A stretch of 64,000 nucleotides of DNA from Candidatus Omnitrophota bacterium (lineage in GTDB: Bacteria; Omnitrophota; Gorgyraeia; Gygaellales; Profunditerraquicolaceae), in contig CAINQO010000080.1 in the NCBI GenBank assembly GCA_903852325.1, forward strand, positions 2,732 through 66,731. Reading direction: 5' to 3'. Shown piece by piece: positions 1 through 64,000 of this stretch (positions are counted from its first letter, which is position 1; each line of letters opens with the position of its first letter). The position numbers and the translations under genes were made by a program. The notes beneath the pieces are model-generated. The model saw only the letters and a program-made list of their open reading frames with translations. It was not told the DNA's origin and made no database searches.

Positions 1-169
1 CTACCTGTATGCCGTCGCCGATTACCCGTATCTAAACGGGGTAGTGCCGCAAAGCGATTGCCCGCACGCCCGGGCCCTGGCCCGCAGCGCGATCACCGTA
101 AGCACCAGCAAATTTTTAAAAAAAACCGATATTGATAATGTGGTTAAAGAACTGGAAAGGATTTTATGA
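1..169 (+). CDS. 3' end of an upstream CDS (last ~55 codons, frame 2). The product is unknown, and its C-terminus loosely resembles a DegT/sugar aminotransferase-like tail.
   Basis: An open frame runs from the window edge to the TGA at 167-169. That stop overlaps the ATG at 166 in an ATGA arrangement, which suggests co-transcription. Confidence 0.35.
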   Translation, partial: YLYAVADYPYLNGVVPQSDCPHARALARSAITVSTSKFLKKTDIDNVVKELERIL

Positions 170-1029
170 TAATTTTTTCAACTAAAGAAGACAGGCGGAC
201 CGAGGTCAATATCCCGGATACCGGTTTCTTTTTACCGGGAGATAAAAATTTATGTTTTCTCATTCACGGGCTGACCGGCACGGCCAGAGAAATGGGCTCC
301 ATCGCCCAAAGCTTAAACCGCAAAGGATTCTCAGTGGCCTGCCCTTTAATGGCCAACCACAATAAATCCATTTCCTGTCTTAAGCGTACCAGCTGGGAAG
401 AAATTTACCGGTCTATCCGGGAAGTATTCCTGCAGCATCGGGATAATTACGAAAAAATATTTGTGGCGGGTTTATCTTTCGGCGCCCTGATCGGCATACT
501 GCTGGCGGAGGAATTCCCCGAGAAAGTAAAAGCCGTGAATTGTTTTTCCCCCACCCTTTTTTTTGACGGATGGGCCAATCCGAAATTGAGAATCCTTCTG
601 CCTCTCACCTACGTCACTCCGTTAAAATATTATTTTTACCTGAAAGAAGGATACCCTTACGGGATCAAAAACCAGCGCCTGCGTTCAAGGATAGAAAGTT
701 TTTACGCCAAATCGGATTTATTCGATTACGGTAAGGTGCACCTTTACGGCTACCCGGTGATCCCGGTATCGAATATGTACCAGAATTACCGGCTGGCGAA
801 AAAAGTAATGCGCTTACTTCCCCGGGTCAGGACCCCGATCCAGCTGCTCCAGGCCAAGGAAGATGACGTGACCAGCCCGAAGAATTCTTTTTATATCCGC
901 GACCATATCGGTTCGGAAGATAAAACGGTGGTCCTGTTCGAAAATTCATACCACATCATTATTGCCGACCAGGAAAGAGATAAAGTCGCGGAAAAAACAG
1001 TGGCTTTTTTTGAAAAATATAAGGCTTAA
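166..1029 (+). CDS. alpha/beta-hydrolase fold esterase/lipase (carboxylesterase-like)
   Basis: There is an HGLTG oxyanion-hole-like motif and a GLSFG (GxSxG) nucleophile elbow. The 287-aa length is typical. Confidence 0.7.
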   Translation: MIIFSTKEDRRTEVNIPDTGFFLPGDKNLCFLIHGLTGTAREMGSIAQSLNRKGFSVACPLMANHNKSISCLKRTSWEEIYRSIREVFLQHRDNYEKIFVAGLSFGALIGILLAEEFPEKVKAVNCFSPTLFFDGWANPKLRILLPLTYVTPLKYYFYLKEGYPYGIKNQRLRSRIESFYAKSDLFDYGKVHLYGYPVIPVSNMYQNYRLAKKVMRLLPRVRTPIQLLQAKEDDVTSPKNSFYIRDHIGSEDKTVVLFENSYHIIIADQERDKVAEKTVAFFEKYKA

Positions 1030-1952
1030 GCGAATATTTCTTGAAGGATGTCCAGGTTGGTCTTTTCGTTCACCCGCAGGATCTCTTCTTCGGTAAAACC
1101 CTGTGCCGCCGGATGCCGGGGATGGTCCAGCCGGGAAACCCATCCTTTGATCCTGCCGGAAAAACAAGGGGCGGAATAATCCCCGGTAACATCCAAACCG
1201 ATAATCTCCAGGTTCTCCCGCAGCACCCTGAGCATAGTGAGCAGCTGCTCTAAACGCAGGCACCCTTCCTCCCAGTTGGTCAACGCGAAATCTTTGGTCA
1301 GGCAATCTTTATCGATGGAAATATAAACTCTGCGCTCAGGCAGGCGTTTAATCAATCCCAGGGTAAACTGCGCTAAACCGGTGTTTTCCAGCTGGCTCCA
1401 GGAAATTTGTGTGGAAAAAAAATTCTTTTTTGCGGCAAGGGAATAATTCGAAGCGACCTTGCGCAGATAAACCCGGCTTGGGGAATGGCGGTAAGGATAA
1501 ATCTCCAGGCGGTTATGGGCTAAAGCGCCCAGGCCGGCGGATTGCAGCGCCGGACCGTTTAAGTCCTGCGACCCCATTCCGATCAAAATACATTTAGTGA
1601 TATTTTTATTTTTCAAGGCCTGAGTGACCCAGGAACCGCAGCCAAAACGCGGGGGCAGCCCGTCCCAGTCAGGATGGAAATCGAACACCACCAAAGTCGC
1701 CGGAGAACCGATCCGGCTGGTTAATATTTCGCTGATGTGGTGAAAATCCCCGGAGCCGGTAAAAGTGGGGTGATTTTCCGCGGGGGGAATGAGCGAGGAA
1801 ATTTTATGGCGCAAGGAGGCGGAACAGTAAAGCCGGGCGCTGCCGGAAAACCCGGTCAGGTCGGTAATCCGGGAGGAATAACAAGACAGAAGCTGTTTTT
1901 GCCGGATAACGCTATTATCAAAATTCAAAATACGGATAACCTTATCCAGCAT
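1026..1952 (-). CDS. arginase/agmatinase (ureohydrolase) family protein
   Basis: Motifs GSGDFHH (GGDHS-like), FDFHPD (DAHxD-like) and SIDKDCL (SxDxDxxDP-like) lie in the order seen in binuclear-Mn ureohydrolases. Confidence 0.5.
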   Translation of the reverse strand: MLDKVIRILNFDNSVIRQKQLLSCYSSRITDLTGFSGSARLYCSASLRHKISSLIPPAENHPTFTGSGDFHHISEILTSRIGSPATLVVFDFHPDWDGLPPRFGCGSWVTQALKNKNITKCILIGMGSQDLNGPALQSAGLGALAHNRLEIYPYRHSPSRVYLRKVASNYSLAAKKNFFSTQISWSQLENTGLAQFTLGLIKRLPERRVYISIDKDCLTKDFALTNWEEGCLRLEQLLTMLRVLRENLEIIGLDVTGDYSAPCFSGRIKGWVSRLDHPRHPAAQGFTEEEILRVNEKTNLDILQEIFA

Positions 1953-1960
1953 ATACCGCT

Positions 1961-3373
1961 TTAGGACTTCTTCAATGCTCTAATCAGCGCCTCTTCGAAA
2001 AGCTCCACTCCCAGGTTGATCTCTTCTTCCGTGATATAAAATGACGGGGCAATGGTAAAAACGTTTTTATAATACCCGCCCACGTCCAGGATCAGGCCGC
2101 GGCGCTTTCCGCCGGTATTAAGCGTCCCGCTTAATCCCAGGTTAGTGATCTTATCGGTCAGCTCTTTATTCGGAGTATAGCCGTCCTTTTCGCAAATCTC
2201 GATCCTTAAAGCCAGGCCCAGGCCGTCCACATCCCCGATCTGCGGATATTTTTTCTGCAGTTTTTTAAGCTGGGAGACGAAATACTGGCCTTTACGCGGA
2301 ATGGAGGTCGAAAAATCCGATTCCTCGATCAGCTTCATTACCTCCAGGCCGCAAGCGGTGCCCAGGGGATTACTGGAAAATGTCGCATGGGTAGAGCCCG
2401 GAGGAAAAACAGCGGGAGAAATTAATTTTTCTTTGGCCCAAACCCCGCTGATCGGGTTTAGCCCGTTGGTCAAAGCCTTACCGAAAACCAGGATATCCGG
2501 GGTAATGTTGAAATGCTCAATCGCCCAGAATTTTCCGGTACGATAGAAACCCATCTGAATTTCATCGTCGATAAAAAGGATCCCGTACCGGTCAAGGATC
2601 TCCTTTAGCCCGGCGTAATATTCCTGAGGCGGCACGATGTAGCCGCCGGTTCCCTGGATGGCTTCCGCGTAAAAAGCGGCAAATTCACACTTATTGTTCT
2701 TTTTATTGACTACCGAATAATACTCTGTTTCAAAAAGCCTTTCAAACTGCTTGAGGCAATAAAGGTCGCAAAAATCCCTTTTTTTGTCATAGGGGCAGCG
2801 GAAACAATAAGGATAAGGGACGAACATCGCCCGGTCCCCGAAATGCCCGAAACGCTCCCGGTAACGGAAGCTGGAAGTGATTGCCGAGGCCCCCAGAGTG
2901 CGGCCGTGATAACCGCCCATAAAAGCAAAGACCAGGCTCCGGCCGGAATAATTCCGCACTAATTTCAAGGAATCTTCCAGGGCGCTGGAACCGCCGACAT
3001 TAAAATGGATCCTTCCTTTTTCTTCGAAAGTGCGTTCATTTTTTTGCGCCAATTTTGCGGCCAGCTCGATCTTCTCCCGATGAAGATACTGGCAGGCCAG
3101 CTGGGGCAGGATATCGATCTGGTTCTTTAAAGCGGTATTGAGCCGTTCATTCCGGTAGCCGAAATTTGCCGCCGAATACCACATCTGCAAATCCAGGTAT
3201 TCCGTCCCCTGGCGGTCATAAAGATAGCTGCCTTGGGAGCTTTGGAATATGTTTAATTTATCGGCATAATGCACCGTATCCCCCCAGGAGCAGTATTTTG
3301 CCTCCAGTTCCAGCAGTTCATCCTGGTTAAAAACTTTTTTGTTTTTTTCTTTAGTCATTTGTTTTGGGCTCAC
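1961..3373 (-). CDS. class III (omega) PLP-dependent aminotransferase
   Basis: GGYHGRT is present, and DDEIQMGFYRTGKFWA...FGKAL matches the class-III lysine-PLP region. Confidence 0.8.
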   Translation of the reverse strand: MSPKQMTKEKNKKVFNQDELLELEAKYCSWGDTVHYADKLNIFQSSQGSYLYDRQGTEYLDLQMWYSAANFGYRNERLNTALKNQIDILPQLACQYLHREKIELAAKLAQKNERTFEEKGRIHFNVGGSSALEDSLKLVRNYSGRSLVFAFMGGYHGRTLGASAITSSFRYRERFGHFGDRAMFVPYPYCFRCPYDKKRDFCDLYCLKQFERLFETEYYSVVNKKNNKCEFAAFYAEAIQGTGGYIVPPQEYYAGLKEILDRYGILFIDDEIQMGFYRTGKFWAIEHFNITPDILVFGKALTNGLNPISGVWAKEKLISPAVFPPGSTHATFSSNPLGTACGLEVMKLIEESDFSTSIPRKGQYFVSQLKKLQKKYPQIGDVDGLGLALRIEICEKDGYTPNKELTDKITNLGLSGTLNTGGKRRGLILDVGGYYKNVFTIAPSFYITEEEINLGVELFEEALIRALKKS

Positions 3374-4041
3374 TGTAGTTTCCTTTTTAAATAGGTGTTA
3401 ACATCCCTTAAATTATGAAACCCCATATAATCCAACTTGCTTTCCTTAAGGTGCCGCAGGAGATGGTCCTTGGCAAAGATCACGTGCGCGTGTTTGGCCG
3501 GGCAGATATCCGATTCACCGTCTCCGACATAAATAATTATAGAATCCTTGGGTGATTTTTCCAGCAGATTTTTTGTCTTGCAGTGCGCGCAAATCTGGCA
3601 ATCCTTATTTTTATACGGGTAATCGGTAACGATTTTTTCCCGGGAGAAACTCAGCTTATTGGCGTAAACCTTCAGCTTATTTATGCCGTTCATTTTTAAC
3701 ACCCGGTTAAGGATATAATCGTAATTATCGCTCAATACCAGCATTTTTACTTTTTTAGCCAGCAAAAATTTATAGAGCGGTTTAAAATAAGCATCCAGTT
3801 TTATTTTCGGCAGATAAGCGTCTAAGGTCTTTTTGTTTAAATCCATCCCCCGCAGCTGCCCCTCCAGGCAGGTCTTGGAGCCGATCCTCCCGCTTTTCCA
3901 TCTTTTTTCCAGTTCCACCCATCGGTCATCCCGGGAAAAAAGCAAAAGCATGTTATCAAACACATCGCAGGTAGCGATAGTGTTGTCAAAATCAAAAAAG
4001 ACGATGCATTTTTTAGGATTAAATTTATTTTCCGGTGTCAT
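3370..4041 (-). CDS. HAD-IB phosphatase, MtnX-like (2-hydroxy-3-keto-5-methylthiopentenyl-1-phosphate phosphatase family)
   Basis: It has an FDFDNTI motif I, a YVGDGESD motif, and a CxxCxxCK cysteine cluster like B. subtilis MtnX. Confidence 0.55.
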   Translation of the reverse strand: MTPENKFNPKKCIVFFDFDNTIATCDVFDNMLLLFSRDDRWVELEKRWKSGRIGSKTCLEGQLRGMDLNKKTLDAYLPKIKLDAYFKPLYKFLLAKKVKMLVLSDNYDYILNRVLKMNGINKLKVYANKLSFSREKIVTDYPYKNKDCQICAHCKTKNLLEKSPKDSIIIYVGDGESDICPAKHAHVIFAKDHLLRHLKESKLDYMGFHNLRDVNTYLKRKLQ

Positions 4042-4266
4042 TTTAATAATTCTTAAGCATCCCTGTCTTAATGGGTTAAATTGCTGGCTAAAATCAACTC
4101 TGGCGATAAACCCGGTTTAGCCTGGGGCTTCTGGCGCGACAAGCCTGCTCTCCCTGGAACCTTCCCGAGTGAATCGAGGGCTTTAGGGTGGTGATCCAAG
4201 CGGCGCTTTTGAACCTAAAGCCTGAAGGCCGGGTTTGGCGCCGTTGAACAATCTAGCGGTTTAATT

Positions 4267-4295
4267 ATTTTAAACCTAACCGCAAATGCTGTCAA
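4267..4295 (-). promoter_or_regulatory. sigma70-type promoter (TTGACA-17 nt-TAAAAT) followed by a ~210-nt untranslated leader before the mtnX-like gene
   Basis: The minus strand reads TTGACA (4295-4290), then gcatttgcggttaggtt (17 nt), then TAAAAT (4272-4267). Confidence 0.45.
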
Positions 4296-4348
4296 TACCA
4301 ATTTAACCCCTGAAACCGGAGCCGAAAGCGCAAAAAACGGGTTTTTTC

Positions 4349-5350
4349 TTAAAAAACCCCCGGCAAATAAGTGCGGCAGGAGACGCACTTATTTTTGGCT
4401 AAGTGGGATTCCGAAATATCAAACCCCTCCCGCTTGATCAAAAGCTTGCGGCACCGGGAACAAAAGGTATCCTGCCCCCACGACCCGAAATTGCCCACGT
4501 AAATGTAATGTAACCCCTGGGCAATCCCGATATCATAAGCCAGCTTTAGCGTGCCCTCCGGAGTACTCTGGTAGTTTTGAAATTTGTAATCCGCGTGAAA
4601 ACGCGAAATGTGCCAGGGGATCTCCCGGCTTACTCCGGCAATAAATTTGGCGATTGCCTCCAGCTCCTCGGGGGCATCATTTTCCCCGGGAATAACCAAA
4701 GTGGTGATCTCCACCCAAACCCCGGCAGCATGCAGCATTTTTATTGCCTCAAGCACCGGAGCCAGCCTGGCGGAACATATCTTTTGATAAGAAGCTTCTT
4801 TAAAGAATTTTAGATCGACATTGGCCGCATCCAGATAGGGGCTAACCTCAGCAATTGCCTCCGGGCTCATATATCCGTTGGTGACGAATATATTGCGCAG
4901 ACCGGATTCCTTGGCCAGCTTAGCTGTTTCTAACGCGAACTCAAAATAGATCGTCGGCTCGGTATAGGTATAAGCGATGCTGCGGCAATTATTCCGGCGG
5001 GCCAGCTCCACCACCTGTTTGGCGGTGAAATCCTCTCCCCCGGGCGGCCCGGAGGAAGCGGCCTGGGAAATCTCCCAATTCTGGCAAAAGCCGCAGCGGA
5101 AATTACATCCTGCGCTGGCGATCGAAAAAGCGGTTGTTCCGGGAAGAAAATGATACAACGGTTTCTTTTCCACCGGATCGATATGGGCCGCCGCGATCTT
5201 GCCGTAATTAAGGGTATAAAGTACCCCGGAGATATTCTGCCTTACCCCGCAAAAACCGGATTTACCCTCCGGAATTTTACAGCCGTGCGCGCAAAGCTTA
5301 CAGTGCACCTTAAGATTATCCAGTTTTTCATAAAGCTGGGCTTCTTTCAT
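4349..5350 (-). CDS. radical SAM enzyme of the AmrS/PFL-activase-like family (CNFRCGFCQNWEISQ cluster)
   Basis: It carries a CxxxCxxC motif of the AmmeMemoRadiSam-type rSAM. The start was moved to the internal ATG at 5350, which forms an ATGA overlap with the stop of the upstream gene. Confidence 0.7.
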   Translation of the reverse strand: MKEAQLYEKLDNLKVHCKLCAHGCKIPEGKSGFCGVRQNISGVLYTLNYGKIAAAHIDPVEKKPLYHFLPGTTAFSIASAGCNFRCGFCQNWEISQAASSGPPGGEDFTAKQVVELARRNNCRSIAYTYTEPTIYFEFALETAKLAKESGLRNIFVTNGYMSPEAIAEVSPYLDAANVDLKFFKEASYQKICSARLAPVLEAIKMLHAAGVWVEITTLVIPGENDAPEELEAIAKFIAGVSREIPWHISRFHADYKFQNYQSTPEGTLKLAYDIGIAQGLHYIYVGNFGSWGQDTFCSRCRKLLIKREGFDISESHLAKNKCVSCRTYLPGVF

Positions 5351-6330
5351 ACGAATAAATGCACAAACTTTTCTTTGGGCAGGCAAAGCACTGCTTGCCC
5401 CTGCTCCGCTACGGTTCCCGCTTGGCGGTAAAGCACCTCGATTTTATCTAATCCGCGCGTATCCGTGTAAGCACCGACAATCTGGGAAGATAAAAAAATA
5501 AGTTCCGGATTAACCGCTCCCCTGGCCAGCGCGGTAGGGCCGGCCAGGTCTTTTTGCGGGCTGAATAAATGATCCCCGGTTCCGGCCAGTTGTTCCAGGA
5601 GATTATTTTCCCCCTGGTCCCTGCCGACTACCAGGCGGGTATTCTCGGCGATGCGAAAGTGCCGGCCGATTTTCAAGAGCTCCAGGTTCTCTAAATTCAA
5701 TTCTTTGTGCTTCAGGAGTTCGATCAACCTTTTGGAAAAACACGGGTCAGTCAACAGGCAGCCTCCGGCGGGCTGGGCAGCGTAAGCGCTTAAGCCCCAC
5801 TCTTTAGCCAGCCGCATCTGCGGGGTGCGTAAACGGCCGTTAAAACCCAGCAGCTTCTCCCGGTTGACCCACCCTTCTTTTTCCGCTAAGCTGGGAGGGA
5901 AAAACTGCGCCGAAAGCGGACGCAGCAGCAAATCCTCCAGCCCGCTTCTTTCCCGGATCAGCCGCAAGGCCTGTTTATTCTGGGACATCGGCCGCTGGCC
6001 GAGCACCTCTCCGGTGACGACAAACTTAGCCCCCCACTCCGCCATCAATTCTTTGGCCCGGCCAAACATCAGGATCTTGCAATCGATACAGGGGTTCATA
6101 TTCGAACCAAACCCATAGCGCGGTTCTTCGATAAGCTTGAGGAACTGCCGCCCCAAGTCTTCCTCCATTATTTTTATACCGATATCCGGGAAACTCTCTT
6201 TAAGATTGATCTTACAGAAAGGGATTTTAAAATGCAGCCCGATCACTTCGCATCCCTGGTCGGAAATAAGCTTGGCGGCCAATAAACTATCCAGGCCTCC
6301 GGAAATCAAAGCTAACGCTCTTATCTTCAT
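5347..6330 (-). CDS. PP-loop ATP pyrophosphatase, ThiI/MnmA-like sulfurtransferase domain without THUMP
   Basis: SGGLDS PP-loop at the N-terminus. EVIGLHF resembles ThiI, NPCIDCK resembles the MnmA cysteine motif, and TGEVLGQRPMSQ resembles ThiI. Confidence 0.5.
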   Translation of the reverse strand: MKIRALALISGGLDSLLAAKLISDQGCEVIGLHFKIPFCKINLKESFPDIGIKIMEEDLGRQFLKLIEEPRYGFGSNMNPCIDCKILMFGRAKELMAEWGAKFVVTGEVLGQRPMSQNKQALRLIRERSGLEDLLLRPLSAQFFPPSLAEKEGWVNREKLLGFNGRLRTPQMRLAKEWGLSAYAAQPAGGCLLTDPCFSKRLIELLKHKELNLENLELLKIGRHFRIAENTRLVVGRDQGENNLLEQLAGTGDHLFSPQKDLAGPTALARGAVNPELIFLSSQIVGAYTDTRGLDKIEVLYRQAGTVAEQGQAVLCLPKEKFVHLFV

Positions 6331-6347
6331 CGAATTTATTTAAAAGG

Positions 6348-7088
6348 TTAACAAGGTAAGAATTTTTTGGCGGCAGCCATTAAGATGATGCCCAGCAAGA
6401 AAGCGGCAAAAGCCAAAGTGGCGCGCTGCTGGTCTTTTTCTTTATGTACTTCCGGGATAAGGTCAGACATCGCGATATAGATAAATCCTCCGGCGGTGAG
6501 CGGCATGATAAATTGGGCGAAGTTTACCATAAGATCGGAAATAAAATAACCCGCCAGCGCCCCGACGATCGCCATCAGCGCGCAAACAAAATTATAAAAT
6601 AAGGCTTTTTTACGGCTAAACCCGCCGAAAATAAGCACTCCGAAATTCCCCAGCTCTTTGGGAATCTCATGCAGGATGATCGCCAGTGTGGTGATCATCC
6701 CCAGCTTAATGGAAATAACAAAACTGGCGGCAATGGCGATACCGTCGATAAAATTGTGGAAGGCTTCCCCGAAAAGGTTGAGGTAGGTAAAAGCGTGGAT
6801 ATGGCAGTCCTTATCGTGGCAATGCCTCCAATGCATATACCTTTCCATCAGGAAAAATATAATGATCCCCAGGATCAGGGAATAAAACACGCTGCTACTG
6901 TTTAATTTTTCGAGCGCTTCCGGAAGGAGATGCAAGAACGCGCTGCCCACAAGTGCCCCGGCGGAAAAACCGATCAGGCCGAACAGGATCTTATGCAGCA
7001 GGTTCTCCCTGATCGCCAGGGTAAAAATGCCGACCAGAGAGATAAGGCTGACTAAAAATGTGCTGGCGAGGATCCAGAGTAAGACCAT
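6348..7088 (-). CDS. ZIP family divalent metal transporter (ZupT-like)
   Basis: Multi-TM protein with a His-rich loop and the HEIPKELGNFGVL / HNFIDGIAIA ZIP signatures. Confidence 0.8.
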   Translation of the reverse strand: MVLLWILASTFLVSLISLVGIFTLAIRENLLHKILFGLIGFSAGALVGSAFLHLLPEALEKLNSSSVFYSLILGIIIFFLMERYMHWRHCHDKDCHIHAFTYLNLFGEAFHNFIDGIAIAASFVISIKLGMITTLAIILHEIPKELGNFGVLIFGGFSRKKALFYNFVCALMAIVGALAGYFISDLMVNFAQFIMPLTAGGFIYIAMSDLIPEVHKEKDQQRATLAFAAFLLGIILMAAAKKFLPC

Positions 7089-7231
7089 CTGTAGGAATTT
7101 AGCCTAAATTAGGTTTTCTGCCTTTATTGGCTTTTTTGGAGCGCCAATTAAGTTTGCCTCTACGTTTTCTTTTTCCCATTTTTTCCTTTCTTAAACCTGC
7201 TGTTTATAGTGTCAAACACCTGTCCCCCGAC

Positions 7232-7876
7232 CTAACTCCGGGGGCTGCTGTAATACTTCTGCGGCACATTTTGAGCGGTAAAATTACCGGCTTCGGACAG
7301 GCAGTCGTAGATCACCTTGCCCATCGGGGTGCCGGCATAATCACTCAACCCCTCCTTAAACACTTTATCCTGGGGGAATCTTGTTTTTTTCCCCGGATTT
7401 TCCACCACCTGGCTTTGAATGTCCCGGCTGCTGACCACTTCAGAGCTGGCCCGATCGATAATCCGCAGGGAAAGCTGCATATTCGCCTTATTTTGGACCT
7501 CCCCCAACAATCCCCCCATAAAACTGCTGGCGCTGCTGCCTCCGCCGGCCAGGCCGGATTTACCTCCGGAGTTTTCCGGTACGAACTCAATGATCCCGAC
7601 ACTGATGATCAAGTCCGCATCCTGAGGGGGAACGATCACAAAACGCCTGGTATTGTCCAGGATATTGACAAAATATTCTTTCAGCGCCTGGCTGACCTGC
7701 GCGTCAAGCCCGGAAGTCTTTACTTCAAAATCGCTAACGGCGATCTTCGCCTGGGGCCCCAGGTAAGGGCCCTGCTCCGCGGCGGAATTTTCATCGGGTT
7801 TATGCGGCGTCGAAGAACAACCGTTTAAAGCTAATAAAAGGCCGGCGAAGATTAATAACCGAAATTTTTTTTTCAT
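7232..7876 (-). CDS. CsgG-family lipoprotein (curli-type secretion channel homologue, short form)
   Basis: Signal peptide with an LNGC lipobox. Collinear similarity to E. coli CsgG: KIAVSDFEVKTSG, ALKEYFVNILDNTRRFVIVP, IISVGIIEFVPENSGGKSG and LSLRIIDRASSEV. Confidence 0.55.
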   Translation of the reverse strand: MKKKFRLLIFAGLLLALNGCSSTPHKPDENSAAEQGPYLGPQAKIAVSDFEVKTSGLDAQVSQALKEYFVNILDNTRRFVIVPPQDADLIISVGIIEFVPENSGGKSGLAGGGSSASSFMGGLLGEVQNKANMQLSLRIIDRASSEVVSSRDIQSQVVENPGKKTRFPQDKVFKEGLSDYAGTPMGKVIYDCLSEAGNFTAQNVPQKYYSSPRS

Positions 7877-7925
7877 AACGTTTTTAATATATTACCTATT
7901 TCACGGACTGTCAAGGGAAACTCCT

Positions 7926-8564
7926 TTAAACCAATCTATCCAGGGAGTCGAGGGAAGCGATGATCTTAAAGGGGGCTTCTTTTTTGATCTGCGCCTTGCT
8001 GCTGGAACCTCCGGTGACAATAATGGTGCTGATTCCCGCCCGGCGCCCGGCCTGGGCATCGATCACCATATCCCCCACATAAATGGCTTGCGCTTTCTTC
8101 AATCCAGAACGTTTCACTATTTTATTTAACATTTCCGGGTGAGGTTTACCGTGGGCCGCCTGGTCGGCGCAAAGCACATCATCGAAAAAATGCTCTATCT
8201 TCAGGTGCTTTAAAAGGATATGCGAAAATTTATTGGGACGGTTACTGGCAATCGCCAGCCGGCAACCCTTTGCCTTTAGTTTACGCAAAACCCGGCGCAC
8301 AAACGGAAGCAGGTGAGAGTATTTAAGCAGGCTCTTTTGATGATGCCTCCGGTATAAGTTTAACGCGTTTTTTAGATCCGCGGCGGGGACAAAAGGCTTA
8401 AGCAGGTTGCGGTCCCCCCACCCCACCAAACGCCGCACAGTGCCGGTACTTTTAGTCTTTAAGCCCAGCCGGCGCATCACAAAATTGAAACTCTCACCGA
8501 TCGCCGTGTAGGCATCGACCAGGGTGCCGTCTAAATCAAAAATAATTAATTTAACTTCTTGCAT
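7926..8564 (-). CDS. HAD-IA hydrolase (phosphoglycolate phosphatase-like)
   Basis: IIFDLDGTLVD motif I is present, the C-terminal region contains GDMVIDAQAGRRAG, and the size is 212 aa. Confidence 0.7.
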   Translation of the reverse strand: MQEVKLIIFDLDGTLVDAYTAIGESFNFVMRRLGLKTKSTGTVRRLVGWGDRNLLKPFVPAADLKNALNLYRRHHQKSLLKYSHLLPFVRRVLRKLKAKGCRLAIASNRPNKFSHILLKHLKIEHFFDDVLCADQAAHGKPHPEMLNKIVKRSGLKKAQAIYVGDMVIDAQAGRRAGISTIIVTGGSSSKAQIKKEAPFKIIASLDSLDRLV

Positions 8565-8663
8565 CGTAAATGGGCTTGAAAAATTTAGGCAGGGTTAAGA
8601 ACCCTGCCTAAAAATTGTATTTAATAAATTTATCCCTGAAAATACCCTAAAAAAACCAGCCTT

Positions 8664-9317
8664 TTATTGGGCCTGGGCGGCTGGCGCTGATTCCTGGACC
8701 GGAGCAGAGGTCGCTGCCGATTCCTGTGCCGGGGTAGAAATTGGCGTCGATTCCTGCATTGCAACCGGAGCAGAGGTCGCTGCCGATTCCTGTGCCGGGG
8801 CTGCCGGAGTAGAAACCGCTGCCGGTTCCTGGATTACGGGAGCCTGACTCATGTCGCCCGCAGCACCGGAGGCATTAACCGCCGGGGTTGCCGGAGCCAC
8901 GGCGGTGCTTTCTACCACCGGTGAAGAAGTATCTTCCGGTTTTTCCAAGCTGATATTCTTGGCGAGGTTGCGATTATCCGGGCTGCTGACATAATCGATA
9001 CTTAAAGTATCTTTTAATTTCAGCTCACTGAAATCCTTAACGTTTTCAAAGGTAGTTTTATCATCAACCGCTAAAACCAGGTCTTTTTCCTGGTCAGTTT
9101 CATAATCAAGGTACTTTAAAGTTATGGTTTTGGCTTGCGCGTCCAGGTCCGTCACTTCTCCCCAAGCCCACTGGATCTCCCCTTCTTTTGAGGCAGTTTG
9201 GTTAGTGATCAAAACGGAATCTGGAGTGGCGGCAGAATCCTGGGCAAAGACAATTTGCGCAGCAGTCAGCGTAATTATTGCAATCCCGGCCAAAACAACC
9301 ATTTTTTTCAAACTCAT
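8664..9317 (-). CDS. secreted low-complexity repeat protein (Ala/Pro/Ser/Gln-rich C-terminal repeats)
   Basis: N-terminal signal peptide and a strong RBS (AAGGAGG). The C-terminal half consists of ESAATSAPV-type repeats. Confidence 0.5.
   Translation of the reverse strand: MSLKKMVVLAGIAIITLTAAQIVFAQDSAATPDSVLITNQTASKEGEIQWAWGEVTDLDAQAKTITLKYLDYETDQEKDLVLAVDDKTTFENVKDFSELKLKDTLSIDYVSSPDNRNLAKNISLEKPEDTSSPVVESTAVAPATPAVNASGAAGDMSQAPVIQEPAAVSTPAAPAQESAATSAPVAMQESTPISTPAQESAATSAPVQESAPAAQAQ
8690..8840. repeat. degenerate tandem nucleotide repeat (period ~66 nt) inside the secreted repeat-protein gene
   Basis: The 34-mer ggagcagaggtcgctgccgattcctgtgccgggg occurs at 8701-8734 and again at 8767-8800. 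Partial copies flank both. Confidence 0.6.
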
Positions 9318-9339
9318 CTTATGCCTCCTTTAAAGTTAT

Positions 9340-9372
9340 TTTCAAACTATCACAAGTTGTGCGGCTTGTCAA
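9340..9372 (-). promoter_or_regulatory. candidate sigma70 promoter for the repeat-protein gene (TTGACA-17-TAGTTT)
   Basis: The minus strand has TTGACA at 9372-9367, and the -10 TAGTTT lies 17 nt downstream at 9349-9344. An AAGGAGG RBS sits 6 nt before the ATG. Confidence 0.4.
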
Positions 9373-9394
9373 GCTATCTATAAAACAGGAGATA

Positions 9395-9458
9395 AAGTTG
9401 TTGGCTGGGCTTGTTTTAGCCCAAGAATCAATAAAGCGCCGCTTTAACCCGGGCGCTT
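9395..9458 (-). terminator. putative intrinsic terminator at the end of bioY
   Basis: A GC hairpin (AGCGCC...GGCGCT) overlaps the last codons and is followed by a T-rich tract on the minus strand. A second small hairpin (GGGCTAAAACAAGCCC) follows. Confidence 0.35.
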
Positions 9459-9997
9459 ATCTTGGAATAAACCGCTGTTGCCAGGGAAATCTTCAGGAGA
9501 TCCCCCAGGATAAACGGGGCGAATCCCAGCAAAAATGCCTGCCCCCAGGAAGCGGAGATACTTATTTTAAGCCAAAACGTGCCGCTGAATAAAATTATAC
9601 AATCCGCAACCAATAATTTCAGAAAAACCTCCGGGGCAGCGGCCTTTTCTCTGTTCAGGAGGCTGCCGGCAAAAACAGAAGCCAGGACAAAACCGGCGAT
9701 ATACCCTCCGGTCGGCCCCAAAAGGTAAAGGCTCCCGCTTCCGGACCCGGTAAACACCTGTTGGCCGGTAAAACCCAGGAGCAAATAAGCCGACTGCGTA
9801 ATGGCCCCTAGTTTTCTTCCCAAAAGCGCAGCGCCCAGCAAGACAAAAAAAGTCTGCAGAGTAAGCGGCACAGGAGTAAACGGCAAGGGGATGCGCACGA
9901 AAGCCGATAAGGCAGTTAAAATAATAAAAGCGGTCACCGCCAAAACGCGGCAAAGCTTTTTATCGCTGATTAATTCTCTGGTAACAATGATCTCCAT
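9428..9997 (-). CDS. bioY: biotin transporter BioY (ECF S-component)
   Basis: 189-aa multi-TM protein with the LCRVLAVTAFIILTALSAFVRIPLPFTPVPLTLQTFFVLLGAALLG N-terminal pattern. Confidence 0.8.
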   Translation of the reverse strand: MEIIVTRELISDKKLCRVLAVTAFIILTALSAFVRIPLPFTPVPLTLQTFFVLLGAALLGRKLGAITQSAYLLLGFTGQQVFTGSGSGSLYLLGPTGGYIAGFVLASVFAGSLLNREKAAAPEVFLKLLVADCIILFSGTFWLKISISASWGQAFLLGFAPFILGDLLKISLATAVYSKISARVKAALY

Positions 9998-10054
9998 CTT
10001 AAACTCTCTCCTTATTTGATTTGGAATTCTATATATTATATATGAAAACCGGAT

Positions 10055-10098
10055 AATAGCAAAAAGAAACTGGGGTTAGATCTTTTTAGATCTAACCC
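10055..10098 (-). terminator. rho-independent terminator (perfect 12-bp stem GGGGTTAGATCT/AGATCTAACCCC) downstream of the small Cys-rich protein gene
   Basis: A perfect palindrome at 10071-10098 is followed on the minus strand by AGTTTCTTTTTGC. Confidence 0.55.
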
Positions 10099-10134
10099 CG
10101 TTGTTTTAACGCGGTTATCGAAAGTGGCGGCGGT

Positions 10135-10356
10135 TTATTCCTTGGCGATCGCCAAAGTAATCACTCCGGCTAAAATCAGGAACAAGCCGATACAGCCCTT
10201 AATGATCACTAATAGATCCGCCCAAAAATTCAGGAGCGCCAGGCCTCCTAAGCCTAAAAACACCAATCCCAGGATAACCTTAAGCGCCATCCCGCCGATC
10301 TTTTTAGAACCGCAGCAGCTTGCTTCTGTACCGCAACATTTCTTCTCATCTCCCAT
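10135..10356 (-). CDS. small Cys-rich membrane protein (N-terminal CCGTEASCCG motif plus two TM helices)
   Basis: 73-aa ORF with a strong terminator. The N-terminus has two Cys-Cys pairs, followed by hydrophobic helices. Confidence 0.4.
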   Translation of the reverse strand: MGDEKKCCGTEASCCGSKKIGGMALKVILGLVFLGLGGLALLNFWADLLVIIKGCIGLFLILAGVITLAIAKE

Positions 10357-10419
10357 TTTTGCCTCCTTAAAGATTGTTTTTCTCCTAAACCAACAGGCCT
10401 TTGGCTATGGCTAAGAAGC

Positions 10420-11334
10420 TTACGACGCCGGACGGCTTTTCCACCGGCGGTGGATCCAGCCCCATTCCGCCGGATACTTGCGGATGTAATTCTCGATTAT
10501 ATTCGTAAGCTTCTGGATATTTAAAAGAATGGTTTCCTGCGGATCCTGGGCCTCTTCTATTTTTAATTCCGGCTCGATAATTATCTTGTGCCGGTCACCC
10601 GGTTGGCGCAGAATAAAACAGGGCAGCAAAACCGCTTTTGTCCTTTGCGCCAGGATTACCGGGCCGGTGGCGGTGGCCGCTTTTACGCCGAAGAAATCCA
10701 CGAAAACCCCGCCGGTGCCGAAATTCTGGTCGATCGGTATAAAAATCACCTCATTATTCCGCAACGCGCTGATCGTGGCGTTTACGCAAGCGTTCCGCGG
10801 CTGGCTATAAATAGTTTTAACCCCGAATTTTTCCCTTTTCTTAAAAAATAACCGCTCCATCCTTTCATCGCGCATCGGCTTCATGATCCCGCCGATCTTA
10901 TAACCTTCCGTAGCCAGCCTGCCCAAAAGCAGGGGAAAATTTCCAAAATGCGCGCTGACCAGGATCACCCCCCGCCCCTGCTGCAGTGCTTTATCCAGAT
11001 TATCCCGGCCGCAAATTTCTACCCGGTCTTTTAAAAGCTGGGGCTTGTCGAAAAAAAACATCAGCTCCACCGCGCTTTTGGCGATATAAATAAAACAGTT
11101 TTTAGCGATCTCTTCGATCTCTTGCGCGGATTTTTCCCTGCCAAAAGCGGTGTTCAGGCTGCCCAGAGCGAGCTTTTTCTGTTTTTTGGCAAAAATATAC
11201 GCCATCCCCGCCATGTTTTTGGCAAAGGAATAAAGATAGGCGGTAGGAATTGCCCTGACGATCGAAGAACATATGCTTAAACCGAGCCAGGCCGCTGGCC
11301 GGCTAATACTTTGGCGGATTTTTTTAGCGTCCAT
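10420..11334 (-). CDS. lipid A biosynthesis lauroyl/myristoyl acyltransferase family (LpxL/HtrB-like)
   Basis: The layout is N-terminal TM then acyltransferase domain, as in lysophospholipid/LpxL acyltransferases. The 304-aa length fits and an HRRWK motif lies near the C-terminus. Confidence 0.7.
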   Translation of the reverse strand: MDAKKIRQSISRPAAWLGLSICSSIVRAIPTAYLYSFAKNMAGMAYIFAKKQKKLALGSLNTAFGREKSAQEIEEIAKNCFIYIAKSAVELMFFFDKPQLLKDRVEICGRDNLDKALQQGRGVILVSAHFGNFPLLLGRLATEGYKIGGIMKPMRDERMERLFFKKREKFGVKTIYSQPRNACVNATISALRNNEVIFIPIDQNFGTGGVFVDFFGVKAATATGPVILAQRTKAVLLPCFILRQPGDRHKIIIEPELKIEEAQDPQETILLNIQKLTNIIENYIRKYPAEWGWIHRRWKSRPAS

Positions 11335-11428
11335 ATGAATTTAGGTTAGCAAAATTATAGCAAACTGCCTTTAAATTGCAAGATAAATTGGCCGGGGCGT
11401 ACGCTTCTTTCCCCCCGCCGCCGAGATT

Positions 11429-11914
11429 TTAAAGCTTATAGCCGATTTTACGCAAGAGCTCCTTACGCCAGGCAACATCTGCGCTTTCTTCCAGCCCCTG
11501 GGGAGAGGCCCCGTCAATTACTCCCAATATCCCCCGGCCGCTTTGGCTGCGGGCGACAATTACCTCCACCGAATTAGCCGTAGCGCAATATATGTTGCAC
11601 ACCTCCGGGATATTTTTAATCGCGTTTAGGACATTGAGCGGATAAGCGTTTTTAAGAAAAACAATAAAACTGTGGCCGCAGCCCAGTTCCAGCATATTCT
11701 TGCGCGCCAGATCCAAAAGTTCCGGATCATTGCCTTCGCTTCTTACCCGGCATGCGCCCGAAGCTTCAGCAAAGGCCAGGCCGAATTTTATCCCCGGGAC
11801 GGCGCTGACCAGCGCCTCATAAAGATCCTCCACTGTCTTAATAAAATGGCTCTGCCCTAAAATAAAATTTAAATCCTGGGGTTTATTGATTTTCACGGCT
11901 TCCAGTTCCAGCAT
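11429..11914 (-). CDS. adenosine-specific kinase family protein (PF04008-like)
   Basis: 161 aa. Conserved blocks are [26 protein letters not shown] and [30 protein letters not shown]. Confidence 0.5.
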
Positions 11915-11965
11915 TCCAGCCTCCTTTTTTTCTTAAACGCTTTAAAGCCTAAGGCGTCCGCTCCT

Positions 11966-13378
11966 TTATTTGAGTTTAATTTTCCGGAACACTACCAGGT
12001 CTACGGGCAAGCTTCCGTGATAAGCTTTCAGCGCAGTTAAAGCGTGGTCCGGGTCACCCAAAAGTTTAAGCGGAATTTTTATGGTCAAAGAATCTCCGGA
12101 AATAACCGCGCGCACCAGCGGATCTTTCAGCCGGGCCTTACCGTCGAATATTTTACAGCTTTTGCCGATATTAATAATCCGGACCTTGGGCATCTGGGCA
12201 AAAGGCGTGCCCTGGCGGTAACCGAAAATATACAAGATTACGCCAAAGCGTATCCCGGATCTTTTCGGTTTATCCAGCCGCACAATAAGATTCCCCCCCT
12301 CAACGGCATAGCTGACTGATTCTTTTTCCGGAGCGGTTTCTTTTTTCAAGCCGGACGGGAATGTTTCTTCGCGGGCAAGATCAGAGGCGTCGGAGTAAAC
12401 CAGCTCCCTGCCCGGCACCGCTGTCTGAGGTTTTAATTCCAGTTCGGGATAATCGCTGAAAAGCTCGCTTTTCCTGGCGAAGGAAAGCAGATAAAAAGCG
12501 TGGGAAGCGGTCTGGCTTTTATAAAAGAGGATCGTCCGGTATTTTTTATCCACCTGCGCCGGGTTTAAATCCAGACGCAGCCAGCGGAGAGGGGAATCCT
12601 TGAACTTTTCCGGAGGGTTAAGCTCTAAATCCGGATGGTAAAACCGCGGTTTAGGCCAGCCGACGCAATGCACAAGATAAGGATAAACTTCCGGCCTGGG
12701 TATCCGGCCCTCAAGCTCACTCAACGCTATCTGCAGGAAAAGATAGAGGGTTTTATGGTCTACATTCACATCGGCCGGATGCGAAACAAAAATTTTATCC
12801 GGCTGGTAATCCAGGATCTGCCGGGAGATATCGGTGAGGATATTTTGCCCCACATATTCCACTCCGTAGGAAGGTTCATCTTTATAGGGGACCTTGGAGA
12901 TCCGGGTCAGCCGGTCGCGGAATGGCTTGCCGGCCTGCCAATATTTGGTAAAGATCTCAAAGGTGCCGTAATCCGGGTATCCTAAAAATACCAGGTCTTT
13001 TTCAGATAACCCTAAAAATTTCATCGCTTTGATCGCTTCCTTCTGGCGCACCTCCCCCAGGTGGATAAATTCACCCTGGCGCAGGGTAATCCTTCTTTCA
13101 TACACGATAAAAGCAAACTCATTATGGTCGCCGTTGGTCAAATAAACTATCCTGACCCGGGCCCCGGCTTTAAGCGCATCCTGGATCACTCCGGCGCAGC
13201 AAATCGCTTCATCATCCGGGTGCGGAACAAGAATCATGATCCTTTCATCTTTTTTAAATACCCCGAACTCCGCATGGCGGTCCTGTCCGGACAAGAGCGG
13301 CTTTTTTACGCCGGCACACCCACAGGACAATAAAACAAGCAGCAATATGAATAAGCTTATTTTGCGCATTTTCTTCAT
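11966..13378 (-). CDS. PIG-L/LmbE-family deacetylase lipoprotein with a C-terminal extension domain
   Basis: Lipoprotein signal (LLSCGC). HPDDE motif (VPHPDDEAICCAG) of the N-acetylglucosaminyl deacetylase family. Confidence 0.65.
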   Translation of the reverse strand: MKKMRKISLFILLLVLLSCGCAGVKKPLLSGQDRHAEFGVFKKDERIMILVPHPDDEAICCAGVIQDALKAGARVRIVYLTNGDHNEFAFIVYERRITLRQGEFIHLGEVRQKEAIKAMKFLGLSEKDLVFLGYPDYGTFEIFTKYWQAGKPFRDRLTRISKVPYKDEPSYGVEYVGQNILTDISRQILDYQPDKIFVSHPADVNVDHKTLYLFLQIALSELEGRIPRPEVYPYLVHCVGWPKPRFYHPDLELNPPEKFKDSPLRWLRLDLNPAQVDKKYRTILFYKSQTASHAFYLLSFARKSELFSDYPELELKPQTAVPGRELVYSDASDLAREETFPSGLKKETAPEKESVSYAVEGGNLIVRLDKPKRSGIRFGVILYIFGYRQGTPFAQMPKVRIINIGKSCKIFDGKARLKDPLVRAVISGDSLTIKIPLKLLGDPDHALTALKAYHGSLPVDLVVFRKIKLK

Positions 13379-13441
13379 TTTAGCATTTAACTGAATTTTT
13401 ACAAAGCTAAAACCTTAATTGACATTTACAAACCCTGAGGG

Positions 13442-14398
13442 ATGTTATACAATGCCTTTATGACCGCCAACATAGAAGACCATTACCGCCTGATCAGAAG
13501 GATCCTTCTGGCTGTACTGGCGTTAAACTGGACCGTGGCGCTGGCTAAGATCATCTACGGATTAAGCAGCCGCTGCTCCAGCATGACTGCGGACGGATTC
13601 CATTCTTTAGGCGACGGTACTTCCAATCTCATCGGGTTGATCGGAATCCATTTCGCCTGCCGGCCGGTAGACAAGGACCATCCTTACGGGCACAAAAAAT
13701 ACGAAACCTTATTCTCCCTGGGGATTGCCGCCATGCTCTTCCTGGTCTCCTGGAACCTGCTTAAGACAGGCTGGCTGCGTTTGCACCATCCGGTTGCCTT
13801 TCAGGCCGACTGGCGGAGTTTTACGATAATGCTGGTGACCTTGACGATAAACTTCCTGGTCATGCGCTATGAGTATAAAAAAGGCCGGGCTTTAAAAAGC
13901 GATATCCTGGTTTCGGATTCCCTGCATACCCGGACGGATATTTTTACTTCCTTGGCCGTAATTGTCTCTTTGATCGTAACCAGCCTGGGGTTTCCTTTGA
14001 TCGACCCTATCGTCACAATCATGATCTCCCTGTTTATCGGGTACGCTGCCTTTGAAATCGCCAAACAAAGCTCCGACGTCCTTTGCGATACCGCGGTCTT
14101 CCTGGATGACCAGAAGATTATCGACCTCGTATTAAAAACGGCCGGGGTAACTTCCTGCCATCAGATCCGCAGCCGCGGCCGGATGGACGATATCCATATC
14201 GATTTACATGTGCTGGTTAATCCCGATATGCACATGGATGACGCCCACCGGATAAGCGACAGCATCGAGGAAACGATCAAATCCGGTATTCCCGGGATTA
14301 CCGACGTGGTCGTGCATATGGAGCCCGATGACGAGACAAACATCCCCGGCACCGCGGGGAAAAAACCTGCTTTGCGCAAATCAAAATCTAAAAAATAA
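13442..14398 (+). CDS. cation diffusion facilitator (CDF) family divalent-metal efflux transporter
   Basis: HSLGDG signature, six TM helices and a C-terminal cytoplasmic domain. A divergent promoter (TTGACA at 13419-13424) lies upstream. Confidence 0.8.
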   Translation: MLYNAFMTANIEDHYRLIRRILLAVLALNWTVALAKIIYGLSSRCSSMTADGFHSLGDGTSNLIGLIGIHFACRPVDKDHPYGHKKYETLFSLGIAAMLFLVSWNLLKTGWLRLHHPVAFQADWRSFTIMLVTLTINFLVMRYEYKKGRALKSDILVSDSLHTRTDIFTSLAVIVSLIVTSLGFPLIDPIVTIMISLFIGYAAFEIAKQSSDVLCDTAVFLDDQKIIDLVLKTAGVTSCHQIRSRGRMDDIHIDLHVLVNPDMHMDDAHRISDSIEETIKSGIPGITDVVVHMEPDDETNIPGTAGKKPALRKSKSKK

Positions 14399-14400
14399 CC

Positions 14401-15903
14401 TCACCCTCTTTTCCTGCATAAGTAAAATACCGCAAGACCAATATCAAGCAGAAGGCAAAGCAAAATAAAATAATCTCCGTAACGGTTATAAATAGTGCGC
14501 CTGCCCGCAAACAGGCACACCTCCCCGCTCAAGTATCCCGGGACAAAAATCTCCTTGCCCCGGCGGTCGGCCACCATACCCAGGACCCTGCCTGCCGGAT
14601 CGATTATCCCGGAAATCCCTGTATTGGCTGCCCGGGCCAGGTAAACCCGGTTTTCTACGCAGCGAAAAACCGAAGCGGCAAAATGCTGGTAGGGGGCGCT
14701 GCTTTCTTTATACCAGGCGTCATTGGTGATATTTACCAGGAACCCGGCGCCGTTTTTAACAAACTCCCGGGAAAGCTCCGGAAAAAGATCCTCAAAACAA
14801 ATCAACACCCCGAAATCGGCCGGCCGCTCCGATAAAGCCGGGCGCAGGCGGAAAATGGTATATTCTTTACCCGGCGTGATATCCCCGATCGGAGCAATCG
14901 TCTCTAAAAAAGGGAATACATTCTTAAGCGGGATATACTCGCCGAAAGGGACCAGGTGCAATTTGTCGTAGGAAGCCGCAACCGAACCGGCGGGATTGAT
15001 CAGCAAAGCGCTGTTAAAATAATCTCCCGCGGAAAATGAAACTGCCCCGGTTAAAATCTCCGTCTGCAGCCGGCCGGCCAGGGAAAAAACCCGGTCATAT
15101 TCCTGCTTATCCCTTCCCCACAAACCCGGCACAGAAGCCTCCGGCCAAATGATCAGATCCGGCCTGTCTTTAACGGCGGCAAGGCTCAACTGTTCATAAC
15201 GCTCCTGGATAAAATCTACCTGTTGCCTATCCCACTTCAGCTCCTGGGCGATATTGCCCTGGATCACTGAAATTCTTACCCGGCCCTGCGTATTACGGTC
15301 CGGCGGCTGATTTAATTTAACCCAACCGTAACCGGTAACCAAAAAAAGCAGAAAAAAAGTAATGCCGAATATTTTTTTTCCGGCGGATTTACGCAAAAGT
15401 AAATAAAACGCGGCATTGACTAAAATTACCAGGAAGGAGACCCCCCAGGCCCCGGTAATGTCGGCGACCTGGATAACCGCTAAATTTTTGTATTGGGAAA
15501 AGCCGGTCAAGGCCCAGGGCAGCCCGGTAAATAAATGGCTGCGCAGATATTCCAGTAAAACCCAGCCGGCCGGGAGAAAAAATAAGCGGCCGACCGGCGG
15601 AATGAAACGCGCTAAATAAATAATGCCGCCAAAAAGGGCAAAATAAACGGAAAGATATAAAATTAAAACTATCTGGCCCAGGAGGGTTACATGCACCAGC
15701 CACCAGACGCAGATGCTCCAGAAAACCAAACCGCATAAAAAAGCGATAAACAGGGAGGAACGCATGGATTTATTTTCCAGGGCAATGAAAAGAGGGATAA
15801 AAGCACACCAAGCAAGCGGCCAAAGATTGAAACTGGAAAAGGAAAGGGAGGACAATACTGCCGCGAGGATAGCCAGGCCGGCGGGCATCATTCTCCGCAG
15901 CAC
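14401..15903 (-). CDS. lnt: apolipoprotein N-acyltransferase
   Basis: N-terminal multi-TM region plus a CN-hydrolase domain containing the CFEDLFPE catalytic-Cys motif. 500 aa. Confidence 0.8.
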
Positions 15904-18809
15904 TTCTTATATTTTTTTCCCGAGCCGCAAGGGCAGGGTTCATTGCGCCCCACCTTCTGCTGGGCCTGCGCGGGTTTTGCCGCTTGAGCGGCGGATGGCC
16001 CGGAGGGCAGCGCAGCGCTCTCCTGGGAGGAAGCATTGACGGCAAAATTGGCGGATTCCGGATGGCTTAACTCCGTGGGCAAAGAACTGAATACCCCCTG
16101 AAACCTTTCCGGACGGGCCGCCTCTAATTTATAAACGGTCTGCACGGCATCTTCTTCGATAGCGCCGATCATCTGGGAAAACATTTCAAAAGCCTCGCGC
16201 TTATATTCGATCAACGGGTCCCTTTGCCCGTAAGCGCGCAGGCCGATCCCCTCGCGCAAACTATCCATGGCATAAAGGTGGTCTTTCCATTTGCTGTCGA
16301 TGATCTGCAGAAAAACCATGCGCTCCAGATTCCGCAGCATTTCTGCGCCGATCAATTTTTCTTTATTCTCGTAAGCCTTCAAGAGCTCCGCGGTCAATTT
16401 CTCTTTAGCCTCGGCATCATTTTGCCCGTTAAATGCCTGCGGATCAAGCTGCAGCCCGAAATTCAAGTTCATAAAATTAGTCAAGCCGGCGCTGTCCAAT
16501 TCCGCCGATTCCGCCTGCTTGTAAATTTTTGAATAATCGTCGACCAGGCGGGCAATGATCTCGATAATGTTCTCCCGTAAAGAAAACCCTCCCAGGATCT
16601 GACGGCGCTGGCCGTAAATTATCTCCCGCTGCTTATTCATTACATTGTCGTATTCCAGGAGCTGTTTGCGGATCTCGAAATTATGCTGCTCAACCCGCCT
16701 TTGGGCGATCTCGATGGAACCGCTCACCCAGGGATGTTCGATAACCTGGCCTTCCTCCAACCCCAGCTTTTCCATTAACCCGATGATCCGGTCGCTTCCG
16801 AACAGCCGCATCAGATCATCTTTTAAAGACACATAAAAACGGGAACTGCCCGGGTCCCCCTGCCGGCCGCTCCGGCCGCGCAGCTGGTTGTCGATCCTCC
16901 TGGCTTCATGGCGCTCGGTACCTAAAACATGCAGCCCCCCCAGCTCCACCACCTTATTATGCTCTACCGCGGCAGCCGCTTTATAATGCTCCAGTATTTT
17001 TTTGTATTCAACGGCGTAATTAGGATCCTGGGGATCTAATTTCTGCTTGGCCACGTTCCTGGCGACAAATTCCGGGTTGCCTCCCAAAAGAATGTCCGTG
17101 CCTCGGCCGGCCATGTTCGTGGCGATAGTTACCGCTTTATAGCTTCCGGCCTGGGCGATGATCTGGGCCTCCATTTCATGGTATTTAGCGTTGAGGACCT
17201 GGTGCTTAACCCCCCGGCGCTTAAGCATCTCCGAAAGTTTTTCCGATTTATCAATGGTGACCGTACCCACCAAAACCGGTTTTCCCGAATTACTCAATTC
17301 CACGATCTCTTCGACTACCGCGGCAAATTTCTCTTCTTCTGTTTTAAAGATACGGTCCGGATAATTCTTGCGTACTAAAGCCTGGTTGGTCGGCAAAACG
17401 ACCACATCCAGCTGATAAATACTTTTGAATTCATTGGCCTCGGTAAAAGCGGTCCCGGTCATCCCCGCCAATTTTTCATACATCCGGAAATAGTTCTGGA
17501 AGGTGATCGTCGCCAACGTCTGGTTTTCCCGTTCGATCTTCATCCCTTCTTTGGACTCGACCGCCTGGTGCAGGCCGTCGCTCCAGCGCCGCCCGGGCAT
17601 TAAGCGGCCGGTGAATTCATCGACGATGATCACCTCTCCGTCTTTGACCACATAATCCACATCCCGCTCGAAGAACTCCTTGGCGCGCAGCGCCTGGATC
17701 GTATGATGGCGGTACTCGATCGTCTCCAGCGCGTGCAAAGTATCCACCCCCCAAAGCCTGGAGGCCTTGATCTCTCCGGCCTCGGTGAGGGCGACGGTCT
17801 GGGCCTTTTCATCCGCCACATAATCAAAGCCTTTACCCAGGTCTATCCCCTTGTATTTTGCGTCAATCTCATCCCGCTCGGTCACCCGGCGGCCGGTCAG
17901 CTGTTCCACGATTTTCTTGGCGGTATAATATTTATCCGTGGATTCTTCCGCCGGGCCGGAAATGATCAGCGGGGTGCGCGCTTCATCGATCAAAATGGAA
18001 TCCACCTCGTCCACGATCGCATAATAAAACGGGCGCTGCACCAGGTCCCCGGTAGAATATTTCATATTATCGCGCAGGTAATCAAAGCCGAATTCATTAT
18101 TGGTGCCGTAAGTGATGTCACAGGCATAGGCGATCTTCCTTTGTTCATCCGACATATCGTGCTGGATGGTGCCGACGGTAAGGCCGAGAAACTCATAGAT
18201 CGGCCCCATCCATTCCCGGTCGCGCCGGGCCAGATAATCGTTGACCGTAACCACGTGCACCCCCTTACCCAGCAAAGCGTTAAGGTAGGCAGCCAGGGTC
18301 GCCACCAGGGTCTTACCTTCCCCGGTAGACATTTCGGCGATGCGCCCTTCATGCAGGATCATCCCGCCGATGATCTGGACGTCAAAATGCCTCAGGCCGA
18401 TCGTGCGCCGGCTGGCCTCGCGGACCACCGCAAAAGCCTCCGGAAGGATCCCGGCAAAGATCCGGTTGCGGCTGATCTTTAATTTTTCTTTCAGCTTTTC
18501 TTTTTCTTCGGGCATCGCCACGTTAAGCATCGCCTGCTGCAGTTCTTCCAGTTCAGAATTGATCTTGGCGGATTCTTCCCACAAATGCCGGCGGAATACC
18601 TCGGTCTTGGCGGCCAGTTCGGCGTCGGTCAAAGCGCTGATCCGCGGTTCCAGGGAATTGACCTGGGCGGCCAGCCTGGACAACTCCACCATTTTATCCA
18701 TCGACGGGGAAGGCAGTTCCGCGTGCAAAGTGACCTTTAACCCCGGATACCTTTTACTGATCTGGGCCTGCTTACTCTGGAGCAGGAGTTTTTTAATTAA
18801 ACCTAACAT
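15888..18809 (-). CDS. secA: preprotein translocase ATPase SecA
   Basis: 973 aa with DEAD-like motor motifs and the C-terminal zinc-binding [14 protein letters not shown] tail. Confidence 0.95.
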
Positions 18810-18817
18810 ACTTTCCT

Positions 18818-19916
18818 TTATTTTTGCGCGGCAAATTTAAGATAAGCCTCGATGAAATCATCCAGGCCGCCGTCTAAGATCTTCTGGCTGTCCCCGGTTT
18901 CAAATTCTGTGCGGTGGTCCTTGACTAAATTGTAGGGATGTAAAACATACGAGCGGATCTGACTGCCCCACTCGATCCTCTTTTTGTCGGAATCCTTTTG
19001 CCTGAGCGCTTCGTCTTTTTTAAGCTGCTCGGCTTCGTAAAGGCGGGCTTTAAGTATTTTTAAAGCCGTGGCTTTATTCTGGTGCTGCGAACGCTCATTC
19101 TGGCATTGCGCGACGATTCCGGTAGGTAAATGGGTGATCCTTACCGCTGAATCCGTAGTGTTGACGCTTTGTCCGCCGGCCCCTTTGGAGCGATAGACAT
19201 CGATCCGCAAATCGCTTTCCTTGATCTGGATATCCAGTTCTTCTTCGATCTCCGGGATCACGTCCACCGAAGCGAAAGAAGTGTGCCGGCGCTTATTGGC
19301 GTCAAAAGGCGAGATGCGCACTAACCGGTGTACCCCGCGTTCGGATTTCAGGTAACCGAAAGCATACGGGCCTTCGATGAGCACGGTGACGTTCTTTATC
19401 CCCGCTTCTTCTCCGTCTAACAGGTCGATCGTTTTGACGCTATAGCCGTGGCTTTCGCCGAAACGGCTGTACATCCTTAAAAGCATTCCCGCCCAATCGC
19501 AGGATTCCGTCCCCCCGGCCCCGGAATTAATGCTTAAGATCACGCTGTTCTTGTCGAACGGCCCGCCCAAAAGCACCTGAAATTCTAATTTATCGATCAC
19601 CCCGATAAGGGTGGCGGCGGTGCGTTTTATATCCGCAACCAGCTCCTCATCGCTTTCTTTAACCAGCGGGACCAGCTCGGCCAGCTCCTGATATTTTTTG
19701 TAAGCCGCTTCCCAGGGCTCTACGGTAACTTTAAGATTTTTTAATTCCTTAACGATGCGGGTGGATTTTTCGGAATTATTCCAAAACCCCTCTTCCGACA
19801 TTTCCTGGTTTAAAACATCGATCTTTTGCCTTTTGCGGGCAACGTCAAAGATAACCTCTGAGGTTTTCCATCCGGACGCCGATCTGGGCAATTTGCGTTT
19901 CGATTTCTTCAAGCAT
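18818..19916 (-). CDS. prfB: peptide chain release factor 2, expressed through a programmed +1 frameshift
   Basis: SPF and GGQ motifs are present. The true ATG at 19916 begins a 23-codon frame-0 leader ([23 protein letters not shown]) ending CTT TGA C. The +1 frame then continues DVARKRQ... Confidence 0.9.
19844..19862 (-). promoter_or_regulatory. prfB autoregulatory +1 frameshift site (SD-like AGAGGT, then CUU UGA C)
   Basis: The minus strand reads CTCAGAGGTTATCTTTGAC. It has the canonical slippery CUU-UGA-C with an internal Shine-Dalgarno 3 nt upstream. Confidence 0.85.
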
Positions 19917-19955
19917 GGATTAATCTCCTAAGGTTTTAAAATGTTTGGAATGTCC

Positions 19956-21029
19956 TTACGGCTTTTTGATGCCCCGGTAAGCCAGCATAAACTCCTCGCG
20001 GCTGTCAGCGGCTGCCGCGGCATCCTCCAAAGCCACCTTGCCTTCCTGCACCAGTCTTACCAGGGATTGATTAAACGATTGCATGCCGAACACCGTGCCG
20101 TCGTCGATAAAATGGGGGATCTCCCAAATTTTACCTTCGCGGATCAACCGGCTGATGGTCGAGGTCAAAAGCATCACTTCATAAGCGGGGACCCGGCCCA
20201 CTCCGTCCTTGGCCGGGACCAGACGCAAAGAAATTACCCCTTTTAAAAGCGAGGCCAGCTGGTTGCTTACCTCCTGATGCTGGTGGGGAGGAAAAAGATT
20301 GATCAGCCTTTCCACGGTCTGGGAGGCGTTGATCGTATGCAGGGTACTTAAGACTAAAACCCCGGTTTCCGCGGCCGCCATCGCCGCCGAAACCGTATCA
20401 TAATCGCGGATATTGCCGATAAACATGACGTCAGGGCTTTGCAAAGTAAAAGCGCGCAGCGCTACCGGATAGGTGGACACGTCGATACCCAGCTCACGCT
20501 GGTTAATGATCGACTGCTTATCCTCAAAGGTAAATTCGATCGGCTCTTCGATGGCTAAGATGTGTTTCCTGGCGTTAGCGTTTATATACTCGATCATGCT
20601 GGCAATGGTCGTGGATTTTCCGCTGCCCATGCTTCCGGTCAGCAGCACCAGCCCACGGGTCTCCATGGCAAGTTTCTGCAGAATCTCCGCGGGAAGATTG
20701 AGCTCTTCAAAAGAAGAGATCTTGTTGCGCACGTTGCGGATAACAATCGACGGCCAGTTCCTCTGGGTGAAGATGCTTACACGGAAACGGCGGTTAAATT
20801 CGGCCAGGTATACCGCAAAATCCACATCCATCTTGCTGCGGAAAACCTCAAGCTGTTTACTGTTGGCCAATTGTTCCGTGGCAAACATCACATCTTCAAT
20901 GCTCAACACCCGGGTATCCATCGCCACCACTTTTCCGGCGATGCGTAAACGCGGTGTGCCTCCGGCGCGAAAAAAAAGGTCGGAAGCTTCCCGGGAGACC
21001 ATTTCCTGCATTAATTTTTTAATATCCAT
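19956..21029 (-). CDS. pilT: type IV pilus retraction ATPase PilT/PilU family
   Basis: Walker A (GSMGSGKSTT) and the conserved AIEEPIEF block of PilT-type secretion ATPases. 357 aa. Confidence 0.8.
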   Translation of the reverse strand: MDIKKLMQEMVSREASDLFFRAGGTPRLRIAGKVVAMDTRVLSIEDVMFATEQLANSKQLEVFRSKMDVDFAVYLAEFNRRFRVSIFTQRNWPSIVIRNVRNKISSFEELNLPAEILQKLAMETRGLVLLTGSMGSGKSTTIASMIEYINANARKHILAIEEPIEFTFEDKQSIINQRELGIDVSTYPVALRAFTLQSPDVMFIGNIRDYDTVSAAMAAAETGVLVLSTLHTINASQTVERLINLFPPHQHQEVSNQLASLLKGVISLRLVPAKDGVGRVPAYEVMLLTSTISRLIREGKIWEIPHFIDDGTVFGMQSFNQSLVRLVQEGKVALEDAAAAADSREEFMLAYRGIKKP

Positions 21030-21088
21030 CTTTCCTCCGGAATAATGTAATTGAGGAGACCGTTAACCTGCTAAAATAATTTTTTTTA

Positions 21089-22618
21089 TTATAACACTTT
21101 ATTGCCTTTTAACGTAGGATTAAATTCCATATACCGGGCCAGCATCAGCCTGGTCTGGGCGTCGATTGCCGGAGCGGAACCGACAATCAAAATAATAAAC
21201 GGTACAAAGATCCATTCGATAATTAAAAGCCCCTGCTTTAACCAGCTGGTCCCTTTCGGCCGGGGAGGCAGAATGGTCCAGCTTAAGAATACCCAGGTCA
21301 GGCTGGTCAAAAGGGTAAACCGGAACAATAGGCCGGTGATCTTGGGCAGATTATAAGCGATCGACATCTGGCTGAAGAAAGCCCCTCCGAAAAATATGGG
21401 CAACGGGCCGATAAAGACCAGGATTACCGCCCAAACCGCCCAGGTGACATGGCTTTCCAGCAGATGGAAGGACCGCCTTATTTTACTCACCAGGGGGATT
21501 TTATTGTTTTTTATAAAACCGCTGACGACAAAAGGAAAATTCTCTACCCCCCAGGCCCACCTTCTTTTCTGTTTATACTGCACCGCGATCGTGCGCCAGA
21601 GGTTGCTGGAATAAGCCGCATCCAGGGAAACGGTGACATACAGCGGGACGACCCGGTAATCCCCGTTATAGTGCAAATACCCTTTCCAATAAATAACCGA
21701 ATCATCCGAAATCATATTCGTCGGCCAATAATCGATTGCCACCAGGGTCTTAAAACTCATGCTGTGGCTGGAAAAGGTAACGAACTTTTCCAGGCGCATG
21801 CTTTCGATCATCTGGCAGAATGAGCTGCTCACTTCGATCAGCCTGGCCAGGGAAGGCGCCTGCCAGATATTGTTATTGTAAACCGGCATCGGCTGGTAAC
21901 TGGCCTGGTGCGGCTTGGCGGAAATAAGAAAATGATAACTCAGGCAGCCGAAGTATTCTATTTCCACGCAGGTGTCGGCGTCAAAACAGGAGATGACCAC
22001 CTGCTCATAAGCGATCGCGCGGCTGTCTAATAGTTTCCTGGCTGCTTTTGCTCCCCAGGTAGCATTGGCCCCCTTGGTCCGGCTTTCCCCGGGTAATCCG
22101 TCGGGGTGGAAGGTAGAAAGATAGGCGCCGAACCTGCCGCGGAATTCTTCTTCCAGGATCAGAGCGTTATCGTGCGCCAAAGCATTCCGTTCCTCAAAAG
22201 CCATGATCACGATAATTCTTTCTTTGGGATAATGGCTGGCGGACAAAGCTTCCAGCGAAGGACGCAAGACCTCCAGCCCCTCATTATAAACCGGAAAGAG
22301 CACCACCTGGTATAACCGCGCAAACCCCCGCTCTGAAGGCAACTCCCGGCAAAGCCCCAGCCAATCCTTCCCCTTCTGCCGGAAAAGACGCTGGTGGGCC
22401 ATCACCAAAAGAGTGGTTAAATAAACCGTGCGCACGATCCAGTAAAAGTCAAAAGAAATAATGATCACGGCGCTGGCTACCGGATGCAAAAAAGACAAAA
22501 AGATCAATCCGATAATGATTCCCCAGGATAATCCCCCGGGGATAATTTCAAGGGTGCGCTTTAAAAATATCCCCTTATTCACCGGATCCCTCCTTTTGCG
22601 CCGGCTTCGCCGCGCCAA
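21089..22618 (-). CDS. processive family-2 glycosyltransferase (cellulose/chitin-synthase-like; QxxRW)
   Basis: FPVYNE, DAD (CFDADT) and QYKQKRRWAWG motifs, with N- and C-terminal TM helices. Confidence 0.6.
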   Translation of the reverse strand: MARRSRRKRRDPVNKGIFLKRTLEIIPGGLSWGIIIGLIFLSFLHPVASAVIIISFDFYWIVRTVYLTTLLVMAHQRLFRQKGKDWLGLCRELPSERGFARLYQVVLFPVYNEGLEVLRPSLEALSASHYPKERIIVIMAFEERNALAHDNALILEEEFRGRFGAYLSTFHPDGLPGESRTKGANATWGAKAARKLLDSRAIAYEQVVISCFDADTCVEIEYFGCLSYHFLISAKPHQASYQPMPVYNNNIWQAPSLARLIEVSSSFCQMIESMRLEKFVTFSSHSMSFKTLVAIDYWPTNMISDDSVIYWKGYLHYNGDYRVVPLYVTVSLDAAYSSNLWRTIAVQYKQKRRWAWGVENFPFVVSGFIKNNKIPLVSKIRRSFHLLESHVTWAVWAVILVFIGPLPIFFGGAFFSQMSIAYNLPKITGLLFRFTLLTSLTWVFLSWTILPPRPKGTSWLKQGLLIIEWIFVPFIILIVGSAPAIDAQTRLMLARYMEFNPTLKGNKVL

Positions 22619-23546
22619 AAGGCTGAGTGATCAGCTTTTCCAATAAAAAAAGGTCGCTCCTTAATTCCAGCTTATACAAGTTATTGTAAACACTTCCGTC
22701 GGGGCTTTTCTGGCTGTCGCTGAAATACAGGATATCCTCTTTTATGTCGTAAAACGCCTCCGGACGGCCCCGGACTAAATCCACCAGGTTTACCGGTAAA
22801 GAGCCGCGGCGGCTCTCGATCACCTGCACGTGTTTATCGGTCAACACCACCAAATGGTAACTATCCGAATGCCAGAAAACCTCGCTTATCCTTTCCTGGG
22901 GGTACTCCGTGGCAAACACGGAAGAGGAGAAGTCCGCGTCATTCTGCTGGTCGAAAAGAATTATCGCCAGCCGATGCTGATTATAAACAAAAATTTTACT
23001 TTTATCCGGGGAAACATCCCATCCGGTCACCGGATCGATCTTATCCGGCAGCCCGGCCACATCCTCGAAATTGCTCCCGTCCAGGTTCGACCGGTAGACG
23101 GTTTTCTTATCCTGGTCCAGGTAGTAAATTACTTTTTTCTCATTATCCAGGTGAAAAGAAGAGAATTTTTCCTGGTTTAACTGCTGCAGGCTGGGACGTA
23201 CCGGAAAAAGAATGACCTTATCCACCCGGCTGACCTTGCCCGCTTCCACCTCTATCTCGGCGTTCCAGGGGTAATGCTGTTCCAGCTCCAAGGCAATTTT
23301 ATAGGTGCCGGGAAGCAGTTCCTGCATGCTGGCGGGGCTTTTTTCGGGAAAGAGTCTGCCGTTAAGAAAAATTGTCGCTCCCGGCGGCTGGGTCTTTACC
23401 CAGATGATCCCGGTTTTTACGAATTTAAAGGTGCGGGTATTGAATTTATACCCCAGGGCAAAAGAAAGGATAAACGGAAGCCCGGCGCAGAATAAAAACA
23501 GGCTTAAATAGAATAAGCAGCCTCTTATTTTTTGGAAATTATACAT
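22575..23546 (-). CDS. PEGA-domain membrane protein (partner of the GT2 synthase)
   Basis: N-terminal TM helix, then a PEGA-like segment (PGATIFLNG...LLPGTYKIALE). It overlaps the upstream GT2 gene by 44 nt. Confidence 0.5.
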   Translation of the reverse strand: MYNFQKIRGCLFYLSLFLFCAGLPFILSFALGYKFNTRTFKFVKTGIIWVKTQPPGATIFLNGRLFPEKSPASMQELLPGTYKIALELEQHYPWNAEIEVEAGKVSRVDKVILFPVRPSLQQLNQEKFSSFHLDNEKKVIYYLDQDKKTVYRSNLDGSNFEDVAGLPDKIDPVTGWDVSPDKSKIFVYNQHRLAIILFDQQNDADFSSSVFATEYPQERISEVFWHSDSYHLVVLTDKHVQVIESRRGSLPVNLVDLVRGRPEAFYDIKEDILYFSDSQKSPDGSVYNNLYKLELRSDLFLLEKLITQPFGAAKPAQKEGSGE

Positions 23547-23863
23547 CGGGCTATCTCTTTCTCTAACGCCAACAGGGATTTTTTACGCTGCCGGCCAAAA
23601 ACATATCCTCCCGGTTTTTGATCGCTGTTGATCACCCGGTGGCAGGGGATGATCAGGGGGTAAGGGTTGCGTTTTAAGATCTGGCCGACCGCCCTGCAGG
23701 CGCCCGCAGAACCGGCTTTGGCGGCCACCCACTTATAACTACGCACCTCTCCCAGCGGAATACATAAAGCTGCCCGGTAAACCCTGGCCGCAAAATCCGT
23801 AGGGAACAGCTGCGCCCGGGGTTCTTTTTGTTTTAACTTGCCGCTGCGGATGCGTTTTTTCAT
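23525..23863 (-). CDS. ogt: methylated-DNA-protein-cysteine methyltransferase, single C-terminal domain form
   Basis: PCHRV active-site motif and HTH of the O6-alkylguanine transferase domain. 112 aa. Confidence 0.75.
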   Translation of the reverse strand: MKKRIRSGKLKQKEPRAQLFPTDFAARVYRAALCIPLGEVRSYKWVAAKAGSAGACRAVGQILKRNPYPLIIPCHRVINSDQKPGGYVFGRQRKKSLLALEKEIARCIISKK

Positions 23864-25104
23864 TTATAAATTAAGGATTTCCTGCGCAATAAATGATGGT
23901 AGGCCAAAGCAAACCGGTGCGCTTCATCGCGCACCCGGCGGATCAAATTCAATGCCGGCCCGTCAGACAGCGGGATCAAGCGCGCCTTTGCTTCCCGCAA
24001 ACAATAAATATTCTCTTTTTCTTTGGCGATGCTGACCAGGGGGATGGACACCTCAAGAGAAGCCAATTCCCCTGCCGCGGTCAAAAGGTGGCCTTTGCCT
24101 CCGTCGATCAAAACAAGGTCCGGCAGGCCGGTTTTCTCCCGCAATAGTCGAGTATAGCGCCGGCGGATAACTTCGGCAAGCATTTTATAATCGTCGATCC
24201 CGGCAAAAGTTTTGATCCGAAACCTGCGATAATTATTCTTATCCGGCTGGCCGTTATAGAAACTGACCATGGAACCCACCGCCTGTTTACCCGACAGATT
24301 GGAGATGTCAAAACCTTCGATCCGGGCGGGAAGTTTCTTTAAATTCAGGGAGTCTTTTAAATCGTTTAACGCATCCTTATAGCTGGAATCATCCGGGCGG
24401 GCGGATATTCCGGAGAGGGCGGTAATCTGGTCCCGCTTCCTGGCGGCCGCCTCAAAATCCCCCTGCGCGGCGCTTTCCTGCATGGACCGGGTCAGCTTCT
24501 TAATCAATAAATCCGCTTTGCCCTCGAGGATCAGCGTAATATCACCGATATTGCGCTGGTACTCGGCAGCGCTGATCTTTCCGGCGCAGGGCCCCGGGCA
24601 AAGATCGATCCGGTAATAGATACAGCTTTGTTTGGGCAGCTTCCGGCAGGAACGGTAGGCAAAATTAAGCCGGATTATTTTAAGCACATTTTTTAAAAGC
24701 TTGGCGTTGGTGTATGGCCCCAAATAGCGGCTCAACGGGTTATCTTTTTTCCGGGTGATGCGCACCGCCGGGAACTCTTCCCCGGAAATCTCCACTAACG
24801 GAAAGCTTTTGTCGTCTTTGAGCGAAATATTATATTTCGGCTTAAGTTCGTGGATAAGCTGGCTCTCCAATAATAAGGCCATCATTTCATTGGGAGTCAA
24901 CCTGAATTCCACCCCGGCCGCCTTAAGCATTAAAGCCATGGTTTTAGTGGCTAAATCCTTGCCCAAATAACTGGCCAGCCGCTTTTTCAGGGAGTTAGCT
25001 TTACCCACATAAAGCACCTCCCCCGCCCGGTCGCGCATCAGGTAAACCCCCGGGGAATCCGGAGCCGCTAAGATCTTTTCTTTTAGTTTATGCTGTTGCT
25101 CCAT
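23860..25104 (-). CDS. uvrC: excinuclease ABC subunit C, short form lacking the C-terminal HhH region
   Basis: GIY-YIG N-terminus (GVYLMRDRAGEVLYVGKANSLKKR), a UvrBC region and an RDEAHRFAL RNaseH-like endonuclease motif. The protein ends at 414 aa. Confidence 0.7.
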   Translation of the reverse strand: MEQQHKLKEKILAAPDSPGVYLMRDRAGEVLYVGKANSLKKRLASYLGKDLATKTMALMLKAAGVEFRLTPNEMMALLLESQLIHELKPKYNISLKDDKSFPLVEISGEEFPAVRITRKKDNPLSRYLGPYTNAKLLKNVLKIIRLNFAYRSCRKLPKQSCIYYRIDLCPGPCAGKISAAEYQRNIGDITLILEGKADLLIKKLTRSMQESAAQGDFEAAARKRDQITALSGISARPDDSSYKDALNDLKDSLNLKKLPARIEGFDISNLSGKQAVGSMVSFYNGQPDKNNYRRFRIKTFAGIDDYKMLAEVIRRRYTRLLREKTGLPDLVLIDGGKGHLLTAAGELASLEVSIPLVSIAKEKENIYCLREAKARLIPLSDGPALNLIRRVRDEAHRFALAYHHLLRRKSLIYK

Positions 25105-26657
25105 GGCTTAGGTTTTAATCTTCCTGCGGTCAACCAATGTAGAATTTCGGCAAGCTCCGCCACTTTAAAAAGAAAACAGAAAAGAATGTAGGACAACCCG
25201 GCACAGAATACCGCCCAGGCGAAATTCAGCTCCCGGTTCACCAGAAAACATGCCGCGGCCATGCATAAAGAAGCGGCCAGGATCCGTAAAAATGAGCTCA
25301 CTATCCTGCGCCCTCCAAAACCACCCAGGCGCGCGCGCAGTTTTAAAAATAAAAACAGAAAGGAGATTATGCCCGATAAGGAAGTAGCCAAAGCCAATCC
25401 TCCGATCTTTAAGGGGAACATCAATGCCGCGCAAAAAACTATATTCATTAATAAGGCCAGTCCGGCCATTTTTGTGGGGGTGACCGTATCTTTAAGGGCA
25501 AAAAAACAGGATTGGAGGATCTTCGTCCCTCCGTAAGCGGTTAAACCGATGCTGTAGAAAAAAAGCGCGTTGCTGGTCAATAAGCTCGAGCTGGAATCAA
25601 ACTTGCCGCCGCCGAAAAGGGAAGAAACCAGCGGACCGGCTAAAACCATGAACAAAGCCGTGGCCGGCAGCATCACAAAAAATACGGCGCGCAATCCCCA
25701 GGAAAGGGTAGCTTTAAGATTATCCCGGTTTTCTTCAAGTACCTGGGTAGAAAATGTCGGCAGGATCGCCTGGGCAACGGCATTGCTGAAGATCCCGATC
25801 GGAAACTGGATGAGCCGGTAAGAAAAATAAAGCACCGCTACCCCGCCGTCTCCGACGATCGCCGCCAGGGAACCGAAAATGGAATCCACAAAATTATTCA
25901 ATTGGTAAATACTGGAGCTGACCAGGCGCGGCAGGAGCAGATTTTTAACCTGGATCACCCCCGGGTGGTTAAACATCAGCTTAAATTTCGGGCGGAAGCC
26001 TTTTTTGGATAAAGCCGGCAGCTGCACCGCCAACTGTAAGACCCCTCCCAATAAAACTCCGGTAGCCAGGCCGGCGGTGCCTTCCCCCAAAAGCAAGGCT
26101 CCGATAATGATGGAAATATTCAACAAGCAGGGGGAGAACGCGGAAACCGCGAAACTTTTCAGAGAGTTGAGCACGGCCATCGCGTAAGCCGCCAAACCAA
26201 CCAGCAGGATATAAGGAAAAATTATCCGGTTCAGGTTGATCGTTTCCCTCAGTTTATCCGGAGAAGCGATGAACCCCGGAGCGATCAAGCGCACGATCAG
26301 GGGAGAAAAAATAATGCCCAGGATAGTGATCGCGCTTAAGACCACCGCCAAAAGGTTAAGCAAAACATTGGCCAGCTCCCAAAATTCTTCTTTGGAGCGT
26401 TTATGGCTGTATTCGCTTAAAACCGGCACAATCGCCGCGTTAGAAGCCCCCTCTCCGACTATATCGCGGAAAAGGTTGGGGATGCGGAAAGCGATGACAA
26501 AAGCCTGGGCATGGACATACACCCCGAACAGGCGGGCAATGATCACATCCCGGATAAAACCCAAAATGCGGGAAACCAGGGTCGCCAGGCTGATGATCGT
26601 GGCGGAGCGGGCGACCGACTTATTATGGCTTACCGGGGAATATTTGTTTATTGACAT
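25083..26657 (-). CDS. murJ: lipid II flippase MurJ (MviN)
   Basis: 524 aa and about 14 TM helices. N-terminal TIISLATLVSRILGFIRDVIIARLFG signature. Confidence 0.85.
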   Translation of the reverse strand: MSINKYSPVSHNKSVARSATIISLATLVSRILGFIRDVIIARLFGVYVHAQAFVIAFRIPNLFRDIVGEGASNAAIVPVLSEYSHKRSKEEFWELANVLLNLLAVVLSAITILGIIFSPLIVRLIAPGFIASPDKLRETINLNRIIFPYILLVGLAAYAMAVLNSLKSFAVSAFSPCLLNISIIIGALLLGEGTAGLATGVLLGGVLQLAVQLPALSKKGFRPKFKLMFNHPGVIQVKNLLLPRLVSSSIYQLNNFVDSIFGSLAAIVGDGGVAVLYFSYRLIQFPIGIFSNAVAQAILPTFSTQVLEENRDNLKATLSWGLRAVFFVMLPATALFMVLAGPLVSSLFGGGKFDSSSSLLTSNALFFYSIGLTAYGGTKILQSCFFALKDTVTPTKMAGLALLMNIVFCAALMFPLKIGGLALATSLSGIISFLFLFLKLRARLGGFGGRRIVSSFLRILAASLCMAAACFLVNRELNFAWAVFCAGLSYILFCFLFKVAELAEILHWLTAGRLKPKPWSNSIN

Positions 26658-26784
26658 AGGGTATTAATTATGCTAATAATAATAACTCATTAAGCCTCTT
26701 TTAAGGGCGGTGCGCGCTTGCGCTCCTTTAAAGAAGCAAATTAAACCAAAAATCGCAAAACCGCTACACCCTAAGGAGAAATAA

Positions 26785-27051
26785 ATGCCTAGACGCAGAA
26801 CATCGTTAAAAAGCAACCGCGTAAATAAAAGAAAACATACCCGCAATCTTAAGGTAAAAGGACAGCTCAAAAAAACGATCAAAAAATTCCAGGAATTGCT
26901 GGTTAAAGATACCGCCGAAGCAAAAACATTCATTACCAAGGTTTTTTCCCAGCTGGATAAAGCCGCCAAGAAGAATATTATCCATCCGGCTACCGCTAAC
27001 CGCAGGAAATCACGCTTGATGCGCCGTTTAAATTCACCCGCCAAAAAATAA
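26785..27051 (+). CDS. rpsT: 30S ribosomal protein S20
   Basis: 88-aa basic protein with the IHPATANRRKSRLMRRLN C-terminal pattern. The RBS is AAGGAGAAATAAATG. Confidence 0.85.
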   Translation: MPRRRTSLKSNRVNKRKHTRNLKVKGQLKKTIKKFQELLVKDTAEAKTFITKVFSQLDKAAKKNIIHPATANRRKSRLMRRLNSPAKK

Positions 27052-27074
27052 AACCGCTTTAGCCGGGGATCTTT

Positions 27075-27785
27075 CTAACCGGCCATACCGCATAAACTCA
27101 CGATCAATTTTTCCAAAGCAAAGGCAGGCTTCAGCCTGCCTGTTTTTATTTCCAGATCACAGGATAAAAGCAGCCTGAGCTTCTTCTGGGCGCTTAACCC
27201 CTGGACCCCCTGCCTTTCCCAGGCATAACGCAACCCGCCTAAAATACGCTCCGGAGCCTCTCCGTTACGCAACAGTTGATTCAGCAGCTGCAAAGCCTGG
27301 TCTGCTTTTTTCAGCTCAATCTGCCGGTTTAAGGTAAAGGTATCCGGATCAACCGTTTCCTTAAAACGCAGGATCTGGGCAAAAGCTGAGATTTTTTTCA
27401 AAAATTCGTCTTTATGGTCATACTGCGCAAAATCCAGGACCAGGACCAGCTGCGGGGAAGGCTTTTTGGCAAAAGCCAAAAGAAACTCCCGGCAGCTTTC
27501 CTCAAGCAGCTGCGCTTCCTTGATCACGATAATGCGCTTGGCGTTTTTTAACGGCAGGCAGAGAAATTTTTCCTGGATGTCCTTTAATTTTATTTCTTTG
27601 GCGTACAGGGTATCCTGGTTAAAATCCTGCAGCGATTGGGAGAGGAACTCCTGTTTTATCTTTTTAAGCTGGGCTTCTTTGGCGGAAAAATCCTGTCCGG
27701 CAAAAAGGTAAACTCCGGGGGAAGCGGCCTGCTGCGCTGCGGTTTTTGTATTTGCGGAGGGGTAAACCATTCTACCATTGTTCAA
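27075..27785 (-). CDS. holA: DNA polymerase III delta subunit (short HolA)
   Basis: Collinear similarity to HolA (GVYLFAGQD...; RLLLSCDLEIKTG...). It has the conserved position convergent with rpsT and downstream of an LptE-like gene. Confidence 0.55.
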   Translation of the reverse strand: MNNGRMVYPSANTKTAAQQAASPGVYLFAGQDFSAKEAQLKKIKQEFLSQSLQDFNQDTLYAKEIKLKDIQEKFLCLPLKNAKRIIVIKEAQLLEESCREFLLAFAKKPSPQLVLVLDFAQYDHKDEFLKKISAFAQILRFKETVDPDTFTLNRQIELKKADQALQLLNQLLRNGEAPERILGGLRYAWERQGVQGLSAQKKLRLLLSCDLEIKTGRLKPAFALEKLIVSLCGMAG

Positions 27786-28338
27786 CCGTGCGTTCCACGA
27801 TCCGGCGGGCCAGATCCTCTACGGCGTTATTCACCGCGGTAGCCTCGGGAACTTTGACATTGGCGCTATTGACAGTTTCAGCGGTAAAAAAAGAGTAGTT
27901 ACCGTTAAAGTTATTTTCCTGCCAAAGCATTTTATTGGTCTTGGTGTCCCAAAGGCTTAGATTCACATAAATATTGATCCGGTATTCCGTGACATTATCC
28001 GTATTGGCGGTATAACTTAAAGGATCTTTGCGGTATTCGATCAATTCCCCCTTCAGGATCAGGTCTGCGTCCGTCTGCTTAGCCGGCCTAAGATTGCCGT
28101 CGAAAAGATACCGGTTAATCACTTTTTTGGTGATATCGGTTTCCAGCATCGGCCGGTAAATCCGGTACTTATTCGCCGAAAAAGTTTCCTGGGTGATATC
28201 TACTTTATTGACAAAAGGTTCCACATAAATCGTGTTGTAATTTCCGTAAAGCATCGAACGGGTGGTATAATTGCAGCCGGACAGCCCGGCGGATAATAAA
28301 CATAAACTTAAGAATAAAATCAGCTTATTTTTTTTCAT
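27772..28338 (-). CDS. LptE-like lipopolysaccharide-assembly lipoprotein
   Basis: Lipoprotein signal (LSAGLSGC) and a size of 188 aa. Its position immediately upstream of holA matches the leuS-lptE-holA arrangement. Confidence 0.45.
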   Translation of the reverse strand: MKKNKLILFLSLCLLSAGLSGCNYTTRSMLYGNYNTIYVEPFVNKVDITQETFSANKYRIYRPMLETDITKKVINRYLFDGNLRPAKQTDADLILKGELIEYRKDPLSYTANTDNVTEYRINIYVNLSLWDTKTNKMLWQENNFNGNYSFFTAETVNSANVKVPEATAVNNAVEDLARRIVERTVEQW

Positions 28339-29275
28339 TTGTCTGCTCCATCATCTGCAATTTAGCCGCGGCTTTCGGCGCCCAGGCGGTGTGGGGGTAA
28401 TCGCTGATTATAGTATTATAGTAAATTTTGGCCGCATCCCAAGCCTTCTGTTTTTCGTAAAAAACCGCGATATTGTAGCTGGCCTCCGCCTCTTTATCCT
28501 GGATTTGCCCGATATTTTTTTCCGCATCCAGGGAAAGCACGGCATCCGGATGCTCCTTCACGAATTGTTCGAACTTTTCTTTGGCCTCCTGCGCCGAACC
28601 CTGGTCATAAGCAAACCCTTTGGATAAACCTGCCCGGCAGGAAGCGATCTGGAATTTGGCGGCGGCCGCCCATTCGCTGTCCGGATAGCGGGAAACCACC
28701 TTATTGAATTCTTCTTCCGCCTCGTAATAGCGCATCAATCCTTTTAAAACCAGCCCCAACTTATACTGCGCCTTCGGGGCCAGGGGGCCGTAAGTAGAGT
28801 TCTCCACCACCTTGCCGAATATTTCGATCGCCGGATTTTCTACCGGTAAGGCTACCCCCATGGTTTTGCGTTTTTCTCCTCCCATGAACTTTTCCGCGAT
28901 TTTATATTCCAGCTCGATGATCTCCTGGATGCGTTCGCTGAAAGGATACTTGTCCACCACCTTCTGGTAGGCCTGAAAAGCCTCATATAACTTACCCTGC
29001 CTTTCTTCGATCTGCCCCAGGTAATACTGGCTTTCGGCCGCCTCGGCGGATTTAGGGTAAGTTTTAAGCAGTTTCTGGAATTCCTTTTTGGCGTCTTCGT
29101 ATTTGCCGTTATCTAAAATAACTTTGGCATAAGCAAACTGATCCTTGGGGTTATCTTTGGGCAGGGTCTTGGGATTCACCCATTTTCCTGTTTTAGGGGT
29201 CCAGATCCAATAAGCGTGGGCCGGGGTAACAGACAGGGAGAAAATTATTAACAAACTTAAGATTATGCGCTTCAT
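28325..29275 (-). CDS. secreted TPR-repeat protein (BamD/CpoB-like)
   Basis: Signal peptide and several TPR-like helices (YYLGQIEERQGKLYEAFQAYQKVVDKYP...). Confidence 0.45.
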   Translation of the reverse strand: MKRIILSLLIIFSLSVTPAHAYWIWTPKTGKWVNPKTLPKDNPKDQFAYAKVILDNGKYEDAKKEFQKLLKTYPKSAEAAESQYYLGQIEERQGKLYEAFQAYQKVVDKYPFSERIQEIIELEYKIAEKFMGGEKRKTMGVALPVENPAIEIFGKVVENSTYGPLAPKAQYKLGLVLKGLMRYYEAEEEFNKVVSRYPDSEWAAAAKFQIASCRAGLSKGFAYDQGSAQEAKEKFEQFVKEHPDAVLSLDAEKNIGQIQDKEAEASYNIAVFYEKQKAWDAAKIYYNTIISDYPHTAWAPKAAAKLQMMEQTNEKK

Positions 29276-29381
29276 AATATTATAAATCTACCATAGCCGG
29301 CTTAATTTGTCAAAGGCAGTTTTTTGCAAAGCGTTGGGAAGCAAAACTTAAAAAGGCTTGATTGAGGGGGATAAGCTGGAT

Positions 29382-30251
29382 TTATGCCGGTGGGAATGAT
29401 CCCGCGTTTTTCTTCAACGGACGCTTGCCGGGGCTGGAGATCAATGAAGCGCCCGGAGAACTGATCCCGGAAAAAAGTTCGCGTTTTATTTTATTTTGCC
29501 AGCCCGCCCCTATCGGAGAAGTCTGGCCGAAACCCAGCCCCATACCATAAAGCCGGGCAAAGGTCATTTCCGGGACCATCCACTCCTCATCACTGACCCC
29601 CGATGGCCCGTCTAAAGGCGTCGAGACGATGTTTGAGCGCAGGAAGGGGATAAATTTACCGTCCTTTTTTATTCCCAGCTCTACGCACCAGCTCCGCCCC
29701 GGTTGGCGGGTATCGATATACCAACTGTCCGCTTCCGCAGGTATCTCCAGATCAAAAAATGAATGGGCGTTGCTGCCGTCAAAAGCAATTTCACTCACAT
29801 CATATACGCGCAGTATTCTGGGGGCCTCGCTTAAATTTCCGGCAAGCTGCCCGCTTAATTCCCAATAAGCGTAAAGCCAGCGGGGGTCGCGGGTTAAAAT
29901 CACTATCCGGTCCTTGCCGTAATCCCGCGGCAATTCCTCATTAAGATTAAACAGGCCGGCAGGAATCATTTTGTTTTCAAAAGATGCTTCTTCTTGCTTG
30001 ATCTTGGGCTCCGGGATCTCCACCTGCTCTTTTGGTAACGGAATACTTCCGGATCTCCTTCTTAAAACCTTCTTTGGCTTTCCGGCGGTAAGTTTAGGCG
30101 TTCTTTTTTTTAGCTTTTTCAGCTTGAGCCGAACCTTTGGTAAAGATTTTTTTAAACCCTGTTTCTTTGTTTTTCTGACCCGTTTCATAAAACCCCCATG
30201 ACTTTTTTCGCACCCTTCTATGTTGTCTCCATGCCCAGGCGATTCCTTCAA
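29382..30251 (-). CDS. DUF4912 domain protein with a lysine-rich N-terminus
   Basis: ILTRDPRWLYAYWEL signature of DUF4912. The likely start is the internal ATG at 30188 (MKRVRKTKK). Confidence 0.45.
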   Translation of the reverse strand: MKESPGHGDNIEGCEKSHGGFMKRVRKTKKQGLKKSLPKVRLKLKKLKKRTPKLTAGKPKKVLRRRSGSIPLPKEQVEIPEPKIKQEEASFENKMIPAGLFNLNEELPRDYGKDRIVILTRDPRWLYAYWELSGQLAGNLSEAPRILRVYDVSEIAFDGSNAHSFFDLEIPAEADSWYIDTRQPGRSWCVELGIKKDGKFIPFLRSNIVSTPLDGPSGVSDEEWMVPEMTFARLYGMGLGFGQTSPIGAGWQNKIKRELFSGISSPGASLISSPGKRPLKKNAGSFPPA

Positions 30252-30330
30252 CCAGATATATTTTAGCGGGATCAGGGGAAATGTAAATTGTCGAGTTACG
30301 CTTTTAATTGACTTATTTCTACTTCAGGAG

Positions 30331-30366
30331 GAAGTACACCCGCGCCCTCCTCTAGGCGCGGGGTGC
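30331..30366. repeat. GC-rich hairpin between the DUF4912 and comEC genes
   Basis: GTACACCCGCGCC-ctcctcta-GGCGCGGGGTGCATAC forms an imperfect 13-bp stem. No flanking U-tract. Confidence 0.4.
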
Positions 30367-30404
30367 ATACCTGACTAGGTGACGCTGGCCTTATTACCCT
30401 CCGG

Positions 30405-31919
30405 TTAAAACAAAGGATGCGCCTCCCGGTTTAGAATAAATCCCCTTATTGCAGAAAAATTAGTGATCAATATCAACAGGACATAATAAAAATAAACATA
30501 AATGAGCGGTACCTCGGGTAATTTAAAATAAGCTCCGGGAATAATAATAAACAATGAATGGATCTTAAACAAAACCCGGATAAGCAACTCATTGGCCGAG
30601 GCCAGTACCGGAGCCGATTGGGGAAAGAAAGCCCCGATGAGCGCAAAACTAAAACCCGTAGCCGTGACCAGCGCCGAATAAGGAACAATGATCATATTGG
30701 CCATTACGGTAAGCGCGGAAAAAGTATTAAAATAATAAGCCACCAGAGGCAAAAGCCCGATCCAGGCCGCCCCCGAGGCAGAGAAGGTCAAAATCAGGAA
30801 ATTCGTCCGGGGGTTTTTAACCAGTCTTTCCGGGAATACCGCCTGAATTTTAGGAGCCAGACAGACAATGGAAAGCAGGCTTAAAAATGAAAGCTGGAAA
30901 CTGATCTCAAAAATCTGCCAGGGATTAAAAGCCAGGATAAAGATTACGGCGATAGAAAGAGAATGGCCGATATCCACTTGCCTGCGGCAAAAATAAGCTC
31001 CGAGAAAAATGGCCGCCATCAGGGTTGCCCGCACGACCGGGGCGCTGGAACCGGTAAGCAGGCAATAAACGATCAAAAGAAGCAGCGTAAAAATGTACCG
31101 CGGCTTGCGGCGCAGTTTCATTATTTTTAAAAAAAGCAAAATTACAAAAGCCACGATGCCCACGTTAAAACCGGAGATGGCGATAATATGAATGGTCCCC
31201 AGCTTCATCAGCATCTCCGTAAAATAAGGAGGCAGATCCTGCCGGTCACCCAAGATAAGGGCATTCATCACTCCTGCCGAAAAGACGGATAAATTACCCT
31301 TGATCACTGCGCTTAACCGGTGTTTTGCCGCCAGGGAGAACGCTTTTAAAGGATTGCCGGCATTTTTCGCCAGCAGTTTGATTATCCCGCTTTTTTCTCC
31401 CGCCCGAAAAATAAAATAAATGTCCTGGTGCTTCAAATAACTTTGGTAATCAAACCCTCCGGGAAAAGAAAGCGGGAGAGACAATTTTCCTTGCAATAAA
31501 AGCCTGTCCCCGTAAGCAAAACTTCCTTTTCCGTTGATCCTGACCAGGATTTTCCCGCACCCCCGCTGCCAAAAAGAACCCAGGGAAACCTGCTCGATCC
31601 GGAAAATGAAAGCTGTTTTTAAGCCCCGGCAGGCAGGGTCATTATCCACCACCCCCCTCAGGGAAACATTAGCGCCCCGATCGCCGGTTAAATGGGTGAT
31701 ATGATCAGGCGGCAAGAATTGAGAGTTCCTGATCAGGCATACCCCCAGGAAAAATCCGAGGCAGAGAACAAAAAAGCTGAATTTTATATTTTGCTTTATA
31801 AAAAGAGCCGGAAGCAGGAACAAAAGCGTTCCCAGGCAAAAAACGGGAAAGGGTATCGCGGTCTTGGCCGCGGTAATGATCCCCGCACAAAAAACCGCGC
31901 ATAAACCGGCCAATTTCAT
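30405..31919 (-). CDS. comEC: ComEC/Rec2 DNA-uptake channel, membrane competence domain only (no metallo-beta-lactamase domain)
   Basis: Polytopic 504-aa protein with DUF4131 and Competence-domain topology. It lies immediately downstream of comEA. Confidence 0.65.
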   Translation of the reverse strand: MKLAGLCAVFCAGIITAAKTAIPFPVFCLGTLLFLLPALFIKQNIKFSFFVLCLGFFLGVCLIRNSQFLPPDHITHLTGDRGANVSLRGVVDNDPACRGLKTAFIFRIEQVSLGSFWQRGCGKILVRINGKGSFAYGDRLLLQGKLSLPLSFPGGFDYQSYLKHQDIYFIFRAGEKSGIIKLLAKNAGNPLKAFSLAAKHRLSAVIKGNLSVFSAGVMNALILGDRQDLPPYFTEMLMKLGTIHIIAISGFNVGIVAFVILLFLKIMKLRRKPRYIFTLLLLIVYCLLTGSSAPVVRATLMAAIFLGAYFCRRQVDIGHSLSIAVIFILAFNPWQIFEISFQLSFLSLLSIVCLAPKIQAVFPERLVKNPRTNFLILTFSASGAAWIGLLPLVAYYFNTFSALTVMANMIIVPYSALVTATGFSFALIGAFFPQSAPVLASANELLIRVLFKIHSLFIIIPGAYFKLPEVPLIYVYFYYVLLILITNFSAIRGFILNREAHPLF

Positions 31920-32248
31920 TACTCAATAAAGAAAAATTCTTTAAGCTTCTCGAGCCGCTTCTCTTTGATCCCTTTAATTTCCTTCAACTCCTCTAAACTG
32001 CTGAAACTTCCGCGCAAACCGCGCTGCTCTAAAATACGCCGCGCCAGCTCCGTGGAGAGCTGCCCGCAGGAAACCAATTGGGAGAAGTCCGCTTTATTCA
32101 GCTCCAACTTAACCGGCCCTACCTCCGGGTACACTATTTTTTCTATCCGGCTGTTGATCTTGGCCAGGCTGTTCAAAAGCAGGCCGCAAAAACTCAAAGC
32201 CAAAAGAAACAAAATAACCCTTTTCTCTTCCGGTGTAAAATTAAACAA
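31919..32248 (-). CDS. comEA: ComEA-like helix-hairpin-helix DNA-binding protein
   Basis: N-terminal TM helix plus tandem HhH motifs (LNKADFSQL...LEELKEIKGIKEKRLEKL). Confidence 0.65.
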   Translation of the reverse strand: MFNFTPEEKRVILFLLALSFCGLLLNSLAKINSRIEKIVYPEVGPVKLELNKADFSQLVSCGQLSTELARRILEQRGLRGSFSSLEELKEIKGIKEKRLEKLKEFFFIE

Positions 32249-32319
32249 TCTTGCCCCCTCACTTAAATAGACGCACAGTAAGGATAAATCTAACTTAAAA
32301 AAGTCCCTTCCCCCTTAAA

Positions 32320-32348
32320 TTGTAATCACCGGGGTTTTAGTGTATACT
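32320..32348 (+). promoter_or_regulatory. sigma70 promoter with an extended -10 (TTGTAA-17-gTGTATACT) predicted to give a leaderless transcript
   Basis: -35 at 32320-32325 and -10 at 32343-32348. The response-regulator ATG at 32355 sits at the expected +1. Confidence 0.45.
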
Positions 32349-32354
32349 TTCTTT

Positions 32355-32732
32355 ATGGGCAAAAAAATCCTGGTAATCGATGACGACTACAATATCGCCA
32401 AGAAAAGCAAGGAAGAACTGCTGGCGGCGGGTTATACGGTAGTGGTTGCCTATTGCGCTAAAGAAGGAATGGAAAAGTTAAAAGCGGAAAAACCGGATTG
32501 CGTGCTGCTGGACCTGGTTTTACCGGATGAAAGCGGATTTAAAGTCGCCCAGGAGATCAAGGCGCTGCCTGAATTCGCGGATACGCCGATCATCGCCGCC
32601 TCCCTGAAACACGAAGAGGTGGACAAACATATCGCCGCCAAAAGCGGGATTACCGTCTACGTCGAAAAACCTATCGATTATACCAGACTGCTTTTTGATA
32701 TTAAGGATGTTCTGGGCGGCGGGATTAAATAA
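32355..32732 (+). CDS. single-domain response regulator (CheY-like receiver)
   Basis: The acidic-pocket sequence ILVIDDD lies at the N-terminus, with the phospho-acceptor Asp in VLLDLVLPD and the conserved Lys in EKP. The start was trimmed from the GTG at 32340 to the ATG at 32355. Confidence 0.75.
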   Translation: MGKKILVIDDDYNIAKKSKEELLAAGYTVVVAYCAKEGMEKLKAEKPDCVLLDLVLPDESGFKVAQEIKALPEFADTPIIAASLKHEEVDKHIAAKSGITVYVEKPIDYTRLLFDIKDVLGGGIK

Positions 32733-35130
32733 CGATATTCACCAGTTTCTGCGGGACAATAATAAATTTCTTCGGGGTTTTTCCTTCCAACCAGGGAACC
32801 ACTTTCTGATCGGCCAATACCAGCGCTTTTAATTTTTCCTCGGAAATATCCCGGGCAACCGCGATCTTGCTGCGTAACTTACCGTTAACCTGGATCGGCA
32901 GTTCTATCGTCTCTTCGACCAGCAGCTGCGGGTCATATTGCGGCCAGGAAGCCTTAAACACGCTTCCCTGGTTCCCCAAAATCTGCCAAAGCTCCTCGGA
33001 AAAATGCGGGACGATCGGGCTAAGCATGACCACTAATTTGGAAAACACCTCTTTATCGGCGCCCAGCTGGTAAATGGCATTGGTCAATTCCATGAAAGAG
33101 GCGATCGCGGTATTAAATTTAAATTCCCCGAAATCCTGGCTTACTTTTTTGATCGTTCGATGCAAATGCTTTAAAACCTGCGGGTCGGCCTTATCTTTAA
33201 GGTTATCCTGGATCCTCCATACCCGGTTTAAAAATTTAAAAGCCCCTTCCAGCCCGCGCTCATCCCACTCCAGCTCCGTTTCCGGAGGAGCGGCAAACAG
33301 GATAAACAGCCGCAGGGAATCCGCCCCGTAATTTTTGATCATCGAATCCGGATCAACGATGTTTCCCCGGGATTTAGACATTACCTCCCCGTCTTTAAGC
33401 ACCATCCCCTGCGTCAGCAGCCTTTCGAAGGGCTCGTTAAAATCCACCATTTCTAAATCCTGAAAAAATTTGGTAAAAAACCGGGAATACAAAAGATGCA
33501 AAATCGCGTGCTCGATCCCTCCGATATACTGATCTACCGGCATCCAGTATTTTGCTTCTTTAAGATCAAAAGGCGCCGCGTTAAATTGCGGGGAGCAGAA
33601 CCTTAAAAAATACCAGGAAGAATCGAAGAAAGTAGCCATGGTATCGGTCTCCCGCCTGGCATTTTTACCGCATTTAGGGCAGGCTGCTTCGACAAACTCC
33701 TTGACCTTGGCCAGCGGGCTGCCCCCCTCCCCGGTAAAAGGCGCGTCTTTGGGTAACTCCACCGGCAGATCTTTCTCGTTTACCGGCACCGGGCCGCACT
33801 CCGGGCAATAAATTATGGGGATTGGCGTCCCCCAGTAGCGCTGCCGGGAGATCAACCAATCCCGCAGCCGCCAATGTTCCTGGATCTTGCCGATACCTTT
33901 TACTTCCATCCAGAGGGCGATCTCTTCTTTAGCCGGAGAGTTTTTTTTCCCGTTAAACTGTCCGGAATTTTCCAAATAACCGTCCCCTTCATATGCTTCC
34001 GCCATTTCATAAGCGGAAAGCCTGGAATTATCATCCAACCCGGGCTGGATCACCACGCGCAGAGATAAATTATGTTCTTTGGCGAAAAGGAAGTCGCGTT
34101 GGTCATGGGTGGGCACGGCCATGATCGCTCCGGTGCCGTATTCCATTAACACGTAATCGGCGATCCAAATGGGAAGTTCTTCATTGTTCACCGGATTGAC
34201 CGCGAAACTTCCGGTAAACACCCCCTCTTTGTTAACCTCCGAGGAAGAACGAATGGTTTTACTTTCCTGCGCAACCTTAGCGATAAATTCTAAAGCCGCC
34301 GGCTCCTGCGGTTTTCCCTTGATCAACTCTTTGACCAGGGGATGTTCCGGAGCCAAAACAATGTAAGTAGCGCCGAAAATAGTATCTGCCCGCGTCGTAA
34401 AAACGGGGATGACCCGGCCGTTATCCTTTAATTTAAAATAAATCTCCACTCCTTTGCTCTTGCCAATCCAATTCTGCTGCATAAAAATTACCCGCTCCGG
34501 CCAATATTTAAGCTGCTCCAAATTATAAAGCAGTTTTTCTTTATAGTCGGTAATCTTTAAATACCACTGCTCTAAATCTTTTTGTTCTACTTTGGCGTGG
34601 CATCTCCAGCAGCCCCCCTCGATCACTTCTTCGTTGGCTAAAGTGGTTGAGCAGCTGGGGCACCAGTTGACATTGGAAGCCTTTTTGTAAGCCAGCCCCC
34701 TTTCAAACATCTTTAAGAATATCCACTGGTTCCATTTATAATAACTGCTGTCGCAGGTAGAGACCTCCCTCTCCCAATCATAAGAAAAACCCATTTTCTT
34801 TAACTCGGTTTCCATTTCCCGGATGCACTTATGCGTCCAGTCATCGGGCTTGGTGTTATTCTTGATCGCGGCGTTCTCGGCGGGCTGCCCGAAGGCGTCA
34901 AACCCCATCGGGTGCATTACATTGTAACCTTGAAGGGTCTTAAAACGCGCGGCGACATCCCCGATCGTATAATTGCGCACATGCCCCATATGGATTTTAC
35001 CGGAGGGATAGGGGAACATTTCCAGTAAATAGTATTTTTTCTTTTGCGGATCAGGCTGCGCGCGGAAGGCGCGGGTATCCTGCCAGATCTTTTGCCATTT
35101 TTCTTCGGTTTCTTTAAAATTATAAAGCAT
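32725..35130 (-). CDS. leuS: leucyl-tRNA synthetase
   Basis: 801 aa with HMGHVRNYTIGD (HIGH) and KMSKS-region motifs. It also has a CP1 editing domain and zinc Cys clusters. Confidence 0.95.
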   Translation of the reverse strand: MLYNFKETEEKWQKIWQDTRAFRAQPDPQKKKYYLLEMFPYPSGKIHMGHVRNYTIGDVAARFKTLQGYNVMHPMGFDAFGQPAENAAIKNNTKPDDWTHKCIREMETELKKMGFSYDWEREVSTCDSSYYKWNQWIFLKMFERGLAYKKASNVNWCPSCSTTLANEEVIEGGCWRCHAKVEQKDLEQWYLKITDYKEKLLYNLEQLKYWPERVIFMQQNWIGKSKGVEIYFKLKDNGRVIPVFTTRADTIFGATYIVLAPEHPLVKELIKGKPQEPAALEFIAKVAQESKTIRSSSEVNKEGVFTGSFAVNPVNNEELPIWIADYVLMEYGTGAIMAVPTHDQRDFLFAKEHNLSLRVVIQPGLDDNSRLSAYEMAEAYEGDGYLENSGQFNGKKNSPAKEEIALWMEVKGIGKIQEHWRLRDWLISRQRYWGTPIPIIYCPECGPVPVNEKDLPVELPKDAPFTGEGGSPLAKVKEFVEAACPKCGKNARRETDTMATFFDSSWYFLRFCSPQFNAAPFDLKEAKYWMPVDQYIGGIEHAILHLLYSRFFTKFFQDLEMVDFNEPFERLLTQGMVLKDGEVMSKSRGNIVDPDSMIKNYGADSLRLFILFAAPPETELEWDERGLEGAFKFLNRVWRIQDNLKDKADPQVLKHLHRTIKKVSQDFGEFKFNTAIASFMELTNAIYQLGADKEVFSKLVVMLSPIVPHFSEELWQILGNQGSVFKASWPQYDPQLLVEETIELPIQVNGKLRSKIAVARDISEEKLKALVLADQKVVPWLEGKTPKKFIIVPQKLVNIVI

Positions 35131-35131
35131 T

Positions 35132-35983
35132 TTATTCTCTGCGTAATTTCCTGACCAAGGCCAGGTTCTCTTTATCGCTCTGCGGGGTGGTTTTCGGTGT
35201 CTCTAAAACCATGGGAATATTCTTAAATCCGGGATGGTTAATGATCCTTTTCATCCCGGCCAGGCCGATATAGCCTTTGCCGATATGTTCATGCCGGTCA
35301 TAATGACAGCCCAGCTTCCCGGCGGCGTCATTAAGGTGGATCAGCTTAAACAGCTTAAGCCCCACCATTTCCTCGATCTCCTCCACCATTTTATCCAGCC
35401 CGGCTTTAGCCGCCAGGTCGTAACCGGCTAAAAAAGCGTGCGCGGTATCTAAACAGAACCCGACCCGCGCCTTATCCTTTAAGCCCTTAAGCACCTTTTG
35501 CTGGTGGTAAAACCGGTAACCTAACCAGGAGCCGGAACCGGAAGTATTTTCCAGCAGAATCCCGACTTTGCCCCCCCGGGTTTTCTCCAGGATGATATCC
35601 AGCGCCGCGACCAGCCGCTTGATCCCCGCGTCTTCCGAGGTTTCTTTATGACTGCCCATGTGCGAAACGACAAAATCCGCCCCCAGCGCCTCCGCTTCAC
35701 GCAGGTCCTCGATAAAAGCCTGGATCGAACCGTGGTAAAGCCGGGGGTCCGGAGAAGCCAGGTTAAGCAAATAGGAAAGATGGATAAAAACCGGGCTGAT
35801 TTTGGTTTTTTTATGCCTTAAGATAAACTCCTGGAGATCTTCGGGGGCGATTTTACCCTCTGCTTTGCGCCAGGACTGCGGTGAACGGCTGAATATTTGC
35901 ATCGTATCGCAGCCCAGCCCCTTGGCGACATCCAGAGTCTGGTAGATCTTGCCTGCGCCGGAAACATGTACTCCCAGGATCAT
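35132..35983 (-). CDS. nfo: endonuclease IV (AP endonuclease family 2)
   Basis: MILGVHVSGAG start, with HMGSH, LLENTSG, HLNDA and DRHEHIGKG metal-ligand blocks. The 43-codon upstream extension in the ORF track is read-through of the intergenic region. Confidence 0.85.
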   Translation of the reverse strand: MILGVHVSGAGKIYQTLDVAKGLGCDTMQIFSRSPQSWRKAEGKIAPEDLQEFILRHKKTKISPVFIHLSYLLNLASPDPRLYHGSIQAFIEDLREAEALGADFVVSHMGSHKETSEDAGIKRLVAALDIILEKTRGGKVGILLENTSGSGSWLGYRFYHQQKVLKGLKDKARVGFCLDTAHAFLAGYDLAAKAGLDKMVEEIEEMVGLKLFKLIHLNDAAGKLGCHYDRHEHIGKGYIGLAGMKRIINHPGFKNIPMVLETPKTTPQSDKENLALVRKLRRE

Positions 35984-36065
35984 AGTTTTAAAATAGTGCG
36001 TTAAAAAGGTTATAAAATATTTCCTTTTTATCTTAGCATGATTTATAACCGGGTCAAGGTTATAG

Positions 36066-36094
36066 TTGACAATGCTTTTTGGGGATGATATATT
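36066..36094 (+). promoter_or_regulatory. sigma70 promoter (TTGACA-17-TATATT) upstream of tRNA-Ala
   Basis: -35 at 36066-36071 and -10 at 36089-36094. The tRNA starts about 110 nt downstream. Confidence 0.5.
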
Positions 36095-36211
36095 TAAAGC
36101 ACTAAATTGCAATTTTAAGTAGCTTTAAACCTTAATTATACGTACTTACCGCACCGGAGACAAGTTCTCCGGGGAAGTGGCAAGTACAAAAATTTTCGTA
36201 AAAAATTTTTT

Positions 36212-36287
36212 GGGGCTGTAGCTCAGCTGGGAGAGCACTTGCATGGCATGCAAGGGGTCAGGAGTTCAATCCTCCTCAGCTCCACCA
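36212..36287 (+). tRNA. tRNA-Ala (anticodon GGC), CCA encoded
   Basis: The cloverleaf folds by hand. The G3:U70 alanine identity pair is present, the anticodon loop is AT-GGC-AT and the 3' end is CCA. Confidence 0.9.
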
Positions 36288-36579
36288 AATTTTTGCGACA
36301 AGCAAAAAATTTGGTGATGCCGCAACGAACGTAGCGCGGCGACAAGCCGAGCAGTGAGTGCGGCGCCACCACCACAATTTTCCGAACAACGCCCCAAACC
36401 GGCGTAATTAACAAGACACATTAGAGGGTTAATTAAGGAAAAATTTAAGTGCACTCAAGCGAGCGTTAAACGCCGCGGCAAGCGGCGTAGCGAGCGGAGT
36501 GCATGAAAGTTATTTACGGCACTCTCTCCTTCCGCTTCTGCGCACAAAAACTTCACTGGGAACATATTTAGGAAAAAAA

Positions 36580-38694
36580 ATGCCGGACTTTAACAGAATC
36601 AGCCGTTTTTTCGAATTTTTTATGGGAGCCGGAGCGCTCATCGGCGTATTCATCTTCCTTCAGCTAAGCATGAGCGCCGAGCTGATCGACCCGGATATCT
36701 GGCTGCACCTAAAAACGGGAGAATATATTGTCCAACACAAATCCGTCCCCCACGCAGATCTTTATTCAGCCTCTACCCATGGCATTGCCTGGATCGACCA
36801 CTCACCGCTGACCCAGGCAATTTTTTATCAGGGATTTAAATCCGGAGGCCCGGACCGGCTGATCTCTATCTCCTGCCTGGTAATGTTTTTGGCCTTTTTT
36901 TTACTGTGGCTCTGTGTTTACAAGGATAGAGAGACATTTTCCTTAAGCATAATTGTTCTGGCCCTGGCCGTCTTTGCCTCACGGACAAGGTTTAATATCC
37001 GCCCGGAAAATTTTTCCGTCCTTTTTTTCTGCGCCTATCTTTTTATCCTGAGCAGGCGCAAAAATAATAAATGGGTATTTATTCTTCCGCTTCTCCAGCT
37101 GGCCTGGGTAAACTGTCACGGATTTTTTATGCTCGGGCTTTTTTTGATCGTTTTATTCATTATCGCCGAATGGCTAAAGCGGCGCGGCGGGCTCCCCTGG
37201 GAATGGTCTAACGGGGAACCAGAGGGAAAAAATGCTCTCCGCAATTTAATCGCCGCATTCGGCCTATCCGCGCTGGCCTGCCTGCTCAATCCCAATGGTT
37301 TAGCGGGGGCGCTTTATCCGCTGAAAATAATTTTAAACCGGGTCCACCCCAACATTCTCAATAACTATATTTTCGAACTCCTCCCTCCCTGGAAATTAGG
37401 GTATAACCGGGTCTTCGTTTATTATCTGCTTTTGGCCCTATCCTCTTTTTCTTTCCTCCTTAATCTTAAAAAAATCAACCTCGCCTATTTGCTTTGCTGG
37501 CTGGCGCTTTTAGGCATCTCCTTCAATATTTCGCGCAACATTATCTTTTTTAACTGTATCGCCTGCCTGGCGTGCGTGGATAACTTTTCGCGGATAAGTT
37601 ACCGGCAATTCACCGGAAGAGACTTCCCCCGAAACCTTTTTTTTATCCTTAAATGCACCGGAATTTCCTTGGTGCTCCTGTGCGCTGCGGGAGCGAGCAA
37701 AAATATCCTTGATGAGCAGTATTATCTTTTTGACCAACACCGCTTTAAAAGCAGATTGCTGGGCATCTCTTCTATCTATCCGGAAAAAGCGGCAGATTTT
37801 ATAAAGTTGAATAAATTGCCCGATAATCTATTCAACTTTTTTAACCATGGTTCTTATCTTATTTACCGGCTTTACCCGGAGCATCATGTTTTTATCGACG
37901 GGCGCTCGGAACTTTACAGCCGGGAGTTTTCCGAAGACTATTACCGGATCATTTATACCGATCCGTCCACGATCGAAAAACTCCTCAAAAAATACCAGAT
38001 TAATACGTTATTATTAAGCGAGAGATTAACCGTTCTGGAAGAGCTGGCCACTTACCTTTACCAAAGCAAAAAATGGGTATTGGTCTACCTGAATGAGGAC
38101 GGTTTGATCTTTGTCCGGGACACTCCGGAAAACAAGGAACTTACCGGGCGTTTAAAAATCGACCTGGATAAGTGGGAGATTAAAAAAGCGGATTTGGGGA
38201 AAGTCCCTCTGGGGAAAGTTCTGCCCGGCGTCCACGTCCGTCTGGCACAGCTGCTCTTTGCCCTGGGTAACGACCAGAAAGCTCGGCTTCAGGCCGAGGA
38301 AGCTTTGAAGTTATTGCCCAGCTCTCCTGAGGCCAACGCTATAATGGGCAAGATTTATTTACGTCAAAACGATATGGGAACGGCTTATCAATATTTGCGC
38401 CTGGCCTTTATTTACGACCAGGAAAGTGCCACCACCCTTACTGCCCTGGCAGATTACTTTTTGAAGTCCGGCGACCGGAAAACGACTTTGGAGATATACA
38501 AAAAAATAATCCGGCTTTTCCCGGAATACGCGCGGGGATATTACCTGGCGGGCAGTTATTACGAAAATGCGGGGGATTTAAAAGCAGCGGCTGTATTTTT
38601 GAATAAAGCGGTCAAATTGGCCCCGTATTCGCAGGAGTTCCTGAATAAATACAATGCGCTCCTGGCCAAAATCCAAGCGGTGAAGCCCCGTTAA
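36580..38694 (+). CDS. polytopic membrane protein with C-terminal TPR repeats (possible GT-C-type glycosyltransferase)
   Basis: About 12 TM helices are followed by at least 4 TPR units. The start is set at the ATG at 36580, which has an AGGAAAAAAAATG RBS. Confidence 0.4.
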   Translation: MPDFNRISRFFEFFMGAGALIGVFIFLQLSMSAELIDPDIWLHLKTGEYIVQHKSVPHADLYSASTHGIAWIDHSPLTQAIFYQGFKSGGPDRLISISCLVMFLAFFLLWLCVYKDRETFSLSIIVLALAVFASRTRFNIRPENFSVLFFCAYLFILSRRKNNKWVFILPLLQLAWVNCHGFFMLGLFLIVLFIIAEWLKRRGGLPWEWSNGEPEGKNALRNLIAAFGLSALACLLNPNGLAGALYPLKIILNRVHPNILNNYIFELLPPWKLGYNRVFVYYLLLALSSFSFLLNLKKINLAYLLCWLALLGISFNISRNIIFFNCIACLACVDNFSRISYRQFTGRDFPRNLFFILKCTGISLVLLCAAGASKNILDEQYYLFDQHRFKSRLLGISSIYPEKAADFIKLNKLPDNLFNFFNHGSYLIYRLYPEHHVFIDGRSELYSREFSEDYYRIIYTDPSTIEKLLKKYQINTLLLSERLTVLEELATYLYQSKKWVLVYLNEDGLIFVRDTPENKELTGRLKIDLDKWEIKKADLGKVPLGKVLPGVHVRLAQLLFALGNDQKARLQAEEALKLLPSSPEANAIMGKIYLRQNDMGTAYQYLRLAFIYDQESATTLTALADYFLKSGDRKTTLEIYKKIIRLFPEYARGYYLAGSYYENAGDLKAAAVFLNKAVKLAPYSQEFLNKYNALLAKIQAVKPR

Positions 38695-38700
38695 CCTGCG

Positions 38701-38729
38701 TTGACAAACGGAAAGTGAAATGTTATATT
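38701..38729 (+). promoter_or_regulatory. sigma70 promoter (TTGACA-17-TATATT) for the tRNA-Leu locus
   Basis: -35 at 38701-38706 and -10 at 38724-38729, about 45 nt before the first tRNA-Leu sequence. Confidence 0.55.
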
Positions 38730-38841
38730 AACTTTCCCGCTCTTAAAGCCGGGGCCGGGCAATAAACGATCGATTTGCCGAAGTGGTGGAATGGCATACA
38801 CGTCGGTCTCAAAAACCGATGAGGGCAACCTCGTAAGGGTT

Positions 38842-38864
38842 TCCGCCACAAACATTGGCGGACC
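38842..38864. repeat. left terminal hairpin of the tRNA-interrupting insertion (TCCGCCAC-aaacat-TGGCGGA)
   Basis: Palindromic. It is an inverted partner of 38984-39006. Confidence 0.5.
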
Positions 38865-38885
38865 TCGCCGGAACAATTAAATTTC

Positions 38886-38968
38886 GCTGGAGTGGTGGAA
38901 TGGCATACACGTCGGTCTCAAAAACCGATGGGGGCAACTCCGTGAGGGTTCAACTCCCTCCTCCAGCA
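38886..38968 (+). tRNA. tRNA-Leu (anticodon CAA), class II with long variable arm, intact
   Basis: The acceptor pairs GCTGGAG with CTCCAGC. The 3-bp D stem flanks a GG-containing loop. The anticodon loop is CT-CAA-AA and the T arm is GAGGG-TTCAACT-CCCTC. The discriminator is A and no CCA is encoded. Confidence 0.85.
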
Positions 38969-38983
38969 CAAAATTCTAAAGGA

Positions 38984-39006
38984 CCCGCCAACGTTTTAGT
39001 GGCGGG
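38984..39006. repeat. right terminal hairpin of the insertion (CCCGCCA-acgttttag-TGGCGGG)
   Basis: Its reverse complement aligns with the left hairpin (CCGCCAC..AAAC..TTGGCGG). Confidence 0.5.
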
Positions 39007-39035
39007 CAACTCCCTTCTTCGGCACTAAATTAAAA

Positions 39036-39072
39036 ATCGCCTTATCTTTTAAGTTAAGGCGATTTTTATTTG
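39036..39072 (+). terminator. rho-independent terminator after the tRNA-Leu locus
   Basis: 9-bp stem ATCGCCTTA/TAAGGCGAT, a 10-nt loop, then TTTTTATTTG. Confidence 0.7.
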
Positions 39073-39220
39073 CTCCCCAGCGATACCAATCTTGCGTCTC
39101 CTTCAATGTATAATCCGGCCTGAGCAAGGAGAAAACCCCGCCATTTAATCTCAATTAACCAACAAAAACCTGCGGCAAGACTCCCGTTGAATAATCTTAA
39201 AATTTAAAAACCGGAAAGAT

Positions 39221-39829
39221 TTATTTAAGGTAAGGAGAGACCCCGCTGTAAATACGCTGGGAGATGATTTGATATCCCCGGGCGTTGGGATGGAAAAAAT
39301 CGCTTTTCATTCCCGGGTTAGTGATAATATTCTTTAAAATCTGAGGGATAAACACCGTCTTTTTCTCCTCGGCCAATTTTCTATATTTATCCCGGTAGGA
39401 CTGCATAAAAAATCCCGAGCTGATGTCGACCAGGACCACGATCGCTCCCTTTTGTTGGATCCGGTCGATGATCTGTTCTAAATTTTTAAGGGTGTCGGAT
39501 TCCGGGACCTTCTGCAGAAAATCATTGCCGCCAAACTCCACGATCACCATCCGCGGGTCCTTATCCAGGACATCCGCCTCTATCCTGGCCAGGGCGTCAA
39601 AAGTAGTATCCCCGTCCACCCCGGCGTTGATCACCTCACGGCTCAAAAGCTTGCTTAAACCCGTAGGATAATCCTCCCCTTCATTGGCTCCGTAACCGAA
39701 GGTAATGCTATCCCCGAAACAGATTATATTTGCCCCCTTAGAATGCAAATTGCGGATCTCCGGCTTAGCGCAGCCGCAGAAGATGAGCAAGGGTAAAATG
39801 AATATTAAACTTAATTTAATTTTTTTCAT
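39221..39829 (-). CDS. SGNH/GDSL hydrolase lipoprotein (TesA/arylesterase-like)
   Basis: Lipobox (IFCGC). GDSIT block I and a GGNDF block. Confidence 0.75.
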   Translation of the reverse strand: MKKIKLSLIFILPLLIFCGCAKPEIRNLHSKGANIICFGDSITFGYGANEGEDYPTGLSKLLSREVINAGVDGDTTFDALARIEADVLDKDPRMVIVEFGGNDFLQKVPESDTLKNLEQIIDRIQQKGAIVVLVDISSGFFMQSYRDKYRKLAEEKKTVFIPQILKNIITNPGMKSDFFHPNARGYQIISQRIYSGVSPYLK

Positions 39830-40844
39830 ATTTTAAACGCAGCTGCCCGCAGGCAGCGCTGATATCCTGCCCGCGCTCCCGCCTTAAGGTCACGGTTAAA
39901 CCCGCTTTGGACAAATAGGTTTTAAATGTGTTTATCTGCGCCCTGCCCGGCGGGCTGATTTTTAGCTCCGCCACGGCATTGGCTGGAATTAAATTAATTT
40001 TGGCTAATTTTAGATCTTTAAGCCAGGCGGCTAAACTTTGCGCCGCCGCCAAGTCGGCATTTAAGTCCCGGATCAGAATATATTCAAAGGTGATCTGCCG
40101 GTTGGTTTTAGCGGTATATTCCCGGCAGCATTTCATCAACTCCCCCAGAGGGTATTTATTGTTCACCGGCATCAGCCGGCTGCGCACCTTATCTTGCGCC
40201 GAATGCAGGGAAATAGAAAGCTCGATCTGCAAATCCTCATCCTGCAGCCTTTTAATCCCCGGAATTATCCCGCAGGTGGAAATAGTGATCCTGCGGGCCC
40301 CGATATTAAAACCTTGCGGAGAATTGATCAGCCGCACCGCCTTGAGCACATTGTCGTAATTATCCAGCGGCTCCCCCGTGCCCATGAACACGATATGAGT
40401 CAATTTTCCGCCGGAAGCATTCTTTAAATAGAGCACCTGCTCTAAAATTTCTCCCGCGCTTAAATTACGCTTAAATCCTTTCAGGCCGCTGGCGCAAAAA
40501 TTACAGGCAAACTTGCAGCCCGCCTGAGAGGAAATGCATCCGGTAACTCTGCCCGGCGCCGGAATAATCACCGCTTCCACCCGGTTCTTATCCACCAGCT
40601 CAAAAAGGAATTTGACGGTGCGGTCGGAAGAAACCTGCTTATCCGCCAGGGTTAAACCGGTGATCCTGAATTCCGCGGATAATTTTTCCCGTAAAGTTGC
40701 CGGCAAACTGCTTATCCGGTTAAAATCAAGGGCGCCTTTCTGATAGATCCAGCGGAAGATATCCCGGGCATAATATTTCGGGTTGCCCAGAGAAAACAAT
40801 TTATCCTCCAGCTCCTTTAAACTTAATTCTTTAATATCCTGCAT
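39816..40844 (-). CDS. rlmN: 23S rRNA A2503 / tRNA A37 C2-methyltransferase RlmN (radical SAM)
   Basis: CKFACNFCASG radical-SAM cluster at the typical RlmN position. 342 aa, with RlmN-like N- and C-terminal blocks. Confidence 0.8.
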   Translation of the reverse strand: MQDIKELSLKELEDKLFSLGNPKYYARDIFRWIYQKGALDFNRISSLPATLREKLSAEFRITGLTLADKQVSSDRTVKFLFELVDKNRVEAVIIPAPGRVTGCISSQAGCKFACNFCASGLKGFKRNLSAGEILEQVLYLKNASGGKLTHIVFMGTGEPLDNYDNVLKAVRLINSPQGFNIGARRITISTCGIIPGIKRLQDEDLQIELSISLHSAQDKVRSRLMPVNNKYPLGELMKCCREYTAKTNRQITFEYILIRDLNADLAAAQSLAAWLKDLKLAKINLIPANAVAELKISPPGRAQINTFKTYLSKAGLTVTLRRERGQDISAACGQLRLKYEKN

Positions 40845-40873
40845 GAAGGTCGAGGAACTGTTTATAGCGTAAG

Positions 40874-42394
40874 TTAAGAAGCGCTTAAAGAACTTTCCCT
40901 GAGTTTTTCTTTATCGATCTTGCCGACCCGGTTCTTCGGAAGGGCGGAACAGAATTCAAACTGGTGCGGGATCTTAAAATGCGCCAGGTGCTGGCGGAGA
41001 AAATAACGCAGGTCTTCGGTAGAAACAGTTTTCCCTTCTTTGGTGACGACAAAGGCCTTGGGCACTTCCCCGCGCAATTTATCCGCGATCCCGATCACCG
41101 CGGCCTCGGCGATATCCGGATGTTTTTGCAAGCTCGCCTCCACCTCCGGCTCAAAAACGATCTCCCCGCCGACCTTGATCATCTCTTTTTTCCTGCCCAC
41201 GATATAAAGGAAACCCTCGGCGTCAAAGCGGCCTAAATCCCCGGTGTAAAACCAGCCGTCACGGATGGTCGAGCGGGTCAGCGGCTCATCCTTAAAATAC
41301 CCCGCCGTAACTACCCAGCTTTTTACCGCCACTTCCCCCACTCCTCCTGCGGCTAGCTCCCCGCCGTCATCCGCAAGCACCTTCACCTGGATCCAGGGAG
41401 CCGGACGGCCCACGCTTTCGATATTTTTTGACCCCATCGGCAAGACTACCGTCGGGGCATTAGTCTCGGTAAGCCCCCAGCCGTTTAACAGAAAGGTTTT
41501 CGGGCAGAACTGCTGGAACCGGCGCAAAGCTTCCGGGGAATTTGAGGCGCCGAAAGTGACGATCCAGCGCAAACTGGACAGGTCAAAGGTCTCAAATTCC
41601 TTTAATTGCAGCAGCGCGTAATACATCGAGGGCACAATCCAGAAAAAATTAACTTTGTAGTTCTGGACATTCTTCAAAAAATCCAGCGGCATAAACCGCT
41701 CCATCAAAACCAGGGTCAGGCCGAAGGTAATCGTATTCTGGATATAAATCAATCCCCCTAAATGCGAGAAAGGCAAAGCGCATAAAGCGGTATCCTTGGG
41801 CCCCAGGTCGGAATTGACAAAAAAAGCCATGGATTTGGGAGGAGCATCCAGCTGGGCGTAATTAATTAAAACCCCCTTAGGCTTCCCGGTAGTCCCGGAG
41901 GTATAAAAGATTATCGCCAGATCATCATCCTTGGTCTGCGTTTTCGGGGCCGCGGCAGTTTCAGTGCCGAGCAATTTTTCAAAACTTAAAGCGCTTTCAT
42001 CTTCCGACTGGCAGGCGATAATCTTTTCCAGTAAAGGCAGCCGGGTTTTGAGTGCCGCCAGAGAAAGATTAGCCTTATGTTTAGTAACCAGGATTTTAGC
42101 TTCGCAGTGACCGAGGCAGGAAACGATCTCATCTTCAGTGAGCATAAAATCCAGAGGCACGCTGCAGGCCCCGATCGACCAGGCGGCCAAATAACTGTAA
42201 ATATATTCCGGCCAGTTGGGAAGAAAGATCGCCACTTTATCGCCGGGCTTTACTCCCAGCTTGAGCAGCGCCTGAGCAAAAGCGAAAACTTTATCTTTTA
42301 GCTGCGGAAAAGAAATCTGCTCCTGGCGAAAAATAATCGCCGGCTTAACCGGATAATCCCGGGCACATTTTTCTAATACTTCGACAATGTTCAT
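40874..42394 (-). CDS. AMP-forming acyl-CoA synthetase / fatty-acid-CoA ligase
   Basis: YTSGTTGKPKGV AMP-binding motif and a C-terminal GEIV...GRKK-type block. 506 aa. Confidence 0.8.
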   Translation of the reverse strand: MNIVEVLEKCARDYPVKPAIIFRQEQISFPQLKDKVFAFAQALLKLGVKPGDKVAIFLPNWPEYIYSYLAAWSIGACSVPLDFMLTEDEIVSCLGHCEAKILVTKHKANLSLAALKTRLPLLEKIIACQSEDESALSFEKLLGTETAAAPKTQTKDDDLAIIFYTSGTTGKPKGVLINYAQLDAPPKSMAFFVNSDLGPKDTALCALPFSHLGGLIYIQNTITFGLTLVLMERFMPLDFLKNVQNYKVNFFWIVPSMYYALLQLKEFETFDLSSLRWIVTFGASNSPEALRRFQQFCPKTFLLNGWGLTETNAPTVVLPMGSKNIESVGRPAPWIQVKVLADDGGELAAGGVGEVAVKSWVVTAGYFKDEPLTRSTIRDGWFYTGDLGRFDAEGFLYIVGRKKEMIKVGGEIVFEPEVEASLQKHPDIAEAAVIGIADKLRGEVPKAFVVTKEGKTVSTEDLRYFLRQHLAHFKIPHQFEFCSALPKNRVGKIDKEKLRESSLSAS

Positions 42395-42415
42395 TCCGCC
42401 ATCTCCTTTTACAAA

Positions 42416-43900
42416 TTAAAATCCATACCAGTAATTCACCAGCGGTTTGCCTTCGGCAGACTGGTCCACAATTATATTCTTCAGGCGCGTATATTCTAAG
42501 AAGCCTTCCTTGCCCAACTCTTTGCCGAAACCGCTTTGTTTAAATCCTCCGTAAGGAAGCTGGTGGAAGAACATCCCGTAAGTGTTGATCCAAACCGTGC
42601 CGGCGTTCAACTTCCCGGCCAGCTCCCGGGCCAGGTCAAGGTCCTTGCTCCAAATGCAGGCGGCCAAACCGAAATCCACGCTATTGGCCAGGGTCGCCGC
42701 TTCATCGGAACCGGAGAATTTATGGATCAAAACCACCGGCCCGAAAACTTCCTCTCTGAATATATGAGAATGCGCCCCCACATCCACCAAGACCGTGGGT
42801 TCGAAGAAATAACCGTTCTTTAATTCCGCGCTTTCCGGTATCTTCCCGCCGCAAACTATCTGGCCGCCCTCAGTTCTTGCTTTTTCAATGTAGGCGATCA
42901 CTTTTTTACGCTGCGCGTCGCTGATCAAGGGGCCCATCTGGGTCTCCGGGTTATCCGCCAAACCCAATTTTATGCGTTTGGATTTTTCGACGAAACTTTT
43001 CAAGAAGCTGTCGTAAATTGCCTCCTGCACAAAGATCCGGGACATCGCCGTGCACATTTGCCCCTGGTTCAGGAAAATAGCGGTCAGGGAACTGTTCACC
43101 GCGGTTTCTAAATCAGCGTCATTAAACACGATGCTGGCGGATTTACCGCCCAGCTCCATAGTCAACTTCTTCACATTCTTGGCGGAATATTGCAGGATCT
43201 GCCGGCCGACCTCATTGCTGCCGGTAAAAGAGATCATGTCCACCCGCTTATCTTCGCACAATGCCTGGCCGATCTTTGCCCCGCTGCCGTTAATGATGTT
43301 CACCGCTCCGGCAGGTAATCCTGCCTGATGGATGATCTTTCCTAGCTCTAACACCGTGAGCGGGGTCAAGCTGGAAGGTTTTAAAATCACCGTGTTGCCC
43401 GCGGCCAGGGCAAAGGCCAATTTCCAGCAGGCGATCAAAAGCGGATAATTCCAGGGGACAATTAAAACCACCACCCCCGCCGGCTCGCGCAGCAATTCCG
43501 CTTTGGCGTTGGGCACGCTGATCTCCTGGCCTTCAAGGTAGTCAATAAAGTTGTTGGCGATAAAATCGAAGGTTTCCGCTCCGGAAGGAATATCCATAAA
43601 GGTGGTTTCTTTGATCGGCTTACCCGTATTTTGCGTTTCCAGTTCCGCTAACTGCCCGGCGTTATCCAAAATCCCCTGGGCGATCTTGCGGATAAATGCT
43701 TTGCGTTCGGCTAAAGAAAACTGCGGCCAGGGCCCCTGGTCAAAAGCTTCCCGGGCGCTGGAGATCGCCAGCTCCGCGTCTTTTAAGGAAGCCATCGAGA
43801 CTTCGGCGATCACTTTGCCGGTAGAAGGATTGATAATATTCTGTTTTTCCACGCCTTCAATAAATTGCCCGTTTATGTAAAAAGGACATTTGGGAATCAT
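42416..43900 (-). CDS. NAD(P)-dependent aldehyde dehydrogenase
   Basis: ELGGKSA and FTGS motifs, the catalytic Cys region (GQMCTA) and a length of 494 aa. Confidence 0.85.
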   Translation of the reverse strand: MIPKCPFYINGQFIEGVEKQNIINPSTGKVIAEVSMASLKDAELAISSAREAFDQGPWPQFSLAERKAFIRKIAQGILDNAGQLAELETQNTGKPIKETTFMDIPSGAETFDFIANNFIDYLEGQEISVPNAKAELLREPAGVVVLIVPWNYPLLIACWKLAFALAAGNTVILKPSSLTPLTVLELGKIIHQAGLPAGAVNIINGSGAKIGQALCEDKRVDMISFTGSNEVGRQILQYSAKNVKKLTMELGGKSASIVFNDADLETAVNSSLTAIFLNQGQMCTAMSRIFVQEAIYDSFLKSFVEKSKRIKLGLADNPETQMGPLISDAQRKKVIAYIEKARTEGGQIVCGGKIPESAELKNGYFFEPTVLVDVGAHSHIFREEVFGPVVLIHKFSGSDEAATLANSVDFGLAACIWSKDLDLARELAGKLNAGTVWINTYGMFFHQLPYGGFKQSGFGKELGKEGFLEYTRLKNIIVDQSAEGKPLVNYWYGF

Positions 43901-43977
43901 TTCCTCTCCTTAATGAGCAGACAACTTACGAACGCGAAAGCGTGAGTAAGTTGTAGGCCGCCAGGCCGTCTGCGAAT

Positions 43978-44036
43978 TAATTTCGCCGAATGCCTCAAAA
44001 TTCCAGAGAATTTTGAGGCAGCTGCTGAGGCGAAAC
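43978..44036. promoter_or_regulatory. nested hairpin in the ALDH upstream region (12-bp perfect inner stem GCCTCAAAATTC/GAATTTTGAGGC inside ATTTCGCC/GGCGAAA)
   Basis: The sequence was read directly. There is no U-tract on either strand, so it is not a canonical terminator. Confidence 0.35.
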
Positions 44037-44047
44037 TCACATAGAAC

Positions 44048-45046
44048 TTAAACCTTGATTTTTACTTCTCTAAATAAAGCGAACAGCCGAGTAAACGGCA
44101 CATACCATTTGGAAAGCTGTCCTAATTGACCGCTTAATTTCATTTTTCCCTGGGTCACCGCCACAAAAGAATCGAGTTTACCCAAAAATACCTGCTCCCA
44201 AACTGCAGGCGGCGCGCTGATCACAAAAGGGGCATCGGCGTCAAAATCAAGGCTGGCGATCCTGCCTTCTTCGAAATTAAATTTAAAAACGTTGACGCTT
44301 CCATCCAGCTTGATCGCCAGTTTTACGGTCAGCCCCAACGCTTTGCCTTTTTCGGCGATAAATGCATCCCGGTTCACTATATCCACGATCGCCTGGATAT
44401 GCTCCCGGCTGAACATCGTATAAACCGGTTCATCGCGTTTTAAATCATTTTTTAAAGCCGCGTCCAATTCATCCAAAACCTCTTTATCCCACAGCCGGGC
44501 GATGGCCGCGCTTTTGACCGCTTCCTCCAACGCTTCGGTGACCGCTAAAGCGTCTTTAAATTTATCCGCGATCGCCACCGTCCCGTGATTCTTCAACACC
44601 ACCAGGTTATTGGTTTTTAAAGCGGCGATCACCGGCGCGGGGTCGGTTACCGTCGGAGTTTCCTGGGGGATCACCGGGATCTCCCCCAGGTAAAACTTAG
44701 TCTCGAAACTCATCGCTTTAAGGTTTTTAGCTACCGCAAAATATCCGTTAATTAACGGCGGATGGCAGTGCACGACAACTTTGGCGCCGGAGTTTTTATA
44801 AACCAGGCTGTGCAAAGGCAGCTCCGAACTGGGCTTAGTTTCCCCGGAAAATTTACTGTCGGATAAATTTACTTTAACCAGATCGCCTTCCTTTAATTGC
44901 CCTAAAGCCGTGCCGGTAGCGGTGATCAGGATATTTTCCGCATCCAGGCGGCCGCTCAAATTCCCGGAGTTAGCTACCGCCAACCCTGTTTCATAAAGCC
45001 TTTTACCTACCTGAATAATTTCTAACCCCAATTCTTTTTCCGTCAT
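44048..45046 (-). CDS. class II aldolase/adducin-fold protein (MtnB-like dehydratase) fused to a C-terminal SCP2 sterol-carrier-like domain
   Basis: N-terminal GNLSGR...HCHPP metal-ligand pattern of class II aldolases. The C-terminal ~110 aa have an SCP2-like pattern (GKLDSFVAVTQGKMKLSGQL). Confidence 0.55.
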   Translation of the reverse strand: MTEKELGLEIIQVGKRLYETGLAVANSGNLSGRLDAENILITATGTALGQLKEGDLVKVNLSDSKFSGETKPSSELPLHSLVYKNSGAKVVVHCHPPLINGYFAVAKNLKAMSFETKFYLGEIPVIPQETPTVTDPAPVIAALKTNNLVVLKNHGTVAIADKFKDALAVTEALEEAVKSAAIARLWDKEVLDELDAALKNDLKRDEPVYTMFSREHIQAIVDIVNRDAFIAEKGKALGLTVKLAIKLDGSVNVFKFNFEEGRIASLDFDADAPFVISAPPAVWEQVFLGKLDSFVAVTQGKMKLSGQLGQLSKWYVPFTRLFALFREVKIKV

Positions 45047-45961
45047 TTACACTCCCAAATGAATATGCTTGGTAATTAAACACGCCGGCGTAACATCAAA
45101 AGCCGGGTAATAAGCTTTTACTTCTTTAGGGGCTAACCGCACGCCCTGATAAATTTTTAGCTCATCATCCGGCCGGATCTCGATTTGAATCTCCTGGCCG
45201 GTTTTCAATCTGGAAGGCGGAGGGCAAATCACAAAAAACGGGATTTTAAAATATTTCGCCACTACCGCGATCTGATAAGTCCCGATCTTATTGGCAATAT
45301 CCCCGTTTAAAGTCAAATGGTCGGCCCCGACAATGATTTTAGTCACTTTCCCCAGGGAAAGTAAATACGCCACCATATTGTCCGTAATGATCGTTACCTC
45401 AAATCCGGCGCGCATCAATTCCCAGGCAGTCAGCCGGGAACCCTGCAGATAAGGCCGGGTCTCAGTAGCGTAAAAGCTGACTGTCTTACCCTGCTCTTTG
45501 GCAATCTGAGCGATCAAGGGCAACAGGCCGCTGATATTACAGTGAGTAAGGATCACATCCCCGTCGCTAAGCAGCCCGGCGGTTTCTTTGGCCTGCTCAA
45601 TGCGTTTGGCCTTGAGCATCTCTAAAAATCCCAGAATGCTTTTCTCCAGGGGCGCCCCGCTCTTCTCCCATCCCAAAACCATATCGGTAAGGAACTTAAA
45701 GGAAAGGGTCGGCCGGGTAGCGTTGATCGCCGCGGCGACCTGGCTTAAATCTTTCTTCTGCCGCTTGCTCAACAGAAAGGTGTACATCACCAAAAGCACC
45801 TGCCCTACCGCGCGAGTCTTCATTTCTTTGATCGCCCGGCAGGCTTGCAAATAATTCCTGGCCTTTATATAGGTAAGTTTCTGCGGCAATTTCGTTTCAT
45901 CTAAAATATAAAGCGTATTGCCTTTTAACTGTATCGGCCAAAATAAGGGAGAGAATTTCAT
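45047..45961 (-). CDS. eIF-2B-family sugar-phosphate isomerase (methylthioribose-1-phosphate isomerase MtnA-like)
   Basis: GADHLTLNGDIANKIGTY...IPFFVICP signature of the MtnA/eIF2B family. Confidence 0.6.
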   Translation of the reverse strand: MKFSPLFWPIQLKGNTLYILDETKLPQKLTYIKARNYLQACRAIKEMKTRAVGQVLLVMYTFLLSKRQKKDLSQVAAAINATRPTLSFKFLTDMVLGWEKSGAPLEKSILGFLEMLKAKRIEQAKETAGLLSDGDVILTHCNISGLLPLIAQIAKEQGKTVSFYATETRPYLQGSRLTAWELMRAGFEVTIITDNMVAYLLSLGKVTKIIVGADHLTLNGDIANKIGTYQIAVVAKYFKIPFFVICPPPSRLKTGQEIQIEIRPDDELKIYQGVRLAPKEVKAYYPAFDVTPACLITKHIHLGV

Positions 45962-45983
45962 AGTTTTTATATTCCCAATTGTG

Positions 45984-46733
45984 TCACTTTCCTTCTAATT
46001 TTTTAACTAAATCCAGGGCAATTTTAATTAAATTGCCTTCCGCCATATAATACAGCGGATTCATAAAACCCATTTCACCGGTAATCACATTATCACTTAC
46101 CGCTAATATCGAGCCGGCTTTGATATTGTAGGTCTGGCAAATGGTCAGCATCGTGGAAGAGACCATATCCACGGCCAGGGCGCCTTCCTTACGTTTGCCT
46201 TCCACCAGTTCCCGGGTCTCCCGCAATAAAGCGTCCGTAGTCCAGGCCTTACCGCGGTGCACATTTAAACCCATATCTTTAGCAATCTGGAAGAGAAGAT
46301 CAGAAATCTTCTTGTCGCTGATCGTCTTAAAATCCTTATCCACATAATACGGGGTCACTCCGTCGCCGCGGATCACTTCATCGACGACAAATAAATCCCC
46401 CACCTTAATATTTTCATCCATTGCCCCGCAGGTGCCCACGCGGATAATGTTCTGGATCCCCGCGTTGCACATGACTTCGGTGGTGATCGAGGTGTCAGTG
46501 GAAAATCTCCCGCCGTTAATCCCGGTGACCTTAATCCCCTCAAAGGTGCCAGTGTACATGGTGTATTCCATAAAAGAAAAATTCTTGATCGGGTTTTCCA
46601 GCTTTTTCATCAAAACATCCAGCCGGTCCCGGGGGCCGGGCACGATCGCGTACTTACCTACATCCTGAGGCCTTAACTGCACCATCGCGGTTAAATCTTT
46701 TCCCGTTAAATGAACATCTTTCTGCATTTGCAT
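45984..46733 (-). CDS. PNP/UDP family-1 nucleoside phosphorylase (purine/MTA phosphorylase-like)
   Basis: RVGTCGAM phosphate-binding block and the C-terminal AVDMVSSTML block of the DeoD/Udp/MtnP fold. 249 aa. Confidence 0.6.
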   Translation of the reverse strand: MQMQKDVHLTGKDLTAMVQLRPQDVGKYAIVPGPRDRLDVLMKKLENPIKNFSFMEYTMYTGTFEGIKVTGINGGRFSTDTSITTEVMCNAGIQNIIRVGTCGAMDENIKVGDLFVVDEVIRGDGVTPYYVDKDFKTISDKKISDLLFQIAKDMGLNVHRGKAWTTDALLRETRELVEGKRKEGALAVDMVSSTMLTICQTYNIKAGSILAVSDNVITGEMGFMNPLYYMAEGNLIKIALDLVKKLEGK

Positions 46734-46750
46734 GTGAATTCTCCCTTAAG

Positions 46751-47080
46751 TTACGCCCGGTACATAATGACGTTTGCTTTTTCCAATGTGATCAACCCCT
46801 CTTTAACCATACTGTCTAACTGCGGCAGGAACTGATTGATCTTCTCTTCGCTGTCCACAATCTCAATGATGATCGGCAGGTCTTCAGAAAGCCGCAATAA
46901 ATTAGCGGTGTGCATATGGCTTTTGCAGCCAAACCCCATAAACCCTTTGATCGCGGTTGCCCCGGCTAACCCGGTTTTTTTGGCCAAAAGAATGATTTCC
47001 TCATAAAGCGGCTTGCCGTTCCATTTATCAGCCTCCCCGATAAAAATCCTTAAAAGCTTGCCGTCCGCGGGTATCTTCAT
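46751..47080 (-). CDS. DUF190 (PII-like fold) protein, the usual partner of CrcB
   Basis: 109 aa with a LLRIFIGEADKW...GATAIKGFMGFG pattern. Its start overlaps the crcB stop. Confidence 0.7.
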   Translation of the reverse strand: MKIPADGKLLRIFIGEADKWNGKPLYEEIILLAKKTGLAGATAIKGFMGFGCKSHMHTANLLRLSEDLPIIIEIVDSEEKINQFLPQLDSMVKEGLITLEKANVIMYRA

Positions 47081-47451
47081 ATTATTTCTCCTAATAAACC
47101 ACCAATCCTGAATAATATAAGGCCCAAAACCACACTCACAAAAACATTGCTGAACGCGCGCATCGCCTGGCCGTTTTTCAGCAGGTTATCCGACTCAAAG
47201 ATCAAGGTCGAGAATGTCGTGAACGCACCGCAAAACCCGATCATTAATAGAATTTTAGCGTCCGGCCCAAGAATAAACTTTTTATCCGCTAAAGTAGCTA
47301 AAAACCCCAGGATAAAACATCCGCTGACATTGACCACCAGGGTTCCGTAGGGAAAACTTGTGCCGGCCAACCGATAAACAAAACCCCCTAATAAATACCG
47401 GGCAATTGTGCCGATCGAACCTCCGATAATTAAATTTAATAGTTTTATCAT
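47077..47451 (-). CDS. crcB: fluoride channel CrcB/Fluc
   Basis: 124 aa with four TM helices and the IGGSIGTIARY...GTLVVNVSGCFILG signature. Confidence 0.85.
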   Translation of the reverse strand: MIKLLNLIIGGSIGTIARYLLGGFVYRLAGTSFPYGTLVVNVSGCFILGFLATLADKKFILGPDAKILLMIGFCGAFTTFSTLIFESDNLLKNGQAMRAFSNVFVSVVLGLILFRIGGLLGEII

Positions 47452-47846
47452 ACTTTTTTAGCTAATTGCTTTTTTTCGAGTTTCTTAATTTGATCCCAAT
47501 TCCTGACGATCTGGCGTGCTGAGCTTACTTTAACCTTCCCAAAAACATGCGGGTGACGGCGTTTCAATTTCTTCACTAACCCATCAATCACATCCTCCAC
47601 ATCAAATCTGCCTGTTTTACTGGCGATCTGCGCATGAAACATTACCTGTAACAGAATATCGCCCAGCTCCTCCTGCATATTCGCCAGGTCGTTTTGCTTA
47701 ACGGCAAAGATAAATTCATCTACTTCTTCCCGCAGGTACTTTAGCAGTGTCTTGTGCGTTTGCTGCTTATCCCAAAGACAGCCATTGGGACCGTGTAGCG
47801 TTTGGAATAATTCTTTTAGCTCAATAAACTTAGTAGGCTTACTCAT
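47448..47846 (-). CDS. mazG: MazG-type nucleoside-triphosphate pyrophosphohydrolase (single-domain)
   Basis: Typical MazG EExxE/D acidic helices (LREEVDEFIFA...ELGDILLQV), the RRHPHVFG block and a length of 132 aa. Confidence 0.7.
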   Translation of the reverse strand: MSKPTKFIELKELFQTLHGPNGCLWDKQQTHKTLLKYLREEVDEFIFAVKQNDLANMQEELGDILLQVMFHAQIASKTGRFDVEDVIDGLVKKLKRRHPHVFGKVKVSSARQIVRNWDQIKKLEKKQLAKKV

Positions 47847-47976
47847 TAAAACAGTAGACAGTGTATGTAACTATATGCAATAACTAATTTTTTGAAACAA
47901 ATACGAGTAGTTGCTCCGTGAATATTTGTTATGAAACAAGACTGCTTACAATAGGTTACATAAACTGTCTACCTTA

Positions 47977-48888
47977 CTAAAGAGCAAATAACTTTCCCGC
48001 ATTCCCACCCAGGATGTTCTGTTTATCTTCCTGGGATAAATCTAAATCGTTAACCGCTTTGATCCCCGCGGCCACATCCTGCTTTGCCGGCCAGTCGCTT
48101 CCCCAAAGGATGCGTTTTGGCCCCATCAAATCTAAACTTAGCAAAAAATTGGCTTTAGTGGTATCTCCGCTGGTATCGACATAAATATTCTTGAAGTAAT
48201 CCGAGGGCAGTCCCTGCAGATCCTTAACAAAATTCATTTTGCGCAGCATCTGATAAGTTGCGTCGAAACGCTGTTTAAGATAGCAGATCGCCCCGCCGAA
48301 ATGGGCAAAAACAAATTTAACTTTCGGGTAGGTGCGGAAAATATCCGACATTAACAGCCTGCCTGCCGAAATCGTCGTATCGAAAACATATTCGATCACC
48401 GGGGTAAGCAGCGGGTCTTTTACTCGCTCATAGCCGATCGGGTTAACGATCTGGGAGTGCACGAAAACCGGCAGGTTCTTGCCTTGCGCTTCCTCATAAA
48501 CCGGCAGAAACATCTTATCGTCCAGGTAAATCCCGTTATAACTGGAAGCCAGAGACACCGCCTTAAATCCCAGCTCATCCGTCGCCCGATTCAATTCCTC
48601 CAACATATCGATGGAATTATCTACCGGCAGGACCGCCGCGCCGATAAACCGGTCCGGATATTTCTTTAAAATTTGGCCGACATTATCATTATAAAGATGG
48701 GCGACCTGGCTGATGCTCCCTAATTTTAAATGCGCGTCTGAGGTCGGATAGCTTAAGACCGCCCGCTGGATGCCGCTGGCATCCATGATCTTAAGCTGGG
48801 CTTCGATATCCCCCCAGCCCTTATGGAAAAAATGAGCGTTGGAGATTATCTCCTCCGGTAGCCAGTGGCTATGCGCGTCGATCAACAT
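47977..48888 (-). CDS. amidohydrolase-2 (TIM-barrel metal-dependent hydrolase/decarboxylase) family protein
   Basis: N-terminal IDAHSHW metal-ligand motif and conserved H/D positions of the ACMSD/LigI-type family. 303 aa. Confidence 0.6.
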   Translation of the reverse strand: MLIDAHSHWLPEEIISNAHFFHKGWGDIEAQLKIMDASGIQRAVLSYPTSDAHLKLGSISQVAHLYNDNVGQILKKYPDRFIGAAVLPVDNSIDMLEELNRATDELGFKAVSLASSYNGIYLDDKMFLPVYEEAQGKNLPVFVHSQIVNPIGYERVKDPLLTPVIEYVFDTTISAGRLLMSDIFRTYPKVKFVFAHFGGAICYLKQRFDATYQMLRKMNFVKDLQGLPSDYFKNIYVDTSGDTTKANFLLSLDLMGPKRILWGSDWPAKQDVAAGIKAVNDLDLSQEDKQNILGGNAGKLFAL

Positions 48889-49302
48889 TTAGTGGTCGGT
48901 GCTCCGTAAAATGCGCTTGGTCATTTCCTTTTCATAAAGCGCCTTGATCTGCGCCAGGAACCGGCGGCCGAATTCTTTAGCGATCAATTTTTCTATGGCA
49001 TTAAGCTTTACATCCAGGAAAATAAACTCGGTGTTGGTTTTTTGCCCCTTATATTTTAACTCCAGGCAGGCTTTTTCCTTGGCGGCGATATACTCCTGGA
49101 AATTATTCACGTGCTTTTCCAGCTCCGCTTTTTCATGCGGCAGATAAGCGCCCATAAGCGTATTTTCGATCTCCTGCAAAAGATCCTTATCGATATCCGT
49201 CTGGGTAAATTTGCGCTCGAATTTATCAAAAGCTTCTTTGGTAGTCTTGTACAACCAGATAAAGTAACGCTTCTTTAAATTCTTGGTGTCCTGATTATCC
49301 AT
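48889..49302 (-). CDS. hypothetical cytoplasmic protein (137 aa, helical)
   Basis: The ORF abuts the flanking genes with no gap. No recognisable motif. Confidence 0.35.
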   Translation of the reverse strand: MDNQDTKNLKKRYFIWLYKTTKEAFDKFERKFTQTDIDKDLLQEIENTLMGAYLPHEKAELEKHVNNFQEYIAAKEKACLELKYKGQKTNTEFIFLDVKLNAIEKLIAKEFGRRFLAQIKALYEKEMTKRILRSTDH

Positions 49303-49329
49303 CGTCTCTCCGCCTTTCCTAAAACTGCC

Positions 49330-49935
49330 TTACTTCTTGATCAACTCCACCGTATCAAAATAAAGGGTGCCCTTGGAAACGGGAAGCGGCTCAAACTGAA
49401 AGCTCTTGACCGGGAAATCGATCACCCCGTTTTTATCCGCATCCTGCGGCTGCCAATCGTCGCGGGCGATAAATTTATCAAAGCTCACTACGACCTTTTT
49501 CCATCCGGCAGTATCATCCTCGGTAATAAAACGGAACAGCTCTCCGCCGCTATCCTTAACGTCAAAAGCGATTTTAGCCTTGGAGTTGGTCCCGTAAACA
49601 TAAAAAGATATCCCGCTGTAATCCGTCCACTTGATCTCGGAGGGCTTCACCGTCCAGGTAGCATTTTTAGCATCCAGCCCTGAACCGCGGGCAATATACA
49701 TATAACCGCCACTCACCGCGTCATAAGCCGCCTTTAAGGACTGCTTGCCGGTATTTTTGATATCGGTAGCCGCGGTCACCTGCAAGCTGGAACCGTTGCC
49801 GGAACCAAAATCCACCGTGCCTTCGGCGCCGCCGGAAACCGCCATCTCAAAATCATCGAGTAAAAAATTATCCGCAAAACAAATCCCGCTTACCGCTAAA
49901 ATTAAAACTGCCGCGAGTAATCCTATCTTTTTCAT
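49330..49935 (-). CDS. secreted CIA30/CBM11-like beta-sandwich protein
   Basis: Signal peptide and strong RBS (TTAAGGAGAATAAAG). DDFE...W...ISFYVYG...WKKVVVSFDKF pattern of CIA30/CBM-like domains. Confidence 0.4.
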   Translation of the reverse strand: MKKIGLLAAVLILAVSGICFADNFLLDDFEMAVSGGAEGTVDFGSGNGSSLQVTAATDIKNTGKQSLKAAYDAVSGGYMYIARGSGLDAKNATWTVKPSEIKWTDYSGISFYVYGTNSKAKIAFDVKDSGGELFRFITEDDTAGWKKVVVSFDKFIARDDWQPQDADKNGVIDFPVKSFQFEPLPVSKGTLYFDTVELIKK

Positions 49936-49979
49936 CTTTATTCTCCTTAACTGATATTTTGTTTTTCTACCTACTGTTA

Positions 49980-50016
49980 CTTGCCCGGGTGCCGCGCAGA
50001 GGCGCGCACCGGGTAA
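49980..50016. repeat. pair of GC-rich hairpins sharing ACCCGGG cores between the SDR gene and the secreted-protein gene
   Basis: The stretch cccgggtgccgcgcagaggcgcgcaccgggtaatcctatttacccgggtg folds into two adjacent imperfect stems. No U-tract. Confidence 0.35.
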
Positions 50017-50018
50017 TC

Positions 50019-50795
50019 CTATTTACCCGGGTGTTGCTGTTTAAACGGAATTACCGGCGCAGTCCAGGGGGTTTGCTGATTGATCACGGAAATCTCCAGA
50101 GGGCAGACATTGGCCGGCACGGTTAAAGCAAAACGCATCGCGTCTTCTATCGCCTCTGTCCCCATTAAACGGGAAGTATCGCTGGTAATGTCTTTAAGTT
50201 TACCGGTTAAATCCGTATCCGTCACTCCCGGCAGGATCGAAGTGACCTTGATCCCGTGGTCGCGCAGCTCCCAAAACAATCCTTTGGAAAAAGCGCGCAA
50301 CCCCACTTTCAGAGAGCTGTAAACAATAAAGTTTCTCGGGACCGGGTCGACCAGGGTGGAACCGGAAACGATATTAATGATTGCCCCGTATTTTTGCTCC
50401 ATCATATCATTGATCACCAGGCGGATCAGGCGCACATAACCCAGGTAATTGGTGTGCGCCAGCTTCTCAAAATCCTCGATCGGCTGCTGGTTAAAAGGAT
50501 ACTGGGAAGAAACTCCGGCACAGTTGATCAGAATATCCACCTTGCCGAACTTTGCCTTGGCTTTATTCACCAGGTTCTCTAAGTCTTCAAGCTTGGTCAC
50601 GTCGCAGGGAACCGGCAATACCTGGACTTTATATTTAGCGGCAATCTCCTCCGCTGTTTCTTTTAACGGGCCTTCACCGCGGGCGCCGACAACCAGGTTT
50701 ATTCCCAGTCCTGCCGCGGTGCAAGCCAAGGCTTTGCCGATACCGCGGCTGGCTCCGGTAACAATCGCTACACGTCCTTTTAAATCCGTGCTCAT
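50019..50795 (-). CDS. short-chain dehydrogenase/reductase, putative ketoreductase of the PKS-like cluster
   Basis: TGASRGIG Rossmann motif, catalytic YSSLK, and an AAGGAGGA RBS before the ATG at 50795 (the ORF-track start 50837 was trimmed). Confidence 0.8.
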   Translation of the reverse strand: MSTDLKGRVAIVTGASRGIGKALACTAAGLGINLVVGARGEGPLKETAEEIAAKYKVQVLPVPCDVTKLEDLENLVNKAKAKFGKVDILINCAGVSSQYPFNQQPIEDFEKLAHTNYLGYVRLIRLVINDMMEQKYGAIINIVSGSTLVDPVPRNFIVYSSLKVGLRAFSKGLFWELRDHGIKVTSILPGVTDTDLTGKLKDITSDTSRLMGTEAIEDAMRFALTVPANVCPLEISVINQQTPWTAPVIPFKQQHPGK

Positions 50796-50860
50796 TGAAT
50801 CCTCCTTGCGTAGAGACACACACCGGCGTAATTCCACTAAACGCCGGGTGTTGTAGAATA

Positions 50861-51295
50861 TTATTTAGCTGCTTCAATTACTTTCTTAAAGATCAGCAAG
50901 TTGTCCTTGGAATGCTTATTGATGAAACCCTCCACCTGCTCATCGGAAAACTTGGCTTTGCTGTCCATTTTAAAATGCTGGATCCAGGTTAATTCTATCC
51001 CGTCGGCCTTGGGAGTATAAAGCCAGATGATCTTCATGTATTCAAAGGGGAATTTCGGGTCGAAGCGTTCCGAATAAGTAAAATAATTCTCCTTGAATAA
51101 CAGCCTCCAGGAAATCCAGGATTTATCCTCATCGTCGGTAAGCCGGAAGGTGATTTTATTGTCTTCTTTTTTTACAATCTCGGCTTTCTTGTATTCAGCG
51201 CCGAATAACTCTGTCCAGCGCGGGATGTCATTGGAAATATTGAACACTAAATCGTACGGCGCGTTGATAATGATTGAATTACAGGTATGTCCCAA
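50861..51295 (-). CDS. SRPBCC-fold protein (polyketide aromatase/cyclase-dehydrase-like, polyketide_cyc2 type)
   Basis: IIINAPYDLVFNISNDIPRW start typical of SRPBCC cyclases. The start was reassigned to the TTG at 51295, preceded by a perfect AAGGAGG, which removes the 67-nt overlap with the upstream gene. Confidence 0.6.
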   Translation of the reverse strand: MGHTCNSIIINAPYDLVFNISNDIPRWTELFGAEYKKAEIVKKEDNKITFRLTDDEDKSWISWRLLFKENYFTYSERFDPKFPFEYMKIIWLYTPKADGIELTWIQHFKMDSKAKFSDEQVEGFINKHSKDNLLIFKKVIEAAK

Positions 51296-51309
51296 TTTAA
51301 CCTCCTTTA

Positions 51310-52110
51310 TTAATCCAACAAAGCCACTACCCTCGCCCAGGCAGCACCGGTATTTTTGATGCGAATGGGAAAACATTGGATCTTAAATCCGTAATCCGGA
51401 AGCTTTTCCAGGTTAGCCAGCCTCTCGATATGGATAAATTCTTTTTTGCGTCCAAAAAAATGCGCCGGGTAAAAAGTCTTCGGGTCCCTGGTTTTGAGGA
51501 ATTCGGCGAGCATAAAACGGTAGGGCCGGTCGATCCCCATCGTGTCCACGCCGAAGATTTTTATCCCCTGCTCCAAAAGATATTCTATCGCCGAAGGATC
51601 TACTCCGGGGTAATCCGAGAAATATTTCGGTTTGCCGTACAGCTTATCGGCGCCGGTATGCAGTAAAACAATATCTAAAGGTTTAAGCCGGTAATTTATT
51701 TTGGTTAAAGCTTCCCGGATATCCTGCTCTTTAATTACTTCATTGGGTTTTTTATGCCGCATATCCAACTTAACCCCCGGTTGGAAACAATATTCCAGGG
51801 GGATTTCGTCGGCGGTTTTAGAAGGGCGGTTCTCCGATTGGGAACCGTAATGAAAGGAATAATCCAGGTGCGTGCCGACATGCACCGGGGCGTGCACAAT
51901 TTCCAGGGAGAGGAATTCTTCGTCGGGCAGCTCTTCCTTTTTAATGATCCGCTTTCCCAGCGCGTATTTGATCTTACCGGAAAGGGTCTTGCCCATGATC
52001 ACCCGGTTAAACTTTTCCACCCCGGCTTTATGGGTTACCCTTTCGATCGCCACTTTATGCACTTCAAAGGCGGTCTCATCAATGGGTAAGCTCAAATCGA
52101 TTATGGTCAC
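51310..52110 (-). CDS. cyclase-family protein (PF04199; kynurenine-formamidase-like metal hydrolase / putative polyketide cyclase)
   Basis: HVGTHLDYSFHYG matches the HxGTHxDxPxH signature of the family. Confidence 0.7.
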   Translation of the reverse strand: MTIIDLSLPIDETAFEVHKVAIERVTHKAGVEKFNRVIMGKTLSGKIKYALGKRIIKKEELPDEEFLSLEIVHAPVHVGTHLDYSFHYGSQSENRPSKTADEIPLEYCFQPGVKLDMRHKKPNEVIKEQDIREALTKINYRLKPLDIVLLHTGADKLYGKPKYFSDYPGVDPSAIEYLLEQGIKIFGVDTMGIDRPYRFMLAEFLKTRDPKTFYPAHFFGRKKEFIHIERLANLEKLPDYGFKIQCFPIRIKNTGAAWARVVALLD

Positions 52111-52163
52111 CCGGCCTTCTCCTTATTTATCCAGCCTAGCTTCTTCTTAGGTTACAGGAAAAC

Positions 52164-52400
52164 TTACTTAGTTAATTTTTGGTCGATATTGCTGACAATA
52201 TCGTTGATCGTGCAGTTTTTGGTGATCTCTTTGGGGCTAAGCTTGACCCCGAAAGATTTTTCCAAAGCGATAACCGACTCCACCATTTCCGTAGAATCCA
52301 CCCCGATGCTGTCGATTAAAGTAGAGGCGTCTTTTAATTCCTCGATTTTTACTTTTAATAAATTGGCCAGCACTTCTTTTACTTTGTTTTTAGTGTCCAT
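52164..52400 (-). CDS. acyl carrier protein
   Basis: 78-aa acidic four-helix protein with a GVDSTE phosphopantetheine-attachment motif (GxDS). Confidence 0.7.
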   Translation of the reverse strand: MDTKNKVKEVLANLLKVKIEELKDASTLIDSIGVDSTEMVESVIALEKSFGVKLSPKEITKNCTINDIVSNIDQKLTK

Positions 52401-52443
52401 TAATCCTCCCTACCTACTCACTGCTATCTACCCGCTACTGTTG

Positions 52444-53904
52444 TTATATTTGCACTTCCCCCTTGGTCGCGGCGGCTTCCCATTTGCCTACCCCGGCCAT
52501 GACATCCTGGAAACAGAGCTTGGCCAAAGGATCGAAGTTGCTTTCCATGATCCGGTTGATCCTTCCGGGCTTGGAGAAAAACTCGCGCATGCACCAGGAA
52601 CCCAACCTGCCCAGGTCCTCGGTAGTCAGGTGGTCCGTGGGGATTACCGGATGCAGAAAATCCCACTGGCTGAAATCCACCTTTTTCGGGTCGATCCAGT
52701 GTTTCTTTAAAGCGATCCTCCACATCGGAGAATTCGGGGCGGGGGTCACGTAGCCGACCCACAACACATCCGGATCCACCTGGTCGGTAAATTCAAAACG
52801 CTGCTTAACGATCTCTTCGGTATCATAGTCAAACCCCATCATGATGTCAGCGACGATGGCGATGTCATTTCTCCTAAACATGGCGATGGTCTGCTTGATC
52901 TGGTCGATGGTAATACCTTTAGCGATCCTCTTTAACTCCGACTGCGTGGTGACTTCGATACCGAAAACCCCCATAAATAAACCCTGCTCCTTCATCAACG
53001 GCAGGATGGATTCGCAATTGACCCAGTCGATTGCCCGGCCCAAAGAAACCCATTTGATCGGGTTATTCGAAGCTTTTTTCAACTCGCAAAACTTTTGCAC
53101 TCTTTTGGGATCGACATTAAAATTATCATCCTGGATGACAACCACCTTAACCCCGTATTTGCGGTGCAGCAGGTTAAGTTCTTCCATTACCCTTTCCGGG
53201 GATTTAGCGCGCCATTTCAAAAAATCCGAAGGAGAGCGCGGGTCAAACTGGTCCCACTCATAACAAAAAGTACAGGCGGAAGGGCAGCCGCGGGAAGTAA
53301 CCATATCCACGAACGGCTTCCAATAAGTATGCCCGACATATTTATCCATCGGGAAAAGATCGTAGGCCGGAAGAGGAAGCTTGTCCAAATCTTCCATCAA
53401 CGGCTTATGCGGCCCCATGACGATCTGCCCGTCGATGCGGCTGGTGACCCCGCCCACATCTTTCAGTGGCGTATTTTTATCGATCGCCTCGATCAGGTCT
53501 CCGAATGATTCCTCTTCCCCCATGACCACAAAATCAACCGCGGGAATTTCTTCCAGGGTCGGCACCGGCATCGCCGAATACCATAAACCGCCCAGGATGA
53601 TCTTTGTCCTCGGCAGCGCTTTTTTGATCCCGATCGCCGCGTCCTTAAAATGCCGCAGCACCCCGTATCCGCCGTAACCGTGGAGCTGTTCACCCATCAC
53701 GACAATATCTGGGTTTTTCTCTTTGACCTGCTCGATCAACTGCTCCATAGGAATCTGGTCGGCTTTACCGTCGATAACCGCGACATCCTCATACCCTCTT
53801 TCCCGCACATAAGCCGCCCAATGGGCGTACAGCTGGTTTGGAGAACGGTGGATTCCATGGGTCGCCCAGGCACCTACTTTCGGCATTACAAATAAGATTT
53901 TCAT
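52444..53904 (-). CDS. cobalamin-binding (class B) radical SAM enzyme
   Basis: N-terminal B12-binding-like Rossmann region (MKILFVMPKVG...) and an SRGCPSACTFC CxxxCxxC cluster. 486 aa. Confidence 0.75.
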   Translation of the reverse strand: MKILFVMPKVGAWATHGIHRSPNQLYAHWAAYVRERGYEDVAVIDGKADQIPMEQLIEQVKEKNPDIVVMGEQLHGYGGYGVLRHFKDAAIGIKKALPRTKIILGGLWYSAMPVPTLEEIPAVDFVVMGEEESFGDLIEAIDKNTPLKDVGGVTSRIDGQIVMGPHKPLMEDLDKLPLPAYDLFPMDKYVGHTYWKPFVDMVTSRGCPSACTFCYEWDQFDPRSPSDFLKWRAKSPERVMEELNLLHRKYGVKVVVIQDDNFNVDPKRVQKFCELKKASNNPIKWVSLGRAIDWVNCESILPLMKEQGLFMGVFGIEVTTQSELKRIAKGITIDQIKQTIAMFRRNDIAIVADIMMGFDYDTEEIVKQRFEFTDQVDPDVLWVGYVTPAPNSPMWRIALKKHWIDPKKVDFSQWDFLHPVIPTDHLTTEDLGRLGSWCMREFFSKPGRINRIMESNFDPLAKLCFQDVMAGVGKWEAAATKGEVQI

Positions 53905-53917
53905 TTAATTCCTCCCT

Positions 53918-55147
53918 TTATACTTTCTCAACCACCAGCACTGAATTAATTCCTCCTCTACCGCGGGAAATAATCAAGGATTTGTTTACCTTATATTCTT
54001 TTGCTTCTTTAGCCACAAAATTCAGCCCGCTTGAAACCGGCTGGTCTAAATTCAATGTCGGCGGGACCAGGCCATACTCCATCACCTTTAAGGCAATGAT
54101 CATATCAACGGCTCCGGATGCCCCTAATAAATTACCGAACATGGATTTAGGGCAGCTGACGGGTATTTTCTTTAGGTTGTTTCCAAAAACCGATTCCAGC
54201 GCTTTGATCTCGGAATTATCCCAAAGCTCGACCGCTAATCCGTCCAAACTGATATAACCGATCTCTTCAGGATTGGCGGCGGCGTCATTCAGCGCCATCC
54301 TGATCGCCCGCGCCAGCTCTTTTCCGTCGGCAGCGCAGTTGATCCGGTCCACCCCGTCGCAGGAAGTGCCGTAACCGCTGATCAGCCCCAAGATCTTGGC
54401 GTTGCGGGATTGCACCCGCGCAATGTTCTCCATCACCACGATCCCGGCTCCCTCCCCGATAACAAAACCGCTGCGTTTAGAGTCAAAAGGCCGGTAAGCC
54501 CCCTGCGGATCCTGATTATTCTTCGAGAGGGTTCCATAAGTATTGCAGCACAACAGCGCGTAAGGAGTAACCGGGGCTTCCATTCCTCCGCCTAAGATCA
54601 TATTTAATTTATTTTTGGCTAAGACTTTCCTGGCATAACCTAAAGCCATCAGGGAGCTGGCCCGGTCACTGACCACGGTCTTACTAAATCCTTTAATTCC
54701 GTAATAAATAGAGACCTGCCCCTGGGGAGCCGCCGGAAACCAGGCGCTGGCCATGTAAGGAGAAACCCCCTCCCGGCCTTCCAGATAAAGGTCCCTTAAT
54801 TCGGTTTCGGCGTAAAGCCAGCCGCCGATGGCGTTTCCTAAAAATATTCCCACCAGATTGGGGTCTTCGTTCTTAATATCGATCCCGGCATCCTGCAACG
54901 CCGACTCGGCAGCGACTAAAGCCATGTGCGAAAAGGCGTCGATCTTTTTAAGCAGGCGCTCGGAGATATGGCTGTATTTTTCCAGGTCATCGATCTGCCC
55001 GGCGATATGCGAAGGGTAAAGGCTGGCGTCAAAACGGGTGATTTCTTTAATAAAGGAGCGGCCGCTTTTAATATTCGCCCAGAATTGCCGTTTTCCTATT
55101 CCTGAAGGGGTGACTACCCCGATCCCGGTTATAGCTATTTTTTCCAC
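53918..55147 (-). CDS. ketosynthase-fold protein lacking all three catalytic residues (chain-length-factor / KS-beta-like)
   Basis: KS fold throughout. The active-site Cys is replaced (VVSDRASSL instead of TACSS). The first His is Tyr (GYGTS) and the second His is Asn (KSMFGNLLGASGA). Confidence 0.7.
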   Translation of the reverse strand: MEKIAITGIGVVTPSGIGKRQFWANIKSGRSFIKEITRFDASLYPSHIAGQIDDLEKYSHISERLLKKIDAFSHMALVAAESALQDAGIDIKNEDPNLVGIFLGNAIGGWLYAETELRDLYLEGREGVSPYMASAWFPAAPQGQVSIYYGIKGFSKTVVSDRASSLMALGYARKVLAKNKLNMILGGGMEAPVTPYALLCCNTYGTLSKNNQDPQGAYRPFDSKRSGFVIGEGAGIVVMENIARVQSRNAKILGLISGYGTSCDGVDRINCAADGKELARAIRMALNDAAANPEEIGYISLDGLAVELWDNSEIKALESVFGNNLKKIPVSCPKSMFGNLLGASGAVDMIIALKVMEYGLVPPTLNLDQPVSSGLNFVAKEAKEYKVNKSLIISRGRGGINSVLVVEKV

Positions 55148-55217
55148 CCAGCTCTTCCTTTCTATACCTTATATCTATCTATTATACCCGCCCCCCAAAG
55201 GAAGGGCTGGGTCCAGC

Positions 55218-56480
55218 TTATCCACCGTACCTTTTGAAAACGATCGAAGAATGTATCCCGGAAAAACCGCTTGAGGTTTTCATGATCATATTCACTTTTT
55301 TGGCGATCGCCTGGTTCGGAATATAATACAAATCGCACTGCGGGTCTTTTTCCTCCTGGTTTATCGTCGGAGGCAGGATGTTTTTCTCAAAAATCATCGA
55401 AACAATGGTCATCTCCACGGCATTGGCCGCCGCCAGGGGATGGCCGATCATCGATTTCAGGGAGCTGATCGGCAGTTTGTAAGCGTAATCCCCGAAAATC
55501 GCCTTGTAAGCATTGGTTTCGAAAATATCGTTCATCCGGGTGCTGGATCCGTGGGCATTGATATAATCGATCTCCGTGGGCTTGACCCCGGAATCTTTTA
55601 GGGCCAAAGCAATGCAGGTTTCCATTGCCCGTCCGTCCGAAGGAAGGTCGGTCATATGAAAAGCGTTGCAGCTGGTGCCGAAACCTAAAATTTCACAATA
55701 GATCGGAGCGTTGCGTTTTAAGGCGTGGCTTAATTCTTCCAGGACTAAAATCCCCGCCCCTTCTCCGAGCACAAACCCGTCCCGCTTATTATCGAAAGGC
55801 CGGGAAGCTTTCTGCGGTTCATCATTATGTACGGAAAGGACATTGACCACATCAAAAGCCCCGAAGGTGATCGGGGTAAGCGGAGCTTCTGCCGCGCCGC
55901 AGATCATCACATCCTGCTCCCCGTCCTGGATACTCTCCAGGCCGAACCCCAATGAATCCGTGCCGGCGGTGCAGCCGGTAGAAATAGTATTGCAGCTTCC
56001 TTTTAAACCGAAACGCGCGCTTAACTCTATCGAGGGGGTATTAAACATCGCCGCATCATATAAATCCGGGCGGACCATCGCCGGATTGATCGGTTTTTTC
56101 CCGTCGTCGGTGACCAAAGCGAACTCTTCTTCCATGTATTTGGTGCCACAGATGGCATTAGCCAGGCAAACCCCGATCCGCTCGGGATCCTCTTTAGAGA
56201 AATCCAATTTGCTGTCTTCAACCGCCATTTTTCCGGCGGCCACCCCGAATTGCACGTAACGGTCCATGCGCATCGCCTCTTCATGGCTCAATCCCAGTTT
56301 AAAAGGATCGAAATCCCTGACCTCGGCGGCGATTTTAGTATTAAAAACCGAGACGTCAAAGCCGTCCACCCGGCGTATACCAGATTTTCCTCCGGAAAAA
56401 CCCTCCCAGGCGTTTTTCTTTCCGATGCCGTTGGGGGAGATCACCCCGATCCCCGTAACTACCACGCGTCTTTTTTCCAT
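55218..56480 (-). CDS. beta-ketoacyl synthase with an intact Cys-His-His triad (KS-alpha / FabF-like)
   Basis: TGCTAGTDS active-site Cys. The two catalytic His are in AHGSST and SMIGHPLAAA. 420 aa. Confidence 0.85.
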   Translation of the reverse strand: MEKRRVVVTGIGVISPNGIGKKNAWEGFSGGKSGIRRVDGFDVSVFNTKIAAEVRDFDPFKLGLSHEEAMRMDRYVQFGVAAGKMAVEDSKLDFSKEDPERIGVCLANAICGTKYMEEEFALVTDDGKKPINPAMVRPDLYDAAMFNTPSIELSARFGLKGSCNTISTGCTAGTDSLGFGLESIQDGEQDVMICGAAEAPLTPITFGAFDVVNVLSVHNDEPQKASRPFDNKRDGFVLGEGAGILVLEELSHALKRNAPIYCEILGFGTSCNAFHMTDLPSDGRAMETCIALALKDSGVKPTEIDYINAHGSSTRMNDIFETNAYKAIFGDYAYKLPISSLKSMIGHPLAAANAVEMTIVSMIFEKNILPPTINQEEKDPQCDLYYIPNQAIAKKVNMIMKTSSGFSGIHSSIVFKRYGG

Positions 56481-56496
56481 ATTTATTTAAACTCAA

Positions 56497-56622
56497 AATC
56501 CTAAATTCTAAATCCTAAACAAATCCAAAATCCAAAACTCAAATTTTCTAAACCGCCGTTTTGGGTTTTAAATTTAGAGTTTTGGGTTTGTTTAGAGTTT
56601 CGTGTTTAGAGTTTAGGGTTTT
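56497..56622. repeat. long AT-rich imperfect inverted repeat (~50-nt arms built from TCCTAAA/TCCAAAA-like units) between the tandem-domain gene and KS-alpha
   Basis: Left arm: ctaaattctaaatcctaaacaaatccaaaatccaaaactcaaattt. Right arm: aaatttagagttttgggtttgtttagagtttcgtgtttagagtttagg. The central loop contains ccgccg. Confidence 0.5.
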
Positions 56623-57218
56623 GTTTTATCCTCCTCTACTCTTTTGACTTTAAAAATAATATTGCCACCATCAGGGCAGGTCACCGTATCGATGGAATTC
56701 GGATCAGGCATGAAGAAAAACTTTGCCCCGAAATTCAGGGCGAACAGCGCCGGGAAAGCGGTGTGAAAAGCCGCCCCGCAGAATCCCGGGATGCATTTTA
56801 ACCCCTGGGTTTCCCATTTGTCCCCGACTTTATAGCCAAAAGCGCATTTGCCTTTGGCCTGGACCACCTCTAAAACCATTTTTTTAGGGTTAGGCCCCTT
56901 ATGATTGGGGTCGCGCGGCAATGCTTCCACTTTGCCTTGCTTATCCAGGATTTCGGCTTTAAATTCCAGCTTTCCTCCGTCCGGGCAGGTCACCAAAAGC
57001 GAACGCTGGTTGTCCCGGAACCCGAATTTTGCGCCGAAGCTTAAGGCGTAGGCAACCGGAAAAAGCGCGTGCGCCAGGCCGAGGCAAAAATGCTTGGGCC
57101 CGTGGGTGAAGTCTTCTAAAATGATCTCGTCCCCGATCTTGTAACCGTGGTAACATTCACCCATTACCTGGGTCACCGTAAGTTTTAGCCGCGGGAAGGG
57201 GGTTTTTACTTCATCCAT
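56613..57218 (-). CDS. protein made of two tandem ~95-aa Cys/His-containing domains (TIGR04076-like)
   Basis: The blocks G(E/K)C..GYK.GD, F(C/H)..A(F/L)..(AL)F.L.FGAKF and VTCPDGG..F recur in both halves. Confidence 0.4.
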   Translation of the reverse strand: MDEVKTPFPRLKLTVTQVMGECYHGYKIGDEIILEDFTHGPKHFCLGLAHALFPVAYALSFGAKFGFRDNQRSLLVTCPDGGKLEFKAEILDKQGKVEALPRDPNHKGPNPKKMVLEVVQAKGKCAFGYKVGDKWETQGLKCIPGFCGAAFHTAFPALFALNFGAKFFFMPDPNSIDTVTCPDGGNIIFKVKRVEEDKTKP

Positions 57219-57220
57219 TT

Positions 57221-58225
57221 TTACACCAGCTCCTTAGTCCTCTGGATCAATTCTTCTTTACTAAAAAACCGGTGCCCGGTTTCTACCTGGTGCACCATTT
57301 CCACCAAAACTTTATTTAAAGGCGCTTGCAGTTTGTTCTCCTCTGCCAGCCGCACGAACTCGCCGTTTAAGTAATCTATCTCGGTAACTTTACCGCGCAT
57401 AATGCTCTGCAGGATCGAGCCGTACAAGGGATCCTTGCTTAAATTATGCATCATCCCAGAGAAAATTTCCGCCGCGTGCTCGCTGGGCATGGTCGTAAAC
57501 TTGGTCAGGTTTTCGACCGGAAATCCGGGAAGGGAGACCAGATCAATACCGAGCTTATCGAAAATTTCAAAAGCCTCTTTCCAGATCGCGATGCTGATCC
57601 GGGCAATCGCAATATCCGCGAACACTTCCTGCATGCTCTTGCCAATGATCGCCGGCAAACAGTTGTTAGCGTTCACGAAGATCTTTAAATACTTCATCCC
57701 TTTAAGCTCCTGGGTGACCTGCGTGGAAAAAGCTTTATCCAGGAGCAGTCCGACGGAAAACATCTCCGGGGTGGGATGAGGGTTGAAAATGCTGCCCAAT
57801 ATCCAGTCCCCTTCGAAATTATGCACCACTTTGCCGCTTTCCAGGTTGGTGGCGCCGAACATCACAATACTGGAAATAATTTTTTCCGCCGGTAAATATT
57901 TAGCCGCCAGCTTGTCCGCCTGCACCCCGTTTTGCGTGGTCAGCAGCAGGGAGTTCTGGATCAGGTGCGCGCAATCGGAAAGCGCCCCCTCGATATCCTG
58001 GGTTTTCACGGTTAAAATTACCAGCTCCGGAAGATAGTTCAGGGTCTCGGAAATGCTTACCCGCACCAGATGGTTTCCGCGGACCCCGGAAATAGAGATC
58101 CCATGGTCATGGATGGCGTTCACGGTCGAGCCGCGGCCGACCAAAGTGACCTCTTCCCCTTTTTCCTTAAGATAACCGGCGACCAGGCAACCGATCGCTC
58201 CGCTTCCGATAACCGCGATGCGCAT
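57221..58225 (-). CDS. ketopantoate reductase (ApbA/PanE) family NAD(P)H oxidoreductase
   Basis: N-terminal MRIAVIGSGAIGCLVAGYL Rossmann motif and a C-terminal ApbA_C-like helical domain. 334 aa. Confidence 0.7.
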   Translation of the reverse strand: MRIAVIGSGAIGCLVAGYLKEKGEEVTLVGRGSTVNAIHDHGISISGVRGNHLVRVSISETLNYLPELVILTVKTQDIEGALSDCAHLIQNSLLLTTQNGVQADKLAAKYLPAEKIISSIVMFGATNLESGKVVHNFEGDWILGSIFNPHPTPEMFSVGLLLDKAFSTQVTQELKGMKYLKIFVNANNCLPAIIGKSMQEVFADIAIARISIAIWKEAFEIFDKLGIDLVSLPGFPVENLTKFTTMPSEHAAEIFSGMMHNLSKDPLYGSILQSIMRGKVTEIDYLNGEFVRLAEENKLQAPLNKVLVEMVHQVETGHRFFSKEELIQRTKELV

Positions 58226-58494
58226 TATTGTTTACCGTTTTTAGGATAACCGTATTTTTTGTAATCAAACCCGTTTTGCTCTAAGAGGCGCAGCATCATG
58301 CTGTAAAACGGGGAAGGGACATCCGAAAAAAAAGCCGCCACGACATCCTGTTCTCCCACCTCAGTGGCGCTGCGTTTGGCGGCCAGCTCGGCGGCCTTTT
58401 GCCGGACCACCGATTCAGTGATATGGCGGTGGAATACGGGAATTTTGGAGATCAATACCTTGAATTTATTTTCGGTTCCGGTTTCCCAGTTCAT
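58225..58494 (-). CDS. small PCP_red-like domain protein (resembles the C-terminal domain of protochlorophyllide reductase subunit B)
   Basis: W..KFKVLISKIPVFHRHITESVVRQKAAELAAKRSATEV..QDVVAAFF resembles the PF08369 pattern (KIPFFVR...E..AR..G...VT). Confidence 0.35.
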   Translation of the reverse strand: MNWETGTENKFKVLISKIPVFHRHITESVVRQKAAELAAKRSATEVGEQDVVAAFFSDVPSPFYSMMLRLLEQNGFDYKKYGYPKNGKQ

Positions 58495-58515
58495 TTTCGC
58501 AATTGCCTCTTTTAA

Positions 58516-58546
58516 TATAGTAAAATTTTACTATAATTTTAGTCAA
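58516..58546 (-). promoter_or_regulatory. sigma70 promoter (TTGACT-18-TACTAT) for the biosynthetic operon, overlapped by a perfect 20-bp palindrome (TATAGTAAAATTTTACTATA, 58516-58535) that is a candidate PadR operator
   Basis: -35 at 58546-58541 and -10 at 58522-58517 on the minus strand. An AAGAGG RBS lies upstream of the ATG at 58494. The palindrome covers the -10 and spacer. Confidence 0.55.
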
Positions 58547-58596
58547 GATAAACTCCTTTGTCAAGCAAATTATCCTGGAATTTGCCTATGGAAAAT

Positions 58597-59112
58597 TCAG
58601 ATTTTTTTAAGCAGGGAGCTCAAGAATGCGGACTCGGCGCGCAAAAGGCAAAGGTTATGCTCCATGATCCGCTGCAGGGGCAGCGAATTTTTTAATTCCC
58701 CGGTGGTAAACATCCGCTTGATCCCGGAAGATATCTTCGCCAGGATCTCCAGCCGTTTTTCCAGCCTGCGGCGGGCAAGCGCCGGCTGCAGAAAGCCCAG
58801 AAAATACAGGCTTAAATCGAGAGTAAACTGCGGGCGCTTAAAATCCAGGAGGTTCTTGTTCAGCAATACCTCAAACCGCTCCTTGCCTTTGGCGGTTAAA
58901 CAATAAACCAGCCGCGGCGGCCTTTTGCCTTTTTTCTCGACGCGCTTGGCAAGCAAACCTTTTTTTTCTAAGATTCTTAAGGGATAATATATCGATTTGA
59001 GCTGGACACCGGCGAACAGGGAAAGGATCTCCCGGACTTTAACTTTGATCTCGTAACCGTGTTTGGGGCTTTGACGCAAGAGGCCTAGAAGGATCAGCTC
59101 CTGATCGATCAT
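58597..59112 (-). CDS. PadR-family transcriptional regulator
   Basis: N-terminal winged-HTH [24 protein letters not shown]...[12 protein letters not shown] signature. Its start overlaps the accA stop by 4 nt. Confidence 0.75.
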
Positions 59113-60056
59113 GCGGTAACACCCATTGCCCTGAATTTCTTATACCTTGATTCCAACAGTTCTTTTTTGTCCAGGGACTCCAGTTCTTTAAGCATCCTTA
59201 AAACCGTTTCTTTGACGCTGGAAGCGGTTTTCTTCACGTCCCGGTGCGCCCCGCCCAAAGGTTCCGAAACCACTTCGTCGATCAGCCCCATCTTCAGCAG
59301 GTCCGGAGCGGTAAGTTTTAAAACCTCGGCGGCCTTGGGGGCCTTGGCCCCGTCCTTCCAGAGGATCGCCGCGCATCCCTCCGGGGAGATCACCGAATAA
59401 TATGAATTTTCTAAAACCGCCAGCCGGTCCGCCACCCCTACCCCCAGCGCTCCGCCGGAGCCGCCTTCGCCGATAACCACCGCGACGATCGGCACGGTAA
59501 AACTCATCATTTCCCTTAAATTAAGGGCGATCGCATGGGACTGCCCGCGCTCCTCCGCACCGATGCCCGGGTATGCCCCGGGGGTATCGATAAAAACCAC
59601 GACCGGGATATCAAACTCTTCCGCCATTTGCATTAAGCGCAAAGCTTTACGGTAACCCTCCGGGTGCGCGCAGCCGAAATTACGTTTCAAATTTTCTTTG
59701 GTATCCCGGCCTTTTTGGTGGCCGATCACCATCACCTTCCTTTTATCCAGCTTGGCCAGCCCGCAGATCATCGCTTTATCGTCGCTAAATAACCGGTCCC
59801 CGTGCAGTTCCACAAAATCCGTCATGATCATGCTGATATAATCCAGGGTATACGGGCGCAGCGGATGGCGGGCAATCTGCACTCTTTGCCAGGGGGAAAG
59901 GTTGACGTAGGTATCCTTCTTCAGGGATTCCAATTTATCGTCGAGCTTTTTGACCTCGGAAGAGAGATCGATCTTTTTCTCCGCCATAAAGGTCTTGAGC
60001 TCTTGAATTTTTTTCTCTAGCTCGACGATCGGTTTTTCAAAATCCAGTCCGGCCAT
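59109..60056 (-). CDS. accA: acetyl-CoA carboxylase carboxyltransferase alpha subunit
   Basis: 315 aa with the [13 protein letters not shown] oxyanion region and an ACCase CT-alpha fold. Confidence 0.9.
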
Positions 60057-60061
60057 AGGAA

Positions 60062-60886
60062 TTAATCGATAATGGTTACTTCAGTGCCCACGGGAATAAT
60101 AGTATAAAGCTCCTCAACATCGGGATTGCTCATCCGCACGCACCCCTGGGTCACCTGTTTGCCCAGCTCCTTGGGCTCAACGGTTCCGTGAATGCCGAAA
60201 CCGGCCAGGTCAAAACCCATCCAGCGGGTGCCTAAAACATTTTCCGGGCTTTCCGCCGGAACGACCGCCCCGGCCTTGAACCAGGTGGGATTAGGAAGCT
60301 TGTTTACGATCTTAAAGGTACCGACGGGAGAACAGTTGTTTTTCCCCGTAGAAACGGTGTAAGTCTTAACGATCTCCTCGTTATTCTTCAGCATTAAAAT
60401 GTTTTCGGATTTATCAACCAGGATGTTAAAAGGGGCGCTCCACACCTTGATCTTGCGGCCGGGAATAATCAAGGAGTCATTAAGATTATTGCTTCTTTTG
60501 ATCAGCTCGGTAGTGGTTTTAAATTCGCGGGCAATTTTGGTCAGGGTATCCCCCGGCTTGATCTCATAAATAATGCTCTTGGGGGTCAGCACGGGAGAGA
60601 AAAGCAGCTTAATATTGATCTCCTCCGTCCTCTTTTGCCAATCCATTACCTCCGAAGACTGCGGGAAATCATTGATCAGTTTCTGGTATAACAATTTTGC
60701 CTCAAGCAAACTGCCTTTGGCCTCAAGCTGATGCGCCTGGTTGGACAGGGAGCGCGCCGAAACCGCGGCCTGCGGTCGGGGGGCCCGGGCAACCCTTTTG
60801 CCTGTTTTTTTTCTGCCAAAAATAAACACTATCCCCGTAATGACCATTGCCGCTATAATTATAGTGACGATTATTTTTTTCACCAA
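60062..60886 (-). CDS. LysM-domain L,D-transpeptidase (YkuD family)
   Basis: N-terminal TM helix and a LysM motif ([16 protein letters not shown]). Catalytic HGT...GCVRM motif. Confidence 0.8.
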
Positions 60887-60895
60887 AAACCTCCC

Positions 60896-61348
60896 TTATC
60901 TAAATCCGGAGACCAAAGCGATCGTAATCCCTAACAATAATCCCATGATCACTTCTACCGGAGTATGCCCGATGAGTTCCCGCAAACGCTTCTGCTGGAT
61001 CTTCCCTTTCCAGTAAATATCTTCCATAATCGTGTTCAAAATACCGGCTTGTTTGCCGGTGGAACGGCGTACCCCTTGGGCGTCAAACATGACCACGATC
61101 GCAAAAGCGAATGCCAGGGCAAAATAAACGCTATCGAAGCCATACACCAACCCGACGCTCGTACCTAAACAGGCGGCGCCGGCGGCATGCGCCGAAGGCA
61201 TCCCCCCGCTTCCGATAAACAAGCGGAAATCGAATTTTTTCTTCCGGAAAACCCCGATAATCACTTTGATCGTCTGGGCGATAAGCCAGGCCGAGATCGT
61301 GGTCATCAGAATCTTATTTCTATATACCTGAACAAAAAAATCTTGCAT
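60896..61348 (-). CDS. divergent PAP2 (DUF212) family membrane protein
   Basis: GGMPSAHAA signature of the DUF212/acid-phosphatase-related family. 150 aa. Confidence 0.7.
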   Translation of the reverse strand: MQDFFVQVYRNKILMTTISAWLIAQTIKVIIGVFRKKKFDFRLFIGSGGMPSAHAAGAACLGTSVGLVYGFDSVYFALAFAFAIVVMFDAQGVRRSTGKQAGILNTIMEDIYWKGKIQQKRLRELIGHTPVEVIMGLLLGITIALVSGFR

Positions 61349-61353
61349 TTTAG

Positions 61354-61947
61354 TTAATTAACCGGCTTGGCCTGCTCCACGGGCGGGGCGGGAATTACTT
61401 CAATCTTGATCTTGTCGGAAGTCGAACGGCCGTCTTTAATCAGGAACCCCTGGTTACCCGGCATTTCTAAACCCAGGTCTTTACGTTTATGGGTCCTTAA
61501 TTCTCTTATGGCCTTGCGCAGTTCGAGTATCGATCCCAATTTAAACTTATACTGCTCGTTTTCCGTATAAATACGCTCATGGGCCCTGATCAGCGCTTTA
61601 TTTTCCGCTTTTAACACGGAAAATTTGGCGTTTACTTTATCCAGGTCATCCTTGGCCTTGGTGTTATCCCGGAAAAGACGGCTCATCCTTTCCTTGCTTG
61701 CCTTTAGGTTAGCTTTCAGGTAAGTATTTTTATCCGTCAATTGATCATTCAGTTCTTGTTCTTTCCCCAACTCCTGCAATAAGTTTTGTTTCTCCTGAAC
61801 CAAAGAAGTCACCTGGTCCTGAGATTGCGTCAGATTGTCCTGCAGGCGCAGTCTTTCCTTTACTTCCGCCACATACCTGACCATGCTGAAAACAGCGATC
61901 CCCAGCAGTAAAACCAGCCCCAAATTCTTAATCCTGTCTTTAGCCAT
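61354..61947 (-). CDS. membrane-anchored coiled-coil protein (hypothetical)
   Basis: N-terminal TM helix followed by heptad-rich Q/E/K/L sequence. Confidence 0.35.
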   Translation of the reverse strand: MAKDRIKNLGLVLLLGIAVFSMVRYVAEVKERLRLQDNLTQSQDQVTSLVQEKQNLLQELGKEQELNDQLTDKNTYLKANLKASKERMSRLFRDNTKAKDDLDKVNAKFSVLKAENKALIRAHERIYTENEQYKFKLGSILELRKAIRELRTHKRKDLGLEMPGNQGFLIKDGRSTSDKIKIEVIPAPPVEQAKPVN

Positions 61948-62103
61948 AAGGTTATATTATATAACCCCGCGGCTAAAAATCAAGGATTTTAATCTCTTTA
62001 GCTGCCCCCATGAGTTCACCCGGGCATCCGCTAAGCGGGCCGATTTTAAAAACCGGGTTAGATTCTCCTTATTATTACGTCTATTGGCTTAAGGAGAAGA
62101 CAA

Positions 62104-63648
62104 ATGCTCTCAAAAACATATAGTTTCGGCATTTTGGGGCTGGAAGCTTACCCGGTGGAGATTGAAATCGATGTTGCCGGCGGCCTGCCGAGAGTCAATC
62201 TGGTGGGGCTGGCGGACGCGGCCATAAAGGAAAGCAAGGAACGGGTGCGCGCGGCAATCAAGAATTCCGGATTCACCTGGCCGGCGCAAAGAATCACGGT
62301 AAATCTTGCCCCTTCGGATATCAAGAAAGAGGGGGCTTGCTTTGACCTGGCGATTGCCATCGGGATCCTGGCGGCAACCGGGCAAATAAGCAATGCCCCC
62401 CTTAATCATTACTCTTTCCTGGGAGAACTGTCTCTGGACGGACAATTGCGCCCGGTTCACGGTGTGCTGACCATAAGCCTGACTTTAGCGAAACTGCCCG
62501 AAAAAAACCTTATTTTACCGCGGGAAAACGCCAGAGAAGCGGCAATCGTCCCGGAAATATCCGCCTGGCCCTTTAAAAGCTTAAAAGAAGTGGCGCAATT
62601 CTTAACTGACCCGGACGCTCATCCACCGCTTAAATTGGACGCTAACCAGGCACTCGGCAGCAGCCCGAATTATGCGCTGGATTTTTCCGAGATCAAGGGG
62701 CAGTATTTTGCCAAAAGAGCGCTGGAGGTCGCTGTTTCCGGCGGACACAATATTATCCTGGTCGGCCCGCCGGGAAGCGGAAAAACCATGCTGGCCAAAA
62801 GGATCCCCACGATCATGCCCGGACTTTCCCTGAAAGAAACCCTGGAAATAACCAAGATCCATTCGGTGGCCGGCACATTAATGAATAATGACGGCTTGAT
62901 CACCGCGCGGCCTTTCCGCTCGCCACACCACAGTATTTCCGATATCGCTTTGATCGGCGGAGGCAGTACCCCTAAGCCCGGGGAGATAAGCTTGGCGCAT
63001 TACGGGGTCCTTTTCCTTGATGAGCTGCCGGAATTCAACCGTAAAGCCCTGGAGGCACTGCGCCAGCCCCTGGAAGACAACCTTATCTGTATCAGCCGCG
63101 TAAAAAAGACCCTGGTCTTCCCGGCCTGTTTTATTTTAGCCGCGGCGCTTAACCCCTGCCCCTGCGGTAATTATTTTAATCCCCGTAAAATTTGCCGCTG
63201 TAATCCGGCAAAGATCAGGAATTATTTAGGCCGGATTTCCGCGCCCCTGCTGGACAGGATCGACCTGCATATTGAGGTCCCGGCGGTAAAATATCAGGAA
63301 TTAACCGATACTCAGGACGCGGAATCTTCCGCCGCGATCAGGCAGCGGGTAGAAAATGCCCGCGCTATCCAGCGGGACAGGTTTTGCGCCGGCGGAGGGA
63401 ATCCTAAAATATTTTGTAACGCGCAAATGCCGAATAAAATGGTCAGGGAATTTTGTATTTTGGACAAGGAGGCCGGGGAACTGGTGCGCCTGGCGATAGC
63501 AGAGCTGGCTTTATCCGCGCGGGCGTATGATAAGATCCTCAAAGTCAGCCGCACCATAAGCGATCTGGCGCAAAGCCCGATTATCCGTTCCGAGCATGTT
63601 GCCGAAGCGATCCAATACCGCTCCCTTGACCGTTCACTTTTGGATTAA
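62104..63648 (+). CDS. comM: YifB/ComM-family Mg-chelatase-like AAA+ ATPase
   Basis: Lon-like N-domain, Walker A (GPPGSGKTM), a zinc-ribbon-like CPCG...CRC segment and a C-terminal ChlI-like domain. 514 aa. Confidence 0.85.
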   Translation: MLSKTYSFGILGLEAYPVEIEIDVAGGLPRVNLVGLADAAIKESKERVRAAIKNSGFTWPAQRITVNLAPSDIKKEGACFDLAIAIGILAATGQISNAPLNHYSFLGELSLDGQLRPVHGVLTISLTLAKLPEKNLILPRENAREAAIVPEISAWPFKSLKEVAQFLTDPDAHPPLKLDANQALGSSPNYALDFSEIKGQYFAKRALEVAVSGGHNIILVGPPGSGKTMLAKRIPTIMPGLSLKETLEITKIHSVAGTLMNNDGLITARPFRSPHHSISDIALIGGGSTPKPGEISLAHYGVLFLDELPEFNRKALEALRQPLEDNLICISRVKKTLVFPACFILAAALNPCPCGNYFNPRKICRCNPAKIRNYLGRISAPLLDRIDLHIEVPAVKYQELTDTQDAESSAAIRQRVENARAIQRDRFCAGGGNPKIFCNAQMPNKMVREFCILDKEAGELVRLAIAELALSARAYDKILKVSRTISDLAQSPIIRSEHVAEAIQYRSLDRSLLD

Positions 63649-63753
63649 TGACTTCGTAAACAACTGCGATCACCGGGATCTCCCCTAATGAAGCTTTATA
63701 TAACTCCCGCCCAACCCCGAAACTTATTTGCCTCCAGCCATATTCAGATCCCT

Positions 63754-64000
63754 TTATCCGCAGAGGATCAGTTTGATTATATTTATAGCGTTTTTTACGT
63801 TCAGCTTTAAACGATTATAACTTTTAATGCGCCTTATCTGCTTAAGAATTTTTAACGGCCTGAAATAAAACTCACGGTATGCTTTTTTTTGTAAGCGCAG
63901 TAAATCCTTTTCTGACAGCCCCTCCAAATGATGCACTGGCCGGGAATGAATTCCATAATCATCAAAGTTACGGCTGCTTAACAATTGGTGATTAACGATG
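63754..64000 (-). CDS. 3' end of a gene continuing beyond the window, possibly a class-B radical SAM protein
   Basis: The C-terminal AYREFYFRPLKILKQIRRIKS resembles the conserved tail of B12-binding radical SAM enzymes. The frame is open to the window edge. Confidence 0.3.
   Translation of the reverse strand, partial: IVNHQLLSSRNFDDYGIHSRPVHHLEGLSEKDLLRLQKKAYREFYFRPLKILKQIRRIKSYNRLKLNVKNAINIIKLILCG

What the first reader, a model, noticed from the sequence alone, without database searches (positions are those of the whole stretch)
4349..6330. Radical SAM enzyme coupled by an ATGA overlap to a THUMP-less ThiI/MnmA-like PP-loop ATPase
The PP-loop gene (SGGLDS, NPCIDCK, GEVLGQRP) ends in a TGA that overlaps the ATG of an AmrS/PFL-activase-like radical SAM gene (CNFRCGFCQN). 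This implies translational coupling. No AMMECR1 or MEMO1 partner is present nearby, so this is not a complete AmmeMemoRadiSam system. A PP-loop adenylating sulfurtransferase paired with a radical SAM enzyme suggests a thiolation or thiolation-linked modification pathway, for example of a tRNA or a cofactor.
Basis: partly seen in the sequence, partly recalled or inferred. Interest (0 to 1): 0.5.

Follow-up and report, generated by a model that had tools for sequence, protein, structure and literature searches.

The report
tRNA thiolase paired with radical-SAM gene
Two ordinary-looking iron-sulfur enzyme genes, a predicted tRNA-thiolating enzyme and a radical SAM enzyme of unknown function, overlap by four bases in one group of Omnitrophota bacteria; this gives a modest, testable hint that the radical SAM enzyme acts on RNA.

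Summary
On the minus strand, a 327-aa PP-loop gene (5347..6330) ends in a TGA that overlaps the ATG of a 333-aa radical SAM gene (4349..5350).

The radical SAM protein is a full member of the AmmeMemoRadiSam family (TIGR04337, 344 bits against a cut-off of 220).

The PP-loop protein is not truncated. Its homologs are about 326 aa. This is the 'ThiI+DUF814' family, which Burroughs and Aravind (2014) predicted to be an alternative tRNA 4-thiouridine synthase.

- **Where the pairing holds:** in 26 related loci of one clade, labelled Omnitrophota where named, at 45-100% identity. Twenty of them keep the ATGA overlap even though the flanking genes differ.
- **Where it does not:** in 46 loci from other clades of the family. 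There the neighbours are MnmA, CysK, Thi4, NifS/NifU and QueH.
- **Missing partners:** no AMMECR1 or Memo was found in the window. None of the annotated neighbours of the other AmrS genes examined is one either.

So this is a lineage-specific operon of two known families. A functional link between them is plausible but unproven. Interest is moderate to low.

The parts
5347..6330 (-). Gene for a 327-aa ThiI-type PP-loop ATPase with a C-terminal NFACT-R domain (the ThiI+DUF814 family). Predicted tRNA sulfurtransferase.
   Evidence: ORF. Pfam ThiI, tRNA_Me_trans and NFACT-R_2. Homologs are about 326 aa. AF2 model has pLDDT 94. Foldseek matches MnmA, ThiI and LarE with the N-terminal part and RqcH, FBPS and CCDC25 NFACT-R with the C-terminal part.
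5914..6321 (-). PP-loop (adenine nucleotide alpha-hydrolase) domain, residues 4-139. It includes SGGLDS (6286..6303) and the CxxC motif Cys81/Cys84 (6079..6090).
   Evidence: Pfam PF02568 E=7.8e-10. S10, G12-S15, C81 and C84 are invariant in a 32-sequence alignment at 35-60% identity.
5818..5838 (-). GRLRTPQ loop, residues 165-171. This is the GRxRxxQ motif specific to the ThiI+DUF814 family.
   Evidence: R168 and Q171 are invariant; G165 and R166 are at least 90% conserved. The motif is described in PMC4075521.
5758..5760 (-). Cys191 (GGCLLTD), the third cysteine of a CxxC + C set. Putative [4Fe-4S] ligand.
   Evidence: Invariant. [quoted passage not shown] Cluster binding here is inferred, not tested.
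5368..5667 (-). NFACT-R_2 domain, residues 222-321. Predicted RNA/tRNA-binding module that takes the place of THUMP.
   Evidence: PF18297 61.6 bits against a cut-off of 26.9. Structural matches to the FBPS C-terminus 5h3w, RqcH in ribosome-tRNA complexes 7aqc and 8s1u, and CCDC25 7eof.
5347..5350 (-). ATGA junction: the stop TGA of the PP-loop gene overlaps the start ATG of the radical SAM gene.
   Evidence: Sequence. The same overlap is present in 20 of 26 paired loci.
4349..5350 (-). Gene for a 333-aa AmmeMemoRadiSam-family radical SAM enzyme (AmrS).
   Evidence: TIGR04337 343.9 bits against a cut-off of 220. All activase, MoaA and QueE models fall far below their cut-offs. An identical protein, P0121, occurs on 15 contigs.
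5084..5107 (-). CNFRCGFC, residues 82-89: the radical SAM CX3CX2C cluster motif.
   Evidence: C82, C86 and C89 are invariant across 11 AmrS proteins at 36-75% identity.
5249..5302 (-). N-terminal CX2CX3CX9C set (Cys17, 20, 24, 34) of AmrS. Putative auxiliary metal or cluster site.
   Evidence: All four cysteines are invariant. Their function is not known.
4376..4462 (-). C-terminal CX2C...CX2C set (Cys297, 300, 322, 325) of AmrS, resembling a zinc ribbon.
   Evidence: All four cysteines are invariant.
4339..4359 (-). Terminator-like hairpin GGGTTTTTTAAGAAAAAACCC followed by GTTTTTTG. It overlaps the AmrS stop codon and is the likely end of the transcription unit.
   Evidence: Consensus scan; sequence. 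This is a pattern match only.
6348..7088 (-). ZIP-family (ZupT-like) metal transporter gene. Its stop is 17 nt upstream of the PP-loop ATG, so it is probably in the same operon.
   Evidence: ORF and spacing. Weak NCBIfam ZupT match; Pfam Zip on the orthologs. Present upstream of the pair in 19 loci.
7232..7876 (-). CsgG-like lipoprotein gene. Possibly the first gene of the unit, with a promoter-like site at 7886..7914.
   Evidence: Pfam CsgG. TTGACA-17-TATATT on the minus strand (pattern match only).
4267..4295 (-). Promoter-like TTGACA-17-TAAAAT downstream of the terminator. It marks the start of the next unit, an MtnX-like HAD phosphatase plus a class III aminotransferase.
   Evidence: It bounds the cassette and is not part of it.

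Best explanation
The two genes form the 3' end of an operon (CsgG-like, ZIP transporter, PP-loop gene, AmrS) in an Omnitrophota bacterium.

**Gene 1: a THUMP-less ThiI-type tRNA sulfurtransferase.** Its NFACT-R domain docks the tRNA. The PP-loop (SGGLDS) uses ATP to adenylate a uridine, most likely U8. Sulfur then replaces the activated oxygen, delivered through a [4Fe-4S] cluster held by Cys81, Cys84 and Cys191. The product would be 4-thiouridine.

**Gene 2: a standard AmmeMemoRadiSam-family radical SAM enzyme.** It is translated from the same mRNA, probably by termination-reinitiation at the ATGA. The two Fe-S enzymes would then be made together in fixed proportion.

**The link between them.** Both flanks of the pair change across the clade while the overlap is kept. 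From this I infer that the radical SAM enzyme acts in the same RNA-modification context, either on the thiolated tRNA or on a neighbouring position. This fits the long-standing prediction that the AMMECR1/Memo/radical SAM genes perform an RNA base modification.

**Status of each step**
- Shown: the gene identities, domain architecture, overlap, and clade-wide conservation.
- Inferred from family knowledge: tRNA thiolation and the Fe-S mechanism.
- Hypothesis: the shared substrate.
For: - **Identity of the genes:**
- **Literature on the PP-loop family:** PMC4075521 describes ThiI+DUF814. It keeps the ThiI catalytic residues, is almost mutually exclusive with THUMP-ThiI, and was predicted to make s4U. 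PMC9825150 shows that the CXXC + C motif binds an essential [4Fe-4S] cluster in rhodanese-less U8 sulfurases.
- **Support for tRNA and sulfur chemistry from relatives:** in other clades the same gene sits beside MnmA, a LarE-like PP-loop protein, CysK, HcyBio and NIL-ferredoxin. In another lineage it lies between ApbC/DUF59 and QueH, NifS and NifU.
- **Coupling:** AmrS lies within 1 kb downstream in 26 loci (PP-loop identity 45-100%). The ATGA overlap is kept in 20 of them.
- **Changing flanks:** the upstream neighbour varies between ZIP, CsgG, a PLP enzyme and others. The downstream neighbour varies between MtnX-like HAD, ThiM/ThiE, a CitMHS transporter and a P-type ATPase.
- **Operon boundary:** a terminator-like hairpin sits at the AmrS stop codon.
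- **RNA-modification prediction for the AMMECR1/radical SAM/dioxygenase genes:** PMC2034487.
Against: - No member of the ThiI-NFACT-R family or of AmrS has a demonstrated activity in the literature I could search.
- The pairing is absent from 46 loci of other clades that have at least 1.1 kb of downstream sequence. It is also absent from L030, which has Omnitrophota-type upstream synteny.
- In close relatives the whole 15-kb block is syntenic, so part of the conservation is inheritance.
- In three loci the genes are 311-771 nt apart. In two of these (L015, L048) an unrelated membrane-anchored ORF sits between them.
- A second lineage has AmrS about 3.5 kb upstream of the ThiI-NFACT-R gene start. 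This looks like juxtaposition. AmrS keeps its ancestral MacB/FtsX neighbour there, and an Rrf2-headed Fe-S operon follows it.
- TusA, the neighbour predicted for this family, is not in the window.
Confidence: 0.45

Rival explanations
1. Co-expression without a shared pathway. The PP-loop enzyme thiolates tRNA. AmrS does its own, unrelated job together with AMMECR1/Memo genes encoded elsewhere in the genome. The two genes are kept in one operon with a ZIP metal transporter because they share regulation or Fe-S and metal demand, and because the arrangement arose once in an Omnitrophota ancestor.
For: - The pairing is limited to one clade.
- Relatives show strong general synteny.
- 4-base overlaps are common in this window.
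- AmrS has unrelated neighbours in Zixibacteria, LCP-89 and other lineages.
- The ThiI-NFACT-R family has other, sulfur-related neighbours elsewhere.
- An ORF is inserted between the two genes in L015 and L048.
Against: The ATGA junction survives down to 45% identity while both flanks are replaced several times. This is more than drift alone would usually preserve.
Confidence: 0.35
2. A sulfur pathway for a small molecule, such as thiamine thiazole or another cofactor, rather than tRNA. The ThiI-like enzyme would adenylate and thiolate a metabolite, and AmrS would carry out a radical step on it.
For: - ThiM and/or ThiE directly follow AmrS in L012, L016, L021 and L023.
- Thi4 lies near the ThiI-NFACT-R gene in 9 loci of other clades.
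- LarE-type PP-loop enzymes do thiolate a cofactor, and LarE is among the structural matches.
Against: - The C-terminal domain is an RNA-binding NFACT-R module.
- Neighbours in other clades include the tRNA enzymes MnmA and QueH.
- The window has no thiamine genes next to the pair.
- No TPP riboswitch was found in the window or in 8 paired loci.
Confidence: 0.1
3. AmrS acts on the PP-loop protein itself, as an activase or maturase that introduces a radical-dependent post-translational change.
For: AmrS is distantly related to glycyl-radical activases. Translational coupling is typical of enzyme-maturase pairs.
Against: - Every activase model scores far below its cut-off.
- The PP-loop protein has no glycyl-radical-like motif or extra domain.
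- Its invariant residues are the same in paired and unpaired clades.
- Most family members function without an adjacent AmrS.
Confidence: 0.05
4. The PP-loop gene is an ordinary full-length ThiI, MnmA or QueC that looks truncated because of a frame error.
For: None, beyond weak sub-threshold HMM matches.
Against: - There are only 17 nt to the upstream gene.
- Homologs across at least 900 clusters (E <= 1e-30) are typically about 325-350 aa.
- ThiI scores 37.6 against a cut-off of 264.5, and MnmA 24 against 284.
- The full-length AF2 model has pLDDT 94.
Confidence: 0.01

Closest known systems
ThiI+DUF814 (ThiI-NFACT-R) proteins of Burroughs & Aravind 2014 (PMC4075521)
   Same: The architecture is the same: a ThiI-like PP-loop followed by NFACT-R_2, with no THUMP and no rhodanese. 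The same conserved residues are present: SGGxDS, CxxC plus an internal Cys, and GRxRxxQ. NCBI labels the orthologs 'tRNA 4-thiouridine(8) synthase ThiI'.
   Different: The only conserved neighbour reported for the family was TusA (sometimes with IscS/IscU). Here there is no TusA, and the gene overlaps an AmrS radical SAM gene. That association was not reported in that paper.
Canonical ThiI/TtuI, including the [4Fe-4S]-dependent rhodanese-less class (PMC9825150; PDB 4kr6, 2c5s)
   Same: The PP-loop catalytic domain matches (Foldseek 4kr6, 22% identity). It has a CXXC + C cysteine set like the cluster-dependent class.
   Different: The N-terminal ferredoxin-like and THUMP domains are missing, and the RNA-binding module is C-terminal NFACT-R. 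The protein scores far below the TIGR00342 cut-off.
AmmeMemoRadiSam system (NCBIfam TIGR04335 AMMECR1-like, TIGR04336 Memo-like, TIGR04337 radical SAM)
   Same: The radical SAM protein passes TIGR04337. It keeps all three invariant cysteine groups of the family.
   Different: No AMMECR1 or Memo gene was found in the 64-kb window, and none of the annotated neighbours in the other AmrS loci is one. The gene is instead coupled to a tRNA-thiolase-type gene. Whether AMMECR1 and Memo exist elsewhere in the genome could not be tested.
MnmA (tRNA 2-thiouridine-34 synthase)
   Same: The PP-loop fold matches; MnmA gives the best PDB sequence hit (9hln) and the top Foldseek hit (2hma).
   Different: It lacks the PRC-barrel and beta-barrel domains of MnmA. 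It scores 24 against a cut-off of 284. A true MnmA is a separate gene next to this family in other clades.
Pyruvate formate-lyase activating enzyme and other glycyl-radical activases
   Same: AmrS shares the radical SAM core. The only PDB sequence hit is 3c8f.
   Different: Scores are 63-70 bits against cut-offs of 232-250. AmrS has extra N- and C-terminal cysteine motifs, and no glycyl-radical enzyme is nearby.

Membership tests
ThiI+DUF814 (ThiI-NFACT-R) | N-terminal ThiI-like PP-loop domain with SGGxDS | tested here: met
   PF02568 covers residues 4-139. SGGLDS is at 10-15 and is invariant or nearly invariant in the family alignment.
ThiI+DUF814 (ThiI-NFACT-R) | C-terminal NFACT-R (DUF814-type) domain | tested here: met
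   PF18297 scores 61.6 bits against a cut-off of 26.9. Structural matches to RqcH, FBPS and CCDC25.
ThiI+DUF814 (ThiI-NFACT-R) | CxxC motif plus internal cysteine, and the GRxRxxQ loop | tested here: met
   C81, C84, C191, R168 and Q171 are invariant; G165 and R166 are at least 90% conserved. The motifs are those listed in PMC4075521.
ThiI+DUF814 (ThiI-NFACT-R) | No THUMP and no rhodanese domain | tested here: met
   Pfam and NCBIfam show neither. The 327 aa are fully accounted for by two domains.
ThiI+DUF814 (ThiI-NFACT-R) | Neighbourhood with TusA (and IscS/IscU in some lineages) | tested here: not met
   No CPxP-type TusA ORF was found in the window. TusA-like, NifS and NifU neighbours were seen only in other clades. 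This is a contextual feature, not a defining one.
ThiI+DUF814 (ThiI-NFACT-R) | Mutual exclusion with THUMP-ThiI in the genome; s4U-forming activity | not testable with these tools
   This needs the whole genome and an experiment.
Canonical ThiI (TIGR00342) | THUMP domain and a score above the curated cut-off | tested here: not met
   37.6 bits against a cut-off of 264.5. Only model positions 175-312 match.
MnmA (TIGR00420 / NF001138) | Full-length match including the central and C-terminal barrel domains | tested here: not met
   About 24 bits against cut-offs of 237-284. Only the first 110-120 or so residues match.
AmmeMemoRadiSam radical SAM enzyme (TIGR04337) | Score above the curated cut-off over the full length | tested here: met
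   343.9 bits against 220. Residues 5-333 align to model positions 2-333 of 349.
AmmeMemoRadiSam radical SAM enzyme (TIGR04337) | CX3CX2C plus the conserved N-terminal and C-terminal cysteine groups | tested here: met
   All 11 cysteines are invariant across 11 proteins at 36-75% identity.
AmmeMemoRadiSam system (three-gene cassette) | AMMECR1-like and Memo-like genes adjacent to or fused with the radical SAM gene | tested here: not met
   - No GCIG or PHAG motif lies in a plausible ORF of the window or of the first 96 loci.
- Pfam scans of 31 of the roughly 60 window ORFs show neither family.
- All recurrent immediate neighbours of the pair are annotated as other families.
- The remaining window ORFs were read by eye only.
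AmmeMemoRadiSam system (three-gene cassette) | Co-occurrence of the three genes in the same genome | not testable with these tools
Glycyl-radical enzyme activases | Score above the curated cut-off; partner glycyl-radical enzyme | tested here: not met
   Best scores are 69.9 against 250.2 (YjjW type) and 63 against 231.75 (PflA). No glycyl-radical enzyme is in the window.

The most novel reading that the evidence does not exclude
In Omnitrophota the AmrS radical SAM enzyme has become the dedicated partner of the ThiI-NFACT-R tRNA thiolase. Together they would make a further-modified thionucleoside, or a radical-dependent modification next to s4U, on tRNA. That would identify RNA as the substrate class of the AMMECR1/MEMO1/radical SAM system, whose biochemical function is unknown although it is conserved from archaea to humans.
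Probability: 0.15. Interest if true: 0.75.

Novelty: new variant of a known kind. Interest (0 to 1): 0.35.

Why it matters
AMMECR1 and MEMO1 are conserved from archaea to humans and are linked to human disease. Neither the reaction they catalyse nor that of their prokaryotic radical SAM partner is known. The ThiI-NFACT-R family is also only a prediction.

A conserved, overlapping operon that joins the two offers a cheap experiment. Express one or both genes in an E. coli thiI mutant and compare the tRNA nucleosides. That could confirm the alternative s4U synthase and test whether AmrS acts on RNA.

If the pairing is only co-regulation, the locus is routine annotation.

Tried and rejected
- **Frame error or missing THUMP:** rejected.
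- **Ordinary ThiI, MnmA or QueC:** rejected on curated cut-offs.
- **Glycyl-radical activase:** rejected.
- **Solved structures:** no close PDB relative exists for either protein by sequence.
- **Fusion proteins as a clue:** long family members carry Fmt, HAD or TatC, and none carries a radical SAM domain. They may be gene-call fusions.
- **Genome scan:** the back-translated patterns were too clade-specific. Only 12 loci came back, labelled Omnitrophota, Planctomycetes-type or Candidatus Undivivens. I repeated the scan on metagenomes with a diverse alignment.
- **Independent second association:** AmrS lies about 3.5 kb upstream of the ThiI-NFACT-R gene in L088, L097, L098 and L102. I first read this as independent support. 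I downgraded it because AmrS keeps the MacB/FtsX neighbour seen in Zixibacteria, and an Rrf2-headed Fe-S operon simply follows it.
- **Thiamine idea:** no TPP riboswitch was found in the window or in 8 paired loci.
- **TusA:** none in the window, and only one TusA-like neighbour among 96 loci.
- **AMMECR1/Memo seed sequences:** I looked for them in contexts of distant AmrS genes, for a rigorous tblastn of the window. None of the seven contexts contained them.
- **Burroughs et al. 2019 (JBC) on Memo contexts:** not held in the library. What I say about it rests on memory only.
Full report
**The observation.** Both genes lie on the minus strand. The PP-loop ORF runs from the ATG at 6330 to a TGA at 5349-5347, giving 327 aa. 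The mechanical ORF list starts the radical SAM ORF at a TTG (5386). Every homolog, however, starts at the MKEA... methionine, which is the ATG at 5350-5348. That gives 333 aa and a TAA at 4351-4349. The junction reads ...ttattcgtATGAaagaa, so the ATGA overlap at 5347..5350 is real. All the quoted motifs are present. The upstream ZIP-transporter gene ends 17 nt before the PP-loop ATG, which leaves no room for a THUMP domain. All 120 listed homologs are 295-353 aa, mostly 326. The JGI call for the identical protein (P0001, 320 aa) merely uses a later start.

**What the two proteins are.** The radical SAM protein scores 343.9 bits on NCBIfam TIGR04337, 'AmmeMemoRadiSam system radical SAM enzyme', against a cut-off of 220. 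It falls far below the cut-offs of all glycyl-radical activase, MoaA, QueE and viperin models. An alignment with AmrS proteins from other lineages, at 36-75% identity to the window protein, shows three invariant cysteine groups:
- CX2CX3CX9C at residues 17-34;
- the radical SAM CX3CX2C at residues 82-89;
- CX2C...CX2C at residues 297-325.

The PP-loop protein has a ThiI-like PP-loop domain (residues 4-139). It fails the curated models for ThiI (37.6 against 264.5) and MnmA (24 against 284). An AlphaFold2 model built on a 32-sequence alignment is confident (pLDDT 94.2, pTM 0.89). Foldseek matches its N-terminal part to MnmA, ThiI (4kr6, 22% identity), LarE and TtuA. It matches the C-terminal part to NFACT-R domains: the FBPS C-terminus 5h3w, RqcH in ribosome-tRNA complexes 7aqc and 8s1u, and CCDC25 7eof.

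**This is a described family.** Burroughs and Aravind (2014, PMC4075521) defined 'ThiI+DUF814' proteins. They noted the following:
- the proteins lack THUMP and rhodanese;
- they keep the PP-loop residues, the CxxC motif and the internal cysteine;
- they carry GRxRxxQ in an elaborated loop;
- they are almost mutually exclusive with THUMP-ThiI;
- their only conserved neighbour is TusA.

On this basis the authors predicted an alternative tRNA 4-thiouridylation route. In my diverse alignment (35-60% identity), C81, C84, C191, R168, Q171 and most PP-loop residues are invariant, and R166 is at least 90% conserved. The exhaustive search finds 2304 clusters (50% identity) at E <= 0.001 and 901 at E <= 1e-30, typically 325-350 aa. 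[quoted passage not shown] Cluster binding here is an inference. I found no experimental paper on this family or on AmrS in the held library.

**Is the pairing conserved?** NCBI-labelled homologs are from Candidatus Omnitrophota. I gathered three sets of loci:
- contig look-ups;
- a genome scan, which returned only clade-specific loci;
- a metagenome scan seeded with a diverse alignment.

Together these gave 96 loci that carry a family member. AmrS lies within 1 kb downstream in 26 of them, where PP-loop identity to the window is 45-100%. It is absent from 46 loci that have at least 1.1 kb of downstream sequence (identity 42-50%). Another 23 loci are too short to judge. On a neighbour-joining tree the paired loci form essentially one clade, plus two members of a neighbouring group.

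Exact junction analysis shows the following:
- the ATGA overlap is kept in 20 of 26 paired loci, including ones at 45-56% identity;
- three loci have gaps of 12-86 nt;
- three have gaps of 311-771 nt, and in two of these (L015, L048) a 235-249-aa membrane-anchored ORF with no family match sits between the genes.

In close relatives the whole 15-kb block is syntenic, so inheritance explains part of the conservation. Across the clade, however, the flanks change. The upstream neighbour varies between ZIP, CsgG, a PLP enzyme and others. The downstream neighbour varies between MtnX-like HAD plus aminotransferase, ThiM/ThiE, a CitMHS transporter and a P-type ATPase. The pair is therefore more stable than its surroundings. 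L030 has the Omnitrophota-type upstream genes but no AmrS.

**Context of each family elsewhere.** In other clades the ThiI-NFACT-R gene lies in sulfur and tRNA clusters:
- CysK, HcyBio, NIL-ferredoxin, MnmA, a LarE-like PP-loop protein, then ThiI-NFACT-R, followed by a BATS-type radical SAM gene or Thi4 and DUF6775;
- Rrf2 regulators are frequent neighbours;
- one TusA-like and one Nfu-like neighbour were seen.

These contexts support a sulfur-transfer role with a tRNA connection.

A second lineage has the order MacB/FtsX, AmrS, Rrf2, ApbC, DUF59, ThiI-NFACT-R, QueH, NifS, NifU. I first took this as independent support for the pairing. Related AmrS genes in Zixibacteria, LCP-89 and other lineages keep the MacB/FtsX neighbour or a different downstream set, with no ThiI gene nearby. 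The arrangement therefore looks like a juxtaposition of two operons.

None of these AmrS contexts contains AMMECR1 or Memo within 6-7 kb. A stand-alone AmrS is thus common. The window itself shows no AMMECR1 or Memo, by motif or by Pfam on 31 of its roughly 60 ORFs. I read the other ORFs by eye as housekeeping genes. Whether the genome encodes AMMECR1 and Memo elsewhere could not be tested.

**Transcription signals.** These are pattern matches only. A hairpin, GGGTTTTTTAAGAAAAAACCC followed by a T-run, overlaps the AmrS stop at 4339..4359. A TTGACA-17-TAAAAT site at 4267..4295 precedes the next unit. Another promoter-like site at 7886..7914 precedes the CsgG-like gene. The likely unit is CsgG-like, ZIP, PP-loop gene, AmrS.

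**Interpretation.** Three things are shown:
- the two genes are members of known families;
- they are co-oriented and overlapping;
- this arrangement is an ancestral, well-kept trait of one clade, labelled Omnitrophota where named.

From family knowledge I infer that gene 1 thiolates tRNA, probably U8. ATP-dependent adenylation would activate the uridine, and a cluster-bound sulfur would replace the oxygen. The NFACT-R domain would bind the tRNA.

My hypothesis is that AmrS works in the same RNA-modification context. [quoted passage not shown] From memory only, a 2019 paper from the same group also linked Memo contexts to nucleotide-base modification.

The main rival is plain co-expression of two Fe-S enzymes, together with a metal transporter, and it is nearly as likely. 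A thiamine or cofactor role is a minor rival. ThiM/ThiE follow the pair in four loci, and Thi4 neighbours the family elsewhere. No TPP riboswitch was found, and the RNA-binding domain argues against a small-molecule substrate.

**Verdict.** The locus is a lineage-specific variant context for two known but uncharacterised families. It does not reveal a new kind of system. It offers a modest, testable lead on the substrate of the AmmeMemoRadiSam radical SAM enzyme.

Noticed in passing
window 44048..46733 (-): Three consecutive genes: a PNP_UDP_1 phosphorylase, an IF-2B/MtnA-like isomerase and a class II aldolase. From my own knowledge this resembles the 'DHAP shunt' that salvages 5'-deoxyadenosine and MTA, the by-products of radical SAM enzymes. 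The window holds at least three radical SAM genes: AmrS, RlmN at 39816..40844, and a B12-binding radical SAM gene at 52444..53904.
   Followed up: partly
L035, L037, L043, L045, L047 (about 1000-7200 in each): In other clades the ThiI-NFACT-R gene sits in a conserved sulfur cluster. The order is CysK, HcyBio (COG1900), NIL-ferredoxin, MnmA, a LarE-like PP-loop protein, ThiI-NFACT-R, then a BATS-type radical SAM gene or Thi4 with DUF6775. Thi4 lies near the gene in 9 loci.
   Followed up: partly
L012 and L016 8025..9449; L021; L023: In one sub-clade of the paired loci, hydroxyethylthiazole kinase (ThiM) and/or thiamine-phosphate synthase (ThiE) follow AmrS directly. No TPP riboswitch was detected.
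   Followed up: partly
L015 7052..7759; L048 6026..6775: A 235-249-aa ORF with an N-terminal membrane anchor is inserted between the PP-loop gene and AmrS in two related loci. It has no Pfam or NCBIfam match.
   Followed up: partly
L088, L097, L098, L102: An Fe-S/tRNA-modification cluster headed by Rrf2: ApbC/Mrp, DUF59, ThiI-NFACT-R, QueH, NifS, NifU. An AmrS gene lies just upstream of it.
   Followed up: yes
proteins P0271, P0311, P0362, P0331: Some family members are longer. One carries a C-terminal methionyl-tRNA formyltransferase, two carry an N-terminal HAD hydrolase, and one carries TatC. These could be real fusions or merged gene calls.
   Followed up: no
window 56613..57218 (-): A 201-aa protein that looks like an internal duplication of a Cys- and Gly-rich unit, judged by eye. 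It has no Pfam match. It lies between two beta-ketoacyl-synthase-like genes and a gene I read by eye as ketopantoate-reductase-like; neither of those readings was checked.
   Followed up: no
window 1961..4041 (-): An MtnX-like HAD-IB phosphatase and a class III aminotransferase overlap by 4 bases, immediately downstream of the cassette. They are 80-92% identical in relatives (aminotransferase 81-92%), much more conserved than the PP-loop and AmrS pair.
   Followed up: no

What the first reader, a model, noticed from the sequence alone, without database searches (positions are those of the whole stretch)
38777..39024. A tRNA-Leu(CAA) gene split in its T-loop by a 165-nt insertion that carries a second, intact tRNA-Leu(CAA)
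The first 65 nt from 38777 form the acceptor 5' strand (GCCGAAG), the D arm, the CAA anticodon arm and a GNRA-capped variable arm. They end in AAGGG-TT, which is the 5' T-stem plus T54 and T55. The matching remainder, CAACT-CCCTT-CTTCGGC-A, lies 165 nt away at 39007-39024. When joined, the two pieces give a perfect 5-bp T stem, a TTCAACT T-loop and a perfect 7-bp acceptor stem. An 18-nt perfect complement of this kind cannot be chance. The intervening segment contains a complete second tRNA-Leu(CAA) at 38886-38968. It has the same D and anticodon arms but a different acceptor stem and variable arm. The segment is bounded by two mutually inverted palindromic hairpins. The left is TCCGCCAC-aaacat-TGGCGGA. 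The reverse complement of the right is CCCGCCAC-taaaacgt-TGGCGGG. A TTGACA-17-TATATT promoter precedes the unit and a strong intrinsic terminator follows it. The options are: (a) a tRNA gene inactivated by a small hairpin-bounded insertion that duplicated the neighbouring tRNA; (b) a transcript in which the hairpins help excise the insert, which would be an intron-like arrangement at position 55/56 that is not known in bacteria; or (c) a rearranged tandem duplication.
Basis: seen in the sequence. Interest (0 to 1): 0.8.

Follow-up and report, generated by a model that had tools for sequence, protein, structure and literature searches.

The report
tRNA gene nested inside tRNA gene
A bacterial leucine-tRNA gene is split in its T-loop by a small hairpin-bounded insert that carries a second, intact leucine tRNA; this layout is real, recurs across the phylum Omnitrophota, and its split halves are unusually well conserved, so it could be either a slowly decaying relic or a kind of interrupted bacterial tRNA not described before.

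Summary
Joining 38777-38841 to 39007-39024 gives a perfect tRNA-Leu(CAA). The 165-nt insert holds an intact tRNA-Leu(CAA) between two mutually inverted palindromes. It is not an assembly artefact: three independent assemblies are identical, and the same junctions occur in at least six other Omnitrophota lineages, including the complete genome of Ca. Velamenicoccus archaeovorus.

At the orthologous locus, relatives carry three alleles: nested, "empty" (an uninterrupted outer-type tRNA) and inner-only. These are interspersed on the host tree. The inner tRNA is intact in every case. The outer copy is perfect in two full-length alleles, the window and L041, and visibly damaged or riddled with extra hairpins in four (L096, L009, L010, L062); a seventh allele (L265) is cut short by its contig end.

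My best reading is one ancient cassette insertion. The inner tRNA is the working gene, and the outer halves are co-transcribed as its leader and trailer. Homology between the copies drives gene conversion and deletions.

However, the outer exons are 83/83 identical between lineages whose proteins are only 62-77% identical, while spacers diverged. The insert ends can also pair into an ~18-bp stalk. An RNA-level, IVS-like removal that yields a functional outer tRNA therefore stays open (~30%). I found no group I, BHB, ribozyme, transposase or phage signature, and no precedent in the literature.

The parts
38701..38729 (+). Sigma-70-type promoter of the whole unit: TTGACA, 17 nt, TATATT, with a TG extension
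   Evidence: scores it 11/12. The -35 and -10 boxes are conserved in L041, L263 and L265, while the spacer between them differs.
38730..38776 (+). 5' leader between the promoter and the outer tRNA
   Evidence: It is not conserved in length or sequence among relatives.
38777..38841 (+). Outer tRNA-Leu(CAA) exon 1: acceptor 5' strand GCCGAAG, D arm, CAA anticodon arm, variable arm, T-stem 5' strand, T54 and T55
   Evidence: It is 65/65 identical in L041. Uninterrupted versions of the same gene exist in L006, L134-136, L137 and L263.
38842..38862 (+). Left palindrome L: TCCGCCA-CAAACAT-TGGCGGA. Its first 12 nt are complementary to the last 14 nt of R.
   Evidence: It sits at the same junction in L041, L096, L265, L010 and L062, and is degenerate in L009.
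38863..38885 (+). 5' spacer of the insert. It is A/T-rich and begins with the conserved CCTCGCC.
   Evidence: A role as an internal promoter (TTGGCG-17-TAAATT) is my inference only; the scan did not call one.
38886..38968 (+). Inner, intact tRNA-Leu(CAA) with acceptor GCTGGAG/CTCCAGC and no encoded CCA
   Evidence: ARAGORN and Rfam at 59.2 bits. It is intact in every nested and inner-only allele, and its changes between lineages are compensatory.
38969..38983 (+). 3' spacer of the insert (CAAAATTCTAAAGGA)
   Evidence: The motif AAATTTCTAA..GGA is kept in L096 and in the inner-only allele L029.
38984..39006 (+). Right palindrome R: CCCGCCA-ACGTTTTAG-TGGCGGG, an inverted copy of L
   Evidence: A near-identical hairpin, CCCGCCACAAAGCGTTGGCGGG, lies at a non-tRNA intergenic site, L010:1271-1292.
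39007..39024 (+). Outer tRNA-Leu(CAA) exon 2: C56-T60 of the T loop, T-stem 3' strand CCCTT, acceptor 3' strand CTTCGGC and discriminator A73
   Evidence: It is 18/18 identical in L041.
39025..39071 (+). Trailer and intrinsic terminator: 10-bp stem 39035-39044/39055-39064, 10-nt loop, then TTTTTATTT
   Evidence: Read from the sequence. The tool does not list it because its loop limit is 8 nt. Terminator hairpins of different sequence occupy the same place in L006, L041 and L096.

Best explanation
**What it is.** A chromosomal, clade-specific tRNA-Leu(CAA) gene (the 'outer' gene) carries a 165-bp cassette exactly between T55 and C56. The cassette consists of palindrome L, a spacer, a complete standard tRNA-Leu(CAA) (the 'inner' gene), a spacer, and palindrome R, which is an inverted copy of L.

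**Origin.** The cassette went in once, long ago. The nested allele has since been inherited in many Omnitrophota lineages.

**Expression.**
- Shown: one promoter in front of the outer gene and one terminator behind it bracket the whole unit.
- Inferred: the inner tRNA is cut out of that transcript by the ordinary enzymes, namely RNase P at its 5' end, 3' trimming, and CCA addition. It is the tRNA-Leu(CAA) the cell depends on.
- Inferred: the outer halves are carried along as a structured leader and trailer. They can still pair through the acceptor and T stems, and L can pair with R. The inner tRNA therefore sits on top of a long stalk.
- Inferred: the outer copy is dispensable as a tRNA.

**Why the outer copy decays slowly and patchily (inferred).** About 60 nt of sequence identity between the nested copies allows gene conversion. 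The same homology allows deletions that yield inner-only alleles or precisely rejoined 'empty' alleles.
For: **The allele is real and heritable.**
- Three assemblies of the same organism are identical.
- The same junctions, GGGTT|TCCGCCAC and GGCGG(G/A)|C(A/G)ACT, occur in L041, L096, L265, L009, L010 (complete V. archaeovorus genome) and L062.
- The locus is syntenic: LeuRS - AP endonuclease - tRNA-Ala - (TPR) - tRNA-Leu - GDSL - RlmN.

**The inner tRNA is always intact.** It varies only by compensatory changes.

**The outer copy is damaged in four of the six nested alleles that reach their 3' end** (L265 is cut short by its contig end).
- L009 has a C2·A71 mismatch, a broken D stem and a T-stem mismatch.
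- L096 has an altered variable arm and exon 2, and ARAGORN does not recognise it.
- L010 and L062 carry extra hairpin modules in the D region. L062 also has a further ~120-nt insertion inside the T-stem 3' strand.

**Inner-only alleles show the outer halves can be lost.** L029 and L045 keep remnants of the insert spacers and hairpins but have lost the outer halves.

**Concerted evolution is visible.**
- In L010 the outer and inner are identical from the anticodon stem to T55.
- In L010 they also share the TTCGACT loop and a G49-C65 pair that other lineages lack.

**One transcription unit.**

**Nothing mobile or catalytic was found.**
- Among ORFs of 200 aa or more in the 64-kb window there is no transposase, integrase or RNA-ligase gene.
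- There is no intron or ribozyme family hit.
Against: **Exon conservation in this window is stronger than expected for a relic.**
- The outer exons are flawless and 83/83 identical to L041's.
- Yet the flanking proteins are only 62-77% identical, the promoter spacer is 9/16 identical and the leader is not alignable.
- About 31 exon positions are outer-specific or at the edge of the homology, so gene conversion from the inner copy cannot protect them. They show 0 changes.
- The hairpins, which are probably themselves constrained, show 5/44 changes. At that rate, P is roughly 0.01-0.03.

**Outer-specific acceptor bases persist.**
- Positions 3, 5, 68 and 70 persist across the seven nested alleles where readable (L096 keeps its 3' strand only in a downstream repeat unit; L265 lacks exon 2), even where the D arm is wrecked.
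- This holds although the trailers just beyond A73 look homogenised within genomes.

**L/R and the exons rise and fall together.** L and R are conserved where the exons are good and degenerate where they are not (L009). This fits a role tied to the outer copy.

**Perfect 'empty' alleles appear at least four times among close relatives**. That requires either intact exons over long periods or allele exchange between lineages.
Confidence: 0.5

Rival explanations
1. **Functional interrupted tRNA (IVS-like or intron-like).** The nested unit yields two working tRNA-Leu(CAA) species.
- In the transcript, L pairs with R into a duplex of about 18 bp that closes the insert right at T55/C56.
- A double-strand-specific nuclease such as RNase III cuts this duplex, as happens with intervening sequences in bacterial rRNA. 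RNase P and 3' processing then free the inner tRNA.
- The outer tRNA is then either religated or works as two pieces held together by its 7-bp acceptor stem, 5-bp T stem and the residual stalk.
For: - The exons are as conserved as the inner tRNA across deep divergence, while leader, spacers and promoter spacer diverge.
- All outer/inner differences and all differences among outer-type alleles are compensatory. Variable arms seen are GAGG/CCTC, GGAG/CTCC, AAGG/CCTT and GGGG/CTCC. The acceptor is GCCGAAG/CTTCGGC versus GCCGGAG/CTCTGGC.
- The L:R duplex is predicted to be more stable than the two local hairpins: -30.5 versus -23.7 kcal/mol in the window, and -31.8 versus -22.5 in L010.
- The insert termini stay complementary beyond the hairpin stems although the loop-proximal bases differ between lineages: CACAAAC/GUUUUAGUG versus CACAAGG/CUUUGUG.
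- The insertion lies in a hairpin loop at the solvent-exposed elbow.
- Presence and absence among close relatives is sporadic, as for rRNA IVSs.
- After I removed the hairpin modules by hand, the V. archaeovorus outer copy is again a near-perfect cloverleaf.
Against: - No bacterial enzyme system is known to splice, or to tolerate, an insertion at 55/56. The G19-C56 elbow platform is used by RNase P, the ribosome and other partners (established knowledge).
- Four of the six nested alleles with a readable 3' half have an outer copy that cannot be rescued by removing the T-loop insert alone. L062 has an insertion inside a stem.
- The whole-region minimum-free-energy fold prefers the local hairpins.
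- There is no covariation across the split that gene conversion could not also explain.
- Both tRNAs have the same anticodon, so there is no obvious need for the second.
- My removal of hairpins in L010 and L062 was guided by the inner sequence and is therefore biased.
Confidence: 0.3
2. **Site-specific mobile cassette.** L-tRNA-R is a non-autonomous element, REPIN-like or IS200/IS605-like. A transposase encoded elsewhere inserts it at the T-loop of tRNA-Leu(CAA) without a target duplication and can excise it precisely. It carries its own replacement tRNA, so insertion costs nothing. The patchy distribution of nested and empty alleles would reflect repeated insertion and excision.
For: - There is no target-site duplication and the junction is exact. 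The termini are inverted repeats of 8-12 nt, each lying within a palindrome.
- Empty alleles are precise.
- Nested, empty and inner-only alleles are interspersed on the host tree.
- Hairpins of the same family occur at another intergenic site and as extra copies inside the outer D region in V. archaeovorus.
Against: - Outside the tRNA-Leu locus I saw only about 2-3 family-like hairpins in the Omnitrophota part of the sequence scanned (my rough tally, about 300 kb of 825 kb in all). None is in the rest of this 64-kb window.
- The cassette was never seen at any other target.
- No transposase is present among ORFs of 200 aa or more in the window. Y1 transposases of about 150 aa were not screened.
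- Within a species, all sampled assemblies agree: 3/3 nested here and 3/3 empty for L134-136.
- The IS200/IS605 geometry is not met: hairpins in the same orientation, guide sequences, and cleavage sites offset from the hairpin foot.
- Two scans of viral contigs with the junction patterns gave only chance hits.
Confidence: 0.13
3. **Rearranged tandem duplication.** Two or three tandem tRNA-Leu(CAA) genes were reduced by deletions to something that only looks nested.
For: - The inner and outer copies are paralogous.
- Their immediate 3' trailers are alike within each genome.
Against: - It needs two independent deletions that leave exactly complementary pieces (65 + 18 = 83 nt).
- Uninterrupted outer-type genes sit at the same position in relatives, with no trace of tandem copies.
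- The junctions are identical in seven lineages.
Confidence: 0.04
4. **Assembly chimera at 38841/38842 or 39006/39007.**
For: The nested copies share 37 nt of identical D and anticodon arm (positions 8-44). Several relatives' contigs end at this locus, for example L265.
Against: - ENA, JGI and the window assemblies are identical.
- The same junctions are present in six other lineages, including a closed genome.
Confidence: 0.01

Closest known systems
Intervening sequences (IVS) of bacterial 23S/16S rRNA genes, excised by RNase III without religation
   Same: - Both are extra DNA inserted in a hairpin loop of a stable RNA gene.
- In both, the insert ends pair into a long stem.
- Both are present or absent sporadically among close relatives and leave precise 'empty' alleles.
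- Neither needs a catalytic core.
   Different: - The host here is a tRNA, and the site is T-loop 55/56 at the elbow.
- The insert carries a complete functional tRNA of the same identity.
- Neither cleavage nor a fragmented functional product has been shown.
Archaeal and eukaryal non-canonical tRNA introns and split or permuted tRNAs (bulge-helix-bulge, splicing endonuclease plus RtcB)
   Same: - A tRNA gene is interrupted outside the anticodon loop.
- The sequences next to the junctions are complementary.
- Some archaeal tRNA introns carry another small RNA.
   Different: - The organism is a bacterium.
- The junction forms helix / 2x5-nt internal loop / helix, not two 3-nt bulges separated by 4 bp.
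- No endonuclease is known for it.
Bacterial group I introns in tRNA genes
   Same: An interrupted bacterial tRNA gene, which includes tRNA-Leu.
   Different: - Those introns lie in the anticodon loop, are over 200 nt long and have a conserved catalytic core.
- Here the site is the T loop and the insert is 165 nt, of which 83 nt are a tRNA.
- There is no Rfam intron hit.
Small palindromic repeat elements that invade genes (REP/REPIN with RAYT, Rickettsia palindromic elements, Correia/MITE-type elements)
   Same: - The boundaries are short GC-rich palindromes in mutually inverted orientation, like a REP doublet.
- Hairpins of the same family occur at another intergenic site, and they multiplied inside the outer gene in V. 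archaeovorus.
   Different: - Copy number is very low in the sequence available.
- The unit has a tRNA cargo and a single target.
- There is no target duplication.
- No cognate transposase has been identified.
Integrase-mediated islands in tRNA genes (attL/attR)
   Same: The T-loop and 3' part of a tRNA gene is involved, and a tRNA 3' fragment lies downstream.
   Different: - In such islands the 5' part is joined to an element-borne 3' part, so an intact tRNA precedes the island.
- Here exon 1 runs straight into a hairpin, the insert is 165 bp, and there is no integrase.
- Typical att remnants of that kind did turn up in other phyla in the same scan.

Membership tests
Group I intron in a bacterial tRNA | Conserved catalytic core (P3-P9) detectable by covariance model | tested here: not met
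   The Rfam gathering scan of the window and the E<=10 scan of 38650-39150 give no intron family.
Group I intron in a bacterial tRNA | Located in the anticodon loop | tested here: not met
   The insert lies between T55 and C56 of the T loop.
BHB intron / split tRNA (archaeal type) | Bulge-helix-bulge at the exon-intron junctions: two 3-nt bulges separated by 4 bp | tested here: not met
   Read from the sequence and the folds. The arrangement is T stem (5 bp), then a 2x5-nt internal loop, then the 8-12-bp terminal helix, or alternatively two local hairpins.
BHB intron / split tRNA (archaeal type) | Host encodes a tRNA-splicing endonuclease and a ligase | not testable with these tools
   Only 64 kb of the genome is held. 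No such gene is among its ORFs of 200 aa or more.
rRNA-type intervening sequence (RNase III-excised) | Insert sits in a hairpin loop and its ends form an extended duplex | tested here: met
   The site is the T loop. The L:R duplex is about 18 bp at -30.5 kcal/mol in the window, and is similar in L010 and L096.
rRNA-type intervening sequence (RNase III-excised) | Sporadic distribution with precise empty alleles in close relatives | tested here: met
   L006, L134-136, L137 and L263 are empty. The window, L041, L096 and L265 are nested.
rRNA-type intervening sequence (RNase III-excised) | Excised from the RNA, with the host RNA functional afterwards | not testable with these tools
   This needs RNA data or in-vitro RNase III assays.
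MITE (DDE-transposon derivative) | Terminal inverted repeats plus a target-site duplication | tested here: not met
   Terminal inverted repeats of 8-12 nt are present. There is no duplication: exon 1 ends in TT and exon 2 starts with CAACT, and the junction cannot be shifted.
REP / REPIN (RAYT-mobilised) | Palindromic units, paired in inverted orientation | tested here: met
   L and R are each palindromes and are inverted copies of each other.
REP / REPIN (RAYT-mobilised) | Many dispersed intergenic copies and a RAYT gene | tested here: inconclusive
   The window holds only the two copies. About 2-3 family-like hairpins lie elsewhere in the Omnitrophota part of the sequence scanned, which I roughly tally at 300 kb, for example L010:1271 and L045:12490. 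Whole genomes could not be searched.
IS200/IS605-type (peel-and-paste) derivative | No target duplication and hairpins near both ends | tested here: met
IS200/IS605-type (peel-and-paste) derivative | Both hairpins in the same orientation on one strand, with cleavage sites offset from the hairpin foot and guide sequences | tested here: not met
   The hairpins are mutually inverted and begin exactly at the junctions.
tRNA pseudogene | Loss of cloverleaf pairing or of invariant positions in the retained parts | tested here: not met
   This holds for this window: the joined exons are a perfect tRNA. The feature is met in relatives L009, L096 and L062.
Integrase att site in a tRNA gene | Intact tRNA, then the element, then a direct repeat of the tRNA 3' part, with an integrase nearby | tested here: not met
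   Exon 1 is followed by a hairpin, not by a tRNA 3' part. No integrase is in the window.

The most novel reading that the evidence does not exclude
Omnitrophota possess a type of interrupted bacterial tRNA gene that is not a group I intron.
- A palindrome-bounded intervening sequence sits in the T loop (55/56) and itself encodes a tRNA.
- It is removed from the transcript through a stalk formed by its inverted ends.
- One promoter therefore yields two tRNA-Leu(CAA) species. The outer one is either religated or works as a two-piece tRNA.

Related nestings seen in other, unidentified bacterial contigs would make this a wider phenomenon. These include an insert in the anticodon loop with 13-bp covarying arms (L053, L092) and an insert in the D region (L075, L124).
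Probability: 0.3. Interest if true: 0.92.

Novelty: new variant of a known kind. Interest (0 to 1): 0.72.

Why it matters
All bacterial tRNA gene interruptions described so far are self-splicing group I introns in the anticodon loop. Protein-dependent introns and split or permuted tRNAs are regarded as archaeal and eukaryal.

A tRNA gene split at the elbow by a cassette that carries a second copy of the same tRNA, and kept in that state across a phylum, has two possible meanings.

- **If the outer copy is a relic.** It is a clear natural example of how a palindrome-bounded insert, gene conversion and homology-driven deletion shape tRNA genes. It also explains why contigs break and why tRNA finders under-count at this locus.
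- **If the outer copy is matured.** It reveals an unknown bacterial RNA-processing route, or a functional two-piece tRNA. That would bear on long-standing ideas about how split and intron-containing tRNAs arose.

The question can be tested directly, because a cultured enrichment with a closed genome (Ca. Velamenicoccus archaeovorus LiM) carries the arrangement.

Tried and rejected
- **Assembly artefact.** Rejected: three independent assemblies are identical and the junctions recur in other species.
- **ARAGORN intron mode.** Run on the region, it finds only the inner tRNA. It models anticodon-loop introns only.
- **Known RNA families.** Rfam at gathering and at E<=10 gives no intron, ribozyme or other family. 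Exon 1 plus hairpin L scores 27 bits as a 'tRNA' (gathering score 29), because L mimics a T arm. I treat this as an artefact.
- **High-copy REP or MITE.** The hairpin pattern occurs only twice in the window and rarely elsewhere.
- **Phage or viral origin.** Two scans of viral contigs with the junction patterns gave only chance hits in coding sequence. The 14-mer was too short to be specific.
- **L011 (Halonotius).** This hit from the two-anticodon-arm scan is a protein-coding repeat, not a tRNA.
- **Mobile-element or RNA-ligase genes.** None was found by Pfam among the 45 window ORFs I scanned (eight around the locus and 37 of the ORFs of 200 aa or more).
- **Literature.** Searches for nested or split bacterial tRNAs, Omnitrophota tRNA oddities and tRNA IVSs found no precedent.
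- **Extra relatives.** Several look-ups were uninformative. L004, L005 and L131-133 have no tRNA after the GDSL gene. P0122 had no DNA available. L264 and L266-268 end or diverge before the locus.
- **Covariation across the split.** I looked for covariation across the split that would prove RNA pairing. The only cases (A49-T65 versus G49-C65, and CAACT versus CGACT) match the resident inner copy, so they can be explained by gene conversion.
Full report
**1. The observation**

Reading 38400-39400 confirms every element at the stated coordinates.

- Exon 1 (38777-38841, 65 nt) ends in ...GTAAGGGTT.
- Exon 2 (39007-39024, 18 nt) is CAACTCCCTTCTTCGGCA.
- Joined, ARAGORN calls them an 84-nt tRNA-Leu(CAA) with perfect acceptor, anticodon, variable and T stems.
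- The 165-nt insert contains an intact tRNA-Leu(CAA) at 38886-38968 (ARAGORN; Rfam tRNA 59.2 bits).
- The two tRNAs are identical in the D and anticodon arms. They differ only by compensated pairs in the acceptor stem, the variable arm and T-stem pair 49-65.
- The insert ends in two palindromes, TCCGCCA-CAAACAT-TGGCGGA and CCCGCCA-ACGTTTTAG-TGGCGGG. These are the only two matches to that motif in the window (0.04 expected). They are inverted copies of each other, loops included.
- The junction cannot be slid, and there is no target-site duplication.
- A TTGACA-17-TATATT promoter (11/12, with a TG extension) precedes the unit.
- A 10-bp hairpin plus T run follows it.
- The 248-nt unit folds with z = -4.2. 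The outer acceptor stem, both hairpins and the inner cloverleaf all form.

**2. It is not an artefact, and it is not private to this genome**

- The RlmN protein 0.8 kb downstream occurs on 12 public contigs. Two independent assemblies that reach the tRNA (ENA, L001; JGI, L002) are 100% identical to the window over 541 nt.
- RlmN homologues place the organism in Candidatus Omnitrophota.
- I scanned one genome per species for two copies of the anticodon arm 82-112 nt apart. This found the same architecture in an Omnitrophota MAG (L009) and in the closed genome of Ca. Velamenicoccus archaeovorus LiM (L010). The third hit was a chance match in an archaeal protein gene.
- A metagenome scan with the inner tRNA's 3' end was chosen so as not to depend on the state of the outer copy. 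It added L041, L096 and L062. A look-up through the upstream TPR gene added L265.
- All seven lineages share the junctions GGGTT|TCCGCCAC and GGCGG(G/A)|C(A/G)ACT. This points to one ancestral insertion.
- The locus is syntenic: LeuRS, AP endonuclease, tRNA-Ala, (TPR), tRNA-Leu, GDSL lipase, RlmN.

**3. Three alleles occur at one locus**

| Allele | Loci | Notes |
|---|---|---|
| Nested | window, L041, L096, L265, L009, L010, L062 | same junctions throughout |
| Empty (uninterrupted, flawless outer-type tRNA-Leu(CAA)) | L006, L134-136, L137, L263 | |
| Inner-only | L029, L045 | keep remnants of the insert's spacers or hairpins but have lost the outer halves |

- A neighbour-joining tree of RlmN plus GDSL puts the window as sister to a star-like clade (80-88% amino-acid identity). 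In that clade nested, empty, inner-only and 'no tRNA here' states are interspersed. The state has therefore changed several times.
- The variable arms of outer-type genes differ among lineages only by compensated pairs: GGGG/CTCC, GAGG/CCTC, GGAG/CTCC and AAGG/CCTT. L137 has a compensated acceptor change.
- The outer type is thus a genuine, functional tRNA lineage when it is uninterrupted.

**4. State of the two copies in nested alleles**

The inner tRNA is intact everywhere, and its differences between lineages are compensatory. The outer copy varies:

- **Window and L041:** perfect.
- **L009:** recognisable but has a C2·A71 mismatch, a broken D stem, a T-stem mismatch and degenerate hairpins.
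- **L096:** ARAGORN does not recognise it. The variable arm is rewritten. Exon 2 carries six changes that create a perfect 9-bp palindrome with a downstream repeat.
- **L010 and L062:** extra hairpin modules in the D region. L062 also has a ~120-nt three-hairpin insertion inside the T-stem 3' strand.
- **L265:** only exon 1, L and part of the 5' spacer are held before the contig ends, so its exon 2 cannot be judged.

The outer copy is therefore dispensable as a tRNA in several lineages.

Concerted evolution is evident. In L010 the outer and inner are identical from the anticodon stem to T55. They also share a TTCGACT loop and a G49-C65 pair that other lineages lack. Within each genome, the first ~7 nt after A73 are also alike for the inner and outer copies.

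**5. Evidence that does not fit a simple relic**

- Between the window and L041 the proteins are 62% (TPR), 69-70% (GDSL) and 76-77% (RlmN) identical.
- The promoter spacer is 9/16 identical, and the leaders differ in length and sequence.
- Yet exon 1 is 65/65, exon 2 is 18/18 and the inner tRNA is 83/83 identical, while L is 19/21 and R is 20/23.
- Gene conversion from the selected inner copy can protect the shared D and anticodon arms. It cannot protect about 31 positions that are outer-specific or lie at the edge of the homology: the acceptor strands, the variable arm and pair 49/65.
- With the hairpins' own divergence (5/44) as a conservative rate, zero changes in 31 positions has P of about 0.01-0.03. 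With the promoter-spacer rate it is far smaller.
- The outer-specific acceptor bases persist in the nested alleles wherever those strands are readable.
- L and R are conserved where the exons are good and degenerate in L009.
- L and R can pair with each other into a duplex of about 18 bp, predicted to be more stable than the two local hairpins: -30.5 versus -23.7 kcal/mol in the window, -31.8 versus -22.5 in L010.
- The insert's termini stay complementary beyond the hairpin stems, although the bases there differ between the window type and the L010 type.

These points argue for constraint on the outer halves and the palindromes. That constraint could reflect a working outer tRNA, or a leader-trailer stalk around the inner tRNA.

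The caveat is that var-arm and allele types do not follow the host tree. For example, L263 and L006 carry identical empty alleles. Alleles may therefore be exchanged between lineages, which weakens any argument based on divergence times.

**6. Mechanism, and what is shown versus inferred**

Shown:
- the architecture;
- its heritability and phylogenetic spread;
- the single promoter and terminator;
- the integrity of the inner copy and the variable integrity of the outer;
- concerted evolution between the copies;
- the empty and inner-only alleles.

Inferred:
- The inner tRNA is released by RNase P and 3' processing and is the essential copy.
- The outer halves are leader and trailer.
- The ~60 nt of identity between the nested copies supplies the homology for two outcomes. 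One is deletion to inner-only alleles. The other uses the inner copy on a sister chromosome as a splint that bridges exon 1 and exon 2, giving precise rejoining to empty alleles.

I hold this reading at about 0.5. The main rival, at about 0.3, is an IVS-like removal of the insert at the RNA level that yields a functional outer tRNA, either religated or in two pieces. A site-specific mobile cassette is possible but weakly supported, at about 0.13, for these reasons:
- copy number is low;
- there is a single target;
- all sampled assemblies agree within a species;
- no transposase was found among the 45 window ORFs scanned against Pfam;
- there are no viral copies.

**7. Comparison with known systems**

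- It is not a group I intron. The location is wrong and there is no catalytic core.
- It is not a BHB intron. The junction geometry does not fit, and the host is bacterial.
- It is not an integrase att site.
- It is not a classical MITE, because there is no target duplication.
- In form it is closest to two things. One is the RNase III-excised intervening sequences of bacterial rRNA genes. The other is REP/REPIN-like palindrome doublets.
- It differs from both by sitting in a tRNA elbow and by carrying a complete tRNA of the same identity.
- Literature searches found no description of a tRNA nested in a bacterial tRNA, nor of tRNA peculiarities in Omnitrophota.

**8. Verdict**

This is a real, conserved and previously undescribed gene arrangement. 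It is most probably an old cassette insertion whose host gene is decaying slowly. However, the halves show enough constraint, and the insert-closing stalk is plausible enough, that a functional interrupted bacterial tRNA is a serious possibility. RNA data from V. archaeovorus would settle the question directly.

Noticed in passing
L041 (reverse strand), downstream of the inner tRNA and of exon 2; printed: Tandem 30-nt units follow each tRNA 3' end. After the inner tRNA the unit is TTAAACTCTTGAGGAGGGACTCCTTCAGCA, twice. After exon 2 come TTAAACTTTCAAGAAGGGACTTCTTCGGCA and a second, similar unit. Each unit is a small hairpin whose 3' strand copies the preceding tRNA's acceptor 3' strand and whose 5' strand covaries with it. 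L096 has one such unit. The window has none. Their origin and role are unknown.
   Followed up: partly
L053:~600-800, L092:~1000-1230, L043:~2270-2420 (metagenome contigs, taxon not determined): This is another kind of nesting. An intact tRNA-Leu(CAG) lies inside the anticodon loop (after TTCA) of a second tRNA-Leu-like gene. It is flanked by 13-nt arms that are perfectly complementary. The arms differ between L053 and L092 by a compensated pair: CCCCGTAAGAAAT/ATTTCTTACGGGG versus CCCCGTTAGAAAT/ATTTCTAACGGGG. The outer copies look 3'-truncated or decayed.
   Followed up: partly
L075 (reverse strand, ~13470-13770 in reverse coordinates) and L124: A tRNA-Leu(CAA) is nested in the D region of an outer tRNA-Leu-like gene. 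The outer reads GCCGAGGTGGCGG | hairpin + inner tRNA + hairpin | ACTCAAAATCGTG...GGGGGTTCGATTCCCCC CCTCGGCA, with a perfect 7-bp outer acceptor stem. L124 has a further ~220-nt element in the insert.
   Followed up: no
L010:2435-2450, L062:5372-5407, L108:462-473, L053:653-668, L075:183-198, L124:3529-3544, L056:6680-6699; intergenic copies at L043:1495, L074:12806, L062:2450: GC-rich palindromes of the form CCTGCC(TGCC)...(GGCA)GGCAGG recur in the D region of the outer or remnant tRNA-Leu copies, in Omnitrophota and in other contigs. They also occur at ordinary intergenic sites. This looks like a dispersed palindromic element family that tends to land in these tRNA remnants.
   Followed up: partly
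L100, L123, L013, L124: 20-230 nt downstream of a tRNA-Leu(CAA): A structured element of about 150-220 nt follows the tRNA. It begins like a tRNA-Leu 5' end (GTGCTGGAGAG...) and, in L100, L123 and L124, ends with the same 12-24 nt as the tRNA 3' end (...CCTCCTCCAGCA); this end was not seen in the stretch of L013 examined. No Rfam family reaches threshold in the three that were scanned (L100, L123, L124). It may be yet another interrupted tRNA-Leu, or an unknown RNA.
   Followed up: partly
window 32725-35130 (- strand) and syntenic loci L009, L041, L045, L062, L096, L112: The leucyl-tRNA synthetase gene lies 3.6 kb upstream of the tRNA-Leu(CAA) locus in conserved synteny across distant Omnitrophota. 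I looked for no functional link.
   Followed up: no
L010 vs L062: These two contigs share a very similar upstream gene and the same hairpin-riddled outer copy. Their inner tRNAs nevertheless differ in the D stem, anticodon stem and variable arm. L062's inner resembles the window-clade type. This suggests that the inner tRNA was replaced by recombination.
   Followed up: no
L010:2306-2420: In V. archaeovorus the outer 5' half starts at L010:2306 (GCCGAAGTGGCG). It is followed by about 100 nt of three to four hairpins, two of them of the L/R family, and by a second GCCGAAG. The block is flanked by a 5-nt direct repeat, TGGCG. The hairpin 3' strand, TGGCGGA, is the same as the tRNA-Leu D-arm sequence. 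The palindromes may therefore arise by local inverted duplication.
   Followed up: partly
L265:4776 (contig end): This relative's contig stops inside the nested locus, just past hairpin L. That is as expected if the 37 nt of identical D and anticodon arm shared by the nested copies (positions 8-44) breaks short-read assemblies. Nested alleles are therefore probably under-sampled.
   Followed up: no
window 38777-38860: Rfam's tRNA model aligns exon 1 plus hairpin L as a full-length tRNA at 27 bits, just under the gathering score of 29. Hairpin L has a 7-bp stem and a 7-nt loop, so it mimics a T arm.
   Followed up: no
window 21089-22618, 8664-9317, 56613-57218 (all - strand): Three ORFs of 509, 217 and 201 aa have no Pfam match at E<=1e-5. 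They sit in an otherwise housekeeping region that includes SecA, a peptide-chain release factor (PCRF/RF-1 domains), UvrC, MurJ, ComEC and fatty-acid synthesis genes.
   Followed up: no

Follow-up and report, generated by a model that had tools for sequence, protein, structure and literature searches.

Does a padR-headed minus-strand operon of an uncultured Candidatus Omnitrophota bacterium encode an aromatic type II polyketide synthase (PKS), or do its two ketosynthases (KSs) serve a primary metabolite, a ladderane-like lipid or ordinary fatty-acid synthesis? The operon lies in a window of 64,000 nucleotides, which is the whole stretch of DNA analysed. We lean, with some reserve, towards an aromatic type II PKS that branches early and works without oxygen. 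The core of the original prediction holds, namely that an aromatic pathway resembling a type II PKS is encoded together with unusual accessory enzymes, and no refuting result was encountered.

Gene run and ketosynthase pair

All 13 genes below padR are present and tightly packed on the minus strand, as ORF and domain calls bear out, and the run ends at 47977; coordinates below refer to the minus strand unless stated otherwise. The proposed run is real and its domain calls hold. Weaker than had been claimed are the PCP_red-like call (see below) and the boundary at 49330, which was drawn too short, omitting the genes of a hypothetical protein (48889–49302) and an amidohydrolase (47977–48888) although both had been listed. 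Lnt, LptE-like, LpxL-family and SecA genes, named as envelope neighbours, were all found in the window. Related places were sought in GTDB species representatives; at least 554 were found and 80 retrieved, of which about 71 carry cluster genes and 57 carry the KS genes, most of the others being contigs cut inside the cluster.

KS-alpha (55218–56480; PF00109 and PF02801) is a predicted active ketosynthase with Cys-His-Lys-His intact, and alignment agrees with the Cys-His-His triad ascribed to it. In the PDB it matches ActKS-alpha (376.6 bits) and AntD (372.8 bits) best, FabF reaching at most 357.6 bits. In 100% of 200 neighbour-joining (NJ) bootstraps the cluster KS-alphas formed a clade with the C. 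beijerinckii KS-alpha, AntD and ActKS-alpha, and the FabFs of Bacillus subtilis and Listeria fell outside it, in an NJ-only tree that holds two FabFs and leaves out ActCLF and other characterised chain-length factors (CLFs).

The CLF-like partner KS-beta (53918–55147; PF00109 and PF02801) has lost all three catalytic residues, as had been reported; Arg, Asp and Asn occupy the triad positions and are invariant among homologues. Judged from these residues, KS-beta is a predicted catalytically dead partner of the active KS-alpha. Canonical CLFs have Gln at the Cys position and use it for decarboxylative priming; KS-beta has this Arg in its stead. KS-beta identity is 82–92% across more than 100 Omnitrophota clusters. 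Relatives were also sought in 1.8 billion representative proteins, and the 25 nearest single-domain proteins were compared; the triad is degenerate in 21, which form a 100% bootstrap clade (NJ), and the remaining four, among the weakest matches, retain Cys-His-Lys-His. The nearest relatives from outside Omnitrophota are CLF-like proteins of Deltaproteobacteria-labelled MAGs, C. beijerinckii/puniceum and Ktedonobacter. Both KS proteins are still FabF-like, because the CLF-family profile ranks FabFs (445 bits) above ActCLF (382 bits) and KS-alpha passes the NCBI subfamily model NF005589 “beta-ketoacyl-ACP synthase II” (452.7 against a cutoff of 387). The acyl carrier protein (ACP; 52164–52400; PF00550, 38.1 bits) shows a GVDS serine motif.

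Cyclases, accessory enzymes and regulation

The metal-dependent cyclase of OxyN type (51310–52110) passes its PF04199 threshold (110.7 bits against 23.1), carries an HVGTHLDYSFH motif and shares 46% identity with its counterpart in the C. beijerinckii cluster. The SRPBCC aromatase/cyclase of TcmN type (50861–51295; 144 aa, its start revised from the gene call at the identical locus L001) scores exactly the Polyketide_cyc2 cutoff (27.4), which is the weak part of this assignment; its strength is that all seven significant phmmer matches in the PDB are WhiE/ZhuI/TcmN cyclases (82–89.5 bits, E about 1e-24). An SDR oxidoreductase is present as proposed (50019–50795; PF00106, 172.5 bits; 258 aa after revision of the start from homologue gene calls). 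Its identity as an ActKR-like ketoreductase was rejected, ActKR being outside its top 60 PDB matches, the best of which are generic FabG and gluconate dehydrogenase. A second reductase, a PanE/ApbA-family NAD(P)H oxidoreductase (57221–58225; TIGR00745, 173 bits against 141.35), is encoded at 56 of 57 related places. The amidohydrolase-2 (PF04909, Amidohydro_2, 119.5 bits) resembles LigW and gamma-resorcylate decarboxylase, with 5-carboxyvanillate decarboxylase (104.5 bits), gamma-resorcylate decarboxylase and ACMSD as best PDB matches, and the C. beijerinckii cluster also has a homologue.

The calls of a B12-binding radical SAM enzyme (52444–53904; PF02310 40.8, PF04055 71.5, CxxxCxxC present) and of a tandem Cys/His protein (56613–57218; two TIGR04076 domains, 94.8 against 33) stand. 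The former is BchE-like (208 bits, under the cutoff of 481), scores 148 bits with HpnJ and fails the ladderane-type model TIGR04072 (70.9 against 360); the C-methylation suggested for it is only one among its options. Its gene occurs once per cluster, in three different positions by lineage. The small protein of 89 aa (58225–58494) had been called PCP_red-like, which is not sustained at 19.5 against a threshold of 32.5; DUF2621 is likewise sub-threshold (24.8 against 27.7). It is conserved, with orthologues at 52 of 57 places, and the commonest gene order puts it after the radical SAM gene. Profile searches gave no family match for the 137-aa hypothetical protein, which has orthologues in L004, L006, L065 and L067. 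A secreted CBM_11-like protein (49330–49935; PF03425, 67 bits) with an N-terminal signal-like sequence is a variable member, found at 5 of 57 related places. No malonyl transferase, phosphopantetheinyl transferase or thioesterase was found among the cluster genes.

Upstream lie the PadR-family regulator gene (58597–59112; PF03551, 52.8 bits against a cutoff of 27) and accA for acetyl-CoA carboxylase carboxyltransferase alpha (59109–60056; PF03255, 504 bits), which overlap by ATGA as described. Of these two proposed upstream cluster genes, padR is conserved with the cluster, lying upstream of the operon at 22 of 57 related places, and accA, which adjoins it at only 5 of 57, is a neighbour. The promoter placed near 58.5 kb corresponds to a sigma-70-like match, TTGACA-17-TAAAAT (58564–58536; 11/12 to consensus, a consensus match only). 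Adjoining it is a 20-bp perfect palindrome, TATAGTAAAA/TTTTACTATA (58516–58535, no strand assigned), a putative PadR operator. Exactly one copy of its 14-bp core AGTAAAATTTTACT is present at each of 25 related places; wherever coordinates were compared, this copy sits in the interval from padR to the first gene of the operon. Within the window the core occurs without mismatch only once.

Conservation, proposed pathway and rival readings

Nearly the same gene set is kept phylum-wide in Omnitrophota, in species-representative genomes that number at least in the hundreds; the proposed survey of related genomes bore out its conservation. Comparison of the window with L006 gives identities of 82–88% for cluster proteins, 82% for AccA, 69% for YifB and 68% for YkuD; cluster proteins are thus conserved to the same degree as AccA. 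A secondary-metabolite cluster would not usually be conserved near-universally and at housekeeping level. The same accessory genes accompany the KS pair in other phyla and where gene order has been rearranged. In Ktedonobacter and in C. beijerinckii/puniceum, the latter being clostrubin producers, the KS-beta relatives lie in type II PKS clusters that encode cyclases of both kinds (PF04199 and SRPBCC), and two more KS-beta relatives are likewise in cyclase-bearing clusters. Aerobic relatives carry flavin and cofactor-free oxygenases; in anaerobic lineages radical SAM or AFOR genes are found instead. The cluster shares its KS-CLF-ACP-TcmN-OxyN set with the published “ancestral” architecture (PMC7693217). 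To call this architecture rare outside Actinobacteria, or the pathway “undescribed”, was too strong: a bulk catalogue already lists Omnitrophica KS-CLF pairs (PMC10132072), and antiSMASH “ladderane” BGC calls have been reported, and found to be expressed, for MAGs of Omnitrophota and Desulfobacterota (PMC9902471). Four findings go beyond the original prediction: the gene set is conserved throughout the phylum, its CLF is of Arg type, the operator is conserved, and a five-gene module is linked to the cluster.

In the proposed type II PKS pathway, repeated condensation of malonyl units by KS-alpha/KS-beta and the ACP would yield a poly-beta-ketone; the malonyl transferase and the phosphopantetheinyl transferase would be supplied by genes outside the cluster. 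The SRPBCC and PF04199 cyclases would guide folding and aromatisation of the chain to a phenol with two to four rings. Its terminal carboxylate would be taken off by the amidohydrolase, and carbonyl groups may be adjusted by the SDR and PanE-like NAD(P)H reductases. An O2-free C-H functionalisation could fall to the radical SAM enzyme, which would stand in for the oxygenases of aerobic relatives; this could be a methylation or a BchE-like reaction (an oxidation with oxygen from water, or a ring closure). The product would be exported; an MFS gene lies inside the cluster in most relatives, is absent from the window, where it may have been lost, and RND or MMPL pumps adjoin some related clusters. 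PadR would repress the operon at the conserved palindrome. From gene content we infer an aromatic product and the radical SAM chemistry, chain length not being readable from sequence; the same holds for the parts played by the TIGR04076 protein, the PanE-like enzyme and the small 89-aa protein, and for salvage by the module described below. Against this pathway speak the FabF-like profile scores, the lack of the CLF Gln, an SDR unlike ActKR, the lack of transferase and thioesterase genes in the cluster, and the housekeeping-level conservation.

It is possible, if unlikely, that the type II PKS is real and its product a primary metabolite, namely a polyketide-derived aromatic head group, or else a quinone/quinol that is redox-active and serves these anaerobic nanobacteria as a membrane or extracellular electron carrier, with the BchE-like enzyme installing oxygen from water. 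Conservation at housekeeping level, BchE as the best-scoring family and a decarboxylase of hydroxy-aromatic-acid type would suit this. Moreover, Seymour et al. reported a 4-hydroxybenzoate polyprenyltransferase in more than half of Omnitrophia and Aquiviventia genomes, with no chorismate lyase, which implies an alternative source of aromatic head groups and favours the same view (PMC10066038). Yet no prenyltransferase, UbiD/X or UbiE-like gene occurs in the window or the retrieved neighbourhoods, the transporters suggest export, and inducible regulation of PadR type is more in keeping with a conditional than with a constitutive function.

A ladderane-like fatty-acid or lipid pathway, in which active KS, dead KS, ACP and B12 radical SAM enzyme remodel an acyl chain (antiSMASH label “ladderane” or “fatty acid”), appears quite improbable. 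Anammox Cluster I, whose two FabF homologues form a KS/CLF-like heterodimer, has this four-part core in common with the locus (10.64898/2026.05.19.726425), and the “ladderane” calls, the FabF-like profile scores and the phytoene-desaturase-like amine oxidases of some relatives point the same way. However, besides the TIGR04072 failure, KS-alpha matches amxFabF2 (275) and amxFabFmut (9s5h; 205.5) well under ActKS, cluster domain calls include no FabZ-like dehydratase or enoyl reductase, and both cyclases and the aromatic-acid decarboxylase are conserved. Least credible, to the point of being hardly tenable, is that both KSs and the ACP are housekeeping fatty-acid synthase genes among unrelated neighbours. 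The NF005589 match, the adjoining accA and the very high sequence conservation speak for it, but KS-alpha misses the fabF equivalog cutoff (462 against 493.75), the KS partner is predicted to be dead, the accessory genes move with the pair, and accA is rarely adjacent. Rather than lying inside FabF/FabB clades in a fabG/fabZ context, KS-alpha groups with ActKS-alpha/AntD and KS-beta with triad-degenerate CLF-like proteins, and no fabH, fabD, fabG, fabZ or fabI context surrounds them.

A linked five-gene module

A nucleoside-to-acyl-CoA module (40874–46733) is linked to the cluster. It comprises a PNP_UDP_1 nucleoside phosphorylase (45984–46733; PF01048, 113.7 bits; linked at 42/57 places), an MtnA-like sugar-1-phosphate isomerase of the IF-2B family (45047–45961; TIGR00524, 202 against 185.85; 45/57), a class II aldolase with a C-terminal SCP2 domain (44048–45046; PF00596 123.5 and PF02036 25.5 bits; 48/57), an aldehyde dehydrogenase (42416–43900; PF00171, 560 bits; 50/57) and an AMP-binding acyl-CoA/ACP ligase (40874–42394; PF00501 and PF13193; 35/57). 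The module resembles the DHAP shunt and may convert 5'-deoxyadenosine, the radical SAM by-product, to DHAP and acetate or acetyl-CoA; alternatively, it could supply a starter acid. Two features speak against the salvage role: it does not account for the SCP2 domain of the aldolase, and the phosphorylase is closer to uridine phosphorylase and DeoD, its best NCBIfam matches, both below cutoff, than to MtnP. Linkage survives rearrangements, with the module on either side of the cluster and also in a Thermodesulfobacteriota MAG, and in the Velamenicoccus-type gene order the ligase gene comes first behind padR and its putative operator. Finally, the module is missing from both relatives that lack the radical SAM gene.

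Gene content and regulation of the operon

The PadR-headed operon occupies the minus strand of the window from 47977 to 60056, where the genes are tightly packed with gaps or overlaps of 0-130 nt. The original prediction (49330-60056) had named all of these genes, although its start coordinate omits the last two, and it did not include a five-gene module lying downstream. Nearly all of its family assignments were borne out by Pfam and NCBIfam, among them AccA, the PanE/ApbA reductase (which passes TIGR00745), the two ketosynthases and a CBM_11-like secreted protein, all encoded on the minus strand; the 137-aa protein matched no family in either collection. The 89-aa protein, encoded first after the operator, had been called PCP_red-like; it does match PCP_red, as well as DUF2621, but both matches fall below threshold. 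Gene calls in homologues indicate shorter ORFs for the SRPBCC protein (50861-51295, minus strand) and the SDR (50019-50795, minus strand). The ATGA overlap between accA and padR was seen, and the genes for Lnt, LptE, an LpxL-family acyltransferase and SecA that had been placed nearby all lie within the window. The earlier observation is confirmed and its interpretation partly supported: the core reading as a type II PKS stands, but rarity and novelty were overstated, accA is incidental and linked features were missed.

The regulator has a PadR winged helix (PF03551, 52.8 bits against a cutoff of 27), and a sigma-70-like 11/12 match sits at 58564-58536, where a promoter had been predicted. Directly downstream of this promoter-like site we have identified a 20-bp perfect palindrome at 58516-58535, consisting of TATAGTAAAA followed by TTTTACTATA. 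Its 14-bp core has a single mismatch-free copy in the window and precisely one copy in each of 25 related places; wherever coordinates were compared, it sits between padR, which it closely follows, and the first gene of the operon, as at 6706-6727 in L006, 6807-6837 in L004 and 2782-2795 in L033 (L numbers denote retrieved related loci). The palindrome is likely the PadR operator, with TATAGTAAAATTTTACTATA as the putative target sequence to which PadR would bind. Out of 80 retrieved loci, 57 carry KS genes; most of the others are contigs ending inside the cluster, and about 9 of the 80 are true paralogues with the cluster genes absent nearby. padR, found in 22 of the 57 KS-bearing places, is a conserved member of the cluster; accA, found in 5, is not.

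The ketosynthase pair, the cyclases and their relatives

KS-alpha keeps its Cys-His-His triad, as predicted, with Cys, His, Lys and His all present at the aligned positions. Its best PDB matches are ActKS-alpha (376.6 bits) and then Photorhabdus AntD (372.8 bits), ahead of every FabF (at most 357.6 bits), the ladderane amxFabF2 (275 bits) and the ishigamide KS (243 bits). In a tree built by neighbour joining only, with two FabF references and with Act, AntD and FabF sequences rebuilt from printed alignments, window-type and C. beijerinckii KS-alpha, AntD and ActKS-alpha form one clade at 100% bootstrap (200 replicates, distances computed with a numpy routine) that leaves out both FabFs; the clade placing AntD has 98-100% support. 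Identity with a housekeeping FabF of FAS II was rejected, since KS-alpha fails the fabF equivalog TIGR03150 (462 bits, cutoff 493.75), passing only NCBI's broader FabF subfamily model, and since Pfam and NCBIfam reveal no fabD, fabG, fabZ or fabI neighbours around the cluster in the window. A highly reducing or polyene type II PKS was likewise rejected on the low score of the ishigamide KS.

The KS-beta gene (53918-55147), directly downstream of that of KS-alpha, encodes a CLF-like protein in which the triad is, as predicted, lost, with Arg, Asp and Asn in its place. The search for its relatives was exhaustive over 1.8 billion representative proteins; giant multi-KS synthases filled the match list through summed domain scores, and single-domain matches alone were used. 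KS-beta shares 82-92% identity with over 100 protein clusters, whose named sources are all Candidatus Omnitrophota/Omnitrophica MAGs, and 57%, 42% and 40% identical to named relatives in Deltaproteobacteria-labelled MAGs, C. beijerinckii/C. puniceum and Ktedonobacter, respectively; the genes around these named relatives form type II PKS clusters that include a PF04199 cyclase, an SRPBCC cyclase or both. The triads of the nearest single-domain relatives are almost all degenerate, most with Arg at the Cys position, and together with KS-beta the degenerate ones form a clade at 100% bootstrap in a neighbour-joining tree from which ActCLF is absent. Actinobacterial CLFs carry Gln at the active-site Cys position, where it serves decarboxylative priming. 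This canonical Gln was not found in KS-beta, which has Arg there, as do the CLF-like proteins of C. beijerinckii and Ktedonobacter. Such an "Arg-type" CLF clade (P0121, P0132, P0145 and other CLF-like relatives) spans Omnitrophota, Thermodesulfobacteriota, Clostridium and Ktedonobacter. The CLF-family profile itself scores FabFs (445 bits) above ActCLF (382 bits). Judged by sequence, the KS-alpha/KS-beta pair represents early-branching, FabF-like members, in agreement with a bulk catalogue that lists Omnitrophica among 14 phyla having KS-CLF pairs and notes that NaPDoS2 classes many non-actinobacterial CLFs as FAS (PMC10132072). The Arg-type CLFs sampled here bear on the evolution of KS/CLF from FabF.

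The ACP is discrete (PF00550, 38.1 bits) with a GVDS motif that includes the phosphopantetheine-attachment serine. Against the whole PDB, the SRPBCC protein matches significantly only WhiE ORFVI, ZhuI and TcmN (E 2.6e-24 to 6e-22), and its Pfam Polyketide_cyc2 score equals the cutoff exactly. The PF04199 (OxyN-type) cyclase reaches 110.7 bits against a cutoff of 23.1 and carries the HxGTHxD metal motif. Closest to the amidohydrolase-2 protein are 5-carboxyvanillate decarboxylase, gamma-resorcylate decarboxylase and ACMSD; the SDR is generic and not ActKR-like. It is probable that the locus encodes an aromatic type II PKS pathway.

Among the closest known systems is a cluster in C. beijerinckii and C. 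puniceum, the clostrubin producers; from the species names, the retrieved clostridial locus would be clr. Compared with the window, identities are 45% for KS-alpha, 42% for CLF, 46% for the PF04199 cyclase, 38% for the SRPBCC protein and 35% for the amidohydrolase-2 enzyme, which is common to both clusters. They also share the KS-CLF-cyclase-SRPBCC order, the Arg at the Cys position of the CLF, an anaerobic host and a TIGR04076-like domain, which in the clostridial cluster is fused to the ACP. The clostridial cluster lacks the B12 radical SAM enzyme, the PanE-like reductase, the 89-aa protein, PadR and the nucleoside-to-acyl-CoA module, and has instead a KSIII, two phosphopantetheinyl transferases, CMD, DUF362/DUF169, hydrolases and an ABC exporter. 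ClrB was placed in an "ancestral" C20 clade by the dendrubin paper (PMC7693217). The same KS-CLF-ACP-TcmN-OxyN set as in the window occurs in the non-actinobacterial clusters for AQ-256 (ant, Photorhabdus) and dendrubin (den) (PMC7693217). Unlike the window, however, ant and den lack a radical SAM enzyme, their TcmN is duplicated (a didomain protein), and their products are known, whereas that of the window is predicted only; AntE was not among the best 60 PDB matches of KS-beta. The locus probably works like these "ancestral" non-actinobacterial aromatic type II PKSs (clostrubin, AQ-256, dendrubin); of the sequence features tested for this class it lacks only the canonical CLF Gln, while the evidence for a grouping of its CLF with characterised CLFs is mixed.

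In the C. beijerinckii locus L010 (11260-11787), directly after the CLF gene, a 175-aa protein joins a TIGR04076-like domain at its N-terminus (45% identity across 71 aa) to an ACP domain at its C-terminus. The fusion ties TIGR04076 physically to a carrier protein in a cultured organism. The tandem TIGR04076 protein itself occurs in just 20 of the 57 places; no solved relative was found, and its fold match was not decisive.

The radical SAM enzyme and the linked five-gene module

The B12-binding radical SAM enzyme of the cluster carries a CxxxCxxC motif. Its best curated family is BchE (TIGR02026), with 208 bits over model positions 2-416 of 497, followed by HpnJ at 148 bits. Like BchE, the anaerobic Mg-protoporphyrin IX monomethyl ester oxidative cyclase, it combines B12 with radical SAM in anaerobes; membership in BchE was rejected because the score falls far below the equivalog cutoff of 481 and the chlorophyll gene context is absent, with no bch genes in the window by Pfam and NCBIfam, and the two substrates must differ. 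The cluster was also compared with anammox ladderane Cluster I (amxACP, amxFabZ, amxFabF2, amxFabFmut, PDH and a B12 radical SAM enzyme), which resembles it in pairing an active KS with a triad-dead KS and in including its own ACP along with a B12 radical SAM enzyme; there, the KS pair forms a KS/CLF-like heterodimer, and the host is an anaerobic PVC-group bacterium. Membership in this cluster type was nevertheless rejected: the ladderane model TIGR04072 fails (70.9 bits against 360), and neither a FabZ-like dehydratase nor a phytoene-desaturase homologue was found in the window cluster by Pfam, although some distant relatives alone have amine-oxidase-family genes. Unlike Cluster I, the window has aromatic cyclases and a decarboxylase, and its KS proteins are nearer to Act and Ant than to amxFabF. 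The antiSMASH "ladderane" counts reported for Omnitrophota (PMC9902471) may reflect clusters of the window type, and, more generally, BGCs called "ladderane" or "fatty acid" in metagenomes of Omnitrophota and Desulfobacterota may be window-type aromatic pathways. Beyond these counts and the bulk CLF catalogue, we found no literature on the cluster in Omnitrophota, and found no mention of it in the papers on Omnitrophota biology that were consulted.

In aerobic relatives (Ktedonobacter, L095), the PKS genes are accompanied by FAD and luciferase-type oxygenases, SnoaL and O-methyltransferases, whereas the radical SAM enzyme is present in anaerobic lineages, and aldehyde:ferredoxin oxidoreductases (AFOR) appear in Thermodesulfobacteriota and Syntrophaceae MAGs and a few Omnitrophota. 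This partition suggests that the radical SAM enzyme provides oxygen-independent tailoring, for which the candidate chemistries would be methylation and an oxidation or ring closure of the BchE kind. Tungsten-type AFOR genes lie inside the cluster in the Thermodesulfobacteriota and Syntrophaceae MAGs, in the Omnitrophota-labelled MAGs L037 and L052 and in the unassigned contig L012 (1222-3093); in L008 they are at 4851-6824 and 14177-16156. The remaining Omnitrophota clusters have an NAD-type aldehyde dehydrogenase instead.

The module missed by the original prediction spans 40874-46733 on the minus strand. It comprises a PNP_UDP_1 nucleoside phosphorylase (the Pfam model passes), an MtnA-like sugar-1-phosphate isomerase (TIGR00524, 202 against 185.85), a class II aldolase (44048-45046; Aldolase_II passes) with a C-terminal lipid-binding SCP2 domain, an aldehyde dehydrogenase and an AMP-dependent acyl-CoA ligase. 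In 35-50 of the 57 places its genes are linked to those of the PKS, and they may lie on either side of the cluster; the linkage survives rearrangement. The commonest order, as in Velamenicoccus, places padR and the operator first, then the module and then the radical SAM gene: padR, ligase, phosphorylase, isomerase, aldolase, aldehyde dehydrogenase, radical SAM and the 89-aa gene, followed by ApbA, (TIGR04076), KS-alpha, KS-beta, ACP and cyclase, and then SRPBCC, MFS, SDR and amidohydrolase. In many genomes, the module separates padR and the operator from the PKS genes; it is downstream of the cluster in the window, L067, L078 and L091, and in a Thermodesulfobacteriota MAG the phosphorylase, isomerase and aldolase follow the cluster. 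Both relatives without the radical SAM gene also lack the module (n = 2 only). An aldolase-SCP2 fusion, unusual for a sugar-phosphate aldolase, was also seen in the Thermodesulfobacteriota homologue.

The DHAP shunt disposes of 5-deoxyribose by nucleoside cleavage, an MtnA-like isomerase and a class II aldolase, converting 5'-deoxyadenosine to DHAP and acetaldehyde. The window has these three enzyme families in matching order, with an aldehyde dehydrogenase next, and the module looks like a DHAP shunt extended to acetyl-CoA, in which acetaldehyde would be taken further, to acetate and acetyl-CoA, by the dehydrogenase and the ligase. It may serve to salvage 5'-deoxyadenosine, the by-product of the radical SAM enzyme. 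Unlike in the shunt, the phosphorylase, with uridine phosphorylase as its best match, is nearer to uridine phosphorylase/DeoD than to MtnP; for it, tested as an MtnP- or MtnN-type enzyme, and for the aldolase, tested as Ald2-type, all NCBIfam equivalogs are below cutoff. The extra SCP2 domain and the acyl-CoA ligase are further differences. Alternatively, the module might supply a starter acid, a reading made relevant by an Arg-type CLF without the Gln that canonical CLFs use for self-priming.

Distribution and possible roles

Identical copies of the locus are found on contigs of up to 612 kb, and divergent Omnitrophota contigs keep the same genes in the same order, plus an MFS gene between those for SRPBCC and SDR. 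This MFS gene (14384-15514 in L006) occupies the junction in 34 of the 57 places and is absent from that of the window (50796-50860); in some relatives (L004, L008), RND or MMPL pumps adjoin the cluster instead. Cluster proteins of the window share 82-88% identity with those of L006, against 82% for AccA, 69% for YifB and 68% for YkuD. A scan with the radical SAM alignment against one genome per GTDB species returned at least 554 related places. With about 700 Omnitrophota species in the same GTDB release (2026 preprint), this indicates that the cluster is widespread across the phylum. Hosts include Ca. Velamenicoccus archaeovorus LiM, with a complete genome, and Ca. Aceula, as well as Thermodesulfobacteriota and Syntrophaceae MAGs and many MAGs labelled "Planctomycetales", a label that may be a placeholder given that their cluster is that of Omnitrophota.

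The complete mechanism, with export, tailoring by the radical SAM enzyme and salvage all included, is somewhat more likely than not. Many Omnitrophota have a 4-hydroxybenzoate prenyltransferase without chorismate lyase (Seymour et al., PMC10066038), which keeps open a product that is a primary-metabolic aromatic head group or quinone, although we regard this as unlikely. A wider reading, quite unlikely, would have Omnitrophota and some Thermodesulfobacteriota run a type II PKS as core metabolism. Its product would be a polyketide-derived quinone or polyphenol, acting as an essential redox carrier or as an aromatic head group for prenylation; the BchE-like B12 radical SAM enzyme would install oxygen atoms or methyl groups without O2; and the resulting 5'-deoxyadenosine would be recycled within the PadR regulon, through the DHAP-shunt-like module, to acetate or acetyl-CoA. 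These in turn would prime the Arg-type CLF, itself unable to self-prime.

Type II PKSs are usually viewed as sporadic secondary-metabolite machinery, mainly of Actinobacteria. In the present case, a single gene set is under constraint comparable to that on housekeeping genes throughout an uncultured phylum whose members are ultra-small anaerobes, some of them predatory, and its carriers include the sole enrichment-cultured member, Ca. Velamenicoccus archaeovorus. This phylum-wide conservation, the oxygen-free accessory set, the Arg-type CLF clade and the co-regulated nucleoside-to-acyl-CoA module are the main points of interest. They offer a route to the role of aromatic polyketides in anaerobic nanobacteria, perhaps in redox chemistry, oxygen protection or host attack, and an oxygen-free tailoring toolbox for such compounds (BchE-like radical SAM enzyme, TIGR04076 and PanE-like reductase).

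Finally, several further genes were observed in or near the loci. Within the window, another radical SAM gene (4349-6330) lies beside a ThiI/NFACT-R_2 protein and an adenosine-specific kinase (PF04008) is found at 11429-11914, neither with an evident link to the cluster. At the window end (63754-64000, minus strand), a second B12-binding radical SAM gene is cut off, with only its C-terminus included; it exceeds 466 aa on the 612-kb contig and is related to the cluster enzyme only distantly. Some genomes have extra BchE-like radical SAM paralogues away from the PKS genes; the loci noted for these or for "Planctomycetales" labels are L031, L035 and L079 (one MAG), L039 and L084 (one MAG), L036, L038, L041, L043, L046 and L057. 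A conserved protein of about 170 aa is encoded between the radical SAM and 89-aa genes in L066 (about 11829) and 23 other places; its family matches Polyketide_cyc only faintly (E 0.037), and the protein may represent another SRPBCC cyclase besides the first. Clustering of unmatched neighbour ORFs gave chiefly antisense shadow ORFs, together with one lipoprotein-like family.
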